DNA of 62,551 nt, counting the filler, from Collodictyon triciliatum (lineage: Eukaryota), in the NCBI GenBank assembly GCA_043381765.1. It is 8 parts of 8 records of this genome, joined end to end, with 100 filler letters (N's around TTAATTAATTAA, not from the genome) between each part and the next. Parts side by side here need not be neighbours in the genome. Positions count along the whole stretch, not along the records: positions 25,145 to 33,424 come from JBHJMP010003494.1; 7 more parts are not named here. The stretch is one strand, 5' to 3'. Positions within the stretch are counted from its first letter, which is position 1, and each line of letters begins with the position of its first letter. Both the position numbers and the translations under genes were made by a program. Positions 1 through 62,551 of the stretch are shown here, in pieces. A model generated the notes under the pieces. That model did not search any database, had not been told where the DNA came from, and worked only from the letters and a program-made list of their open reading frames with translations.

Positions 1-105
1 ATTGGTATTTGTATTGGTATTTGTATTGGTATTTGTATTGGTATTTGTATTGGTATTTGTATTGGTATTTGTATTGGTATTTGTATTGGTATTTGTATTT
101 GTATT
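1..105. repeat. (ATTGGTATTTGT)n microsatellite in an intron of the LRR receptor gene
   Basis: Direct 12-nt tandem repeat. Confidence 0.9.
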
Positions 106-119
106 GTATAGCAATTTAC

Positions 120-3100
120 TTTGTTCTGAAGATGACCATGTCCAAAATAGTATAATGTTGACCCGACTAAGAGAAATATAGGTATCCTCACAAAACTGAA
201 CACCAGAGACCGAGAAATGTCATCAATTCTTAAAATACACGATAAATTAGGTAGCTCTATTGAGCCTATGGACGAAGAAATATCCAGAAATTCATTCGTT
301 TCATCAGACTGTACAATTCCCGAAGACAATACAGAGAGAGTTTGCATATGGAACATGATGATGCGTAGTTTGGCTAATAACAAACGAAGGTTTAAATTCA
401 TTTTTATGCAATCATTACAGAAAAATCTTCAAAAAGAAATACTGGTTGATGAGAGGTTACCTGACTTAGATGACTCTGTGTGGTAGAGATAAAACAAAAA
501 TGTACAAAATCCTATCAAACCAAGAATCAATGAAGAATATATATTGGCTTCTTCACATGTTAGGCAAGACCTTCCTTGACGTCCATAACCATCTTGGCAT
601 TTCGAGCACGCATGCCCTTCATAGCCTTCTTCACAAACACTTGTCACTCGGATTGTGGTGTTTGAATTTGAATTTTTATGAGGAATCGATGTCTTACATG
701 ACTCGGGTCTTGGACATGAAATTATTGATTTTACTTCGATTACATTTGGAGATGCAAAACAATTATTCAAGCTAATTCCATCCTGACATTCACATTCCCT
801 GGGACAACTAATGCACTTATTTCCGAATCCAAAGTAGCCGGGTAGGCATTTGCAGAATTCATAATCGTAGTATTCGGGATTTACCTCAACATTCGTTCTT
901 ACTAACCCTTTATTTGTGACAATAGAAGGACACAAGTAGAATTTTGATTCGTCTTCTATGTTGTAAGGATTTGAATACTTCATAAAACTAGGCAGAAAGT
1001 TGTAAATTCCATGACTCATCCGCGTATTCTTGAGTCCCAAGTATTGAAGTTTGGAAAATTTGATGAATGATTCGGGGATGGCTCCTTCAATTGGGTTTCC
1101 AGAAATATCAAAAGACGTCCATTTCAACAAATTAGTTAGCTCCTCAATTTTTTTTATTCGATTGCTTTTAATGCTAATACTTTTTGCATTTACCACATAA
1201 TAGAATATCTTCCAATTTATGTCACCAAAAAGCATGTTGTCATCGAGTATGAGGTTTTCGTAATAATAAATGTAGTCCTCATAATCATTGTCCACAAATA
1301 TGAAATCTCCGACATTTATTGAAAACAGATTGTTTCTAAAGTCGACTGACACTAAATTTGGCAAATTCCAAAACATCTTGGGCATTCTCCCTGAAAGCTG
1401 GTTGTGAGACAATGTCAGTGATTTGAGTTCTTTAAATCTGTGAAAATAACTTGGAACTGATCCATTTAATTCATTTCTTGATATGTCTAGATATTGTATT
1501 CGCGGAATAATAAGTATTTCTGGAATGGAACCGGCAACGTGATTCTCACTTATATCCATTTTATTTAATTTTAGTAGTTTTAGACGTGGTAACGAGCCGT
1601 TAAAACTGTTTCTGAACAATATCAATTCAATTAAGCTGGAACAATTTTCGAAACTTGGAAGGCTCCCTTCTAGATTATTTTCGTAGGCCGAAAAAATGGC
1701 CATGTTTGTGAGGTTTGAAAAATTCGGCACGGTTCCTGAGAGTTTCAATGTGAGATAATTTTTACTTTTTTTATAAAAAAAAAATAGAAAAATATACCGC
1801 CCAGGATATTCCTTGATACATCTAACCTCTCTGATTTTCCTAAACTATCAAAATCGGGTATTTGTCCTGATAAAATGCAAATTGATATTTTAGTGCAATT
1901 TCTATAAAAATTACATTATTCTGGTAATTCTATGTAACCTGCAATATTATTATCTGAAAAATTAATGTCTAATAAATTTGGAGTATCGGCCAACTCTGGT
2001 AATGTTCCTGATATTTTATGAAACATAAGTTAGTTTAATTTTTTTAAAGATTAAAAGTACGTAATTTTTTCTTTCTCACCGTTGATTTTGTTGCTCGATA
2101 AATTTATCAACAAAATATTTGGAATATAGTTGAACTCTGGTAGTGTTCCTGGTGCATTTTTCGAATTTATACTTTGGTTGCTTTTCTAATATGTTGCTTT
2201 TTTTTTCTCAATTCAATACGACTTACCACTCAATTGATTCCGAGATAAATTGATCGTTTCAACGAATATAATCTTTCCGAAAATTGGCGTTGTTCCTGGT
2301 TGGAATGACACGATTATTTTTATTAATTGGTATCTGATAAAAATCAAACAAAATTTAGCAGGTTTACCTATGAATTCATTAATATCAAAGTGTAATTCCC
2401 TGATAATGGGAATACCATCAAAATCTGGAACGGTTCCTAAATTAAATTTTGTGATTTTTTGATGTTATTACTGCTGTATTGTTTATTTTATACCACCAAT
2501 GCAGCTCTGATAAACTCCTAGAACTTCGACATTTGGTATTCCTGAAAAGTTTGGAGATGTTCCTGTAGTAATTTTTTATTAGTATTGTGATTTTTTTTAC
2601 CATGGCGAATAATGAAATCCACTAGCACACCTGTTAACTTCTCACTTAAACCAATCCATAAAGTTTGGATTTTAGATAACCCAGTAAAATCAGGGACATG
2701 TCCTTCGAGACTGTTTCCATCAATTGCTAAATATTCTATGTTTGGAAGCGATTTGAAGTCATAAATAGTCCCTGTCATTTTATTCTCGTACAAATTCAGG
2801 CTCTTAAGACTAGGTAAATTAAAATCTGGTAATATTCCGTATATCATGTTGGAGCTGAAATCGATTTCATTAAGAAACGGTAGATTTTTGAGAATTTCAT
2901 GAACCACTTCTATATCTCCATCAAGATTGTTATCGGGCATTGAAATACCAATGACAGGGCATGTGTTATTCTAAAAAATAATTATAAAATTTAAAAATAT
3001 GCTTCTCCAAAAGGCATGTAGGTGCAAAAATAAATGTGTTTAAAAAATGAAAAATTTCTTTTTAACATTTTTAATATAAAAACACAAGTGTACCTGATGT

Positions 3101-3702
3101 TGCTCCAAAGAACAATTTTTTAAGCACGATATTCCAAACCATTTACATACTGGTAATATTTTTTCTCTCCAGCCTATTCTTTTTATCCAATTTTCTCCTC
3201 CAAGAGAATCGTACATCTGCTTAAGAGTATCGTATTGTGTGCTGATGTTGTTGATATTCAGATAATTTCCAGAAAACTCTAGGTGATTGGTTAAATCCTC
3301 AGGCGTATTATTTGTAAATGACGATTCAACGGAATTTATTTCGCATGCCTGTGATTCTGCTCCCATTTTTTCACAAAACTGTGATTCTTCGTCAACAGAA
3401 TATGAAAGCTGCTTAGCCACATTATGCATGTAACCAATGACATGTGATTCGCGCTTGACGTCAACTTCGATAGGACAATATTCATCATAGAACCTTAGTA
3501 GTACTTGAAATCCTTTTTCAATATCCATGGATAGAATTTGGTCTCTGGTATACTGGCATTGCATCCTATTTTCCAAATTAATGGGTAATCATCTAATAAA
3601 TTTCAAAATAAATCAAAATTCAAACCTTTTTGAAGACTCTACAAAAACCAGAGTGGAAAACAAAAGGGAAACGAATGTAAGTAGTGACTTTGTTAGTCTC
3701 AT
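120..3702 (-). CDS. Multi-exon LRR receptor-like membrane protein (signal peptide, LRRNT cap, plant-type LRRs, Cys-rich region, several TM helices); 3' end runs out of the window
   Basis: ATG at 3702 gives signal peptide MRLTKSLLTFVSLLFSTLVFVES. In-frame GT-AG intron 3625-3566. Cap LGGENW..GW...CKWFGISC, repeated LxxNxLxGxLP units, CEEGYEGHACSKCQDGY, then TM segments including KLRIIMFHMQTLS. Confidence 0.85.
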
Positions 3703-5579
3703 AGTCACACCTTGCTCCTTAGTGGAATTTTGAACAACTTTTCTCTTCCTGTGATTCAATTTATCAAAATTGTAATATAAATTATCATATATGATAAATT
3801 CTTTATGCAAGGCACATTTATCGTTTCTATTTTACATTCTGAATATAAAAATCAATTTCAAATATCCAAAGCACAATCGAATAGCATAATAAAAAAGTTT
3901 TTTGATACATGATTCATATGCTTCCAAAAAATATTTATTTGCTCCTATGAAAATATCGTTTTCCCCTTCATTCTACATTTGACAATATCATAAACTCTTG
4001 GTTATATTCATTAGATCTGATTATTTCTATCAAAATTTCTGCTAAAACTTTCGATAATGTGGCATTTCAATATTTTGAAAACAATTCGATGATATTCTTC
4101 TTAAAAAAAAATCTAATTTAATTTTATGTTATCTATTTTAGGTTACTCTGTTTTTTATTTTTATAATAGCGTAATTTCATAAATATATGGCCTCCCTGAC
4201 AATAAATAATCCAAGTAATATTTGATTGGATAGGACGTATTTTCAAGCTATTGGATACGTCTTAACATCGTATTTTATAAGTGCTATTATAAATATATTA
4301 AATCATGAAAAATCGAACAAAATATTAAAAATATTGGTGTAAGCATTTAAGAAATATAATATTTTATCATTAATTAACATCTTGTCATTCAAATATTGAG
4401 TTAATTTTGTACATGACATTTTGAATAGATGTTGAATTAAAGGAGTTTTTCGAACATTTTTAATGATATTTTATTATCCTTTTCTTCGCATAGTTATTAA
4501 ATTCAAGAAATACTATAGCACAAATGAATTATCTCTTTAATATGGCATCATTTATTGAATTATTAAAATATATGCCGATGGTATGAGTAATCTGTGCAAC
4601 TTAAAAAAATGGACATCACAAATAGAATGAAGCATGGTATTATGTGAGGTAAAACTATATCAAGGGTGAATCGTAAGAGTTTTTTTTTTACTGAATTACA
4701 ATAATTTTTTCTATGTATTTTATATGCACAAAATAATCACATTTTCTCGCCAAATTGTAATTCAAAAATCAGCATTATCAAATACCATATGATTAGTACA
4801 TAATTTGGTTGATATGAGATAGTTTCACAACATTTCAAGCGATAGAATATGAATTCAGCTTCTTATTTTATTGATTGACGGAAAAAACTATTGATGGAAA
4901 AACCAAGCATAAAACTACAGCCGAAGTTGGTCGATTTAGCCTCCATTTTTAACATGTAATACAATTTTATGTTTTGGGTTAGTTTGTATGTTGTTGGGTA
5001 TTCAAAGCAGCCCCTTGATATTCAAGATATGCGATAATATCCCAAGAATGACAATTTATATGTTGATTCATAACATAAGGAAATAAAGGCAGTTTTCTTA
5101 TAACGAAAATCATACATCTTTTTCTAGAGGAACTACTCTTGATACTGGAATAAAATATTGAAATTACAAGACTAAGCCGAAATATGAAAAATGAAAAATG
5201 GGAAATGAAAAATGAAAAATGAAAAATGAAAAATGAAAAACAAGTGTTAAATAAATGTTAACGAGGCAGAGGACATCCCAGCTTTCTTGTTCGTTTGATT
5301 CTGCCACACCCCCAAAGACTCTTGTTTGCAGCCGACAGTGACTTCCAGAAGTACGCCACCGATCTCCCTTTGACAAACCCAACAAAACGACTCCCAAAGT
5401 GGCATAGTACGGTATTATATATATCACACATTTTTTATCATACCATTTTTGCTTTTCGCTTTTTGCTTTTTTCTTTATTATGTAAATCAGAACTATTTTC
5501 AGGTTACCTTATCACACGAGCGCTATCCATAGAACCCTCTCCCACAGACGAACGCAAGAACAGAACACCAACACCAACA

Positions 5580-7997
5580 ATGCTTTCGCGCTGTGTTTCA
5601 TCGTTTCTATTGGCAAATGAAACTTAACATTAAAAAGAGGGGGCTTTTTTTTTTTGCAACTTATTCTTTTTTTTTTCTTCTTCTTCTCATTCTATTCGTA
5701 TGTGTTTATCAGATGCAGTCGTATCAGCAGCCGCGACCGCAGAGCCCGCGCTTTGTTGTCTATTCCCAGCCGCGAACACAGACACCGGAGCCTCATGTTT
5801 ACGTCAGCCAAATGCCTTCCTTCGCAAGTGCACGTTCCGTTGGCTCCACGCCGCTCCAGTACCAATACCAGCAGCCTCTTCAACAGCCGATGCAGCAGAG
5901 GCCAGTGATTGTCAATCGCCCACCCATGAATCATCCGAATACTCCAAATCCTCATCCATCCGCTATGCAGGCTGCGCGTGCCTACCCCCATCATAAGTGT
6001 GTGTTCTCTGGCTATAGATTAATATGTATGTATATTACCAATTCATTGGTTCTTTTATTCGTTTATTACCGCAAAAAGCCCCGCTGTGTATCATCCGGAT
6101 GGCCGATTGATGAATGCACCAGAAGGCGGCCAATACTACCATTTCCAAGACTTCAATCATGCTGGGATGTACCCACCTGCAACTAAAGCCCAGCAAGTAA
6201 CAAAGAAAAAAACATTCATCGATATTACGTTCGAATGTGTTTCTTTACTGTCGCCATTACGTTGGTAATACCGCCATGTCACCAAAAACACGATGTGTAG
6301 GTGCCCGGACAAACAGGCTATTCTTATGATTTTGAGCCAATGTACTATTGTATATCGCTTTTTCCTTTTCAAATAAGTTTTTCTAACTGAAATAGGAAGA
6401 TTTTCGATTTCATGAATTCTCTTGCTATAATGACCTAAAATTGGACGATATCGATAAAATTGTCATTATTATAAGATATACAAATGCATCGTATACCACA
6501 AAAGGACCTCAACAAAGACCTGCAAGCCCACATGCCACCCCCAATGTCTGTTTAGTACTTCGAATTTGTATAGTTGATTAATAATAATAATAAAAAAGTA
6601 TTTATATCCGGCTGATGTCGGTATTAATTTCTATTATTTTATTTTGTCATCATTTATTTTCATCTGTATTGAGTTCATTAAGCCAACTTTTATTCAATAC
6701 AATATCCTAATCTCTTTTATGACGGACGTAACGGTGTGAAAGATTCCTCCAAAAGAGCCTTCACTGACAGAGAATGAAACACGAATCTCCTCTCGTCGAG
6801 AAATCAACCAGCCCTTATCTGTCCATAGCTCGAGATTTACCGAAGAGCCCATTCAACCACCAAAGTAAGTGTGTAAACAGGCTGTCCCTTCATAAAATTT
6901 ATGGGTCATAAACTGAACTCCATATTTTACTTTATTAACCTAGACCGGCACCGGTATCTATTCCAGCTCCAAGCAAAAAGATAATCCAAAAAGTACCAAA
7001 GACTATTCCAAACCCTTCTTGGGGCAATCTTAACGACCCTCGACCAGATCATCCAGTATTAAGATCCTTTTAATCCTAGAAAACACTAAATTGATGCTTA
7101 ATAAAATTCAAAATGATTCAAAAAACTATCAACATATAAAAAGTATAAAGGGCTTTGGTTAACACCTTATTTATGTAATGATTTTCGTATTTAAGATAAA
7201 AATGCTGCAAGTAAATTGCTTATATTCTTTTTACTTCTACTAGTACTATGGGACATGGAAAACTCCAATATGGGGATTATCTAGAAACGACCAGAGCGAT
7301 TCCATCGAATCTGATAAGAAACTGTCCAATTTAGGAAATCAGTCTGACGCTCACAAAACGTAATTGTAAAATAGGAGGAAGAATTAGCCTGACATTATGT
7401 GTTTTGCATCTCCTTTATGAACCCTCTTTTTTTTTATCTTTATTTTCGTATTATTATTTATTATTTTCTTCATATGTTACTATTTCTTCCTTATGAGATT
7501 GTGCGACCTTTTTTCCCATTATAATTCTTTTTCATTTGCATCAAGCACGGAGGCACGGCTTTTTGGTGAAGCATCTGTCGAGGTATCTAGCGAAAACCCA
7601 ACAAAAATCCTTTCAGATATACTGTTTTCATCATCGGACAAGAGCACGATATACATTCAGGGTATTTTGAGAATAAGATTATGTAGATTTTTTGCTGGAT
7701 TTCGGTGCTCCTTGCTATTTAATCTGAAGTTCCCAAAAGGACAGATATATCAACTGTACTAAGAAACATTTTTTCCAAGTTATTGATGCTCGTGGTCTGC
7801 TCGGTAATTCCATGTCAGGTATACTCATACTCTTAATTTTTATATGTTCTATGAAGTTAGTGATAATATTAATGCTTTAACTATGTAGAGGAACGTCCTG
7901 ATTTGTATTGCCGGCTCGACTACAACGGTCTGGTGAAAAGCACGAAAATCTTAAAGCAAGCAGGCTTCAATCCGGTGTGGAACGAAAGCTTTACATT
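5580..7997 (+). CDS. Multi-exon protein with Pro/Gln-rich N-terminus and a C2 domain; 3' truncated at contig end, start uncertain (5580 or 5713)
   Basis: Spliced exons 7780-7997 read IDARGLLGNSMS..RPDLYCRLDYNGLVKSTKILKQAGFNPVWNESFT, a C2 signature. Low-complexity P/Q exons lie upstream. Confidence 0.65.
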
Positions 7998-8120
7998 GTA
8001 TGAAATATGAACATCAAAATAATTTCTTTTGGATTAATATGCTCCAACCCCCTCTTACTTTTACATCTTCAACCCTGTCATCAGATGCTTTATCTTGTTA
8101 TATTCTTCCCTATACGAAAA

Positions 8121-8290
8121 TATTCTGTTATATTCTGTTATATTCTGTTATATTCTGTTATATTCTGTTATATTCTGTTATATTCTGTTATATTCTGTTA
8201 TATTCTGTTATATTCTGTTATATTCTGTTATATTCTGTTATATTCTGTTATATTCTGTTATATTCTGTTATATTCTGTTATATTCTGTTA
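8121..8290. repeat. (TATTCTGTTA)n 10-mer tandem repeat at contig end
   Basis: 17 perfect copies. Confidence 0.95.
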
Positions 8291-8390
8291 NNNNNNNNNN
8301 NNNNNNNNNNNNNNNNNNNNNNNNNNNNNNNNNNTTAATTAATTAANNNNNNNNNNNNNNNNNNNNNNNNNNNNNNNNNNNNNNNNNNNN
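8291..8390. other. Artificial contig linker N44-TTAATTAATTAA-N44
   Basis: Identical 100-nt spacer with stops in all six frames, recurring seven times. Confidence 0.98.
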
Positions 8391-8443
<53 letters not shown>

Positions 8444-8497
8444 TAAAAAATAAAATTAAAACATTACAGAATCACACTTATAAATACATATTTGTCT

Positions 8498-11311
8498 TCA
8501 GTGACTGCTAAGGATCACCAAAGAAAAATCAGGTGGGGCAAAGACTGCTTTGTCGAGTGTCGAATTGTAAGAGAATGACGATCGAAAAGTCTGTTTATTT
8601 TGAATTTTTGAATTATTTTCTTCTTGTGGAACCGAGGGTGGAGTCGAGGAAGCGGCTGAGCGATTGCGCGGGTCAGCCCATCGTCTGTGGGGCGCTGAAA
8701 GGAGTGCGGAGGCTCTCTTCGTCGCTGGAGTGGTCTTCGGTCGATTCAAGTCCGCCACAGAAAGCGTACTTGGTTTCAAACCTGATGATAAGGCATTATT
8801 TTGAGCGATATTCTTTCTTGGTGTGGCTTTTTATCTCTTCAAGATATCAGGATTTTCAAATGAATCGCAGGTATAATACTGCACAGCATAGAATTGGCGG
8901 AAAAAAAAATATTCAAATAGTGTTGAATGCCCACCACAAATCTTCACAATTCAGTATTTGTTTGATCCTATAGCTGGGTTCAGTCTTTTCTTCAATTTTT
9001 AATCCAAAGAACCCGATGCCATGAGAGAAGCCCTATTGAAAAGGAATCATTTCATTTTTATTTTTTTATTTGTAATGTATTTATTCCTATCAAATCAAAG
9101 GGTGCCTTGTTTCTACCCAACCAAATAGAAATGAAGATTTTCGTTGTTAGCTTTAAAATGGGAAAATTAAGGGAAACCTTAAAATCTTGATATGAAAATG
9201 CATGCAAGTGCGATAATGATGCAGCAACCATTTCAAATATAATTAAAAAGCATTGAATTCTGCGGGACAGTTCGTCTGCGTCTTGGTCAGGTGTTTCTTT
9301 CAAAGTTCCATTCGATGCCATTTGATCGAGCAAGAACTTTTGTCTATTCATTCACCATATGTAGAAAGTTACTCTTAAGAGAAAAATTATAATAAAGCTT
9401 TGATTGTAAAAATATATAGCTGTAATGGAAAGGGGATTTGAAAAAAAAAATCATACACGTAAGTCAAGAAGACTACTAGCTTGATACAAGTGAATTTAAG
9501 AAATGGATCGTGTGCGACCAAATCATCCTTGGTAACTCGGTAAAACTATGTATTGAACATATGATTAATAATTTCATTACAAATTAAAGTATCAATCGAT
9601 AATATTGTGTAAAAATCATAGATGATTTAACCTGTATTAAAAAGAACATGGCAATCTCGATCTTGTTAAAGAAAATGTATATGTGGTGCTGTATGAATGA
9701 AGATTAATGACGTAGTATTATTGATGCATCGTAACAAAAAGAAAAAAGAAGTAAGAAGCAGATATCCACGAAAAGGATACAGCAATCGAACATAAGCTAA
9801 GTATTTGTACTGGATCTGCCTTCCTGTCTCCATCATAATAACCATCCAGCTCTAGAATAAAGTGAACAAAAGATAGGATGGGCTTGAGGAAAACAAACTG
9901 CAATACACCACGTTTAATTCTCCTCAGCCACGCTCTATGTGAAAGTAAAAGAAATTGTATAAAAAATTAAGACATTTATCCCGCCGAATAGCTATGTGTA
10001 ATGCCTGAAAATAGTCCCTCGACTTATTAAAAAAAAAAGCTTTTGTTTTTTTCTAAATTTAAAAAATTAAATACAAAATGAGATTAATATTGCAAAATAT
10101 TATGCATATTCAAATTGGTTTGAAAATTTTCTTGCCTATCCGTTTTAATCCTTGCGTTTCTAAAGCAAACAGACAGAACCCCGCCCGCAGGGACGCTCCC
10201 TTTGTCTTCAAAAATTCTGATGAGATCTTCGTTTCCTCCCAAATAAGTAATCAACAGCATCAAGAACATGTAAATAGTGTATGATTCATATCTACGATTA
10301 GGAGAAAAGGATTCATAAATTAAAAATATATAAAGGAATTTTGGACATCCCTTAATCAGCGGTATGACTCTCTTGTAAAGACCCTACCCATCACGAATAA
10401 CTTCCAGCGAATATGACCACTTAGAATCGATGAATACCAGAGCAAGGAATGATTCTACAGCATATATCTGGAAATAATAAAATGGGATTATCAAAAAATC
10501 ATCAAAGGCAAAGTAACTTTTCATCTCCCAACAGCTTGAAAACATAGGTTAAATATAAACTCTATTAAAAAAAAGTATTAATATTTTAAAATTAAATGAC
10601 TTTATGAAGTATATTTATTCGATTTCATAACTGCTTGAAAAAGCAGAATGAAAAAATTATAACCAATCAAAAATTTATTTATTGGTTTTTGTGAAATAAT
10701 GCGCCAAAACAAGACTTGAGTATGTTGTTTGTCGAAGTGTATATTATACGTACGGGAACCATTAAAAGGATTCGAATAATGTATCTCTGTACTGCAGGAT
10801 TTGTGTAATTTTCAAAATGCTGTTTTAGGTGTGATTAAAGGGTTTTGATTTAGAATAATTTATGTGAATGAGCAACCGAAAGAAGCCACCACTTTCAATT
10901 ATCGCATACTTATGTCTTCATTTAAATGCTTCGAAAGAGAAAGGAAGAAGAAAAAAGTATTTGCAAGAAATAGAGCACATGTGAAAGAAAACGTGTCCAT
11001 GATATTATTCTTTCTCAAAGGATTCATGATCAAATGACATTTACAGAAGAAAAGGGGGATATTAGGATATGTATATATTCTGTTCAAGAAGACAATTGTA
11101 CGGTATGATAAAAGGCACAATAATGCGAATAATGGACTCCAAATTTATAACTTCGACAAGACATACTCCACGGACGTAGGAATGGGAGTACCTTCTTCAC
11201 AAGGTAGAGCGAGACAAACAAAGCAGACACTGTTCCTATAGCAGCGATTCCGATCCAGATGTCCTCTTCTTTGATCGACACATCATCGTAGCCGTAGTTG
11301 TTCGTCCCCAT
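8498..11311 (-). CDS. TMEM184: TMEM184 / organic solute transporter alpha family membrane protein, multi-exon; 3' end approximate
   Basis: Exons read HFENYTNPAVQRYIIRILLMVP, YTIYMFLMLLITYLGG, IKRGVLQFVFLKPIL and IQCFLIIFEMVAASLSHLHAFSY. Confidence 0.88.
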
Positions 11312-12062
11312 CAGACTCTTGTGCGGTCTTGAAGCCGCGCCCTTAACAGAAAAGGGTAGTGTAGGTATTGGACAAGGGAGGACGAGAAAAACGATGAAGC
11401 ATGATCGTGGGCTCTTGTGGAGCAACAGAATCTCTCACTGCGTATATATGGGATTCATTTCAGTGTGTCCTTTAAAGCAACCCCTCCAACCAGACAAAGA
11501 CAATTATAGTATAAACATCTGCTTTAACGTGGTGAGAGGAAGAAGAGAAAACTCGCATATATTTTCAACAGACAGTTTACTTTATCAAAACCTCACCCAC
11601 TAATGTTCTTTACGGGAAAGGAAAAGAAGACAAGTGTAAAGGTGAAAGGTAATGGAAGTTTCATAATAAAAAAAAAATGAGAAAAAGTAGTAGCAAGAGG
11701 TAAAAGTAGAAAAGGAGGGGGACACTGCAATTTTGTTCAGAAAAATCCAGGAGGATAGCGTTTTCCTGGCAGGACCGATGCGTTTGTAATGCAGAGCAAC
11801 ACATCGAATGAAGCATCCAAAGGGATCATCCGGTCGGAGTGACCAGGCTTTCATCTCATGAGATATCCCAGTGCCATGAGGGTAGTCTGCTTTCTTTTCT
11901 TTTCTTTTCTTTTCTTTTGTTTTGTTTTCACTTTCCTTCCTTGCCAGTAGTATATCTTTTTCGGTTTATTTGACTTTAGGTTTGAAAAGATGTGCGCAGC
12001 GGTATGTGTTGGGCCTCCTTTGCAGGCTGGAAACTTCTGGAGCCATGAGGCTTGGGTGTGTT

Positions 12063-12733
12063 TTAGGCATCTTCAGCAGCCTCGGCAGCTTTGCGACGGG
12101 CTTCCATGACGTGCTTGAAGAGTTTCTGTAATGGCATTTAAAGATGCATAGTGAACTTGGGAGTCTGTGTTTGGGATATACAGCCTGGGTTTTCTTCGCA
12201 AAGAGAAACAGTATCGGTGGGTTAAAGACAATAGTATCTGAAATCATTATCATTGAATTTCTATTCAGTTATTTAATGTTCTTTGAGTTATCTGCATTTT
12301 TGTTACAATTGGTAGTATAGAGTGAGTTGTAATACCCAAAAAAAAAATACGAATGAAAAACTCGTTTAATTAGACACGAGGCATTTATCGCTATAGGTTT
12401 GGTTATAGTGACGCAAGATAAGTAAATGGAGCGGTGAAATGAACAAAGCATGCTGTTGGAAAGATATGAATAAGGTGTTTTTCAGAGGGACTCTGCCCAG
12501 GAAGTGTATGTCTGTCGAGAAAAATAAGTATAAAAATAAAAAAGTAAAGGAAAATAGAGAAAAGATGACTGAAAAAAAAGGGAGTTACTTACGCCTTTGT
12601 TGTGATTCTCCCAGAACGAATCGATGGAGTTGTCAACGACAACCTCAAGGAAGACGGCAGAGGCGACAACACCAAGTGTCATGACCGAGGTGCGTCTGAA
12701 GAAGAGTTGGTAGGCAGTTTGGGCAAGAGTCAT
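12063..12733 (-). CDS. QCR9: Cytochrome b-c1 complex subunit 9, 67 aa, exons 12733-12593 and 12125-12063
   Basis: MTLAQTAYQLFFRRTSV...DSFWENHNKG|KLFKHV; the W..HNKGKL.K motif is completed across a phase-0 GT-AG intron. Confidence 0.88.
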
Positions 12734-13584
12734 CTGTGGTGGGCTCCTTTCATGATTGAGAACCACACCAAGGAAGTCAAGGATTAACCTTTCGATTAGT
12801 GAAAAAAAAAAAACAAAGAAAAAGTCTATAGGAAAACATTGGAACTTCCAATATAATAAAAGCACGGCGCTGATTTGGTCTCTGTTCTCGTTAAGATTGT
12901 CTGTGGCCTTGGATCAGCCGCAAGGCTTTGTGGAGACGGCGAAGCCGAGCAGACAGATGGCACAGCTGATTTGTTTTGATCAAAGGGGTTCGGATGACGG
13001 AATCACAGGTTTCACAGAAAATTGCCAGTTATTCATATGTGGAATTTATAATTTTAATTGATCTGTACTTCTAAATTATCAATTTTAGCTTATATAAAAT
13101 GTAGTGGTAAAAACAATATTATGTAATATTATCGTTTATCGGGACTTTGAACAAGCTACAGTGTAGAATTATAACAAATGACATATCCTCGAATCAAACA
13201 GCAGTTCCATGCGATTACCGCGCGCATCGCTTTCTGTTCGTTGGCAAATGGAGATTCTGGAAAGTTCCACTTTTCACCGAAAATTCGCCGAAATCCGTGT
13301 TTTATTAGCCCGACCACCCAAGCCGCACATTCGCCATACAATAATTGCGGTGCGTTTGTGAGGTTTGATGATTTGAACGCACTCTCGAGAATCAACCACA
13401 AGCAAGGAGACCACACTTTCGCAACTGTTCGGGCTCTCGCACAAGGCCGCCGCGGTCATTCTGCAGACATTGCCACAAGTCCCACTAGCAGAAGGAGAAG
13501 GCCAGCTTGTATGAACCATAGCAGACCTCCTCATTCACTAACAACCAATAGGGCCAAAGCAAGACAAAGATCGCAAACTCGACA

Positions 13585-16041
13585 ATGAACTTCTGGGGTT
13601 TGTTGACTATACACACGCTGAGAATCGCCTATACCATATATTTTCACTAAAACCAGTGAGAGCATCAACTACTCTCGCGGATAACACGACCTTTATTCCT
13701 TTCCACCAAATTGCAGGAATCGAAGTTGCTCCTTCAAAGCCACAAAAAATTGAGACCAGTGATGTCATCCACCTGACCAGAGTACGTAGAAGCTCTTCAA
13801 TTTTTTAATTTCTTTGGCTCTAACTACTGACCTATTCACAATAAGCTCCACCTGACATGTACCCTCATTTCTCCGGTTTTTTTCTCTTGGCTCTTTACGA
13901 GTGGTGGTTATGTAAACATTTCCTTTTCTTTTCCTTTTTTCTTTTCTTTGTCAGGCTGTCCTTGGCGCCGAGGTCAAACCTGGCCGCACCATCCTGTCGG
14001 TTACCGTTGGCGGAGAGAAGCACATCTTGGCATCACTGTATAAAGAGACTTGCGAGCAAACCTCTCTTGAACATATTTTCCCTCCTGGTGAAGAATTTGT
14101 AAGTTCTAAGAGATAACAGTCGTTGCGACATTGCTCTTTCCCACGCCTGGAATACACAGTCATTTTGTAAACCCACTCCCTTGGCCAGGCTGAGCCCCTT
14201 ACTAAAACACATGCATCGAAAACAGACTTTTGAAGTGACTGGAAGCAACAGCATCTTCCTTACTGGATACACGATGGTTTCCGGTGCGTTCAATGCTTAC
14301 GCGTGGATTCAATATAATTTGAAGAAAATATACTAACTCTATTATATTATCTCCCTCTACTTTGAACGTCAAAACTCGACTGCTACAATAGAAGAGTAAG
14401 GGATGTGATATTACGTGTGTGATATTTTTAATTGTATCCTAGTTAAAATTCAGACAAACTCACGTACAAAATTCTTTTTTCTTAAAAAAAAGGGAGGAAG
14501 ACGAAGACTTGGATGACTTCAGTGGGGAGGAATTCGATGAAGAATTCGATGATGAGGAAGAAGAGGACGAAGAAGAAGAAGAGGAGGAAGCCCCAAAGAC
14601 AACAAAGTCCGGGAAGCCTCGCTTCACTGGTAAACCTGGTGCATCATAAAAACATATTACTGAAATAGCACTGGGCAGTGACACTAAACTTCCACTTACA
14701 TATCACCACTGTAGAAATTACCGAAGAACAAGAGAAAGTATGTTTCTGACTATTGTCCACTAGACATTTTTTCCCCTTTATTCGATTCAAAGTGCAGCTA
14801 ATGTCCACTACATATAAAATAGAAAGCTTTTTACCAGTCCCATTTTTTTCTCATTTTCTCCCTCATTAGTCGACAGCATCCTCTGGAAAGCGTCCTGCTC
14901 CTCAGAACGACGAGGTTGAATCCTCTATTTAATTTTTTCATTCACCGAACCAGCTTTATGCGGAGAATATTATAGAGTATTTTACATTCATAATTCCCTT
15001 TGTAAACGCTACAGTCAAATATGGGACAAAGCCCAAGCACATTATATGTTACTGATATCTTTCCTGTATATGTAGGCTGCCAAGAAGGTCAAGGGTGAAT
15101 CTGGAGCAGCACAACCCGCTGCAGAGGCCCCTAAAAAGCCTGAAGCTGCCCAAAAGGTATGGAACACCCTGAGCACAAATGTTATTTACCCCACCACATG
15201 CGCATCTTGCTTGGTACTTGTGATTAAATTAGTCTGGGTTCCTTTTTGGCGATGAAAAATTCCAACCAGGCACTCACTGCCAATCTCAACCAGGCGCCTA
15301 ACGCCAAGCAGAACCCCAACCAATCTCCCAACGCGAAGCCGAATCCTAATCAGAAGCCGAATCCCAACCAAACCCCAAATGCGAAACAAAACCCAAACCC
15401 AAACCCCAACGCCAAGCAGAATCAGAACAAAGATGGCAATAAGCAGGCTCAAAACACACCAGCCAAGGTTGGTCTTCTCAACAAATTCTTTTCTACTCAC
15501 CTTTCTCGCCCTTTCCTTTTTTTTTACCATCTCCAAAGGAAACAATCACTCGGCCATCTGCCCAATAGGCTATATCAATATATGCAACTACCAACTCCAT
15601 TCCGAGTGTCTAATTGATCAATTCTAGAAAAAAAAAGTTCCTCTAATGTTTTTTTTTTAGAAAGATGCACCGGCTGTAGAGCCACCCAAGAAGGAGGAGC
15701 CTAAGAAGGAAGAACCCAAGAAGGAAGAACCCAAGAAGGAAGAACCCAAGAAGGAAGAACCCAAGAAGGAAGAACCCAAGAAGGAGGAACCCAAGAAGGA
15801 GGAACCCAAGAAGGAGGAACCCAAGAAGGAGGAACCCAAGAAGGAGGAACCCAAGAAGGAGGAGCCCAAGAAAGAGCAGCCCAAGAAGGAAGAACCCAAG
15901 AAAGAGCAGCCCAAGAAGGAAGAACCCAAGAAGGAAGAACCCAAGAAGGAAGAGCCCAAGAAGGAAGAGCCCAAGCCCCAGGGACAACCGGGACAACCTG
16001 GACAGGGAAAGAAGAACAAGAACAAGAACAAAAACAAGTAA
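13585..16041 (+). CDS. Nucleoplasmin-like (NPL; HD-tuin/FKBP-NPL type) histone chaperone with acidic tract and repetitive basic tail
   Basis: Spliced N-terminus MNFWGIEV...IHLTRAVLG...LASL...CEQ..LEHIF...TFEVTGSNSIFLTGY, then an E/D tract at 14494-14590, N/P repeats, PKKEE repeats and stop at 16041. Confidence 0.8.
15685..15969 (+). repeat. Coding 15-nt tandem repeat, 19 x PKKE(E/Q)
   Basis: CCCAAGAAGGARGAR units with synonymous variation. Confidence 0.95.
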
Positions 16042-16458
16042 ATAGCCCTCACAGGCAGGATGCCCGCGCGCATTCGACGCAACCCAGGCGAGCGACCAAG
16101 CACTGACTCTTTTTTTTCTCTGCCCAGGGGCGAAGCCTCAGCCTAAGCGGGGATGACACCGACAAGCGCAGCGGGGCTGTGGCTGCACTCCCTGCGTCGC
16201 ACGCCAATGCCCCCCCACGCGGTCTGCACCTTCTCCTGTACTGAATGCAAAGGCAGCCTGTCGGCAAAGACCACCCCATAAAATCAAAACAAAGACCCAA
16301 CGCAGCCGCCGCGCCTCCCGGCGGTGGTCCGTCCGGCCCGTGTCCTGGCGGGACAGCGCAGAGGGGCAGCGGCCGCGGAGACGCCGGACTAATCAGCCGC
16401 CCAACGCAGGGACCGGCCACGCCCTCCTGCCAGCACACAGGGCCCCGCGCGGCACAGC

Positions 16459-16540
16459 ATGAACACGCCGAGGACGATGGTGTGCGATCTGCGGCCCGGC
16501 GTCAAGAATCTGTCTCTGCAGTTCATCGTCGTCGAGCGCG
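16459..16540 (+). CDS. First exon of SOSS complex subunit B (NABP/hSSB1-like OB-fold); truncated by contig end
   Basis: VCDLRPGVKNLSLQFIVVERG resembles the NABP N-terminus [21 protein letters not shown]; followed by a GT donor. Confidence 0.78.
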
Positions 16541-16678
16541 GTGTGTCTCTTTCCCTCCCCGCACGCTCTCGCTTCTCCTCCCCCAACGAACAACAAAAAA
16601 CAAAAAAACAAAAAACAAAAACAAAAACAAAAACAAAAACAAAAACAAAAACAAAAACAAAAACAAAAACAAAAACAA

Positions 16679-16778
16679 NNNNNNNNNNNNNNNNNNNNNN
16701 NNNNNNNNNNNNNNNNNNNNNNTTAATTAATTAANNNNNNNNNNNNNNNNNNNNNNNNNNNNNNNNNNNNNNNNNNNN
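16679..16778. other. Artificial contig linker
   Basis: N44-TTAATTAATTAA-N44. Confidence 0.98.
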
Positions 16779-16921
16779 TTTATTATTATTTTATTATTAT
16801 TTTATTATTATTTTATTATTATTTTATTATTATTTTATTATTATTTTATTATTATTTTATTATTATTTTATTATTATTTTATTATTATTTTATTATTATT
16901 TTATTATTATTTTATTATTAT
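16779..16921. repeat. (TTTTATTATTA)n tandem repeat
   Basis: Direct 11-nt repeat at contig start. Confidence 0.9.
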
Positions 16922-18289
16922 GAAAAAAAGAGAAAGTAATGCTTTGTTCTCATTAAAAGTTGGCAAGCATGATTTGAACCTCCCCATTTCAGTGCAATAT
17001 CAGTTCTATACGATCTGTCTGTGGTGAATCTCATAGAGTGAATTACAAGAACAGTCTGATATATATCCGCCAAGCTGGGTCAATTCGAAAGCTCTCAAAT
17101 GGCGTTAATCTCATTAATCAATACTCTCAAAATCACGTCTAAAGGGGCTTATGTAATTCATGAAAATGACTCGAGTGCCCTCTGTCCCCAACCATTTAAT
17201 TCTAATATCTGTTTCATAAGCCCTTTCCACTTACTCAGTTTACATAACATATTAAAAAAAAAAAAACAATCTCTTGCTTATTACTCTATTAATGCACTGT
17301 GAAAATGAAGCAAAAAGGCACTGTGATGATACCCATGAGAATTACAGAAAAATGCTTGACTCGCCTGAATCAGCTATTTTCTTAATTATCTGTTGAAATT
17401 ATCGAGGCTTTGGCAGAAACCCGGTCACGTATTTTGTCATTTTATTATTTTATTTTGCATAAATACTCCAAATATTCGTGCATCATCAGAATAAAATAAT
17501 GAGAAAAAGTGTTGAAAAAATCGATGAGCAAATAGAATTGCACAGGTAAAAAGAAAGAAGAAAAAAAAAGGGAGAAAAAGGAAACTGAAAGGGGTGTTGT
17601 TTTAAGTGGCAGGCTCAACTTCTACTTTGTTAGGGTATTATGCACAGAGCCATGAACTAAATTCTGACGTTCTCCACAACCTGACTCGCTCTATTCATCT
17701 GACTTTTTGTCAGGCTTTTCCTCATAATCAAGCGTGGCGGCTGCCGACAGAATCGCAGGTATGGTTGTCTGCTTAACCAAGGGATTCTCTGTGGGGGTCT
17801 TTCTCACCCTCCCTAAATGGCCCAAATGAATTGATAAAGTGCACCACTCAGTTTGGCAATTAAATACAAGTAAAACTCGAAAAACAACTGTGTACTTTGA
17901 ATGTCGGTATGACTTTCCTTATATATTTATATATCAACTTTTACGTGTTGCTCGTCGGGCCAACAGCGAGTTTGGTGTGACGTTTTGGTCTGTGAGAACC
18001 TTCATTGGAGACACTTTAATTCTCGGACTGGGTGGGGGACTTTGCTCGCTTTCGTGCGCATTTCCTGAACCTGTCATCCGACAAACATATTTCAAATGAA
18101 TGGATTATAGAGCCTCCGGTGTAGTCACAAGAGATTCGTGCACAGTTATATCTCCATTCCACTAACAAGGCATGACAGGCAAAGTCGACACCATGTAAAT
18201 GACGTATCTAAAAAGTCATCAAAGCGTACGATTTTGCGACGCCGGTGTTTTCTTATCAACTTGTGGTGGGGCTGGGGCTGATTTTTCTA

Positions 18290-21200
18290 AGTGTGATGAT
18301 TAACTTTATGTGTGTTCAAAAGACGTAAAGATGACCACTGCTCTTTATTCCACACGAGTGTATTGTAAGTAATATTTACTGGGTGTGGTATCGATATTTT
18401 GACCTTCGAAGGCTCCTGTGGCAGTGCTACGAAAAGAGCCTTTCCTTCCTGTTGGCATAGCAAATCGTATATAATCTTTATTTCCGAGACATACATGAAA
18501 TGGTATGTCTACAACAATGAGCCGGAAAAAAATCAAGAAAGTGCATCTTCAATGGTATGATAATGTTACATAAAGTACGCTGTGTGAAATCAGCATTGGA
18601 ATATGTCATAGAGAAAGAAACTATATAAATAAATAGGTCAGTTAATAAATAGATTGATAATCACCTTCAACAATACAATACCCCTTCGTCGCCAACGCCT
18701 CAGAATATGCGGCTGGAACTTTTCATACAAAAAAGTTAAGATAAAAGGTCGGTCGAAATTCAGACACACACATGGCTGTTTGTTAAAAAGGAATATCTTT
18801 TCTTGAGTTGTTTTGAAGAGAAAGAACAAACTTTCGGTAGAGGCTTTTTTCTTTTCAAGGGCTTGTTCTGCTTTTATTCTCTCCTATACAAGAGTTTTCA
18901 AATCAGTGAGCTTTTTTTTTTAAAAAAAAAAAAGAGAATGATAAACCACATGTATATTGTATAAATAGCCTCTCGATTGTGGAGATATCCTTATTACAAA
19001 AAGAAAAAAATTGAGAAGGCTTGCAAACCTCTTCTTCGATTCTATCCAAATCTTCAGGACTTGGGCGTGTCAACTCTGCTGACCATCTTCTATGGTTACG
19101 CGAGATACGATATTTTTCACTCCTGTGATTTGTTGATCAGTATCAAAATATGGTCAGAATCATAAAGCAAGTATATGATGTGAAACACACTTGAATTTTC
19201 CTGTGCCATCGTCATCCGAATTCACAATCACGTATCTCTCGATTTCTTGATACTCCAAAGTTGCCACAAATATTTCAATTATAAGCGCCATCAAGATGCT
19301 GGAAAATAACAAGAAAATATACGCGTATTAGCCAAGGTCGTTAATTGAAGATACCTGTTTTTACATTGAAATTGTAAAAAAAAAAAAAAAAAAAAATGTT
19401 CCCTACTTCATGAATAACATCACTGCAATGGCGATGAATGACAAAAAGAACCTAAGAGTTTGGAATATGAGCCATTCGTTGAGAGTGTACAAAAGTGTAT
19501 CATTGGAATTTTGAAAAAAAATCTGAAAAGTTTACCACGACGAGTGTATAGAAGAGGCATCGATTGCGTCGTACATGATATCTGTGGGTAAAAAAGAAAA
19601 GTAAGAATGGGATTTTAGTAAAAGTATAGGGTATGCATAAAATAAAATAATATGTAATTTACGTACCGCTCCAGTTTGACATCAAAAGCAACCGAAGCAA
19701 ACTATAACAAAAAAAAAAAAACTTAACCATCATCCATATCACGAGATAACAAAAAAAAAAAAAGAATAAGATTTTTTAAGTGATTTATGCGACTTCATAA
19801 TCTTGTTTTCGAAATGATTGTTTTTAATAAGATATTTTAACACTATTGGCCGATGGTCCTTTATATTTATCATCGGTCAATCGATACTAATAAATAGTGT
19901 GCTATTCCTCATAAATACAAACGTAAGGAGAGAAACACCGAATCCATCGAAGGTTGGATGTGGCTCAGAGCTATCTGTAGGTATGGGTAACTTATGATAA
20001 AAGAGCTCCATCCCAAGTATAGCATAAGAATACATGATGACCTACCCACGGAATAAATTTTACGTGGTATTTAGTTGTGGATGTTAACGATACTGCATGA
20101 ATCAGAGACAAAGAGAAGATACCGTTATCGGAATATATATTGCGTGGTAAGTGATCAGGAAGGCCAAACATACCAGTACAAGACACATCACAGCAATTAA
20201 AACTGGAAACATTTTAAGGATATTTTCGATGAAATCTCTCATACTATGAGTAAATATAAAGTATTTATGAAAAAACATTTTGTATAATAGTTCATGACTT
20301 TTATGGAAAAGGTCGAATTCAATTACAAAAAAAAAAAAAACCCTCAAGAAAAAAGGGGTAAGAACCTGTAGACGACAGACACTAATCTCAGTGTTTTCAA
20401 AGCGTAGAGCGCATTCAGATAACGAATTGTATCTATTTACATATACGATTTTTGATATTGTGATGTCGCATTATATTTACAGAAAGATGAAAATTCAACC
20501 ATTTGAGACTAAAATAACTATCTGAATTAGAGAACTAATATATTCAAATTTTAGCAACCTCCATCGTAAAAGCCTGTCATGATAATTGCCAACAGCGGTA
20601 TAACTACTACGGTTGCTTCAAAACTAATGAATATGATGATATTGTGTGCATTAGAATTAAACCGGGCTGCGTTGTTCTATCAGAAATATTCGCATATGGA
20701 CATGGTAAGGACTTTTGCTGAACTCAAAATGTACATTTTCCAGTGGTCTTTGCATATACCAAAGAGACCCTCTGTTAAAAGTCGAAGAGTGAGCTCGAAC
20801 AATAACACTGCCAGAACCAAGTGGTCGAATTGATGCGCCCCGATATTCATGGCCTTGGGCTCGTACAATATGATGGAGACACAAATAATATCGGCAAATA
20901 TCAACAAAAACATGAGAAAGGAATATCCCCTACAAAAACGAAGATTTAAAAGGTTTGCCATTGCACAAACTTTTCGCTGTCGTTAACAGGATGCATTTAA
21001 ATGATTGAAAACAGCCTTTAATTTATGATTATTACTCGTACGTATTGATATTTTCACATATTTTGAATATATACTCACTTGGAATACATGATTTCTTCCA
21101 CTTGTTGTTTTGGAATATATTTTTCAATCAAATCGCATAACCGTTGAGGAAGTATCCTAATATCAAATAAATCATGGCATGTTAGATATGTGAAAGAAAA

Positions 21201-24200
21201 AAGAAAAATCAGTTTTGCCTGTTTTTAAAATCTTTAAATGATCCTATCAGACACATAACTAGATACCTCTTTGGCTCGTCCTCCTTGTGAAACTTTAGTT
21301 GCAAGACATCACACAAAGCAAAAAATTCCCTCATATGTATGCTTTATCAAGGATAGTCTGAAAAAGATAGACGATGCTTTGTTTTTGACAAACTAAATCA
21401 TATAAACATATTAAACAGAACACGTATTATCATACTCATTTCTATTGTTTATAAGGAAAATTAATTGCAAAGTCGGATATCAATCTGCCCGTTTCCATCT
21501 TCGTCGATAGTATCAAAGAGAAGTTGGGCCTGGCCTGAGCGATACTTTTGATCAAGCACACCCAAAAGATCCTTCCAGGTTTGATTGTCAACGTACCTGA
21601 GATTCTGTTCGTGGCAAAGACACGGTATTATGATATATCGGTAAAATTAATGAGTTATAATAGTGCATGGTTTTGCTAAAGAAAAAAGTGTATTTGGACG
21701 AGTATAGACAATCATTTGCATACATTCACATCCAACAAATAAAATGCTGCAGCGAGGGACTGCCTCTCTGCAATTCTATCCTGTATGATTTTTTTCTATA
21801 TTTTCGAGACTCAAGTTAGTTTTTTTTCTCCTTTATTCGTTTCAAAGGAGGTTCGGGTAAGTTATTTCCAAGCCATCAATACACCACCCTCAAACATGTT
21901 AAATTCTGGAATATAATATAAGTGCTGTAATAATATCAGCAAAGCATTAAACCATCTATGAATGCGTTTATCGAGTTTTTTATATCGAAAAATAGAGCAA
22001 CCTTTCTCAGCTGCTTGTAGTTGTCGAACAAGAGTGCAACAGTTATCGTAAGCAGTAGATACAAACAGATGCATATGTAGGAGAGAAAATATATCATGTA
22101 AAATGGGGACATTCGGTAAGCAGGAAACCTAGTCCATTAACAGAACATTATTTTTTGGATGTAAATGGATATTTCTAACGAAGTATCTTTCATTAAAAAG
22201 CGATTCACTATAAGAAACAAGTTTATATAAATCGTACATAACATCCGGAAAATTGTCAGTTGTTAGTAAGACGAAGAGAGCAATCATAGCAGAGGGTAAA
22301 TTCTCAAAGTTGTCTTGCGGGATTTCTCCAGAAGCATCAACATACCTGAAAATGAATGGTTTCAAAAAAAAAGGAAGAGGAAGAAAAGGTGATAAAGTTT
22401 ATGTCAAATGCTGTAGCAATACCCACATACTATCTGATTATTTGCAGTAGAAATTGATAATTAGAGAAGTAAAACAAAATGAATCATAAAAAAAAAATCC
22501 AATTTTTATGTTGCATAAGAAAACAATCAGTAACGAGGAGAGGGGAACATGACAACTTTATGGAATAAGTCATTTGCTTTTCATTAACAATACAGAATGT
22601 CCAAGTGACCAAAAAAATCATTATATGGGGTTTACCTTCCGGAGAAAAGGTATACGCCAATAAACCCGTATAAGCATGTGAAGAAGGTGGTCAGACAGAT
22701 CAAGTGGAACAGACGAGGTATTGTCTTTGCGCATGTAGCAGAAAAGCTTCGGAAACGGCGACTTCTATCAACCAAAATCAGGGGACGTATGATTCTGGAG
22801 ACTCGAGGGATTGACGTAGGATTTCCAATCGATTGAGCAATTATATCAATTGTGCATACCTTGTATAACGAAAAGATAAGCAGATAAGGAGAATAAAGAA
22901 TCGTTATTAGATACTAAGCAAATTTAAAACCTCCCTGACTATTGTTTTTAAAAATAAAATCAACCAGTCATTTATAATAGTGTTGCATTTTATGGGCAAG
23001 GACCTAATTCGTACGTATGTATTCAATAAAATGGACTTGTTTACTAACCAAGACGCATATGCTGGTTTGAATATTCCATCCTTTCCTTAAGAAATATGCC
23101 TTGCCCATGCTCACATAACGGATTATTATATCAACCCAATAGAAGACCACGCAAATAATCTCGATATAGAAGGCCACCTTCATATGAAAACGGTTTATAC
23201 TGTTATGCAGCAATTATCTGATGTATGAATATGTTTTTTTTTCTGGATGTTGGGCTTTCTATGAAAATGGAAATTTTTGATTTAATAAATGAGGTAGTAA
23301 TCTACCACATATTGGATGTACATGAACATCTAGAGGATATGTTATTTCTCACAATACCTGCGCTTCGTGATTTATCCCAGCATTTTCCTTTGTCGCGCGG
23401 AAGCATGGCATTTCAAAGCAAACCAAAATGACGTGAAGAAGAGATATTATCATCATAAATGTTCGATAGATGCGATTGTTTGGTAGTTGGTATATCCTGT
23501 GTTTTGTAATACATTATATGTGAATACTTTAGAACTTTGAATAAAAAAAATAAAGCTCAAAAGAATATTCCTAATGCCTTTTGGTCTCATTAAATTTTTC
23601 AGACAATAGCTCGATTCATATCGGCACTCACCAATGGGAGCCGTTGTTTCTTGGTATGTGCTCCACTCCAAGGACAATATCATGAATGAGACGAGAAGCC
23701 ATTTTTATCCTCTCCTACAGAAACGATTAGCAAATTACAGCCACATCCATCCGAATTCTTTGTAAACATGGACTAGCAAAACTTTGTGGGTGGTACAGAA
23801 AACACATGTAGAATTGAATGAACGTTTGAAGTGATTACGGTGCGAGGAATTCGTGTCAACATATCCCGAGCATTTTCCTCTTCTTCATCGATAATATCAC
23901 CCTCATTTTTTTGCTCGTTGATTGCATCAAGCTCCATCTCAAACATGCTTCCACGGACTTTTGGGGTCGCAATAGTCGGGCTTCGCTTCGGAGATGGTAG
24001 ACTTGCAGATTCCTAAACGTGATATGAATATGTCATGAACACATTAGTCCAATCGGCGGTGCATCCCGACTTTTTTTTTCTCTCACGGGATTGGATATGT
24101 GGTTATGCTCGCATCAAGGAATATTACATACGGGTGCAATAATCCTAGGCGTGCGGGCTGACTTTGGTGGAAGGGTTAATTCAGAGGCAGACAATGAGCT

Positions 24201-24344
24201 CTTTATGCCGGCATTGATGGAAACATCTTCTGGTGGTGAAAGTTGGATTCCCTCTTCATGCAGTATGTCTCCGCGAGAGCATAGGTAGTTCATCGCATCG
24301 ACGTAGGACACTGCTTCGTGTAATCCACGCTGGTTCTTGGCCAT
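18290..24344 (-). CDS. TPCN: Two-pore channel (TPC), many exons; both ends approximate
   Basis: S4-like RVSRIIRPLILVDRSRRFR; pore I FENLPSAMIALFVLLTTDNFPDVMY; EF-hand-like linker LFDTIDEDGNGQID; pore II LLRLLLMSNW; S6 SILMALIIEIF. Confidence 0.85.
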
Positions 24345-24947
24345 TGGGAAATCCTCAATCCCATCAATGCGAGCTTTATTACGTATATTTGTTCATCGTA
24401 CTTTGTTAATATTATGAGAGGAAAAAGGAATAGGTTGGCCCATGATGTTTGATGGGAAAGTGGTTCATTAGTTCTCAGTTGTGGTTCTGAACTGTATTTT
24501 TTTAATCAAGTAGATGATTGGATACCGCAGAATGGTTCTCATTCCCTAGGACATGCGTGTATTACATTTTTATAAATAGGTGTGACAGCAGGTGGGGTGT
24601 GATTACATTTGCGATGGATGGCAAATCTACGAGAGGCTTTTTCTTCCATGATTAAGTCTGCTTCATAAGTAGATATCCGTCCGTTCCAATCGCCAGTCGA
24701 ACGCTTATGTCGTTCAGTGTACTCAGAATCTACTTTAGTTTTGGTTTTATTTTGTTGTTTTACAAAAAAAAAATCATTAGATATAAAGTTTAATTTTTTT
24801 GGGCACCCGACTCTGAAAGGATTTATATATATAAAAAAAAAACAGATATTTTCGAGGCAACAAAAACGATTCGTAAAGATTAATGAGATCATGAGCAGTA
24901 ATATCACCATGAATAAATATGTTAGGGTAAGCATGTGCGGTTAATTT

Positions 24948-25044
24948 AATGATAATGATAATGATAATGATAATGATAATGATAATGATAATGATAATGA
25001 TAATGATAATGATAATGATAATGATAATGATAATGATAATGATA
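24948..25044. repeat. (AATGAT)n microsatellite
   Basis: Hexamer tandem at contig end. Confidence 0.95.
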
Positions 25045-25144
25045 NNNNNNNNNNNNNNNNNNNNNNNNNNNNNNNNNNNNNNNNNNNNTTAATTAATTAA
25101 NNNNNNNNNNNNNNNNNNNNNNNNNNNNNNNNNNNNNNNNNNNN
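25045..25144. other. Artificial contig linker
   Basis: N44-TTAATTAATTAA-N44. Confidence 0.98.
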
Positions 25145-25202
25145 ACTCCTCGTGCTCCTCGTTGTGCGTAATTAACAATCATACATTTCCCAAGATAAAA
25201 AT

Positions 25203-28200
25203 ATGAGCTTGTTTATGGGATCTAAAGAATTCAATCAGAAACTATATGAAGAAAATATAAAAAACATCAGAGCGTATGAATTAGAAGCTGAGCAAATACC
25301 CAAAGTAATGAAAGAGTTGTATAACACAATATTTCCTAAAGGAAAATCAAAATCTATCGAAGCAGCACTTATGATTCGAATTGCTAGTTTGCAATACCCC
25401 CACAAAAATCCTAGTAAGTCGTATAAACTTGCAGCAGATGCTTTTATGGCATCGACATCATCTAGTGAATTTTTTAGATTGTATGCAAATGGTCCTGCTG
25501 CAGGTGTTCCAATTACCACAGATAACTTTATAAGAGCATTGGCAAATTTATTAACAACACAAGGAAAAATTTATATAGATGATACTGTAGAAAAATACAA
25601 TCCTCAATCACGTTTAAAGTTACAGCGTGATGATGATACTGAAGACGTTGATCTTATTTCTCGTGAAAGTATAGTTAGTACTTTGACAGAAATAGCAGGG
25701 GAACAAGATGATGAAGAAGAAGAAGAAGGTCAAACCAATGTATTTGGAGAAGCAGACACAGACCAATTTGATGCAGACCGAGCAGCAATAGAAAAAGGTT
25801 ATCAATCCGCCGAGTCGGGCTCACCAGAAGGCTCACCAGACAAATTAAATGTATCAAATGTATCAGCAGTCAGTGTTGAGGAACCAAAAGCGGCAGAAGA
25901 AGAAGAAGAAGAAGACGATGAAAATACAGTTACATTAGACCCTGACCAAATCAATGTTCGTTATGGTCTGCTTCGAAATACTATTTCAACCAGCACCAAA
26001 GAAATTTTTGTTTTGGGTTACTTACAAAAACGCAAAAACCTTGTACCAGTTCCTACACATATTCACTTACTTTGTAATCGAGTTTTACAATTGCTGCGTG
26101 CACGGGGTGTTTTACAATACACAGACTTTCCAAAGTTTGTACCTTCAGGAGATTATGATAGTACAGAATGGGACAACGCCAATGAAATATTAAGTGAGTA
26201 CCTCACTTTAGAAGTGACACAAACACTTTACACTATGTTGATTAATCAAGAAACAAAAGAAGACTTGAAACAGGCCAGATTAGTTCTCCTTGAACGACTA
26301 GCCGAAGAAGAGTTAGTTGCCGAAGCACTGTTAGAACGCAGACAAAATAAAGAACGAGCTATTAGAGCCCAAGAAAGAGAAGCAAGAAGGGCTAAACAAC
26401 TTGAAAGAGAAGAATTCATTAAAGCAGCTCGAGCAGCAGGTAAAAAAGCAGCAACAGCAGCCGTAGCAGCAGCAGGACCAACTGTTAAACAACAAATTCA
26501 AGAGATGCGATTACAAAAAGACCAATTAGAAGATGCATTAGCATTAGGGCCACAATTACCTAGCAGACTAGACCCGTCTTTCAAAGCCAGAATGATGTTG
26601 ATTTACTTGGAACAAGTACGAGCATATAAAAAAGAAGTAGCACTAAAGGCTATTGAAGAAGTGCCTACATTTGTACCCAATACCCAAAACGAAACTGAAT
26701 TAGCTACAAACGAGTTATTAATAAGTGTAATCAAAGCACAACGCATCAGACGCGAAGTTTTACAGAGAACATATTTAGCAGAAGTCGAAGCAGCTACTTT
26801 ATTTGGCGTAGATGACAGTGCAGATATTGCCCAACAATTAGCAGAAATAGACAATTTAATTGAACAAGACTTACCTACGGACGATGATTTCTTAACAGAC
26901 GTTGCCACGTTGTTTTTAGCCGCACAAGAAGAAGCCGAACAACTTCCAGCAGATTTTAGACAATCCCTCAACGATTCTATGAGAATGTTAAATGAAAAAG
27001 TACAGTTGAGACAAGACGAAACCGTTGACTCACTAGAAAAAACGACAGAGGCAGACACAATTTTACCTTTGACACCGGCAGCTACACCACGACGCAATAC
27101 ATCACAATCATTTACAATTGCTTCTGGGTTTGGAACTAGAGTAATAGGTGACTCAGGGGAAATTGCTAGAAGGCAATTAACTTTTGATGAAGATTCACAA
27201 ACGGCCGAAACTATTAGACGACTACAAGAAGAAAATAATGAACTAAGACAAGAATTAGTAAGAATGCGAGCAGTAGCTAGTGAAGCTCAACAATTGTATG
27301 ACAATTTATTTACGGATATGATTAGAATACAAGATGTAAACGAAAAGGCCCGCGCAATGGATGCCGAGTATATTGGTAAATTACGAAACAAAATGTTAGA
27401 ATTGACACCTCGCCGGCCTAAAGCACTTGTAAAACGTGCTGTTCAGGCAGATGTTGATACACAAACCTGGACTCCTTTACACGAAATCAGACATAAAGAA
27501 TATCCTGTGACACCTGCAAAAAGTGGGGGTGTCAGAGTAGCAATATCACCACGCAAAACACCCCAAGGCCGAATCGAACCAGGTGGATCTGAACAAACAG
27601 CTTTAACATCAAAAGCGTTTTCACCTAAACCCCCATTAGCTCCCGAATCTGGACGTGTGTTTCCAGTAGAAAGAAGTCCAGCAGCCCAAGAATTCATAGA
27701 CAATTCAAAAGCCTTGACAATTAGAATGTCTCAAGCTACTAGAAATCTAATAATAGCCAAGAATATGATCCCTGATAGATTAGAAGACAGCGGAGTCCAA
27801 CAAGATTTTTTAGCGGCCCAGCAGTTGTATATTGAACAACTTCAAAATGAAATAAGAGATTTGAGAAGACAATATAACAATCAACATTTGGCCATTCGCG
27901 ACGTAGACAGACCTGAAGCGCAGGGTAATATCGAGACAGTCAAAAATGAATTCTTGGCCCTTCAAGGTAATGATGCTGCTAGAGTTCAAGCTTTACAAAG
28001 TTCGGTAACAAGCACACAATTAGCACTAGTTGCAAGACGAGACGAGCTAACCGATGAAGGCAATCGCGATCTTAATCAATTGCAAGATGCATTAATTAAG
28101 GCAGCCAACGACTTAGTTAAACTTGAGAAGCTGAGACTACAGCAATTGGAATTTTATATGTCCCTTGATCAAGAGCGACAAGAGCAAATCGACGCACTTA

Positions 28201-29762
28201 AAGGAAAAGCCCCAAGTAGGTTAGCCCAGGAAGCAGCTAAAAGAGCAAATGAAGAGCAGGCTAGGAATCAAAAGCTGCGAGAAGAAATGAAAGCATTAGA
28301 AGACCGACTTGAATTATTGACACAACAACAAAAGCAAACACAAGATCAACCTACAAGCAAAGACCCCGCTGAACTCAAACGACAGCAAGATTTATTACAA
28401 CAACAAAATGAGCAGTTAGAAGACCTAAGGAGACAACTCCAAGAAAAAACAGCTGAACTAGAAACAGCAAAGGCCGAACCCAAGGCCACACCCAAAAGGC
28501 TGAAACAAGCAATCAACCGCGCTAACGCGGAGCAAGCCAGAAACCAAGAGCTTCGACAACAGATTGAAGAAGTAGGTAGAGCAAGACAAGAAGCAGAAAA
28601 CAAACTTGAAGCTGAAAGACAAAGGCAAGCCAATAAACCTACTCCAGGTAAGACTCCAGAGAAAGTACAAGAAAATAATCAAAGACGTGCAGATGAAATA
28701 AAAAAGCTAGAAGGTAGACTTCGTAAACAAGAGACAGATTATCAGAAAACGATAGCTCAATTAGAACAAAGTAATCTTGCACTTGTGCGTGAATCAGACG
28801 CGGCAATTGCAAGATTAACAGTAGACAGGGAAACAGATGCTCAGACCATACGCAATTTAATCGCACAAACACAGGCACAGGGCGGCACAATTCAATTCCA
28901 AGCCCGAGAAGCACAAGAACGAGAACAAGAACAGCAGAGACTTGTCCAGGAAAATATTGATCTACGAGCAAATTTAGCTAGATTAAAAGCAGAAAGGAAA
29001 AGCGGAACTACAACTCCTAGACAAACGCAAAATAATCCTCTTGGTAGTAATATGGGATCACGTTCACAACAATCATTTACTGCTTCTCAACGCGGCGCAG
29101 GTATCAATCCAACACCCTCGTTTATTGGAGCTACACCAAGCATGACACCAATATTCGCACCAAACAGACCGCAAGTTAGAGATTCCCGAGACACATCCAA
29201 CGCTAGCAGATTTGCTCAGAAAGTGTCACGGTTCTTTGAAACAGCTGCCCCAGGTACCAATAACACCACATTCGCTTTTAATTCTTATGATACATTCTTA
29301 AATGCTATGGCGACATATGGCATTGAAGCAGTTGATTTAACAAGCGACACCAGTTATCTCGAAGATATTGTAACCGCATTTTATTCTGGGGGTGTTTCGA
29401 GACAGGACATGAATACGCTAATTGCCAGTGCAAGAGCAGCTGGAGCGTGGCCTCTTAAATACCAACCAAAGTATAGTGATCAGTCAAATGTAAACACTCG
29501 CTCGGTTGCGTTTATGAACCGGTCACTTGGGCAAGTAGTCAACTCAGATATGGGCACTATATTTGTAGGCGCACAGCCAAGCAGTGTCATCCGCAGACAG
29601 GGCCTGAATTACGTCGTAAGCGGACCACGAGGTGAAAAGGCAGTCTTTGGTACAGCCCGAGACGCTCAATATTACTCTTCGGCAAAAGGCAAGAGATACG
29701 GCCCAGTCACAGAAAGCGTCTTTGGTTATAAACCGAAAAACCTTTCACAGGCAATCTATTAA
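25203..29762 (+). CDS. 1519-aa viral protein with long coiled-coil regions, function unknown
   Basis: Single uninterrupted ORF; E/Q/L/R/A-rich heptad stretches, acidic patches and an internal duplication. Confidence 0.9.
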   Translation: MSLFMGSKEFNQKLYEENIKNIRAYELEAEQIPKVMKELYNTIFPKGKSKSIEAALMIRIASLQYPHKNPSKSYKLAADAFMASTSSSEFFRLYANGPAAGVPITTDNFIRALANLLTTQGKIYIDDTVEKYNPQSRLKLQRDDDTEDVDLISRESIVSTLTEIAGEQDDEEEEEGQTNVFGEADTDQFDADRAAIEKGYQSAESGSPEGSPDKLNVSNVSAVSVEEPKAAEEEEEEDDENTVTLDPDQINVRYGLLRNTISTSTKEIFVLGYLQKRKNLVPVPTHIHLLCNRVLQLLRARGVLQYTDFPKFVPSGDYDSTEWDNANEILSEYLTLEVTQTLYTMLINQETKEDLKQARLVLLERLAEEELVAEALLERRQNKERAIRAQEREARRAKQLEREEFIKAARAAGKKAATAAVAAAGPTVKQQIQEMRLQKDQLEDALALGPQLPSRLDPSFKARMMLIYLEQVRAYKKEVALKAIEEVPTFVPNTQNETELATNELLISVIKAQRIRREVLQRTYLAEVEAATLFGVDDSADIAQQLAEIDNLIEQDLPTDDDFLTDVATLFLAAQEEAEQLPADFRQSLNDSMRMLNEKVQLRQDETVDSLEKTTEADTILPLTPAATPRRNTSQSFTIASGFGTRVIGDSGEIARRQLTFDEDSQTAETIRRLQEENNELRQELVRMRAVASEAQQLYDNLFTDMIRIQDVNEKARAMDAEYIGKLRNKMLELTPRRPKALVKRAVQADVDTQTWTPLHEIRHKEYPVTPAKSGGVRVAISPRKTPQGRIEPGGSEQTALTSKAFSPKPPLAPESGRVFPVERSPAAQEFIDNSKALTIRMSQATRNLIIAKNMIPDRLEDSGVQQDFLAAQQLYIEQLQNEIRDLRRQYNNQHLAIRDVDRPEAQGNIETVKNEFLALQGNDAARVQALQSSVTSTQLALVARRDELTDEGNRDLNQLQDALIKAANDLVKLEKLRLQQLEFYMSLDQERQEQIDALKGKAPSRLAQEAAKRANEEQARNQKLREEMKALEDRLELLTQQQKQTQDQPTSKDPAELKRQQDLLQQQNEQLEDLRRQLQEKTAELETAKAEPKATPKRLKQAINRANAEQARNQELRQQIEEVGRARQEAENKLEAERQRQANKPTPGKTPEKVQENNQRRADEIKKLEGRLRKQETDYQKTIAQLEQSNLALVRESDAAIARLTVDRETDAQTIRNLIAQTQAQGGTIQFQAREAQEREQEQQRLVQENIDLRANLARLKAERKSGTTTPRQTQNNPLGSNMGSRSQQSFTASQRGAGINPTPSFIGATPSMTPIFAPNRPQVRDSRDTSNASRFAQKVSRFFETAAPGTNNTTFAFNSYDTFLNAMATYGIEAVDLTSDTSYLEDIVTAFYSGGVSRQDMNTLIASARAAGAWPLKYQPKYSDQSNVNTRSVAFMNRSLGQVVNSDMGTIFVGAQPSSVIRRQGLNYVVSGPRGEKAVFGTARDAQYYSSAKGKRYGPVTESVFGYKPKNLSQAIY

Positions 29763-29792
29763 ACAATTGTTACTATTAATAAGAATTGTTTA
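29760..29792. terminator. AT-rich hairpin between convergent viral genes (candidate 3'-end/polyadenylation signal)
   Basis: TAAACAATT (29760-29768) pairs with AATTGTTTA (29784-29792), extended by TTA/TAA inside. Confidence 0.5.
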
Positions 29793-29797
29793 TGGAC

Positions 29798-32008
29798 TTA
29801 AGTGTCGGCATTTGGTAATACATCTAAAGGCGTACCACCTGTAGGGACGACCCATCTAGTGGCATTTACAAACCAGCGATCAACTGTTTCACCTGGAACA
29901 CCATTTCCAACTCTCATACAACATGCTCTAAACCAAGTGCCTTCTGCTACCTCATAAATTGTATTTTGAAGTGCCATCATATTAAGATTAGATGCGCCTA
30001 TTATAAACGCGCTGTTGTTTGGCTCAGCGCCTGCCTGGTTAAATCTAATTCGTTTGTATCCCGTTCCGTTTTTTCCTGGAAGGTTCCACACAATTACCTC
30101 AACTTCCAGGCCGTTCGGCACTGCTGTAGCGCTGGGAAAATGTATATTAGTCGTTGCCGATCCTGACACCGCCTTTGTTAGAATAATTCTGCCTGGAGTG
30201 TCTCGAGTGACATTATATGTTCCATTGTCAACAACAATAAAATCTCCACTCATTGCCTTGGAAAGTTTCAAGGTGTTGAAAATAGAAAAGTCGTCTTGTG
30301 TCGTTGACATTACAGTATTTGAATTTAACTGCATAGTCATTGTACTTGACTGTCCTGCGCTGGTTCCAGTGATATAAGACCCTGTTCCACCAAAATATAT
30401 TCCGTTAACAGTTACCGCATCCTGACTTGCAGTATTACAATCAGGCCAAACATACCAAATTCCTGTGCTTGCTGATGTAGACTTGTAGATACATTGGTAC
30501 ACTACACCCTCAAAAATTTCGAATTGCGTATTTCCAGTAATTACAGTTCTTACTTTGTTTTCATAATAATGTATTTCAGCTGTAGTTGATCCACTTGTTG
30601 TAATATACAGTCTATTGGAATTCACACTACTTTTGTATGGAATAATTGTATGATATTGTCCATCGCATCTAATTGGCATTACTCCTAAAGTAATTATTTG
30701 ATTACCTTCGGTTATTTGTACACGCAGAAACTGTGGTGTCAACACTGCCACTGTAAAAGCTGCATTTACTTCTACCATTGGCGCGCGCACACATTTTTTT
30801 ATTACTAATGCCTCTTCTATAGACGCAAGCCCTTCATTAGTGCTTGAGTTTCTTGTACAGTCTATAATGTTTATTGTATTACATAAAATTCGAAGATTGT
30901 TATTTGTGTTTTGAAATCGGATGCCTGTTGCTGTATTTGTTGTACTGTATAAACCAGCAGCATCTGCTATACTTGCTACGACACCGACGCCGCCGCTAGT
31001 TCCGGCCATAACTAGATTGCCTGTAAGAGTCGCACCCGTATTATTTATATTCAGTCTTTCTACACCATTTGTACTTATTGACACTGAATTATCTGCGCCA
31101 TATATTCCACTTGCTGTATTACCAGTAACACCGGGCGGATCGTTAAAAGATATACTCGGGACTGTAGCACTTCCACTTGTAAAATTAAGCTGTTGTGTTA
31201 TACCCAGTCTTATTATGTGCCAGTTGGTTAAACTTCCGAAATATATACATTGATAAATTGCCCCCACATCTAATCTTATATTGTCTGTTGTTTGTGTTCG
31301 TACACCATTAAAGTAAGTTTCAAAAGCACCTACTCCTGTTCCCCGTGCTAAAAAGGCGCTAAAATTGCCTCCAAGAGAAAACGGATTAAAGTAAAACATT
31401 GTTCCTGAATTCAAGGCTGGAAGTGTATGAGTAACATCATTACTAGTAATATTCATACGCTGATAAACATTGTCAGTTTGAGTCATGGTTCGATTAACTG
31501 CTTGCGAAATAGGGGTGAATGCCACCCCATTACTTAATGTGACATTACTTGAACAAGTCAATGGAACCGATAAAGTACTACCAGTATTAGTCCAGGTCTG
31601 TGTAATTGTATTTGCACATATAACATTCAGCGTGTTGGTAGATGACTGTCCGTTAATTCCCGTGCCGGTGTTCAAAAGGCGTAAACCTGATGCACTCCCA
31701 GACGCTACCCGAATAATATCTACGGTTGGGTTGTCAGTAAATGCGTATGTACCGGCACCTGTTGAATTCAGAATTTGATTAGCAGCTGATGGAACCGGTA
31801 CCTGGTTCACTGCAGCCCACGACGGCACTGACCCGTTTGTTGTCAGAAAACGTCCAGCATTGCCAGTTTGGCTAGGCAGCTCTGCCGGTGCCACTGTTTC
31901 TTGTAGCCACTGTAAATAAAGCCCACTTGAATCTACTTTTAATACTTTGTTTGCGTCTTGATTGGAAAATTCCGGTAGTTCCTTTTCTTCTGTTATGAAA
32001 AACCCCAT
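29798..32008 (-). CDS. 736-aa virion fibre / receptor-binding protein (first ATG at 32008)
   Basis: Phage-fibre-like motifs LPSQTGNAGRFLTTNGSVPSW and GSATVPSISF...SGIYG.DNSVSISTNGVERLNI; T/N/G/S-rich; directly downstream of the penton gene. Confidence 0.75.
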   Translation of the reverse strand: MGFFITEEKELPEFSNQDANKVLKVDSSGLYLQWLQETVAPAELPSQTGNAGRFLTTNGSVPSWAAVNQVPVPSAANQILNSTGAGTYAFTDNPTVDIIRVASGSASGLRLLNTGTGINGQSSTNTLNVICANTITQTWTNTGSTLSVPLTCSSNVTLSNGVAFTPISQAVNRTMTQTDNVYQRMNITSNDVTHTLPALNSGTMFYFNPFSLGGNFSAFLARGTGVGAFETYFNGVRTQTTDNIRLDVGAIYQCIYFGSLTNWHIIRLGITQQLNFTSGSATVPSISFNDPPGVTGNTASGIYGADNSVSISTNGVERLNINNTGATLTGNLVMAGTSGGVGVVASIADAAGLYSTTNTATGIRFQNTNNNLRILCNTINIIDCTRNSSTNEGLASIEEALVIKKCVRAPMVEVNAAFTVAVLTPQFLRVQITEGNQIITLGVMPIRCDGQYHTIIPYKSSVNSNRLYITTSGSTTAEIHYYENKVRTVITGNTQFEIFEGVVYQCIYKSTSASTGIWYVWPDCNTASQDAVTVNGIYFGGTGSYITGTSAGQSSTMTMQLNSNTVMSTTQDDFSIFNTLKLSKAMSGDFIVVDNGTYNVTRDTPGRIILTKAVSGSATTNIHFPSATAVPNGLEVEVIVWNLPGKNGTGYKRIRFNQAGAEPNNSAFIIGASNLNMMALQNTIYEVAEGTWFRACCMRVGNGVPGETVDRWFVNATRWVVPTGGTPLDVLPNADT

Positions 32009-32024
32009 TACACTTAGCAAGAAT

Positions 32025-32792
32025 TTATTCCTCTGGAATTACACGCAGCGTAAACGAATAGTCTTGTAACAGATTAATTGTTTGTCCCAGTCTATCTACC
32101 AATCGGAAATTCCAGCTGAAGGGGATATACGAGCAGTCCATCAGATTCTCGAGAATGTTGTCGTTGACCTCGTAATAACTCGCATATCTCGCCCCAAGAG
32201 TCAGCGGTATTTTTGCGATGATGCCATTGCCGCCTATATTGCTGGCAAAGCTCGAACTCTGAATATTTGGGCTGACTAGATACACATAATCAAACGGACG
32301 GATATTGACTGTATTCTGTAGCTCCACAAAAGAGGTATTGAATGACAGATTGGCTGTCAGCCCAATTAGGTCCCGGCACGTCGACGAATTCACAAACAGT
32401 TGATATGAGATTGATGCTCCGTCTCCTTTGATAGCAATCTTCTGTTTGCCGGTAAGAAATGAAACTGAAACAACCGCATTAGCTGACTGGGAATTGGTTG
32501 CTGCGTTCATCTTTGTTCGGATGTCATTGACGATTTCAGTGATTGTTTGTAATCCAGTTTCAAGTGACACATTGTACGACACAGGGCTGTCTGCTCCGAC
32601 TTGGCAAAGGAAGGATAACTCGTTGTTGGCGGATGTGACATTGTGTACGGCATTCGGTATCTGGATACTCTCTAGCCCAATTTTTGCTTTGCTTGACACA
32701 TATCTGTTCTGTGTCGTTGCGAAATTAAAGTCTGCGATACTTCCGCTTTCTCGGTTTTCGGAATCAACATAAATGTAAAATGCTTTGTCCAT
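32025..32792 (-). CDS. Minor capsid protein (penton, single jelly-roll), PLV/virophage type
   Basis: IYVDSENR..G....F; IGLESIQIPN..HNV...NNEL; IIAKIPL; C-terminal FRLVDRLG..INL..DYSFTLRV; 255 aa. Confidence 0.78.
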   Translation of the reverse strand: MDKAFYIYVDSENRESGSIADFNFATTQNRYVSSKAKIGLESIQIPNAVHNVTSANNELSFLCQVGADSPVSYNVSLETGLQTITEIVNDIRTKMNAATNSQSANAVVSVSFLTGKQKIAIKGDGASISYQLFVNSSTCRDLIGLTANLSFNTSFVELQNTVNIRPFDYVYLVSPNIQSSSFASNIGGNGIIAKIPLTLGARYASYYEVNDNILENLMDCSYIPFSWNFRLVDRLGQTINLLQDYSFTLRVIPEE

Positions 32793-32825
32793 ACTCTTGC
32801 CAGAAATTATTTTCTATGGATTCAT
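32793..32825. promoter_or_regulatory. 33-nt divergent intergenic region, candidate bidirectional viral promoter
   Basis: Between head-to-head ATGs; contains an AGAAA/TTTCT inverted repeat and TCTA about 10 nt before the ATG at 32826. Confidence 0.4.
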
Positions 32826-33152
32826 ATGAGTGATTCTGAAAAGGAAACCATTGAGAAACCAAAAAAGAAACGCGTAGCATCAGAAAAGCAGAGAGCCCAC
32901 CTTGCCAAAATTCAGCCTAAAGCAACAGAAGCAAAAAAGAAGAACAAGGAAATTGTTCAGACGGTCAAGCAATACGAGGCCGTCAAAAAGCCCATTCACG
33001 ACTATTCTTCGTTACAGCACGACGTGTCTTTGATCAAACAGTATCTCACAAAGGAAGAGGCTAGAAAAATCGAGAAGCGAAGAATTAAGGAAACAGTAGA
33101 TAAGGCTCAAGTCAGAGAACTCTCATATGATTCAAATCTTTTATTTAGATAA
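32826..33152 (+). CDS. Small Lys-rich viral protein, 108 aa
   Basis: KPKKKRVASEKQRAHLAK; stop codon 2 nt before the ATPase ATG. Confidence 0.75.
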   Translation: MSDSEKETIEKPKKKRVASEKQRAHLAKIQPKATEAKKKNKEIVQTVKQYEAVKKPIHDYSSLQHDVSLIKQYLTKEEARKIEKRRIKETVDKAQVRELSYDSNLLFR

Positions 33153-33154
33153 GT

Positions 33155-33424
33155 ATGGAAAGCAAAAAGATAAACAACATTAAGGTTGAACCACTCAAGA
33201 CAGTCAAGAAAAACAAGCGTGAAGTAATCCTGGATATTTTACCAGACGCAAAGTCAGATAGGCCTTTTTGGATGTTGATAAGCGCGAAAGTTGCTTCAGG
33301 GAAAACAACCTTGATCAGTAATTTACTGGGAAAGAAGGAAATGTATCACCAGATATTTGACAAAGTATATTTCTGCTCTTCAAACATTTCCGGAGGAGAA
33401 ATCCACGACTCGAGTTACGAGGGT
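33155..33424 (+). CDS. A32-like (FtsK/HerA) genome-packaging ATPase, N-terminal fragment
   Basis: PFWMLIS-AKVASGKT-TLISNLL (Walker A) followed by FDKVYFCS; truncated at contig end. Confidence 0.8.
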
Positions 33425-33524
33425 NNNNNNNNNNNNNNNNNNNNNNNNNNNNNNNNNNNNNNNNNNNNTTAATTAATTAANNNNNNNNNNNNNNNNNNNN
33501 NNNNNNNNNNNNNNNNNNNNNNNN
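33425..33524. other. Artificial contig linker
   Basis: N44-TTAATTAATTAA-N44. Confidence 0.98.
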
Positions 33525-33716
33525 ATCTTGTTTGGTAGGATGTTCAACAGAAGCTTCTCCTGTAGAATTTGATTGCAGAATAGTTTAAAAACTGATTTGT
33601 GTGCTTTAGTAATAGTTAAAAAAAAAGTCTATTGGCCTTGGAACTGAATGTTTACCGTGATGATTTTTTCTTTTGCTACTTCTTCTGTATGCCTCAAAAT
33701 TCCAGCGCGGCGAATC

Positions 33717-33787
<71 letters not shown>

Positions 33788-35426
33788 GAATTCATGGTTT
33801 CTAATATAGAATCAGGTTACTCCGTTAAGGACAAAGTAGATGATATAATCAGTATATTTCTACAAACAAACAAAAAAAACTAGAGCAAACCTCTTGGTAT
33901 CTGTTTCCGAGCTCACTATAATAACTTGTGATTGCAATTGGGACTGACGCAATGAGGAGAAAGATGAAGTTCTCAATGTAGTCGAGGTACCCAATTCCAG
34001 GGAAAAAGCCGATGACAATAAAGTATACGATGTCAATTGCAATCCCAAGCTTGATTGAGTGCTGTGTGGATAGTGTATGAGACGACGACTCATCATAGTC
34101 TAAACCGATCGCTGAACTTATATCACCTCTTTATAAAACAGGTATAGAATTTTTAAAGCTGGTTTGGAAGAACCCTAATTGCATTTGCTTACCTTAAATG
34201 GGATTCTCATGGCCATGAAAACTGTATACTGCCCTGTGAGATAAACAACATTTAAGTAGCGCGCATCAGAGATAGTCAGCATGTAAGGCTCATCTTCGTC
34301 AAAGTCAGTAAAGTATCGGACTATCCCCAATCCTGTCATCTCGAAAAAGACAATTGAGATGATTGCAATCATCTGGTAATGGTGGAAGTTTCTATGCAAT
34401 CATAATTCTCATTAGTTAAAAAAAAAAACACGTTACATAATGACTCGCTAGGTCAAAAGAATTAGAAAGTTTAAATCAAAGGTGTAACTTTCATCAAATG
34501 AGAAAATATCTGAATTGTTCTTGCGATTGATATGTGTCTTAAGATAAAGAAAAGGATCTTTGTACACATCTCGAGAATATATTAGAAGTAAAATTATGTA
34601 AGGGGATACTTAAAATTACTTTGTCTTTGAGAAGAAGAACACTGCAAGAGAGGCCGTCGCCATGATTCCGTAGGTTATTGGCACTCCAGGGTTAGCTTTA
34701 CGCAGCGCGTATAAGGCCATAAATGCGTAGATGAGTCCGGCCACAATCTTTGTGAAGAGTTGATGGGTCTTCAAGGCAGAGTAGAAAAACTTTTGGATGA
34801 ATTCGTCCTCCAGATTTTCATCCTATATTATAGGCGAGATGCATTAAAATGAAATAAAAAAGACAACATGAACACCAGGTCAAATCCCATATATCGTAAG
34901 CCATGATCTCTTACAAGGAGGGGGAAAGACAAAAACACAATACTCCATGACACGGAAAGATGGGAACATTGTTATGTGTTTACACAACCCCACGGGTAAA
35001 ACGTTGCAAAATATAAATTCCATATTTGGTATCTATACGCAGGGTTATTTCGTCACCCTCAAGAGATGTTGGTGCTCTTGAGAAAAGGAAGAAGATAACC
35101 AGGGTATGGGCAAAGAAAATATATATGTGGGGAAGCGACACGAACTAGCGAGAGCGCAAGTGAACGGGAAGACAAAGGGAACCCAAACTTACAAGAAAAA
35201 CCATGAAGCGACCCATGGCATACTTTGCCTCCACTTCTTTTGCGATTGTGGCGTCCATGTCGTCGACGTTGTCCTTGCGGTTCCAGACATTTGACAGGTC
35301 ACCGATGTCCATAAGTCCGGCGCTTGCGGTGGACGACAGAGACATGCGAAGAAGCTTTGCCTCATCCATGTCTGTAACATCGTTCTTTCCTTTGCCGGGC
35401 GTCTTGTTGTACGGCACCACCTCCAT
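33525..35426 (-). CDS. Transmembrane class III adenylate/guanylate cyclase, N-terminal part; catalytic domain beyond contig end
   Basis: Several TM-encoding exons followed by EKLLLNILPNK, the helix that precedes class III cyclase domains. Confidence 0.65.
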
Positions 35427-37585
35427 AGTTGCTGTGTTGTCTTTTTTTTTCTTGGTTTTAGGTAGTCAGCTGCGGCCGTGTGCCTGTGTGCGTGCGTGTG
35501 TGCCTGTGTGCGTGCCCGTGTGCGTGTTTGCTGTCTTTATACGATTCGCTCGGCGCGGTTGTGCGGGTTTGTACGAAGCAAATTCTGTTCCGTTCCTCTG
35601 CATGATTGGTTTTAATTTTACTAATGAGTGGAAGGTGAGTCCATTCGGACAAGTTATGGCTCTCAGGAGGTGGGCGAGAGCGTTGTCTTTGTTGTGTGGG
35701 TTGGAGCCGGTGCCAGCAAACTTGCGTGGATGCGGCGCGACTGTTTTTGAGTTATTGACTCGTTGTTGGGGACACACGAGCGCGGGACTCTTTTTTTTAT
35801 ATACGGCCCTGTCTTCAAGTGTCCCCACAAATTCTGTCTTCAATACCGCCGGTTGGCACGCGCGCTCGGCGGTTGTTGTTTTATTTTTTGGGTTTGTTTT
35901 TGGTGTTTTTTTATTGGTATTAGTTTATTTGCGTCGTGAGCGTGCTCCAGTTTTTTACATTTGCTTCGTTTTTTCTTTGCTTTTGTTTTTCCTATAGAAT
36001 TCTAACATCATATACAAAATGGCTTGCTTCGAACAAGACTCTGCTGGACATACACTACAATGCGGAGCTTTGAATGCCCAATGGATTTTCTATTGACAAC
36101 CTCATTGGTATATAACTCGCACGGGTTCTTTGGAATAACGCACAAACCAACGCAAGCGAAAGAAAAAAAAACAAAGGAAAGAAGAGGAAATTTGAAGACG
36201 CAGGCTGGCGAGGGCAACGCGTTTTACAAAGGATAGAACTATTCTTGGAAATAGGTGAACCGGGTTATTAGAATTTGCATAGGATATTCTCTTTTTATTT
36301 CTTGCTAAAACTTACATCCCCGCTTCAAAATCCGCAGAAAAGTACACTGAGAAACTCACCAAAGTTGTTAAGGGCGAAAGGGAGGATATATTTGGGTCGT
36401 TTGCGGGCTTGTATTTTTGAAGCCCGGTTTGGAATATTCTTTGCCGAATTTCTCCCTGTATTCTGTGAATATTTTCATATATAGGTAATTTATAAATAAA
36501 AATATTCCCATATGTAGTTATTTTCATTGGAAAATGACCGTTCTTGATTTGGTTTTTGTGGTGCACATCCACTACCGGCTTCATTCCTATTTTGAATCTT
36601 ATCCAGTCCTATCCGCATTTTAATTGATTGTTTCCATCTGGAAAGTACTAAATTACTTATGTGCATATACTGAAGTCATATATAAACCAATTTTTATATA
36701 TTAATTATGTTATGACCATAATTATATCAATAATAATATATATTTTATAAATTCCATATTTAGAACATACACCACATAGTAGGAAATGTTACGAAACCTT
36801 AGATTTACTCCTGTATATACACTATGTATTATATATGTATTATTAATAATAATATTTTGTTGATAAATTTGAGATATTATAAAAGCATAGAGATATAAAA
36901 ATTAGTGTCCACATTAATATATTTTTGGAGAAATTATTTAGAAATTGCTATTTTAAGAAAACACATTTTCTTCACACCTCTGTGTTTGTTTTATTTTCGA
37001 ACATATCTATTTTTGGATATACATTTTCATTGCGCCTTTTATTGTCCATCTCCCAACGGCCAATTCTTCACGGTTGATCACAACAATTTTTGGCTTGAGG
37101 CACCACCACATCTCCACCCCGACGCCTTCATCAGACCCCAGTCAGACACCGACATCACACTCTCGGCGCACCCGCCAGAAGCAAGCAATCAAGCCTGCCG
37201 CGCGAGACACCTCACTGTCTCTCTCCCTCTCCCTCTCCCTCTCCCTCTCCCTCTCCCTCTCTTTCTATTTCTCTTTCTCAACGGCGAGCCAATGCCCTTA
37301 CGCCAAAACCCCTCCCAATACGACCGCCCCAAGAGCCACTGGAACAATGTTTGAGCGGACGACTCGCGACCGACACCAAGGCAGCCACGCAAGCATCCGT
37401 CAAATACTCAGACTCGTGTACTGACCATCCACACCCTGATCCTCCGTAGGAAGCAGACAGAGACATAGAGACGCAGAGACAGAGACAGAGACAGAGACAG
37501 AGACAGAGACAGAGACAGAGACATAGACAGACACAAAGACACAAAGGCACAAAAGCAGCCAGACAGCCAGACAGCGATCGAAGCC

Positions 37586-38347
37586 ATGGGACGCAAGCCG
37601 ATCAGCGCAGCGCAGCGGGCCAAGGCCAAAGTGCAGCACCCGATCTACTACGAGATGATCGCAGAGGCCCTCAAGACGCTGGACGACAAGGACGGGTCCA
37701 CCCGCGACGCCATCTCAAAGTTCATCCTCACAAAGTACCCGATCACACACCGCTTCGACAGCTTCTTCTCGCGGTCGCTGCAGAAGGGCCTGGACCAAGG
37801 CTTCTACACCCTCAACCGCGGCGCCTTCCGCCTCGGCCCCAACGCCGCCCTCATCGGCGACAAGGCCGCAAAGGACCCGCAAACCCCCGACGGCACCCCC
37901 AAGCGCAAGGGCCGCCCCCCGAAGTCCGGCACCCCGCGCCCGAGGCCCGCCCAGACCCCCGATGGCACCCCGCGCCGACGCGGCCGCCCGCCCACCAATC
38001 CGGTCGGCCCCGACGGCAAGCCCACTGGCCCGCCCAGACCCCCGAGTGGCGTGCCCAAGAGGCGCGGTCGTCCGCCCAAGGTGGTCATCGGGCCCGACGG
38101 CAAGCCCCGCCTCGGCGCAAAAGCCGCGTCTGCAGGCCCCAAGCCACGCGGCCGCCCCCCAAAGAACCCCTCCGAGAGGAGCGCGGCACGTGTGGCGCGG
38201 CCCCCGTCGGAGCCCAAGCGGCGCGGTCGCCCCCCGAAGGCTGCAAAAGCCGCCCCTGCTTCTGGATCTGGAGCGCTCGCCGTCTCCGCCGTGGCCAGAT
38301 CAGCCGTGGCCAAGCCGCGCGGCCGCCCAAAGAAGAGCGCCGTCTGA
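37586..38347 (+). CDS. Linker histone H1/H5 globular domain plus six AT-hooks (GH1-HMGA-like), intronless
   Basis: HPIYYEMIAEALKTLDDKDGSTRDAISKFI...GAFRLG, then six (K/R)GRP motifs. Confidence 0.92.
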   Translation: MGRKPISAAQRAKAKVQHPIYYEMIAEALKTLDDKDGSTRDAISKFILTKYPITHRFDSFFSRSLQKGLDQGFYTLNRGAFRLGPNAALIGDKAAKDPQTPDGTPKRKGRPPKSGTPRPRPAQTPDGTPRRRGRPPTNPVGPDGKPTGPPRPPSGVPKRRGRPPKVVIGPDGKPRLGAKAASAGPKPRGRPPKNPSERSAARVARPPSEPKRRGRPPKAAKAAPASGSGALAVSAVARSAVAKPRGRPKKSAV

Positions 38348-38408
38348 GGAGGCCGTTGGTACGATACCTGTGACCTTCTCCCTTTCCTGAAGACAAAAGA
38401 AACAACAA

Positions 38409-38462
<54 letters not shown>

Positions 38463-38737
38463 CAACAAAAAAGAAAAAGGAAGAATACTACTGCAACAGC
38501 CCGAAGAACACATTCTTGCTCTTCCCCTATCTCTCCTCATTCACTCATCGCCTCGACTAACCCTTCAGCTTAAGCTCTCTCCTCCAATTCTTGCATCCGC
38601 ACAAAGACAATCGTGATCGTTGATAAAAAGTTGATTATCTTCAATGACCCTCTATTTTATTTCTGCTTCCCTTTTCGTCACTGTCGATGTGGAGAGTGAG
38701 CAAGGGACGGTGTTGGATTAGACTGGTTTGTTTTTCT

Positions 38738-40094
38738 TCAGGCTACGAGACATCCGCTTCTGCTGCCTCTCTCCCTCTTGGGGATATCCTTGAATGCCAG
38801 ACCAGCTCGTATCGCCTCATCAAATATCCTTTTGACGTTCAACTGCACGAGGGAGGAACACTCGATATACCTAACGGCACCAATGGCGCTCGCTAGCCGG
38901 CGACCCTTGTACATGTTGCGTGTGTTACTTGCTTGAAAAGTTCTTGTGTATGGGTACCACTTGGGCAAAGATAAGGGGGTGATAATCCAGATAAAAAAAA
39001 AAGAGAATTATTTGTGCGGTTTTGAGCTCGCTGGGTTAGGCCTTCACCTGGTCTTCCGATATGGGGGCCTTTTGCCTACTCGCAAGGGTCTCCATGGTAT
39101 CTCTATCATCTCTTAAATCTACCTTCAACCCGGTCAAAATAACTGGTGATTTTGGGGCGTGTTTTCGAACTTCAGGGTACCACTGCACGGATTGAACTAT
39201 TTAGTACAGTAGCCGAGCACAAAGCCAACATATCCTCCATCCTGCACAAAATTGAATAAAAAAACAAAAAAACAAAACAGTAGCCGAGCAAGTACAACGA
39301 AGGAAAAAAAAGAAAAATAGTTCCGATCCTTACGCAACAGAAATAGATATTCCATTCTGAGCGCACAAACCTTTTCTCGTATGTTATCATACGAAATGGG
39401 ATTTGCAATCGAGAAGCATAATATAATGACGTGCTTTTGGATGTAATACAAGGGTCGGAGTCGTTCGTAATCATCTTGACCTTCCAATATAATATATTTT
39501 TTTTTGAAGGATTCAGTGCGCATAACTGGTGTATATTAATTCTTTCGAATGGGACGAACTCATCACCCCAACTGTTCTTTCTTTCTTTCTTTCTTTCTCC
39601 AGCCAACGCACAGCTCGGTAAGAAGGGATTCATAAAAGTGGCGATATTCATGGTTACAAACCTGGGGTATCTGTCAAGCTTAAGTCTACAGTTTGTCCAT
39701 CAATCTCTGTGGATATTGTTTGGTTATCAAACACAGTGGGGATGTACTCGACGGGAAAATTGTTTGTTGCATGAACAATCAAGAGACAGGTTTTTCTGGT
39801 ATTAAGAATTACAAATACACATTAAAATGCATCCTCCATTGTTTATTGATTGTGTTGATATTCGTTTTACCGAATAAAATTGATGAATACTACGATATAA
39901 TGGCCTGTATAAATGGTTGCCTCCGACAAATACAGAGAATGACGAATGTCTACGAAGTCTTCAGTTCTTGAGATGTTTTTCTTTTGTCCAGGTCGAGGGA
40001 TATGGTGTATAGCCCCACGAATCTCAACAAACCCAACAGTAGCATCTCCGACCAAGACGCAGTCGATCAGTTGTTTCTTTTGGTCAGGATTCAT
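38738..40094 (-). CDS. Rho/Rac-family small GTPase, 5 exons
   Basis: [48 protein letters not shown]-terminal CAAX CLVA. Confidence 0.92.
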
Positions 40095-40686
40095 GAGTGT
40101 CTGGCTGAGCTATGTGGTTCTGGGATGCGCAGGTTACCCTTTCGGGCAATTAATTACCATAAAGAACTCCTGAGAAAAAAAAAGAGAGAGCTCCAAAGAA
40201 AAGAGAAAAGAAGAGTGAAAAAGAGAGCGAAAAAAAAAACGAGCGGGAATGATAAGTAGGCATGCTTTAAAAAAAAACACAGAGAAAAAGAGGCAAAACA
40301 AGCAGAGATGGTTTTTTTTTAATGGACAAAAAACTAGTGCTGGGTGAACTCTCCTCCTATTGATTGTTGTCATTTCTGGAATATATATATATTTCAGTTA
40401 CATAGCAATACAGAAAGAAAGAAACGCGCTGACACCCTCCACACACCAAAGTATCAAAATACCAGCCTGTGGCAATACCACAGAGCCCAAACGATCCACA
40501 ACTTCAGGACTGACTGTTCTGCTCCATCCCAGACTCCTTATAGACCTCATTGACAGGAATGAAACAGCCCTTATGGGATATGACCTTGACTTGTCCTGAC
40601 AACTTCGTTTTCCTCTTTTCCCCCTTTCCTCCCTTCACTCTTGCCCCGGCACTTTCTACCAAACCCCATGGCCCAAAGAGTGAGGG

Positions 40687-41570
40687 ATGCAGAAGCCACC
40701 ACCCAGCAGAAGCGACGCGAATGCAACCGCCCTGGTCACAGCGAAATTGGCGGGCTTGGAGACCCACACACCTTCTGCAGTCATGAAAGGGGACCGGAGT
40801 TTGCGAGGAATCGAGAGGGCAAGAACGATTACCAAACAAAGCCCTGATCCTCGCCAAGAGCTCATATGTGACTTCTTACTTTCTTTTCTTTTTCTTTTTC
40901 TTTTTCTTTTTCTTTTTCTTTTTCTTTTTCTTTTTCTTTTTCTTTTTCTTTTTCTTTTTCTTTTTCTTTTTCTTTTTCTTTTTATTTCCCCTTTTTCTCA
41001 ATTGCAATCTACCTTGATAATTTCCCGCGCGGGTATTTTTTTTCTTGCACTGTCTTTATGACACTCTTATTTACGGCACAACAGCACAAGTAGCGACAGC
41101 AAAGGCTCCCTTATGGAAAAGTACGGCACATTCATCCGCCTTGCAAAATGACAGGAAGAAAGTCATGGATTGTTACCTCCAGGGGAAGGTGCATCACAAA
41201 CTCCAGCGGGAAGAAGCCCTGGCAGATATCGAGGAGTTTGAATACCGCTGTGGAATCCGAAAGATAGGGTCCCCTCGCAGAGGAAAGATTGAGCAGTGGC
41301 AAATACTGGAAGAGCCGAATAAGCGGGATGCTTATGAAGAGAGTGAATTCGATCCAAAGATAGAGGCTCGTTATGAGAGATGGAAGGAGGATGCCAAACG
41401 CTCAGTGTCAGCACATCGGTATTACGCGCCCACGAAAGAGCGATGCTCTTCAAAGGCGAGCGACCATGACAGCACCCCAAGAAGCTCTTCTACTAGAATT
41501 AAATCTTATGCATCTTTGGATAACATCACATCCAATGAAGCAGCTTCATATTCAACCTCCCGACAAAAGG
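40687..41570 (+). CDS. Hypothetical protein, two probable exons; boundaries uncertain
   Basis: Coding-like GC content and open frames separated by a (TTTTTC)n intron; no recognisable domain. Confidence 0.45.
40883..40983. repeat. (TTTTTC)n microsatellite
   Basis: Direct hexamer tandem. Confidence 0.95.
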
Positions 41571-41703
41571 TTTTGGGTGAAATCAATATACGTTTAGTGC
41601 ACCCACGAGGAATTTTCCCAACCTTTTGAAGTGCACATATTTTTGCTTTAACTGATGAAGATAGTAATGATTTTTTCCCTTTATTCGAATGAAGATAGTA
41701 ATG

Positions 41704-41803
41704 ATAACAATAATAACAATAATAACAATAATAACAATAATAACAATAATAACAATAATAACAATAATAACAATAATAACAATAATAACAATAATAACAA
41801 TAA
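41704..41803. repeat. (AACAATAAT)n microsatellite
   Basis: 9-mer tandem at contig end. Confidence 0.95.
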
Positions 41804-41903
41804 NNNNNNNNNNNNNNNNNNNNNNNNNNNNNNNNNNNNNNNNNNNNTTAATTAATTAANNNNNNNNNNNNNNNNNNNNNNNNNNNNNNNNNNNNNNNNN
41901 NNN
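41804..41903. other. Artificial contig linker
   Basis: N44-TTAATTAATTAA-N44. Confidence 0.98.
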
Positions 41904-42133
41904 CAACAAATAAAAAACAACAAATAAAAAACAACAAATAAAAAACAACAAATAAAAAACAAAAAAAACAAAAAAACAAAAAAACAAAAAAACAAAAAAA
42001 CAAAAAAACAACAATAAAATCCAAAAATCCAAAAACCCAAAAACCCAAAAAAATTAGTTCTATAAATCTCGCTACCAACAGGATTCCATAAGCAAAACTA
42101 TCAACAGTTCTTTTCCAGACCAAACCGAGCCCG

Positions 42134-45100
42134 ATGCAAACACGCAAACAGCGCCACAAGGAGCAACTACAATCGAGCACCAGCTCGACAAACGCAAATA
42201 CCTCAGTAGAGTTTGATCACAGCGATGCGAGTTTCGACCGTACTCGCCGTGGTCGTCCTCGAAGGAGCGAGTCCATCGAGACTGAACCATCAAAGACAAA
42301 CCTTGAAACTGGACAAGAAGCACTCGAAGCTCAACAACATCCAGAGAGCCCGCTTCCTCTCCGTTCTGAATCAGCCCAGCCAAACCACCTTATTCAAGCA
42401 CACATGACAAACGCACCGACGATTTCTAGTAATAGAAGCTCCATAAAGTCCAATGGGCATACTTCCATCAGTGAAACAGAGGTTTTTTCATATTATTATT
42501 ATTATCATTATAATTATTATTATTATCATCATCATCATCATCTCGGTGTTAAGTAGTCACACTTGAATCACATGCATGTGAGAAATAGTTCCATTTAATG
42601 AATACAAGTAAGATATTTATACACGTATAAGCACAAAGGAAACATCTGCCGTAGCACTCGGTTAATATGATGGAGGTACGTGTAGCCATCTAATATCCGA
42701 TTTTTCTTTCTCAGGAAGGTCACAGGCTTATCCAAGAAATCCAATTTAAAGGAAATCATGATGATATACATACACGCCAAAGTAACAATAGTATCCAGGG
42801 AAGTTTTGATAGCATCGATTCATTACAAATGCATAATGATATGTTCGAATACAAAGATGACAGTGGTGGGTTTTCTTACAATGATTCGATTATCAGAGGT
42901 TCCGAGTTCAAACTATCATCTTCGAAAGCGAACGATACAGGTTTTTTAGATTGTTTTACAGCCATACATTCTTTATCTCAGTCCCTTGCACATGAGAATA
43001 TGAATTCCACTATCCATTCAAACGAGACAAATCCTGCAGAAAATAGTTTTGCATCTTCAAATGGGTCTCTTTTCGATACAAACCTTTCTGTAATTGAACC
43101 AGAGACAAACGACAGAGTAAGGGCTATCCCCTTTCCAACAGACTCACCTTTGTATTGGACTTTTGATTCAAGTATGAGACGAAGGAGAGAAATGCCCTTA
43201 CATGGAATGAGCTCTCTCGAGACCTTATCAGAACTAGATTCCATCAATCGTGCATCAATAGACAGTCATAATTCAAGCAAAATTACACCCCTCAACCAAT
43301 TGAGCAATGTAGGCCAGCCCAATAGCCTAACCAAGGACCAGCCATATTGGCAAAGGAGGAAAAGGCTTTACCAGCAAATGAGTTTGGATACTACCGAATC
43401 TTCGCTGAATGATTCATTCCAAAAAATCATGACAGACTCCGAAGCTCAGCCAACTTCACCCCCTCCAAGAGGTCCAATTTACAAAAAAGATGGCAACACT
43501 AGATTAATACTACTGCCGTGGAGATCAAATTACATAGAAACCCAGTTTGCTAAGAGAATCATTCCAAGCACTTGTTCTCTCGGCCCTATTAATAAGCCCT
43601 TTGTTCGGATTCCAAAACTTCCAAAGAATTCTCGCACCTATGAAAGTTCTCTTGAAATTGTCGGAGCTATGGTGAATCGTTCAACAAGTAACTTTGACAA
43701 GATAGATGGTTCAATGATCGAATCTTTCCAACAAAAAACGACAAAACTTCAAGCGCAACGCAAATTTGATTTGCCATCCGTACTTTATTACTTTTCTCTT
43801 ATCTATAGCACCTTTGTTTAATTCATGAGACATATAGTGGTGAATACATCCTTGCAAAAATATGACCATAATTTTTATGACTTTCTTCAGAGCATGAGGT
43901 ATTCTATTTTGACAAGCTTTTCAACCAAAGGTTTGTATTTGGAAGAAATCGCTTCGAATAGCTATGATTTTTTTTTAATATCTCAAAATTATGTTTTTTC
44001 TTCGACCAATTGCAAGGTCGGAAGCAAAAAGGAGTGCGAGTATCAAATCCTAGCAATGAGGTTGCATTATCATTATGATTATCATTATCACCATTACTTT
44101 AAGAATGTCTTGTAATTCATGGTCTATGATTCATATGTATTGTGATGATGTCGTTAAATTTTAGATTCAAATATTTAGTGGAGTAAAATACTCAGTCTTT
44201 TATATACAATAAGGCGAATCAATCGAGTAAACAGGAACACCAAACGGTAAATGAGGAAAAGAAGCCTGAAAAAAACAGCGTGACAGAAGTTAAGAATGGT
44301 TTGTACGAATCACAAATTACATTAACATTATCAAAAATTCATTTCCTGTCCACTTTCATTTAGCTTTCATCGCCCATGAAGGAAAAAAGAAGAGAATTCA
44401 GAGCGATCAATTAGGTTTGATTATTTTAAACAATTTTTTTTTAATGAAATCGTGTGTATTATTGTTATACGGTTTACTTACCAAATAAATCCTCATCTTA
44501 GAATAATGGACCAACATTTTTAAATAATTATCACCCTAACCGTAGCTATAAAAGAGTCGAGTTCTATTTTGAGAAATCGCACACAAGACCACCCTGGAGG
44601 GGTTTCGAGGGATAAGGAAGTAATCACCGATACACATATAAAAATTTACATTCTTATAAAATAGTTACACTAAACTTGTTATTACTCTACATGCGCCAAC
44701 ATACCTAACAAGTGACTCGATTGATTCACTAAGGTTGATAATATAACGGGTGATACATACGAGGCTGCAAAATTCTTAAGCAGATCCGATGAGAAGTAAA
44801 TATCTAATACACGCATTTTAATTGATTAATATACCATGATGCTAGCACCCACACCCAAAAAAAAAATAACGATGGTGCCGATGATGATGATTTACTTATA
44901 TTGAATATTAAATTTTTTTTCCTTTATTCGATTCAATATTGAATATTAAATTTATTGAGACTGACTCCTTATAATAGGGTTCTGATTTGGTGTACCTGAT
45001 ATCGCACTCTATTCATTATAGCTTAACTTCTTTCAATAAGAACTTAGTCGTTCTATATATTACTGAAGATTGCAAACTAAATTACATACATATATATCAA

Positions 45101-46445
45101 CACGACATTTGATTGAGATATAGGCGGTCACAGTGGCATTAGATAGTGTTAAACTCAAAGGAAGACAAAAACGAAAGTCATTTGTGTCTGTGGGTAGGAT
45201 TCATACTGTCTATCTTACTTTTATTTTTCCTTTCAAAAATGTCATTTTAATGCATTTACTGTTCAATTATCAGGTGTTTCGGCTTCACCACCACTAATAG
45301 ACTCAGTCAATAGAATATCAGTCGATTACCGAGGTTCCTTTTTTAAATATATATATAGTCTTTTTAAAAATAGTACTGAAAAAATATTTTAGTTGGCTGC
45401 TAATATTTTGAATCCATATGCTCCTCCTTTTTTTTTTTTTTTGACCTAGATCTACGGGCATCTCTGATTAATAATCAGATAAGAAAGGGTGTATCCGATT
45501 CTGCAGAAATAGCGTCATACTTTGATGCATCCTGTGTGGATAATGTAATGAGATATATCATGTCTTTGTACGCCGATTAAGTTATTTATACCTTTTTCCT
45601 GCTCTATTCTGAAATATGTTTTAGAAAAGAGGAGAAGTTCCCAAATCCATATTCTCATGGAAGCGTTGCTCACGCCATATAGCCATCGCATATTTTATAA
45701 AGAATCATCAAACTGAATTCATCAAGGTTTGTAACATCTATTGAGAAATTCTTGTCTGTCATGGAAAAATCTTAAAAAAAAGCTTTCGCTTCAAATATAC
45801 TGGTTTTTTTCTCTACAAAGAAATGAAACACTTTTCCCCTTTATTGGGCTCAAGAGAAGAGCTATTTAGAAAAACTACATGATGCTTTTTGTTGTAATGT
45901 AGCCACTGGCATACAAACCGAGAAAGATGGATCCGCCTTTTGACCTACCATCGTGTCCGCTTATCATACCACCCGCGAAAAGGTCTTTTTGAAATTTGTA
46001 CACGTGTTATCTCAACCAAACCACATCGCTATATACACCAATACTACATACGCTCATAACTTTTTTCTCCTTCTCTCCAAAGTATTTGCCTATTGTCAAA
46101 TCAACTCACACCATCTCCCATTGGAATTTTTTATGTAGCCTTCAGCCTAAATAAACTGCAAGAACAACAGAAATTCCATAAACCATGGCTTCAATCCCTA
46201 ATGAATCGCAAAACTGCAGCCTTATTGGCTCAATTACACACGGCAAGGAGCGCGAGAGTTTGTGTGATTGCGCCAGATTCTTTGCGAATATAGATTCCCT
46301 CGACTTTCACCCTAGAAAAGTCATTTATCCCTATTTGGAGAGACCCACATTCATTTCCAACTCAACGGCCAACAATTCAATGAACCCACCTGCATTTGAT
46401 CATTCCCAAAGGCAGGGTCACAAATGTGGAATCGATGAGCACTAG
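42134..46445 (+). CDS. Hypothetical multi-exon, largely disordered S/T/N-rich protein with one AT-hook-like motif; boundaries uncertain
   Basis: Open exons at about 42134-42481 (RRGRPRR) and 42716-43778, then many short GT-AG-bounded exons. Confidence 0.5.
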
Positions 46446-47108
46446 CAACACGCACCAGTGTTTGACTTGTCCATTTTGCTGCGATCTCTTTCGATTGGTG
46501 CGAAAACCTAATTCATAAGAGCGCTTCAAACCAATGTGGGAATTGCATCGGACCATCACAAAACCAAAACACGGGTTCAAATACGCAGTAGAATATGATT
46601 CCCACCAAAGGTATTATAGAAAGGAAGGACGAAAGAGAAAAGCAGTGTGGGAGTCTCGTTTTTATTTTTATTTTTATTTTTATTTTTATTTTTATTGTAC
46701 TTTACTTCGGGAATTCACATGGGCGCGAAAGAAACGAGGTGATATGAAGAGATGGGCTCGAGTGATAGACAGATCACCCGGGCAAGAACAACCTTCTGCA
46801 ACCATGCCTCAAGCTTCTTCCATCCTGCCACGTTATCACAGCGCAGTCCATCGAAAATAGGAAGAAGGACACCACTCTTTCCCTAACAAACCACGTCTTC
46901 TTTTCTTTTCCAATACCAAAAAAGAAAAAAGAACAAAGAACAAAGATAATGGAAAATAGAAAAAGAAAAGAAAAGAAAATGGAACAAGTGAGTCTTTGCT
47001 GATTCAAGCTCTCTCGAAAACTGCCCTTCTCACTGCAGAAAAAAAAAAAAGAAAAGGAAGGAGAAAAAGGAAAACTCAGTCACCTCGATACATTACCAAA
47101 CGCCAGTC

Positions 47109-49908
47109 ATGCGCAACAAACCTGGAGCCCATTGGGTCGTACGAGCAATTCTCTGGCTGCCTTTGGTCTTCTTTGTCGCCTGCGCCTGGCCCATACTCCT
47201 TTTTGTCGGCATATTCATCGCCCTGCCGCTCTTGATTCTCTTCGGGTCGTTGTGTCTTGGCCTTGTCTTTCTTTTCCTTGTGTGGAGACATGTTACCCAA
47301 CTAGCAAAGGACGGTCTGTTCTCCCCCTTCTTTTCTTTTTCTTCTTTCTTCTTCCTACTTTCTTCTTCCTACTTTCTTCTTCCTACTTGTCCAACTCGAT
47401 TTGTTTCCCAAACTCTGCCTCAGAAGCCTAATACCAACCACGAAACCCACAGCTCCAGAGGGCATGAATGAGCCAGCAAGTCCGGCCTTCACAACTTCAT
47501 ACGTTCCCACACAACTGGACTGTGTCTCGGCTGCCCGCGAGAAGGTTGAGGTTCTTGTGACACCTGAAAGCAGCCCGCACATGACCGCCCTTCTGAAGCC
47601 CACACACTCATGGTCGGATTTGACGACCGAGTCCCACACAAGTGCCTTTGCGCTCAGCAGAGTCGGCTCGTCGGTTTCTATGGACCGCAGTCTTGCCCGC
47701 TCACGTGCCCCGTCCTTTGTGCTCAACTGTGCGCATGTGACTCTGGCAGAGGACTCTGGCAGCCCCGTGCGCAACTCATCCCCGACTCAGTCCGCTTCGC
47801 CTACGCGCTCGTCTCTGTTCCCGTGCGAATCAGACGGGCTGGCTCATGACTCGTCTCTACTGGCAGGTACGCCTGATGAATCGGCCTTTTCTGCTGTTGC
47901 CACAAAGACATCAACAACTCATTCGTCTCCGGCCCGACGAGTCTCTCTGGTTCGGCGTGCAAACGGTAGATTCTCGGGCAAGATTCATTTGCCGCCAGGA
48001 CTGTATACTTGTCAGTATCTTGTCGACGACCGACCTGATGAGGTGACGCTCCTGCATGTGGCGGATCCGAAGAAGCCTCTCCCTGCATCTGTTTGGCTTT
48101 CTCCCAACCTCGATGTGGTTGCATTTCTGCGGCATCTTTCGTTGGGGGGCCTCTTTGACCTGGATGATGTGTGCAAAGTCATCCAGTTGGCAAGTGCCTT
48201 GCTCACGACGGAGCCTTCTCTCTTGCGGCTGTGTGGGTCAAGAGTTTACGGTATTTTATTTATCTTATATTATGATGTTTTGCTTCACTTTACTTTACTT
48301 CATGTTCTCCATGGCAGAGTACTTTTAAATTGAATAAAAGGGATGAGTGGGAAAATTTCCTCTATGCACCTGATTTGGTGCTATTCATTAATGAGTAATC
48401 TTTCTAGTTTGCGGTGACCTTCATGGTAATTTGGATGCGTTTAATCAATTAATTGAATTGGTCGGGAACCCTATGTCGTCGGATACTCAGATTGTATTCC
48501 TTGGTGATTATGTTGACAGAGGAAAGAAATCTATGGAGATTGTGCTTGGTGTATGTTGCTTAAAATTAGCATATCCAAATCAAATTCATTTACTCCGTGG
48601 CAATCATGAGTGTACCTATATGAGCACAGCCAATAATTTACAGGGTTCTGATTACATTCATTATGTACTCTATATATGAACTAAAAAATTTTTTCAATAT
48701 ACAGTATTTTTTAATCTAATTAGTCTATCCAAACTAGTTTTGTAAATTATGTGATTTTTTTTTAAAAAAAAAAACGAATCATTGATAAAAAAACAACAAA
48801 AATATTAATAAAATAGATCGCGTGAAAAATCCGTCTGTAATGGATGCCATTAAAAATTGGTTTGCTACGCTTCCATTGGCTGCTGTTGTGAATGATAAGT
48901 TCTTTTGCGTTCATGGTGGTCTTTCCCCAAACCTCAAATCAATGGATTCAATCGAGTCTCTTCGTCGGGATACGAAGGAAATACCTACATCCGGACTACT
49001 CTGGTAAGATATTGGAAAAGTATTTTCTTTATTTTTTTCTAAAAATAATAATTAATACATCATATTCTCAATCCAATTAGCACTCTTTCTGAATGGTTTT
49101 TTTTAATGCTGTTTGTATTAGTGACTTGCTGTGGTCCGATGTTTACGATGATAGTCGATCCGAGTGGCAGACAGCTGGATTTTCAAAAAATTCAGAAAGA
49201 GGATGTGCCCACTATTATGGGTCAGTTTTTATACTCTTCTTCTTCTTCTTCTTCTTCTTCTTCTTCTTCTTCTTCTTCTTCTTCTTCTTCTTCTTCTTCT
49301 TCTTCTTCTTCTTCTTCTTCTTCTTCTTCTTTTCTTCTTCTTCTTCTTTTCTTCTTCTTCTTCTTCTATTTGTTTATTTCAACTTTGGAGTTAAGCGATG
49401 TCAAAAAAAATTCACTAGTACCCACACATGGATACGTAAACCATGGGAATATACATATTTATATATCCGCATGACTATTTCGTAGATACCAATCAGTGAA
49501 GCAGTTTCTTCGACAAAACAAGCTCATTTCTATAGTTCGGGCACACGAACACCCAACAAAAGAGTAAATAACCATTTGAATTCCAATCAAATATCACAAA
49601 AGTGATTGCTTCTATGTACACATGTTTTTTTTTCTCTTCTATGACTTGTTTAAAAGTTTGACCAACAAAATAGGAGAAAGGAGCTGTTTCTCTATGATGC
49701 CGAAACAAAGTTTCCTATGGTTTTAACCATATACTCGTCAAGTGAAGTCAGCCGTCCTCACTCAGCCTTCGGCCTATTGACCAATGACTCTGTGGTAACC
49801 TTCACCAGAAAAGGCTCAAAACTGCACGAATTCAGTATTTCCAAGGAGAACGAGCACACCGCTGAGGGGCCCACATTGCAATTCACGCCCCACCAACCAG
49901 AAAATTAA
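47109..49908 (+). CDS. PPP-family Ser/Thr phosphatase, calcineurin-like, with hydrophobic N-terminus
   Basis: GDLHG, GDYVDRG, LRGNHE, CVHGGLSP, DLLWSD, N..RGC..YYG, SIVRAHE. Confidence 0.88.
49235..49367. repeat. (CTT)n intronic microsatellite
   Basis: Trinucleotide tandem. Confidence 0.95.
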
Positions 49909-50181
49909 TCCAAATAGCACATGTCTTCTTTGCAATCACTCATGAACCTCTTTCTTATTCTGACATCCTTTTATGTATCCCGAGCCAACAAACTTACACC
50001 CTTTTTATTGATGGAAACTGATTTCTTTTTTCCCTTACCAATTGTAAATACTATAAATTTGGATCTTAAGTTTGTTTGTTTGTCTGTCTGTCTGTCTGTT
50101 TGTTTGTTTGTTTGTTTGTTTGTTTGTTTGTTTGTTTGTTTGTTTGTTTGTTTGTTTGTTTGTTTGTTTGTTTGTTTGTTT

Positions 50182-50281
50182 NNNNNNNNNNNNNNNNNNN
50201 NNNNNNNNNNNNNNNNNNNNNNNNNTTAATTAATTAANNNNNNNNNNNNNNNNNNNNNNNNNNNNNNNNNNNNNNNNNNNN
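50182..50281. other. Artificial contig linker
   Basis: N44-TTAATTAATTAA-N44. Confidence 0.98.
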
Positions 50282-50347
<66 letters not shown>

Positions 50348-50428
50348 TTTTTTTTTTACTTTTTTGCTTATTTACTTTTTGTTTATTTTTGGGGCCTCAA
50401 CTCTTTGCTACAGACAACTTTGGGCCTG

Positions 50429-53400
50429 ATGGAATCGACCGGCACAAATGAACCTGCGGATCGGAAAGAGAGTGCGCAACAGAGTCTTTTGGGCCTGGAA
50501 GAAAGTCGCGATCGGCCACCAACTGAGATGCGCAAGCGAAGCCTGAGTTTGAACACAACGGACGTAAGTCCTTTTCTTGCCGATCCTGCAAGCGAGGAAG
50601 GATTTCGAAACCGAAGTCTTAGCTCCACACTCGAAGAGCCTCTGCTCAACCAGGAAAGAGTGAACTCGCTGTTTGAGTGGGTCCAGACGCAGAGGCAGGA
50701 AAAAAACGGGTTTGTGTAGAGCGGGCCCTTTTTATATTGCTTATTGTTTTTATTTTTTATTTTATTTTATGGATGTTTTTGCTTTTGTATTCATATTTGT
50801 ATTAGTATTTGTATTAGTATTTGTATTAGTATTTGTATTTGTATTTGTATTTGTATTTGTATTTGTATTTGTATTAGTATTTGTATTAGTATTTGTATTA
50901 GTATTTGTATTTGTATTTGTATTTGTATTTGTATTTGTATTTGTATTTGTATTAGTATTTGTATTTGTATTTGTATTAGTTTTCCTGCTCCTAGTTTTCT
51001 TTGTTTTCATATATAGCTATTATTTGGGTTTACTTCACATCTAGGCTTTTTTTAATGGTTTAATTAATATTAGGAGCGAAGGGGGAATGAAAAGATCGCC
51101 CTCTTTTTTAGAATTTGCAGAACTTCGTGAGTCTCAGTCTCCAGGGCAAAGCCGAACCGTCAGCGAGTACAGAAGTCGCCATAGTAGCGGCACATTATCG
51201 CAACATGGTTTGTTTCATTATAAGCAATAAATAGTGAACTTACTCTTACAATTTGGGGTCTTTATCTTTATCTTTATCTTTATATTCATCTTTATATTCA
51301 TCTTTATATTCATCTTTATATTCATCTTTATATTCATCTTCATCTTCATCTTCATCTTCATCTTCATCTTCATAACTGTTAGTCCTTTGGATGAACGTAC
51401 TATTATTTATACTATATTTTTGGCTAACTCGAATCATAAGAACTGGAGGATTTTCCACTTGAGCATGAATGGAGTATTTGGTTTGATCTCGGGGCTCAGA
51501 AAGGGTCTAAACTGACAGACTATCAGGAGCAATTGCACTCGCTGGGATCGTTCTCGAGCATTCTTGTAATATCCGCTATTACATAGCTTTTTAATTCACT
51601 TAATTAAATTTACTTTTTTCAATAATCTCAATAAATCTGCAATGTTTAGCTAACAACCTGACTCGTGCTAAAAATTATAAATATATATATGAAATCTATC
51701 TAGGATTTCTGGAGATTCTGGAACAATATTGGAGATGTGAATTCACTACCTGATGGCTCTAACTTACGCGTTTTCAAAACATTCATTAAACCTGTGTGGG
51801 AAGACCCCTCCAATATCAACGGCGGTCGTTGGGTTTGTTTCTCTATTTGTTTCAAAACTTTTTTATGTAAAAAAAAAGTTTAAGAGATAAAAAAAAATGT
51901 AACCAATGACGTGCTCACGTCGACAAATTCAGATTATTAGAAGCCAGGACCCTGATTTTATTACAAATTTATGGACAAGCATTGTTCTGGAATTGATTGG
52001 AGAACAATTTTCTCATAGCCGCGATATTGTACGAGTGACGCATACTTGTTGTATTAATTATGCTTTTTTTTTCCTCTGATACCACTGCAATGATTCTGAC
52101 TTATTAGTAACGTATTTTCACTTGCCTGTATCCCCTTTTTCCTTTGCAATACTAAAGTGTGGAATTGTCCTTTCCATTCGATCGTACGGAGGATCAATTA
52201 TTATCTGGAATAAAACTTCCACGGATCAGTCGGCCATAGACGAAGTTACCCAACACATCCGAGAGCAATTTTCTGGCGTACTGGTTCAGCCTCTGGAGGT
52301 CATATACAAACCCCACCAGGTCATTTTCTTTCTTTTTTATGTTAAAACAAAATAAAGATAAAAGGAAATACGAACCAACATAGGTAGATAAGTAATTATC
52401 ACACTTAATAGATTATTGTATTAAACAATATTCTACTTTCGATGCATCGTGTTATTTGCTTCGCTGTGTCTGCATCCTTGATTACTCTTTCATAGTCACA
52501 CTATCTACATGTCGTTAAATATCCTTTCACTAGATTAACCTTATCCCTTCAATTTTTCTCTATTGTTATCATTGGTTTCCTGTCATCCACCTCGGGCTAC
52601 AGATTGAGCACTTCCACTTAACCTTTTATTCTATAGGCTGCAACTCAGCCCACGAAGACTATAAATCGATCAGACCAGCGACGATTTCACTATGGAGCAG
52701 CATATGATATGGCCTCACCCAAGGGATTTGAAGGCTCGCTTTCGCCCAGAGGGCACTTTGATATCCCACACGGCACAATCCAATCTCCCCCGCCGCACTC
52801 CCACCCAAATCCTTTCTTGACTCCAAAGAACCATCCCTTGAAATCCCCGAGATCTCCAAAGGTGAATTCAAAGACACCCTCTGCACGAGAAACTGCTGCA
52901 AAAGGCGGATTGGCAGACCGCTCAGACCGCGATGGCGGCGAATGGGCCACTGTGAGTCCCCGTGGGAAGCCTTCTAACAAACAAACAAAGGAGGCTAATG
53001 GGAAACCTGCCTCACAATTACAAAATAGTCAAAAGCTGAAGCCGACATCTATCGCGCCCGCATCTGCGAATTCAACATCGGCTAAAGCAGCTTCATCGTC
53101 CGCTCCGAACAAGACTGGCCAACCAAACCACGTTGGAGGGGTTACTGGCGCAAAGACAAACACAACCGCAAACCCAAGCGGCCTCCCCGGAAATAAGGTC
53201 AAAGGCGAAGGAAAACACACGGCCCAAGAAAAACCGAAGGATGGTATCTCAATGACCAGTCCAGCTAACTCTACGCCGTCAAAGACTCCCCAGCAGAACC
53301 CGTGGAAAATCCCACCAAAACCAACTGCAACGCCAATATTAGCTCCGACAAGCCAAGCAAAGAAAGCAGCTGTTGTTGTAGTCGAGGACGACCACACAAG

Positions 53401-54030
53401 CGAAAGCCAGTTCTTCTTCTCCGAAGAGGCTCAAGGAAATGGTAATCGCGTGGACGCAACAAAAGGCGTTACATCAACGACAGTAGCTGCTGATGACATG
53501 TCTGTGGTGATTAAACTCAAGTCGCGGTCATCCAACGAATCCCCATCCAAACGCGTCTCCCACAACAACGGCGAACTAAAGGCATTTCCATATCACTGCA
53601 TTTGGCGCCCCCTTATTCCTTTTCTTTTATCCAATTCTTTATCCAACTCTTTATCCAACTAATAGCATGATATTCTAACCCTTCATTGTGTTTTCTTTTT
53701 CACCCTTAGGATGTCACAACACAGAATCATGCTGGTTTGACTCACCGCATGGCATCGCCGGACAAGGATTCTCGCACAGCCCAGAGGAGCATCGACGAAG
53801 ATGGCGTTGCTGCAGATGGCGATGAGAACAGTCCTGAACACACTCTGCTTTCGCATTCCAGCGGGAAGCACACTAAGAAGAAAAGCACTCCCAAACAGCA
53901 CAAACATCATAGAACATCCACCAAAGAGCATGCAACATCCCAGCGTTCTGACCTCTTTCTCAACTCCATTCTTGTCGGAATTCTGGCTGTCCTGTTTGGG
54001 CTCATGTACTGGTGGGTTACAACACATTAG
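50429..54030 (+). CDS. eIF4E-family cap-binding protein with N-terminal extension, long disordered C-terminal extension and predicted C-terminal TM helix; start may lie further upstream
   Basis: Core exons 51441-51565, 51704-51832, 51933-52028 and 52158-52319 read FPLEHEWSIWFD, DFWRFWN, FK..IKPVWEDPSNINGGRW, LIGEQF, CGIVLSIR, IIIWNK, YKPH. Exons 52637-~53581 and 53710-54030 continue in frame. Confidence 0.85.
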
Positions 54031-54517
54031 ACTCCTTTTTTTCTCCCGTACCTCCTTTTCACTTTCTTTGTTCCGTCCTTTGTGCTTGGAATCCTCTTCT
54101 TTAAAAGATTGTGGTTCCAACCCAAAGAAAAAAAAATTAAAATTATATATTGAAAAAAAAAAAAAGGCTCAAAAACGAAGTTATTGGATGGTTTGTTTTT
54201 CTCCCGTATTGTGTATGTCCACAGCAACAAAACCAATGGATTCGTTTCTTTTTCTCTTCATTTATGATATTTATTGAAAGAAATTGAATTAATAACCCAT
54301 ACTCTGGTGTTGTATTAGTCATGGATTTATTCATTGCTGGTATTGTTATTTATGAAATGCACGCATGTTCTCGTGTTGGTGACAGTCCTTTAGCCACCGA
54401 GAACCGCGGCAATTATTATTTATTTTCCTTTTTTCTTTTCTTTTTCCTTTCTTTTATCTTTTCACTATATTATGTATCAGACATCATTAGTTAGAAAGGG
54501 CAAGTGGCTTTGGCCGT

Positions 54518-57500
54518 CTAGTTTTTGGACTTTGCACTGGCCTGGAGTGTTTGCCTATTCACTGGTGACAGTTGGTGGAAGCCCGCTGAGACAGAGACGG
54601 AGGTGAAGTGACTGATGATGTACTCCTATCGAAACAAATGTCGGGAGTGTAAGAAGCTAAAAACAGTGCAGCGTGATTGGTCTTTTATAATTATTCCTTT
54701 ATCTAGTTTAACTTTTTATTATTATCAAATAAAAAAATATCAACGCCGAATACTGAAAGGACAACAACCTGAGTCATGACGCGAAGCGTATCGGAATTTG
54801 TCTTAACAGCGAGTTCGTATATTGCGCACACGTTGTCGACGCTGAAAAGTGTCTTCATTTGACTCTCAATAAGACGCTGCATCCTTACCAAGTTGTAGCT
54901 GTGCGCCGAAGCGTAAATCTCCAGATAGATGGGTAGGGTGAGGCCAGTGGAAACGTGGTCCCCGTATATGTACTGGATAATCTGTTGATATAAAAAAAAT
55001 GCATTAGGGGAAATGACGTCCCAGCTTTACGCATCTTCGCGTGAATTACCAGCATTCGTGCCCAAAAAACTATGTGTTTGTGTAATTTAAGTACCCAAAT
55101 ATGTAAAAAAGATTGTATATCTATTTGATGAATTTTCATAGGTTATGTTTGTCTTTCTTTTTCCCCCGTTATCTTTTTATGTATTACAGTGATTTTTGTT
55201 CTCAGAGAAACTCGATACACACTCGAATCTTCTTGTAGAATATGTATTTAAATGGATATTTCTTACGTGTTTGAGGGATGTGTCATTCAGATCAGAAAGT
55301 CGGATGGTCGATGGAGACCTCGACTTTGAAGATGCGTCTTCTTTTTGAGACTCAATAATATCTCTCAATCGAGAGCAACGGTTGGTCAAAATCATTTTGT
55401 GGCATTTGAAAGAGAGCTTCTGGTCACCACTTACCTACGTTCCAGGGAAACCAAAAAAAAAGAAACAAAAAAGAAACAAAAAAAAGAAACAAAAAAAGAA
55501 ACCAAAAGAAAACAAGAGAAACAAAAAGGAAAAAGGAAAAAGGAAAAAGGAAAAAGGAAAAAGGAAAAAGGAAAAAGGAAAAAGGAAAAAGGAAAATACA
55601 ATCAACTCTATATTATACTAATGACCCGACGTATGGAAATGGCATTTGTCACTTAATGACTAATATCCATTCAAAGAAAATGGTACTCACCATCACATCG
55701 AAGAAATGCATTTCGTTGAGCGCTTTACTGAACTGATGTCCCAGAATGGACCCTGTTGGTGCTGGTTGAAAAGTGCCGCTACTTCTTGAGGAACGAACAG
55801 CTTTGCAAAGGAGGCTAAGTTCCTCATTTCGGTACTCAGAGGCAATTGTTTTGAGGTTCGAGAGTTCTTCCATGGATAAGTTATCTTGAAAGCTATTGTT
55901 GTAATATGGTTTCAGAGGTTTTTATTTAAAAAATAAAAAGAAAATTTAACCGTGGTTACTGTATTGATATATCCACCCAAGTCAAAGTTAAGAACATGGA
56001 GCATATCTTAAATTAAAAAGAAGACCAGATCGGTCTGAACTATACAAACTTACTCTCCTGTATATAGGTACTTGAGGAAGAGCGAGTATATCTCATGGGA
56101 GTATTTCTTGACCTCGAACTCGACCTTTTTGGAGTCACGAAGGAAAATTGTTTGAAAATATGGACATCTTGTCGCAAGCACAATCTAAGTACACGAGTAG
56201 AAAAAGGTTAAATAAACTTCTTTTTTTCCCCTTTAGTTGTTGGTGCTCTAAAATGATTAGATTATTTTACCAGATAGTATACCGATGAGTCTGTGTGAAT
56301 ATTCAGGTATTCGTATGGGTAATAAGGTAAAAATTATATAGTACCTTGTGACAGAATATTCTTTTTTCTTGAATCTTGAATACGATATCGTGGAATTTAG
56401 GATTATTGTATGCGTTTCCTAGGTCCTCGCTGAAGCGTGATGGCATGATTGCTATTTGGGTATCGGTTCAGTGTCATATTTTATTGTTTGATTGATTATT
56501 AAGTTTTGTAATTATTAGGTCACTCTGAGAGTAAGGTGCGGCAGAAAAAAAATACATTTGGTTTACTGTGTTAACATATTTTGTTGAATTGCGGCTGCAC
56601 ATACCATCAAAATTGCGGAGATATAAGAGAATCTCCTGTGCTGACTTGGATGCGATGTTGATGGGCGGGACTGTGAGGGGATTGTCATCCAATAGCACTA
56701 TTTGTTTGTTTTGTTTGTATTAAAAAAAATTAGAGAATCAAATATAATGAAACATAATTTTGAAATATAGGAATTGTTAAATATAATGGAAATTATTTAA
56801 TGAATTCTTTTTGTCAAAAATGATTATATATGCAGAGGACACCAACGTGTTTCAAGATTAAGGTCACTGAGGGCAGTCGGCAAGATTGCGATACTGTTTG
56901 ATGTGATGTTGAGAGTCTTCAACATACGATTATTAGCGAGCTCTGAAGGGATGAACACAAGGTGATTGTGCTGCAAATAAAGAATGGAGAGCGAACTCAG
57001 CTGCCCAATTTCTTTTGGCAAACTGGAGAGGGCATTGTTTTGAAGAAACAGTACAGCGAGCTCCTTCAAATCGCCGATGGATGGTGGGATGTCCTGGAGC
57101 GCGTTGTCATTTAGAATCAAGCGGCGAAGTTGCCGAAGATTTCCAATGGAGTGGTGTAGACTTGAAATCTTGTTGAAGGATAGATTCAGATATGTCAGCA
57201 TCGTCAGTGCCCCGATGGCAGAAGGGACCATTGTGATCTACAAGTAAGTACGAAGGTAAATAACATATGATCAGATAGAATACAATAGTTAAATATCAAG
57301 AAATAAGTGCATGTGAATAACAAAGATTATTGAATAGATAGAGGAGATGAGTATATGAATTCGGCAATATTTGATCAATTAAGAGGGGTACATCATTGGT
57401 GTTGAGATCCAATACAGCCAGGGACGTGATGTATCCCACAGCCGGAGGGAAGTTCGCAAAGCGATTCGACCACAGATGGAGCTCCTTCAGGCGATGAAGC

Positions 57501-58300
57501 CGCGCTATGCTATTTGGTATCGACTCTATTAGATTCCACTGAAGGGCCAGATATGTCAGCGATGAACACGCTCCAATATCCTCTGGAATCAAGTATATCT
57601 GGATGCAAGGAATTGAATAAGGTTATTGCAGACAACAATTGTGATGATGATTTTGATGATGATTTTGATGATGATTGTGATGATGATTTTGATGATGATT
57701 TTGATGATGGTTGTGATGATGGTTGTGATGATGTTTTTGATGATGATTGTGATGATGGTTGTGATGATGGTTGTGATGATGGTTGTGATGACGGTTGTGA
57801 TGACGGTTGTGATGATGTTTTTGATGATGTTTTTGATGATGTTTTTGATGATGTTTTGATGATGTTTTTGATGATGTTTTTGATGATGGTTGTGTTGTTT
57901 TTTTGATGATGTTTTTGATGATGTTTTTGATGATGATTGTGACGATGATTCGAATATGGCTACAGTGTGTCATACATGGCTAAGTGAAATATAAATATTT
58001 GAAAACCTGGTTGAATGATAGATCGCACGAGTAAAGGGAGGTCAGTTGCGCAACGCCGAGCGGAAAAGCCTTCAACTGGCGAGAGCGGAACGAAATATGT
58101 GCTTTGAGGACATTGAGCGGAGCAACAGACGCTCGATGGGCAAGAAAAGACTGGGGAGGCAAAGACTGGGTGGACTGTCCGGAGTCAGACGAGAACTCCA
58201 CTTGTGTCTGGAGAAGCAGATGCTGCGTCTGATTCAGCGGTGCACCGCTTTGTGCCGGCTGCGAAGAAAGCGGTGGAGAGCTTGATGCGTGCGGAAGCAT
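54518..58300 (-). CDS. LRR protein with two tandem BTB/POZ domains and a BACK-like end, multi-exon
   Basis: LxLxxNxLxxLP repeats; cap LDDNPLTVPP...ILLYL; BTB1 FHDIVFKI...IVLATRCPYF...FLKYLYTG; BTB2 FFDVM...FKCHKMILTNRC; VDNVCAIYELA...LR...EYIISHF. Confidence 0.82.
57640..57945. repeat. Degenerate (GATGATGRTTKT)n intronic repeat
   Basis: 12-nt periodic GAT-rich tandem inside an LRR-BTB intron. Confidence 0.85.
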
Positions 58301-58456
58301 TGTCTGTTCCTTGCGACTGTCCTTGGAGTTTGTATCTATGCGTGTATGTATGAGCCAAAGGCAGGAAGAGAAGAGAGAAGAGAGAAGAGCAGAACTTTAA
58401 AGCTGGGAAGTGTTCTGTGTGGCTTTGGTCTTGTTTTATTTTCTAGTTGAAATCTT

Positions 58457-58498
<42 letters not shown>

Positions 58499-58552
58499 TG
58501 TTTTTGTTTTTGTTTTTGTTTTTGTTTTTGTTTTTGTTTTTGTTTTTGTTTT

Positions 58553-58652
58553 NNNNNNNNNNNNNNNNNNNNNNNNNNNNNNNNNNNNNNNNNNNNTTAA
58601 TTAATTAANNNNNNNNNNNNNNNNNNNNNNNNNNNNNNNNNNNNNNNNNNNN
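58553..58652. other. Artificial contig linker
   Basis: N44-TTAATTAATTAA-N44. Confidence 0.98.
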
Positions 58653-58965
58653 CAAGAATAATAACAAGAATAATAACAAGAATAATAACAAGAATAATAA
58701 CAAGAATAATAACAAGAATAATAACAAGAATAATAACAAGAATAATAACAATACTAAGAACAACAATAATAAGAACAACAATAATAAGAACAACAATAAT
58801 AAGAACAACAATAATAATAACAATAATAATAACAATAATAATAACAATAATAATAACAATAATAATAACAATAATAATAACAATAATAATAACAATAAAA
58901 AACTGGATTCTTCCTTAGGAAAAATCAAGAAATATAATGGTAGACGAGAAAATTTTCCTAAGATA

Positions 58966-60654
58966 CTTGTAAAAGTTTGTTCTCTCTCGATTCTGGTTTT
59001 ATGGGTTGTATTTCCGTATGTGGCTTCAATAATAAGAACATCAGGCTTATCCACCTAGAAAATCAAGGTGTATAGAATTACCATAGATTTGTACATTCTA
59101 GTACGAGGAAAAAAAGCTAGAAGCAAAAGACAGAAATATACACGATGGCTAAAATCAAAGTATGTCCTGGCAAATTGATTCCCATGAGCTAAAAAAAAAA
59201 AAAGTATATTATTTTCGTACCGGAACCTCAGCGGGCATTAAATGCCGATCCTCTTGCCTCGAATAATCTCCTGTATACAAAATCTATTGACCAATAGTTG
59301 AAGCGAATTAATAATAACAAAACAGATTAAAAAAGGGAGGGAAATAAATATTTTCAAATCATAGAAGAGTCAATAATATAATATCCATGCCATCAAATCA
59401 TACGACTTAAACCAATCACCTTAATGTCAGCAATTTGTATCATAAACATCGCTGCACCCAAGACATGGCCCGCCTTCAGACATTCGAATTTGATTCCTTT
59501 GACCTCTGTCATTGCATGGAAATCTACCTGGTCATTAAAAGAAAAAAAATGTACAACAGAGCAATTAAGAACAGTCGAACGTATTACGAACGAGAGAACG
59601 TTTCTTATGAGGAAGTGAATTAAAAGGAAGAAAGGAAGGATTGCCGTTTCAATTTTAGGCATGCTTTGGGCCAGGTCCTTTTCATCGTACAAAATATCTC
59701 CGTTGGCAGTGTTACTATGATAATTTTATGAACGGTTACATTCGCTTCAAAAATACCCATATCCTATGGTTTCTATATATCTATTGGGCTAACCTGACGT
59801 TCAAATAATCCGACAGAATAAGTTTGAAGATTTCTTTTGTAGGATGCGTCATGAAAATTCGACCTTTGAAGGTTGTCTAGAATATAGAGTCGTACTGGTC
59901 AGTGCACTGAGGATGTTGGAAATCACTACACCATCATAGTCACATATTGGCAGACTTGCTATGCATCAAATCGATTAAAAAAAACTGAAGTGGGTGATCT
60001 CTGATTTTGTATTGACCTTGTTAACTAAGTAAGGAAGTGATGCGGCGTGGTCTAGATGAAAGCTAAGACCATTTTTATAAATATTAGAAAAGACATATCA
60101 AAACAAGATATCAACATATTTGCAAACATCTCTAACGGAGGACAACTTGACACGATGACAAGATTAATGCTCAATATTAACTGGCTGATAAGAAGCAGGT
60201 CGATGGCGGAGATGTCTGGCATTTCATCAAAGAAAGGAAGTGCATCTCGTTTTGTTTTCCCTGGGTGAATGCCACAGTCCAACTATGCCGGTATAGATTG
60301 CAGATATGCGGATTTATTGGGGAAATAGAATAGGAAGAACAAGTGAATTGGCCAACATAAAAATGTTTTTTTCTTCTTCTTTATATTGGGCTTTTCATAA
60401 TCCGGACAATAAAAAAAAGAAGCCAAGCTGACGAGAAAAAAAAAGGGGAATGGTTTGGTCATGTCAAGCAGAAGTAAAGGCCAAACCATGACGACGCTCT
60501 CTTTGTACTCGATCAGAATACAGGATCGCCCGACTTCGCTGCCGCCTCCAAACGGAGTTATCCGCAGAGGATCGCCGGAGGGCGTTTCCAGTTTGTGTTT
60601 CCCGGTGACTTTGCGGCGGTCGATTACAAAAAGCCCGGCATCGGAGAGAGACAT
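58966..60654 (-). CDS. CPSF3: CPSF73 (pre-mRNA 3' endonuclease, metallo-beta-lactamase fold), N-terminal exons; 3' truncated
   Basis: GGGSEVGRSC, LDCGIHPG, SHFHLDHAASLPY, FKGRIFMTHPTK, AGHVLGAAMF, LYTGDYSRQEDRHL, PDVLIIEATYG. Confidence 0.95.
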
Positions 60655-60696
60655 CGCACAGAGTTCTGCAAAATGAAGCATGCTTATGTATTAGAG

Positions 60697-60963
60697 AAAA
60701 AGAAAAAGAAAAAGAAAAAGAAAAAGAAAAAGAAAAAGAAAAAGAAAAAGAAAAAGAAAAAGAAAAAGGAAAAGAAAAAAAAAAGAAAAAGAAAAAGAAA
60801 AAGAAAAAGAAAAAGAAAAAGGAAAAGAAAATAAAAAGGAAAGAAAAAAGGAAAAGAAAAGAAAAGAAAAAGAAAAAAGAAAAAAGAAAAAAGAAAAAGA
60901 AAAAAGAAAAAGGAAAAGGAAAGAAAGAAGAAAAAGAAAAAGAAAAAGAAAAAGAAAAGAAAA
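60697..60963. repeat. (AAAAAG)n purine-rich microsatellite
   Basis: Hexamer tandem with degenerate copies. Confidence 0.9.
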
Positions 60964-62551
60964 GCGCGCACTCAGGTTAGAAAACTACTTGCTAGTTTGT
61001 GTGACGACGATCAGAAGGCTTTGGGGGTGAAGTCATCACACTGATCGCGGTTCAATAAGTGCAAATGATGAAAGATTCAGAGAAATTTTATGCACCTGGA
61101 ATTTATTTTCTAATTATAGATGGGAGCATATTTAAAAACGCATTTGTCCCAAGAGTAAGATTTCTCACTCTGTATACACCAAATTATATACTTACATCTC
61201 GATAAGTTCGCACAGTTAAAAAGCGATGAAGAACATCTTATTGCGAACAAATTATTTGACAGGGCTAAACGAACCACCAAGATATCGCGGAGTGGGCGTT
61301 GAAAAAAACGCTAGTGGCCAAAAAACTGTGGTGGGCTTTGTTGATGTTATTAAGGAAACATTTTTGCGAATAGAAAAGATAGGAAGGATGACGCTGTTTC
61401 GTTCTCGGAAGGAATCATCGATACACCACTACCATGTTGACGTTTGGAAGGCTTCATTGTTTTCCAATCAGCGAAGGAAACGTCCTTACCTGGCAAGATG
61501 CAGAGTTCTCTTTCATAAAACATGTAATCCAAATGAATGTTTTTTTAAACTGGTTCACTCAAGTTATTATAAATCAATATTATTGTTCACAATGTACGTC
61601 ATTGTGAAATTTCGAAATTCTAAAAAGTAATAACCGCACAGCCTTGCTTTAAATTGTCATATTTGCGTCTTGGAGAAAATACTAAAGAAGTATTTTATAA
61701 AACTGATAACCAGCTTTGTCCTTGTCCTTGTCCTTGTCGTTGTCGTTGTCGTTGTCCTTGTCCTTGTCCTTGTCCTTTTTTTTTTTTTTGAAATGGATAT
61801 CTTTATAGGTTTAATAATTGATTTCAATCAATTTTATCTTCAACTAACCTGTTTCCCAAAATATGGTGAAATGTATTCGTTTCTTCAAATACACCCGGTA
61901 TCTTAGTATTTTTTTAATAAATAATTGAAAAATAACGAAAAATAATTGAAAGTTTTGCATTATGAACAATCAAGTGTTTTGAGCACTCTGTATTTCGTGA
62001 GCGTATTATTTTGCACCAAAATAAAATTTCATCAACTTTTTATATAGTTTGTCCTAAACTTGTCATGATATATATACTAAAGCGGAATTTTTACCATAGA
62101 AACAACACTGCGTGTGCTCATGTAAAATAAATTAAGCTTCAAAGTTTTATCAACTAGTCATATGATCAATTTCTAGTTCTTTCATGAAATATAGAGTATT
62201 ATCGTAGTCTCATAATAATGAACAAGGGTACTTAAAGGGATTTCTTACCTTTCATATTATTGAGGATGTTCCAAATGCACGATCCAATTTAATGCATTAG
62301 ATTGGCAAATAACAATCCATAGCCAAAGCTCTCCATCGTGTACAACCTAAATGGAAGAATAAAAAACTTATAATTTTTGTGAACCTTTTCCTTTCAACAT
62401 TGATACACACTCTGGTATCACCGATGACGTTTCCACCTTCGTGTGCTTACTGCATATTTCAAGTTTTACTTGTTTGGAATCTCGGCACCTATTTAAGGAG
62501 TAGGAGTCGACAAACTTCATACATTCGCAGGGTTGTGCTCATGCATCTTGG

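Follow-up and report, generated by a model that had tools for sequence, protein, structure and literature searches.

The fourth of the eight contigs making up the stretch of Collodictyon triciliatum DNA analyzed here (62,551 nucleotides of assembly GCA_043381765.1, referred to as “the window”, in which the contigs are joined by N spacers with an all-frame stop linker) very probably stems from a polinton-like virus (PLV) of a freshwater lineage, of whose ~16–17-kb genome it covers approximately the structural half. This contig (JBHJMP010003494.1; positions 25145–33424, 8280 nt) had been flagged in the initial annotation as that of a PLV or virophage, a reading now supported by the fold of its penton, by the Pox_A32 matches of the relatives of its truncated ATPase and by the hallmark genes encoded on syntenic relatives of the contig. 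The compactness noticed at the time is likewise borne out, as 96% of the contig is taken up by stop-to-stop ORFs of 150 aa or longer, compared with 0–43% for the other seven window contigs (a contrast that serves as a proxy for the noted lack of introns), and the gaps between its ATG-defined ORFs had rightly been described as tiny (20, 35, 16, 33 and 2 nt), the five ATG ORFs thus being spaced by 2–35 nt. So is the absence of microsatellites, with none of the 56 TRF rows of the window falling inside the contig, whereas each of the other seven contigs has at least one such row and several of them end in one. The GC content of the viral contig (0.404) lies within the range of the other window contigs (0.33–0.43), so that composition has no power to single it out. 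The features recognized are listed in Table 1; Pfam and PHROGs gave no matches above the cut-off for the five ORFs, the fibre-like one included, and the major capsid protein (MCP), integrase and replication genes are absent from the window contig, being known only in its relatives.

Table 1. Features of the viral contig, in coordinates of the window.
Feature	Position	Strand	Basis or remark
cl10, small conserved protein, first 12 codons	25145..25182	-	Translation versus L005 and L014 homologues; gene-order clusters
W-rich-TCT motif	25191..25201	-	Within the 20 nt separating cl10 from the giant ORF, 10 nt before the cl10 ATG
Giant ORF, 1519 aa	25203..29762	+	ATG ORF; conserved C-terminal domain
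Fibre-like protein, 736 aa	29798..32008	-	Conserved N-terminus, mosaic distal part
W-rich-TCT motif	32018..32028	-	11 nt upstream of the fibre ATG
Penton (minor capsid) protein, 255 aa	32025..32792	-	AF2 model, Foldseek versus BFVD, VIA-align versus PDB
Near-palindrome, 14 nt, AGAAATTATTTTCT	32802..32815	.	Between the divergent penton and 108-aa genes
cl1, lysine-rich conserved protein, 108 aa	32826..33152	+	ORF clustering with relatives
A32-type packaging ATPase, N-terminal 90 aa	33155..33424	+	91% identity to the L001 protein; Walker A
Walker A motif AKVASGKT	33284..33307		In the 90-aa ATPase fragment

Judged by its predicted structure, the 255-aa ORF is the penton (minor capsid) protein. 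Ten homologues sharing 39–91% identity were found in a collection of 5.8 billion proteins, while a profile search of the PDB sequences returned nothing meaningful and tblastn against a phage collection gave no matches. The AlphaFold2 model built from the homologue alignment is of moderate confidence (pLDDT 67, pTM 0.56) and has 49 Foldseek matches in BFVD at E ≤ 1e-3, which include two proteins of Tetraselmis viridis virus S1 (TVS1), the minor capsid proteins of mavirus and Qinghai Lake virophage, adomavirus LO5, proteins of adintovirus and MELD virus, and an adenovirus penton. A second fold search, independent of Foldseek (VIA-align against 48,161 representative PDB chains), was topped by virus capsid and penton entries, i.e., the EhV-201 capsid protein (8rbt_S, Z 11.7, 108 residues aligned), PBCV-1 (8h2i_bG, Z 10.4, 229 residues, and 6ncl_a6, Z 10.0, 127 residues), the mavirus penton (6g41_A, Z 9.3, 240 residues), fowl adenovirus (8roq_M, Z 8.0, 234 residues) and Sputnik (3j26_N, Z 7.8, 240 residues), with unrelated jelly rolls staying below Z 7.5; the comparison with the adenovirus penton base (8coi_A) gave Z 7.3. 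The single jelly-roll penton proposed from the sequence is therefore upheld by a penton-type fold in both searches, the model depicting a single jelly roll into which an upper domain is inserted at approximately residues 48–164. An upper domain inserted in the jelly roll is also seen in the adenovirus penton base, although neither the adenovirus penton base nor the adenovirus fibre shows sequence similarity to the window proteins.

The truncated ORF at the right contig end is, to judge from its homologues, the N-terminus of a viral A32-type genome-packaging ATPase. The 90-aa fragment, which includes the Walker A motif, shares 91% identity with the N-terminal 90 aa of the 240-aa protein encoded on a metagenome contig (L001) and 53–70% with eight further full-length proteins, and all nine of these full-length relatives match the Pfam family Pox_A32 above the cut-off (best E 1.4e-9), which bears out the earlier suggestion of an A32-type ATPase as opposed to a cellular P-loop family. 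The Pox_A32 alignment holds ten members, the tenth being the window fragment itself, which has no Pfam family when taken alone. The only match of the ATPase profile among the PDB sequences, a weak full-length one, was STIV B204 (E 0.18).

What the window contig lacks can be read from its relatives. When metagenome contigs from JGI/ENA were scanned with the penton profile, 96 pattern-matched stretches were obtained, 15 of which encode relatives, and clustering of the ORFs of these 15 loci (designated here by L numbers) revealed a single gene order at all loci of sufficient length: rve integrase, a 174–187-aa protein, a ~770-aa DUF5906/S3H helicase, the A32 ATPase, the 108-aa protein, penton, fibre, giant ORF, a 114–119-aa protein and a ~530-aa MCP. 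The 108-aa protein (cl1) is encoded directly upstream of the ATPase gene in every case, and the 114–119-aa proteins are the homologues of cl10, the gene of which separates the giant ORF from the MCP gene in the relatives and is cut by the left contig end here. Pfam supports the integrase and helicase assignments in L005 (rve 7.5e-12, DUF5906 1.8e-16) and the latter in L014 (DUF5906 4.7e-13). For the 533-aa protein of L014, which has 39 homologues, the AF2 model (pLDDT 72.7) matches double-jelly-roll MCPs; at E ≤ 1e-3, fold searches returned 121 entries from BFVD and 254 from the PDB (SGIV, Sputnik 3j26_A, PBCV-1 Vp54, faustovirus and mavirus 6g44_A among them), while the profile of the protein found nothing meaningful among the PDB sequences. 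In the 19 ORFs of L014 and L005, neither polymerase B nor protease families exceeded the cut-off of a scan that relied on Pfam only and could thus miss remote homologues; the sole peptidase match, Peptidase_C15, was sub-threshold (18.1 bits versus a cut-off of 22.7) and lay inside the integrase ORF. The syntenic relatives carrying all of the hallmarks plus the integrase measure 14.8–16.4 kb, and the longest contigs with a penton or MCP 16.9–17.2 kb. Terminal inverted or direct repeats were not found on the three longest relatives (L014, L005 and L004), so none of them can be taken as a complete genome. The scans of IMG/VR with the penton and MCP profiles gave 13 and 75 pattern stretches, respectively, with no confirmed relatives, and the five MCP relatives of NCBI origin are all deposited as “hypothetical protein”.

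Receptor-binding fibres usually evolve as a conserved anchor with exchangeable distal modules, and the 736-aa ORF appears to behave in just this way, with a fixed N-terminal anchor and swapped distal modules. Its N-terminal 64 aa are 83–91% identical in L002, L004, L009 and L010, and even the distant L014 retains 55% identity over 125 residues. The penton and giant-ORF fragments of L009 are 90% and 92% identical to those of the window contig, yet its fibre shares only the first 64 residues with the window fibre, being instead 91% identical to the L010 fibre over residues 1–325 and aligning along its full length with that of the distant L014 (43% identity); the distal half of the L010 fibre, in turn, resembles that of the window (66% identity). 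The distal module has only eight homologues, all of them unannotated and of similar length, and the Protein Atlas offered a weak phage-like lead (0.92, recognition below the mark). The first 64 aa would thus be the capsid anchor and the distal part would bind the receptor, and the position of the gene, which adjoins that of the penton, is consistent with a fibre role. The adenovirus fibre similarly combines a conserved N-terminal tail with a variable distal part and has its gene next to that of the penton; a contact between fibre and penton might be presumed for the window virus.

The giant ORF begins with a variable region containing acidic runs, followed by a long middle rich in E/K/Q/R/L/A and by a conserved C-terminal domain, only the last 170–220 residues being conserved among the relatives. 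Among 1.84 billion representatives searched exhaustively with HMMER, just 12 proteins contained this domain, eight of which are 1000–1450 aa long and have it at their C-terminus (the other four are 147–630 aa), marking the giant ORF as specific to the present lineage; the Protein Atlas had nothing for the domain. The E/K/Q/R/L/A share amounts to 41–77% per 100 residues over the first 1300 residues of the window protein, and the relatives contain long P/A- or G-rich linkers. The middle is probably helical and the C-terminal domain, of ~200 aa, globular. “Coiled coil”, however, is a description from composition for this protein, as only 9% of it is strictly heptad-like in a crude heptad scan (versus a shuffled mean of 1%), and the coiled-coil Pfam matches of its relatives are all sub-threshold. 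A SAP DNA-binding domain falls just under the cut-off in one homologue and was not found by Pfam in the window giant ORF. Given its place in the structural module, the product is probably an elongated, virion-associated protein, which might act as another long fibre, as an internal protein or one linked to the genome, or as a scaffold within the cell; on the MELD virus maps displayed in PMC8502044, coiled-coil genes are labelled “Fiber” or “Tapemeasure”. Together with the fibre, the giant ORF takes up 35% of the 16.4-kb L014 contig and would take up ~40% of a 17-kb genome of the window virus. The initial annotation had seen a hint of an undescribed lineage in such a share for the 4.5-kb ORF plus a fibre, an argument that turns out to be weak: according to a passage of PMC12220804, multi-domain proteins exceeding 1000 aa are found in most PLVs, and size by itself is thus no sign of novelty.

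A further trait seems to be common to the structural genes. Between the divergent penton and 108-aa genes, AGAAATTATTTTCT places a motif of five A/T followed by TCT (W5-TCT) 9–10 nt ahead of both ATGs, so this single near-palindrome may serve the two genes like a bidirectional promoter element. When the 30-nt regions upstream of genes of the window contig and three relatives were inspected, W5-TCT was present in 19 of the 22 regions belonging to structural genes (108-aa gene, penton, fibre, giant ORF, cl10 and MCP), ending exactly 10 nt before the ATG in 15 of these 19. The 13 regions preceding other genes, the integrase, helicase and ATPase among them, all lack it, and it occurs in 4.8% of 20,000 random windows. 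The statistic is generous and its p-value inflated, since the pattern was picked after viewing the sequences. The giant ORF lacks the motif in three of the four genomes. Still, a spacing fixed across genomes whose pentons share 36–91% identity would be hard to put down to chance. Virophage genes are described in a passage of PMC6723459 as bearing the late promoter of their giant virus, which makes giant-virus-dependent transcription a testable idea for W5-TCT and nothing more; by this analogy, the element is only a lead on dependence upon a co-infecting giant virus.

Taken as a working model, MCP trimers and penton pentamers would assemble an icosahedral capsid into which the A32 ATPase would package the viral DNA; the fibre would join the vertex via its conserved N-terminal 64 aa and bind the host with its exchangeable distal modules, while the giant protein would be an elongated and probably virion-associated component peculiar to the lineage. 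The W5-TCT element ~10 nt before the ATGs might switch the structural genes on together, and the rve integrase encoded by the relatives would allow integration into a protist genome, of which the window contig gives no sign.

How, then, is such a virus to be classified? A double-jelly-roll MCP, an rve integrase, a helicase, no pPolB or protease and small contigs amount to the gene content of a PLV, a group for which preprint 10.64898/2026.06.19.733378 uses the class name Aquintoviricetes (isolates TsV-N1 and Gezel-14T; sequenced virus TVS1), with genomes of 14–40 kb according to the part of PMC12220804 dealing with their size. The window lineage has in common with the PLVs a dsDNA genome that is probably small, the double-jelly-roll MCP, the single-jelly-roll penton and the A32 ATPase, a replication gene of the helicase type instead of pPolB (DUF5906 in the relatives), fibre-like and very long proteins and the aquatic protist setting; a maturation protease, usually absent from PLVs, was not detected in the relatives either, and TVS1 proteins rank among the best penton matches. 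On the other hand, the named PLV proteins have no detectable sequence similarity to those of the lineage, and the C-terminal domain of the giant ORF and the distal module of the fibre occur only in the latter. A strict virophage (Maveriviricetes) has several points in its favour: mavirus and Sputnik share the penton and MCP folds and probably also the genome size (~17–19 kb), mavirus has an rve integrase just as the relatives do, and a fixed promoter-like motif before the structural genes recalls the giant-virus late promoter that virophages use (in the same passage of PMC6723459). The virophage matches of the penton and of the relatives' MCP are, however, found among others, and the best MCP matches are not virophage-specific, with the SGIV, asfar-like and ascovirus MCPs outranking those of Sputnik and mavirus; moreover, the protease and pPolB of mavirus and Sputnik were not found in the relatives, no cysteine protease family exceeding the Pfam cut-off in the 19 ORFs of L014 and L005 and replication being assigned to a DUF5906 helicase. 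The evidence thus favours a PLV over a strict virophage because no maturation protease was found in the relatives, which makes the virophage an improbable reading.

Mavericks/Polintons and adintoviruses also share the morphogenetic module and the rve integrase with the lineage, and the 255-aa ORF has pentons of adintovirus and MELD virus in its list of matches, yet the protein-primed PolB that defines Mavericks/Polintons was not found in L014 or L005. It is barely conceivable that the contig derives from the genome of a giant virus (Nucleocytoviricota), even though the penton, A32 ATPase and double-jelly-roll MCP are hallmarks of NCLDVs too and PBCV-1, EhV and SGIV appear among the top structural matches: the syntenic relatives hold all of the hallmarks and the integrase within the 14.8–16.4 kb mentioned above, and no contig bearing a penton or MCP exceeds 17.2 kb. 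With the PLV being the preferred reading, the lineage fits the ordinary PLV pattern, and, although perhaps already listed in the PLV literature, it is unannotated in the databases searched, its proteins being “hypothetical protein” or unnamed there. A bolder version, rather unlikely at present, would have an unnamed distinct PLV lineage devote 35–40% of a 17-kb genome to two host-interaction proteins and employ a fixed-distance late promoter read by a giant virus. If true, its protein of 1200–1500 aa with a private C-terminal domain could form an unusually long fibre at the vertex or tether the genome to the capsid, and a late promoter read by a co-infecting giant virus would imply a virophage-like lifestyle without the virophage protease. 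The contig does not change the current view of PLV biology. Since the databases searched assign neither a Pfam family nor a name to the capsid proteins of this lineage, annotation pipelines would miss it; the promoter-like element and the mosaic fibre, meanwhile, provide handles on who transcribes the genes and on what sets the host range.

PLVs are abundant viruses of aquatic protists, most of them known from metagenomes only and with no known host, which is why a PLV fragment within a protist assembly is a candidate virus–host link. Whether it is an endogenous copy integrated in the protist genome or a free virus that was co-assembled or co-binned with it is another matter. Integration, to which somewhat less than an even chance might be given, would agree with the rve integrase of the relatives, with the massive integration of PLVs in protist genomes reported in PMC12220804 and PMC10120064 and with the breaks inside viral genes, which fit a multi-copy element unresolved by the assembler. 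Against it stand the lack of any host flank (viral coding sequence is found at both ends), the intactness of all ORFs, the absence of PLV genes from the other seven window contigs and the fact that near relatives are common in metagenomes, on wholly viral contigs. A co-assembled free virus is just as compatible with the data, and, with both ends of the contig cutting viral genes, the contig itself cannot decide between the two.

As for the wider distribution of the virus, no public sequencing run contained half of the sampled words of the contig, the best share in any of them being 0.22, in aquaculture metagenomes, and most other runs with part of the contig are labelled freshwater. Logan contigs from two DNA runs and two metatranscriptome libraries are 88–99% alike to the window contig (the middle of the fibre gene being uncovered in three of these four runs, which is not evidence of its absence), and such matches, which speak for the presence of relatives and not for expression, show at the sequence level that close relatives of the window virus exist elsewhere.

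The ATGs of structural genes (those encoding the 108-aa protein, penton, fibre, giant ORF, cl10 and MCP) in the polinton-like virus contig and its metagenomic relatives L004, L005 and L014 are preceded, about 10 nt upstream, by five A/T followed by TCT (W5-TCT) in 19 of the 22 regions, a pattern that was chosen after inspection of the sequences, and the integrase, helicase, ATPase and other genes of the same four sequences show it in none of their 13 upstream regions. The helicase genes of L004 and L005 have a common upstream string of their own, ACATTAAGAAC, which differs from W5-TCT, and the string common to the ATPase genes is TTTATTTCG.TAAT; such distinct upstream strings by gene set suggest separate promoter classes.

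Both the giant ORF and the 108-aa gene/ATPase region have counterparts of approximately 90% likeness among the contigs of two metatranscriptome libraries, each from a different study. One such contig, of 5033 nt, covers most of the giant ORF, and DNA carry-over may account for these contigs.

Features of the viral contig (window positions) and of its relatives
Feature	Location	Remark
W5-TCT element	window 32802-32815	
W5-TCT element	window 32018-32028	
W5-TCT element	window 25191-25201	
Metatranscriptome-matched regions	window 25754-29752 and 32791-33424	
Mosaic fibre genes	window 29798-32008; L009:512-2533; L010:485-2638; L014:8426-10636	
Giant-ORF homologue	L014:10673-14236	~400 aa of P/A/G-rich repeats as low-complexity linker
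Giant-ORF homologue	L005:9365-13468	glycine run as low-complexity linker
157-nt direct repeat, 99% identical	L005:4394-4550 and L005:5922-6078	flanks ATPase/108-aa gene pair
21-nt inverted arms	L005:5908-5928 and 6071-6091	
65-nt inverted arms	L014:5325-5524	gap between helicase gene and orf148

The fibre genes have a mosaic structure: residues 1-325 are 91% identical between relatives L009 and L010, whereas the distal modules beyond differ, one being window-like and the other L014-like. Long low-complexity linkers set the giant-ORF homologues of L014 and L005 apart from the window protein, which is devoid of them. Residues 190-234 of another homologue, P0058, gave a sub-threshold match to the DNA-binding SAP domain (PF18953; 24.4 bits vs. 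a cut-off of 26.3), and no SAP domain was detected in the window giant-ORF protein. On visual inspection, several of the family's N-termini have a SAP-like appearance.

Microsatellites and homopolymers abound in the other contigs of the window (1-8290, 8391-16678, 16779-25044 and 33525-62551), several of which terminate in such repeats, and the sole Pfam match among ten of their long ORFs tested was a leucine-rich-repeat protein (432-1844, minus strand).

Follow-up and report, generated by a model that had tools for sequence, protein, structure and literature searches.

Does a cap-binding protein of the eIF4E family carry a membrane anchor at its C-terminus? The question is raised by a locus in the stretch of Collodictyon triciliatum DNA analyzed here (the window, 62,551 nucleotides long, eight genome parts joined end to end with filler), for which an earlier note had proposed a tail-anchored eIF4E, made up of a cap-binding domain, a disordered tether and a terminal TM helix. 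To our knowledge, all characterized eIF4E-family proteins are soluble. The core, the disordered extension and a coding-like last block with a predicted TM helix are borne out below; the join that would connect the block to the rest of the gene is unspliced in the available cDNA.

Gene structure and transcription

The eIF4E-family gene that starts at 50429 is genuine. Contigs of cDNA (X1) from a relative about 98% identical to the window, not from the same genome, join across four of its GT-AG introns, at 50709/51074, 51207/51441, 51565/51704 and 52319/52637. The last of these junctions (phase 0, 317 nt skipped) is the one by which the eIF4E core had been proposed to continue into a long exon rich in S, T, P and K, and the composition of that exon (S 12%, P 11%, A 10%, K 10%, T 9%) agrees with the proposal as well. 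The features of the gene, with the evidence for each, are as follows.

50412 to 50428, plus strand: 5' acceptor AG (50412-50413) and 15-nt 5' UTR; loose end of X1 record 1 before 50412
50429 to 50709, plus strand: exon 1, start codon, then an N-terminal extension rich in S, E and R that contains two RxRSLS sites; cDNA junction
51074 to 51207, plus strand: exon 2, remainder of the ~138-aa N-terminal extension; both junctions in X1 record 1
51441 to 51565, plus strand: exon 3, beginning of the eIF4E core; IF4E profile positions 1-33, cDNA junctions
51704 to 51832, plus strand: exon 4, DFW, VWED and GGRW motifs; IF4E 52.4 bits, E 6.8e-14
51933 to 52028, plus strand: exon 5, eIF4E core; boundaries inferred from GT/AG sites, frame and profile continuity
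52158 to 52319, plus strand: exon 6, eIF4E core; IF4E profile, 3' junction 52319/52637 in cDNA
52637 to 53581, plus strand: exon 7, final ~28 residues belonging to the eIF4E fold, followed by ~287 aa of low complexity; X1 records 2 and 3, X3-X5 contigs
53582 to 53709, plus strand: candidate last intron of 128 nt with a GC donor (AAG/GCATTT) and a TAG acceptor; non-coding-like statistics
53710 to 54030, plus strand: candidate last exon, 106 codons and TAG; in-frame coding signature, transcribed (X1 cDNA)
53749 to 54030, plus strand: alternative ORF, 93 codons; its ATG is codon 14 of the last ORF
53953 to 54018, plus strand: predicted TM helix of 22 residues (LFLNS...YWWV), then TTH and stop; hydropathy scan
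54136 to 54141, plus strand: ATTAAA, first poly(A)-signal-like hexamer past 53510; hexamer scan

The X1 contigs come from a low-depth run, with rare variants dropped during assembly, and we left their depths out of any ranking between parts of the gene. They are silent where they give no cover, that is at 51764-52222 (introns 4 and 5 and exon 5), 53149-53179, 53562-53662 and 54056-54272. The contigs from lake and freshwater metatranscriptomes (X3-X5; 151-257 nt) all lie inside exon 7 and are silent on the last junction. Differences listed between X1 and the window, 13 in exons 1-7 (7 synonymous, 6 non-synonymous) and three in the last ORF (1 synonymous, 2 non-synonymous), are uninformative on constraint.

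The ATG at 50429 is the first of its X1 contig. A 23-nt leader is joined at 50412 in X1 record 1; it has no match in the window at up to three mismatches, and its sequence was not found in a literature search. The GC content of the exons is 0.43-0.53 (0.34 in exon 5) and that of the introns 0.21-0.35, and tandem repeats lie in introns 1 and 2 and at 53626-53660. At the other end of the gene, neither AATAAA nor ATTAAA occurs between 53511 and 54135, so that the eIF4E mRNA probably ends beyond the last ORF; a run of A13 (54153-54165) lies downstream of the ATTAAA at 54136-54141. The cover gap at 53562-53662 reflects a lack of X1 data there and is no evidence for a transcript end. An Rfam scan of the whole window gave no matches.

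The eIF4E core

The cap-binding domain seen by the earlier note is matched by the Pfam IF4E profile (PF01652, 158 positions), which was run on the exon translations singly. Exons 3 to 6 match profile positions 1-33, 35-78, 84-110 and 111-148 in colinear order, with scores of 20.6, 52.4, 16.3 and 24.4 bits; one of these scores, that of exon 4, lies above the cut-off of 28.7 bits. Exon 4 also matches 35 eIF4E-family sequences in the PDB (best E 4.2e-9).

In what follows, residues are numbered as in human eIF4E. The alignments show that the equivalents of Trp-43 and Trp-46 are retained in exon 3, and that a Tyr occupies the position of Trp-56, where three solved class I chains have Trp. Exon 4 carries the equivalents of Trp-73 (DFW), Trp-102 and Glu-103 (VWED) and Arg-112 and Trp-113 (GGRW), exon 6 those of Arg-157 and Trp-166, with Ser at the position of Lys-162; the Trp residues of VWED and IIIW align with solved eIF4Es. 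The core is of normal size, without insertions between Trp-73 and Trp-102. By its sequence, the product is a divergent eIF4E-family protein that is predicted to bind the cap. The dorsal motif (S/T)VxxFW, which serves eIF4G and 4E-BP type partners, reads S-I-L-D-F-W, with Trp-73 retained and Val-69 changed to Ile; the motif YxxxxL-hydrophobic was found nowhere in the protein encoded by this gene.

Class II eIF4Es have Tyr, Phe or Leu at position 43 together with Tyr or Phe at position 56, and Class III eIF4Es have Trp at 43 and Cys or Tyr at 56, according to the class survey of Joshi et al. (2005, PMC1260017). With Trp at 43 (EHEW) and Tyr at 56, the present protein has the Class III and not the Class II combination, a statement about the signature at two positions and not about a tree. 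The same survey reports Class III in Metazoa only (PMC1260017).

The last block and its predicted membrane helix

The hydrophobic helix followed by a stop codon that had been described for the last exon is present in the block 53710-54030, which ends in ILVGILAVLFGLMYWWVTTH-TAG. In the spliced model of 730 residues, the Kyte-Doolittle maximum over 19 residues is 2.27, at residues 706-724, and stays at or below 1.25 elsewhere, and 9 K/R and 5 H are found among the 30 residues that precede the predicted helix. Both the spliced model and the 93-aa ORF have the makings of a tail-anchored protein by hydropathy scan: a single C-terminal hydrophobic segment with a basic flank before it and three residues after it, and neither a signal peptide nor another TM segment.

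The block is transcribed, and it looks coding. Its GC content is 0.50 (T 0.21) and falls to 0.31 beyond 54030. Length by itself is not significant, since 18% of Markov simulations contain at least 106 stop-free codons. The frame advantage of 31.9 bits, in contrast, was reached in none of 5000 shuffles, 800 non-coding windows gave at most 17.5, and the two long ORFs that overlap the last ORF score only -6.8 and +0.3 on this test. Per codon, the codon model gives the last ORF +0.69 bits, within the range of exons 1-7 (+0.30 to +0.96). This model was trained on exons 1-7 of one gene, with low-complexity exon 7 dominating, and the frame advantage of the neighbouring gene's real exons is only -12.9 to +22.7, so that the frame test may partly measure similar low-complexity composition. 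The last ORF has no match above cut-off in Pfam, a collection that includes tail-anchored families.

The candidate last intron

The CTAAC branch site and TAG acceptor to which the earlier note had pointed lie at 53675-53679 and, 31 nt downstream, at 53707-53709. This acceptor is the best among the seven of the gene (polypyrimidine fraction 0.82, CTAAC at -31), and a splice 53581/53710 would be in phase 0 on both sides. Upstream of it, the sequence 53582-53709 has a GC content of 0.34-0.37 and a T content of 0.42-0.47, and contains a tandem repeat (12 nt x2.9, 53626-53660). The codon model gives -0.32 bits per codon for 53582-53659 and -1.12 for 53663-53707; the total for the former, -8.6, is below that of every in-frame coding window. 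A change-point analysis in the frame of exon 7 puts the peak of the coding signal at 53581-53590, with a loss of about 14 bits before the TAA; from the right, the signal climbs to exactly 53710. From the acceptor to the ATG at 53749, the only upstream one, there are 13 codons; together they score +7.6 bits, a value that 1.2% of 1685 non-coding windows reach. Retention of 53582-53709 would add 26 codons and then an in-frame TAA (53660-53662), which is immediately followed by an in-frame TAG. With 128 nt that are non-coding-like, the best acceptor of the gene and a coding signature downstream, the statistics of the sequence speak for an intron at this place.

The cDNA does not. X1 record 4 (393 nt), the only X1 contig that crosses the acceptor at 53709, is colinear from 53663 to 54055 and thus unspliced, with the last 47 intron nucleotides present, and a junction into 53710 was not seen among the X1 contigs, though four other introns are joined there. 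The intron that had been postulated before the last exon therefore has statistics and acceptor quality on its side, and lacks the 53581/53710 junction in cDNA; of the two junctions that were to be looked for in reads, 52319/52637 is seen and the one into 53710 is not. As to the donor, the three sites suggested earlier (GT at 53507, GT at 53555 and GC at 53582) are all in frame with the acceptor, but X1 record 3 is colinear past 53507 and 7 nt beyond 53555, so that both GT sites are read through. The remaining donor is GC, whereas the other six introns of this gene all begin with GT.

A few side issues could be set aside. A U12-type intron was dropped, as the donor is not of U12 type and the branch-site-like CTAAC is 31 nt away from the acceptor. 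A 21-nt loose end after 53561 was treated as an artefact rather than an RNA end, since it resembles a template-switching oligo in reverse-complement orientation, for which the CCC at 53559-53561 would be the priming site. It is also unlikely that record 4 is antisense RNA from the convergent LRR-BTB gene: the TTTATT of that gene (AATAAA on the minus strand) lies at 54270, where X1 cover starts.

A model with two forms, and its alternatives

The reading that we prefer, and to which we give an even chance, is that of one transcription unit with a weak last intron, kept in the sampled cDNA, and with soluble and tail-anchored forms. In this model, 53710-54030 would be the last exon of the eIF4E gene, and the 128-nt intron before it, with its non-canonical GC donor and strong acceptor, would be removed inefficiently or conditionally. 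Retention of the intron would lead to the stop codon TAA at 53660 and a soluble protein of 650 aa. Splicing (53581/53710) would give a protein of 730 aa, with the cap-binding domain on a flexible tether of ~370 aa from the C-terminal tail-anchor helix; the long disordered tether of the earlier note thus stands, but not its length of ~400 aa, as about 370 aa follow the ~28 fold residues in exon 7. The helix would most likely enter the ER membrane post-translationally, leaving the eIF4E domain on the cytosolic side.

An intron that is dead, or was never removed, seems rather unlikely to us. The gene would then make the soluble 650-aa form only, and 53710-54030 would be a former last exon, untranslated in the 3' UTR and stranded for example when the donor changed from GT to GC. 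The ORF remains fully open, the acceptor and branch site are intact and the 26 intron-encoded codons are non-coding-like, all of which speaks against this idea, although a coding signature would survive a recent loss, and the GC donor, the tandem stops TAA and TAG and the cDNA contig that is colinear over the acceptor, with no spliced contig among X1, are as expected from it. The absence of a spliced form is, however, that of one low-depth run of a relative with rare variants dropped. Improbable, in our judgement, is a separate cistron, in which eIF4E would stop at 53660 and 53749-54030 would encode an independent 93-aa tail-anchored protein, expressed via an internal start upstream of 53663 or by leader trans-splicing to the 53709 acceptor. 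No GT donor would be required, codon 14 of the ORF is an ATG, and the colinear contig begins at 53663; moreover, the 23-nt leader joins the eIF4E mRNA at a poly-T/AG acceptor that precedes the start codon by 15 nt, and the layout is similar at 53709, where a poly-Y/AG precedes an ATG by 39 nt. Yet the leader may be an upstream exon outside the 8.3-kb piece, and X1 has no leader-joined or adapter-capped 5' end at 53663 or 53710. The coding signal starts at 53710 and not at the ATG, eIF4E would be without a poly(A)-signal hexamer ahead of the ORF, and the frame and phase match with exon 7 would be a coincidence. The codon and amino-acid usage of the ORF is also nearer to the eIF4E gene than that of the neighbouring gene's exons.

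We consider it very improbable that 53710-54030 is a chance ORF in untranslated 3' UTR, with the hydrophobic end as a T-rich by-product in one frame. The unremarkable length, the two other long overlapping ORFs and the failure to find homologues fit such an explanation, whereas the GC content, well above the 0.31 of the flanking UTR, and the frame advantage, matched by neither shuffles nor overlapping ORFs, argue against it.

For the preferred model of one transcription unit, a constitutively tail-anchored eIF4E is unlikely in the X1 sample, because the acceptor-crossing cDNA is unspliced, the GT donors are read through and the remaining donor is GC. There may be a spliced minority or a conditional tail-anchored isoform. 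A membrane-tethered cap-binding protein from this gene is thus a proposal; we infer that the last intron is removed and that the helix enters a membrane, as well as the ER as target and any role in localized translation or repression, and the capture of mRNAs at the ER or an organelle, as the earlier note had it, is conjecture. Tentatively, and with some doubt, we suggest that splicing of the weak GC-AG last intron serves as a switch that decides whether the 4EHP-like (Tyr-56) protein is soluble or tail-anchored in the ER. If so, the cell would set the amount of cap-binding activity tethered at the cytosolic membrane face, and capped mRNAs could be captured at the membrane for local repression or local translation.

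Search for relatives

Relatives of the tether and the anchor exon were found in none of the collections searched. Exon 7 had no relatives among 5446 candidates of "longer" lengths, and neither had the ORF 52637-53659 among 4653 of "near" lengths; exon 4 ("longer" lengths), a query too short for the word index, had one candidate and no match. Among 1.84 billion representatives, the last ORF matched two proteins (1250 and 1436 aa; E 1.1e-5 and 2.6e-4) in 4-5 stretches each, which we read as low-complexity. In metagenome contigs, 0 of 228 stretches were confirmed for the last ORF and 1 of 129 for exon 7 (L001, 49% identity over 35 residues); the latter was rejected as a relative, the contig being GC-rich, bacterial-looking and without eIF4E. 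ESM Atlas searches with the 93-aa ORF and exon 6 (scores at most 0.84, bacterial or viral clusters only) were uninformative.

Comparison with known systems

Tail-anchored proteins, such as Sec61 beta and cytochrome b5, are an operational class inserted by the GET/TRC40 pathway, defined by topology and not by ancestry. The predicted 730-aa form would share with them a single helix within 25 residues of the C-terminus, a basic flank on the cytosolic side and a lumenal tail of three residues. An eIF4E domain in a tail-anchored protein was not found in the literature searched, which agrees with the earlier statement that no equivalent has been described. Localization of mRNAs to the ER and organelles is known to proceed via nascent chains, RNA-binding proteins or receptors, and is not known to proceed via the cap-binding protein itself. 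A tail-anchored eIF4E, if true, would be a direct means of holding capped mRNAs at a membrane, and the intron-retention switch, if true, would make this tethering adjustable.

Among eIF4E-family proteins, 4EHP (eIF4E type 2) is a tethered repressor with weak cap binding. The present protein resembles it in having Tyr, not Trp, as cap-stacking residue 56. Exon 6 matches 4EHP chains (5nvk, 5xln, 2jgb; E 0.01), the only solved eIF4Es among the matches listed, in 3 of 12 rows; the other nine are unrelated, with E >0.8. 4EHP differs in being a small soluble protein and in the Class II residues Tyr, Phe or Leu at position 43, where the present protein has Trp (PMC1260017). With Class III as described in the same survey (PMC1260017), it shares Trp-43, Tyr-56 and a normal core size, but it adds low-complexity extensions of ~138 aa at the N-terminus and at least 310 aa at the C-terminus, and exon 4 matches solved chains of class I and class II better than that of eIF4E type 3 (4b6u, E 4.3e-5).

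Fungal Trp56-to-Tyr eIF4Es have N-terminal extensions of 100-900 aa and C-terminal ones of 160-850 aa in a fungal survey (PMC11791286), so that long disordered extensions are not new in themselves; the combination of this substitution with very long extensions is common to them and the present gene. In that survey, the fungal classes have core insertions of 14-29 aa, of which the present gene has none, and F-Class VII has a non-basic residue at position 162, as does the present protein, and a replacement of Arg-112, which is retained here; the word "transmembrane" does not occur in it (PMC11791286). Even without the anchor, the gene extends the Trp56-to-Tyr eIF4Es with long extensions beyond the fungal classes in which they were catalogued.

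Setting of the eIF4E gene

Fourteen runs of 44 Ns, paired around TTAATTAATTAA, recur with a period of ~8.38 kb across the window and delimit pieces of ~8.27 kb each, and adjacent pieces are not necessarily genomic neighbours. As the window is composite, the real context of the eIF4E gene is limited to 50282-58552. This piece is eukaryotic; its exons have a GC content of 0.43-0.53, and its introns are AT-rich and filled with microsatellites.

Spacers, repeats and neighbouring gene
8291-8390, 16679-16778, 25045-25144, 33425-33524, 41804-41903, 50182-50281, 58553-58652: 100-nt spacers (44 N, TTAATTAATTAA, 44 N)
50784-50977: TTTGTA x32, most of intron 1
51259-51373: TCTTCA x19, alternatively a 12-mer x9, most of intron 2
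54703-57622, minus: multi-exon LRR gene (LRR_8, E 3e-16; weak BTB match, E 0.006), converging on the eIF4E locus

Other pieces hold features of their own. In contrast to the intron-rich genes elsewhere, three long intron-less ORFs (1528 aa plus; 746 aa and 262 aa minus) lie in 25176-32813, with no Pfam match at E<=0.01; this block may be virus-like or mobile. At 37469-38347 (plus), an ORF preceded by an (AGAGAC)n-type repeat encodes a linker-histone H1 domain (E 1.3e-13), then repeated PRGRPPK-type AT-hook-like motifs. The 471-aa single-exon ORF at 429-1844 (minus) has a receptor-like layout of LRR repeats, Cys-rich region and C-terminal hydrophobic segment.

Gene structure and cDNA support

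The eIF4E-family gene is real, and a Pfam scan of the exon translations places IF4E on four successive, colinear exons (profile positions 1-148 of 158). Contigs of X1, a public sequencing run whose RNA label is only a guess and which contains one third of the sampled words, bridge 50709|51074, 51207|51441, 51565|51704 and 52319|52637, all GT..AG, at ~98% identity. Because they cross such introns at that identity, we take X1 to be cDNA from a close relative. The last of these junctions, claimed in the earlier note, is therefore spanned by cDNA; it falls within the eIF4E fold, since the final ~28 core residues are encoded at the start of exon 7. Introns 4 and 5 were predicted from GT/AG sites, frame and profile continuity.

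Exons of the eIF4E gene
50429-50709, plus: exon 1, 3' junction in X1 cDNA
51074-51207, plus: exon 2, both junctions in X1 cDNA
51441-51565, plus: exon 3, both junctions in X1 cDNA
51704-51832, plus: exon 4, 5' junction in X1 cDNA, 3' boundary predicted
51933-52028, plus: exon 5, boundaries predicted
52158-52319, plus: exon 6, 3' junction in X1 cDNA, 5' boundary predicted
52637 onward, plus: exon 7, 5' junction in X1 cDNA

ATG 50429 is the earliest ATG in the X1 contig, which carries, ahead of the acceptor AG 50412-50413, 23 nt that are absent from the window; a T run of >100 nt lies upstream of this acceptor (region 50283-50428). These 23 nt could be a spliced leader or belong to a 5' UTR exon located further upstream than the piece reaches, and the 23-mer had no occurrence in the literature searched.

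Cap-binding core and arms

Aligned with three solved class I chains, exon 3 keeps their first two Trp residues and has Tyr opposite the third, which we take to be human Trp-56. For exon 4 there are 35 matches among solved eIF4E-family sequences, the best at E 4.2e-9, and its DFW, VWED and GGRW are conserved. Among solved eIF4Es, exon 6 matches only three eIF4E type 2 (4EHP) sequences; it keeps the cap-pocket Arg and Trp, and has Ser at the class I Lys-162 position. 4EHP binds the cap weakly and in a partner-dependent manner, and the Tyr-56 core suggests, by analogy, similar binding here. The core is flanked by an N-terminal arm of ~138 aa with two RxRSLS sites and by the S/P/A/K/T-rich exon 7, which contributes ~287 aa.

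The terminal open reading frame

53953-54018, plus: 22-residue hydrophobic segment from a hydropathy scan (KD19 2.27), followed by TTH and TAG

This segment bears out the hydrophobic C-terminal end described in the earlier note. A basic, His-rich flank directly precedes it, and no other segment of either protein model exceeds 1.25. The frame in which it lies, 53710-54030, comprises 106 open codons, with a GC content of 0.50 versus 0.31 downstream. Under a model that contrasts coding with non-coding sequence and was fitted to exons 1-7, a single gene, it gains +0.69 bits per codon. It prefers its own frame by 31.9 bits; on this frame test, two long ORFs overlapping it score -6.8 and +0.3, and true exons of the neighbouring gene just -12.9 to +22.7. 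On GC, per-codon score and frame preference we mark it as coding, although part of the signal may be shared low-complexity composition. A chance ORF is highly improbable: 18% of Markov simulations match its length, which is unremarkable, but none of 5000 shuffles reached its frame preference, and the maximum among 800 non-coding windows was 17.5. Relatives of exon 7 or of this ORF were not found in the protein collections or metagenome contigs searched, and an ESM Atlas search with the 93-aa ORF and exon 6 returned nothing informative.

Relation of the terminal frame to eIF4E

The 128 nt separating exon 7 from this frame (53582-53709) are intron-like: they have a GC content of 0.34-0.37 and a T content of 0.42-0.47, and their 12-nt tandem repeat resembles those of introns 1 and 2. 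The acceptor singled out in the earlier note, with CTAAC at -31 and polypyrimidine 0.82, proves to be the gene's best, and a splice 53581|53710 would be phase 0 on both sides. Coding signal in the exon 7 frame is maximal at 53581-53590 and drops ~14 bits before TAA 53660, the 26 codons of 53582-53659 scoring below all in-frame coding windows; traced from the right, it rises exactly to 53710. Neither AATAAA nor ATTAAA occurs between 53511 and 54135, and therefore the eIF4E mRNA most likely extends through the ORF to ATTAAA 54136.

Other observations speak against splicing of the proposed last intron. The candidate donor is GC (AAG|GCATTT), the gene's six other introns having GT, and the in-frame GT donors 53507 and 53555 that had been offered instead are read through by X1 record 3, which is colinear beyond the former and 7 nt beyond the latter. 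This contig stops at genomic CCC 53559-53561, followed by 21 extra nt, presumably the reverse complement of a template-switch oligo; with this adapter-like tail, we attribute its end to internal mis-priming and do not count it as an RNA end. X1 record 4 (393 nt) is colinear over 53663-54055, so that it runs straight into the ORF from the final 47 nt of this candidate intron, and no contig joining into 53710 was seen in X1. Constitutive splicing in the X1 sample is unlikely; since contigs lose rare variants, a minority spliced form is compatible with X1. Record 4 is unlikely to derive from antisense transcription, as the convergent LRR-BTB gene has a compatible poly(A) signal (TTTATT) at 54270, where X1 cover restarts.

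Our belief is evenly balanced on 53582-53709 being a real, weak last intron, whose retention would give a soluble 650-aa eIF4E and whose splicing at 53581|53710 a tail-anchored form of 730 aa. A dead intron or relic exon seems unlikely. We give somewhat less credence still to an independent 93-aa tail-anchored protein, which would depend on an internal start site or on a leader trans-spliced at 53709; against it, coding signal extends upstream of its ATG to 53710, and 1.2% of 1685 non-coding windows score as high as the 13 codons from the acceptor to this sole upstream ATG (+7.6 bits). For tail-anchored proteins, general rules relate tail charge and helix hydrophobicity to ER insertion by the GET route. 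If the eIF4E is anchored, the lack of basic residues in its 3-residue tail, together with the strong hydrophobicity of its helix, would suggest that route.

Comparison with known eIF4Es

No description of a membrane-anchored eIF4E was found in the literature searched, and the word "transmembrane" is absent from the available text of the eIF4E-family surveys examined, including PMC1260017 and PMC11791286. By residue signature, the core is of Class III type, not Class II, on the definitions in PMC1260017, where Class III is reported only in Metazoa (Joshi et al., 2005). Fungal Trp56-to-Tyr eIF4Es catalogued in PMC11791286 have long extensions, of 100-900 aa at the N-terminus and 160-850 aa at the C-terminus. 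The protein described here likewise has long arms at both ends, so its disordered arms have precedents in kind.
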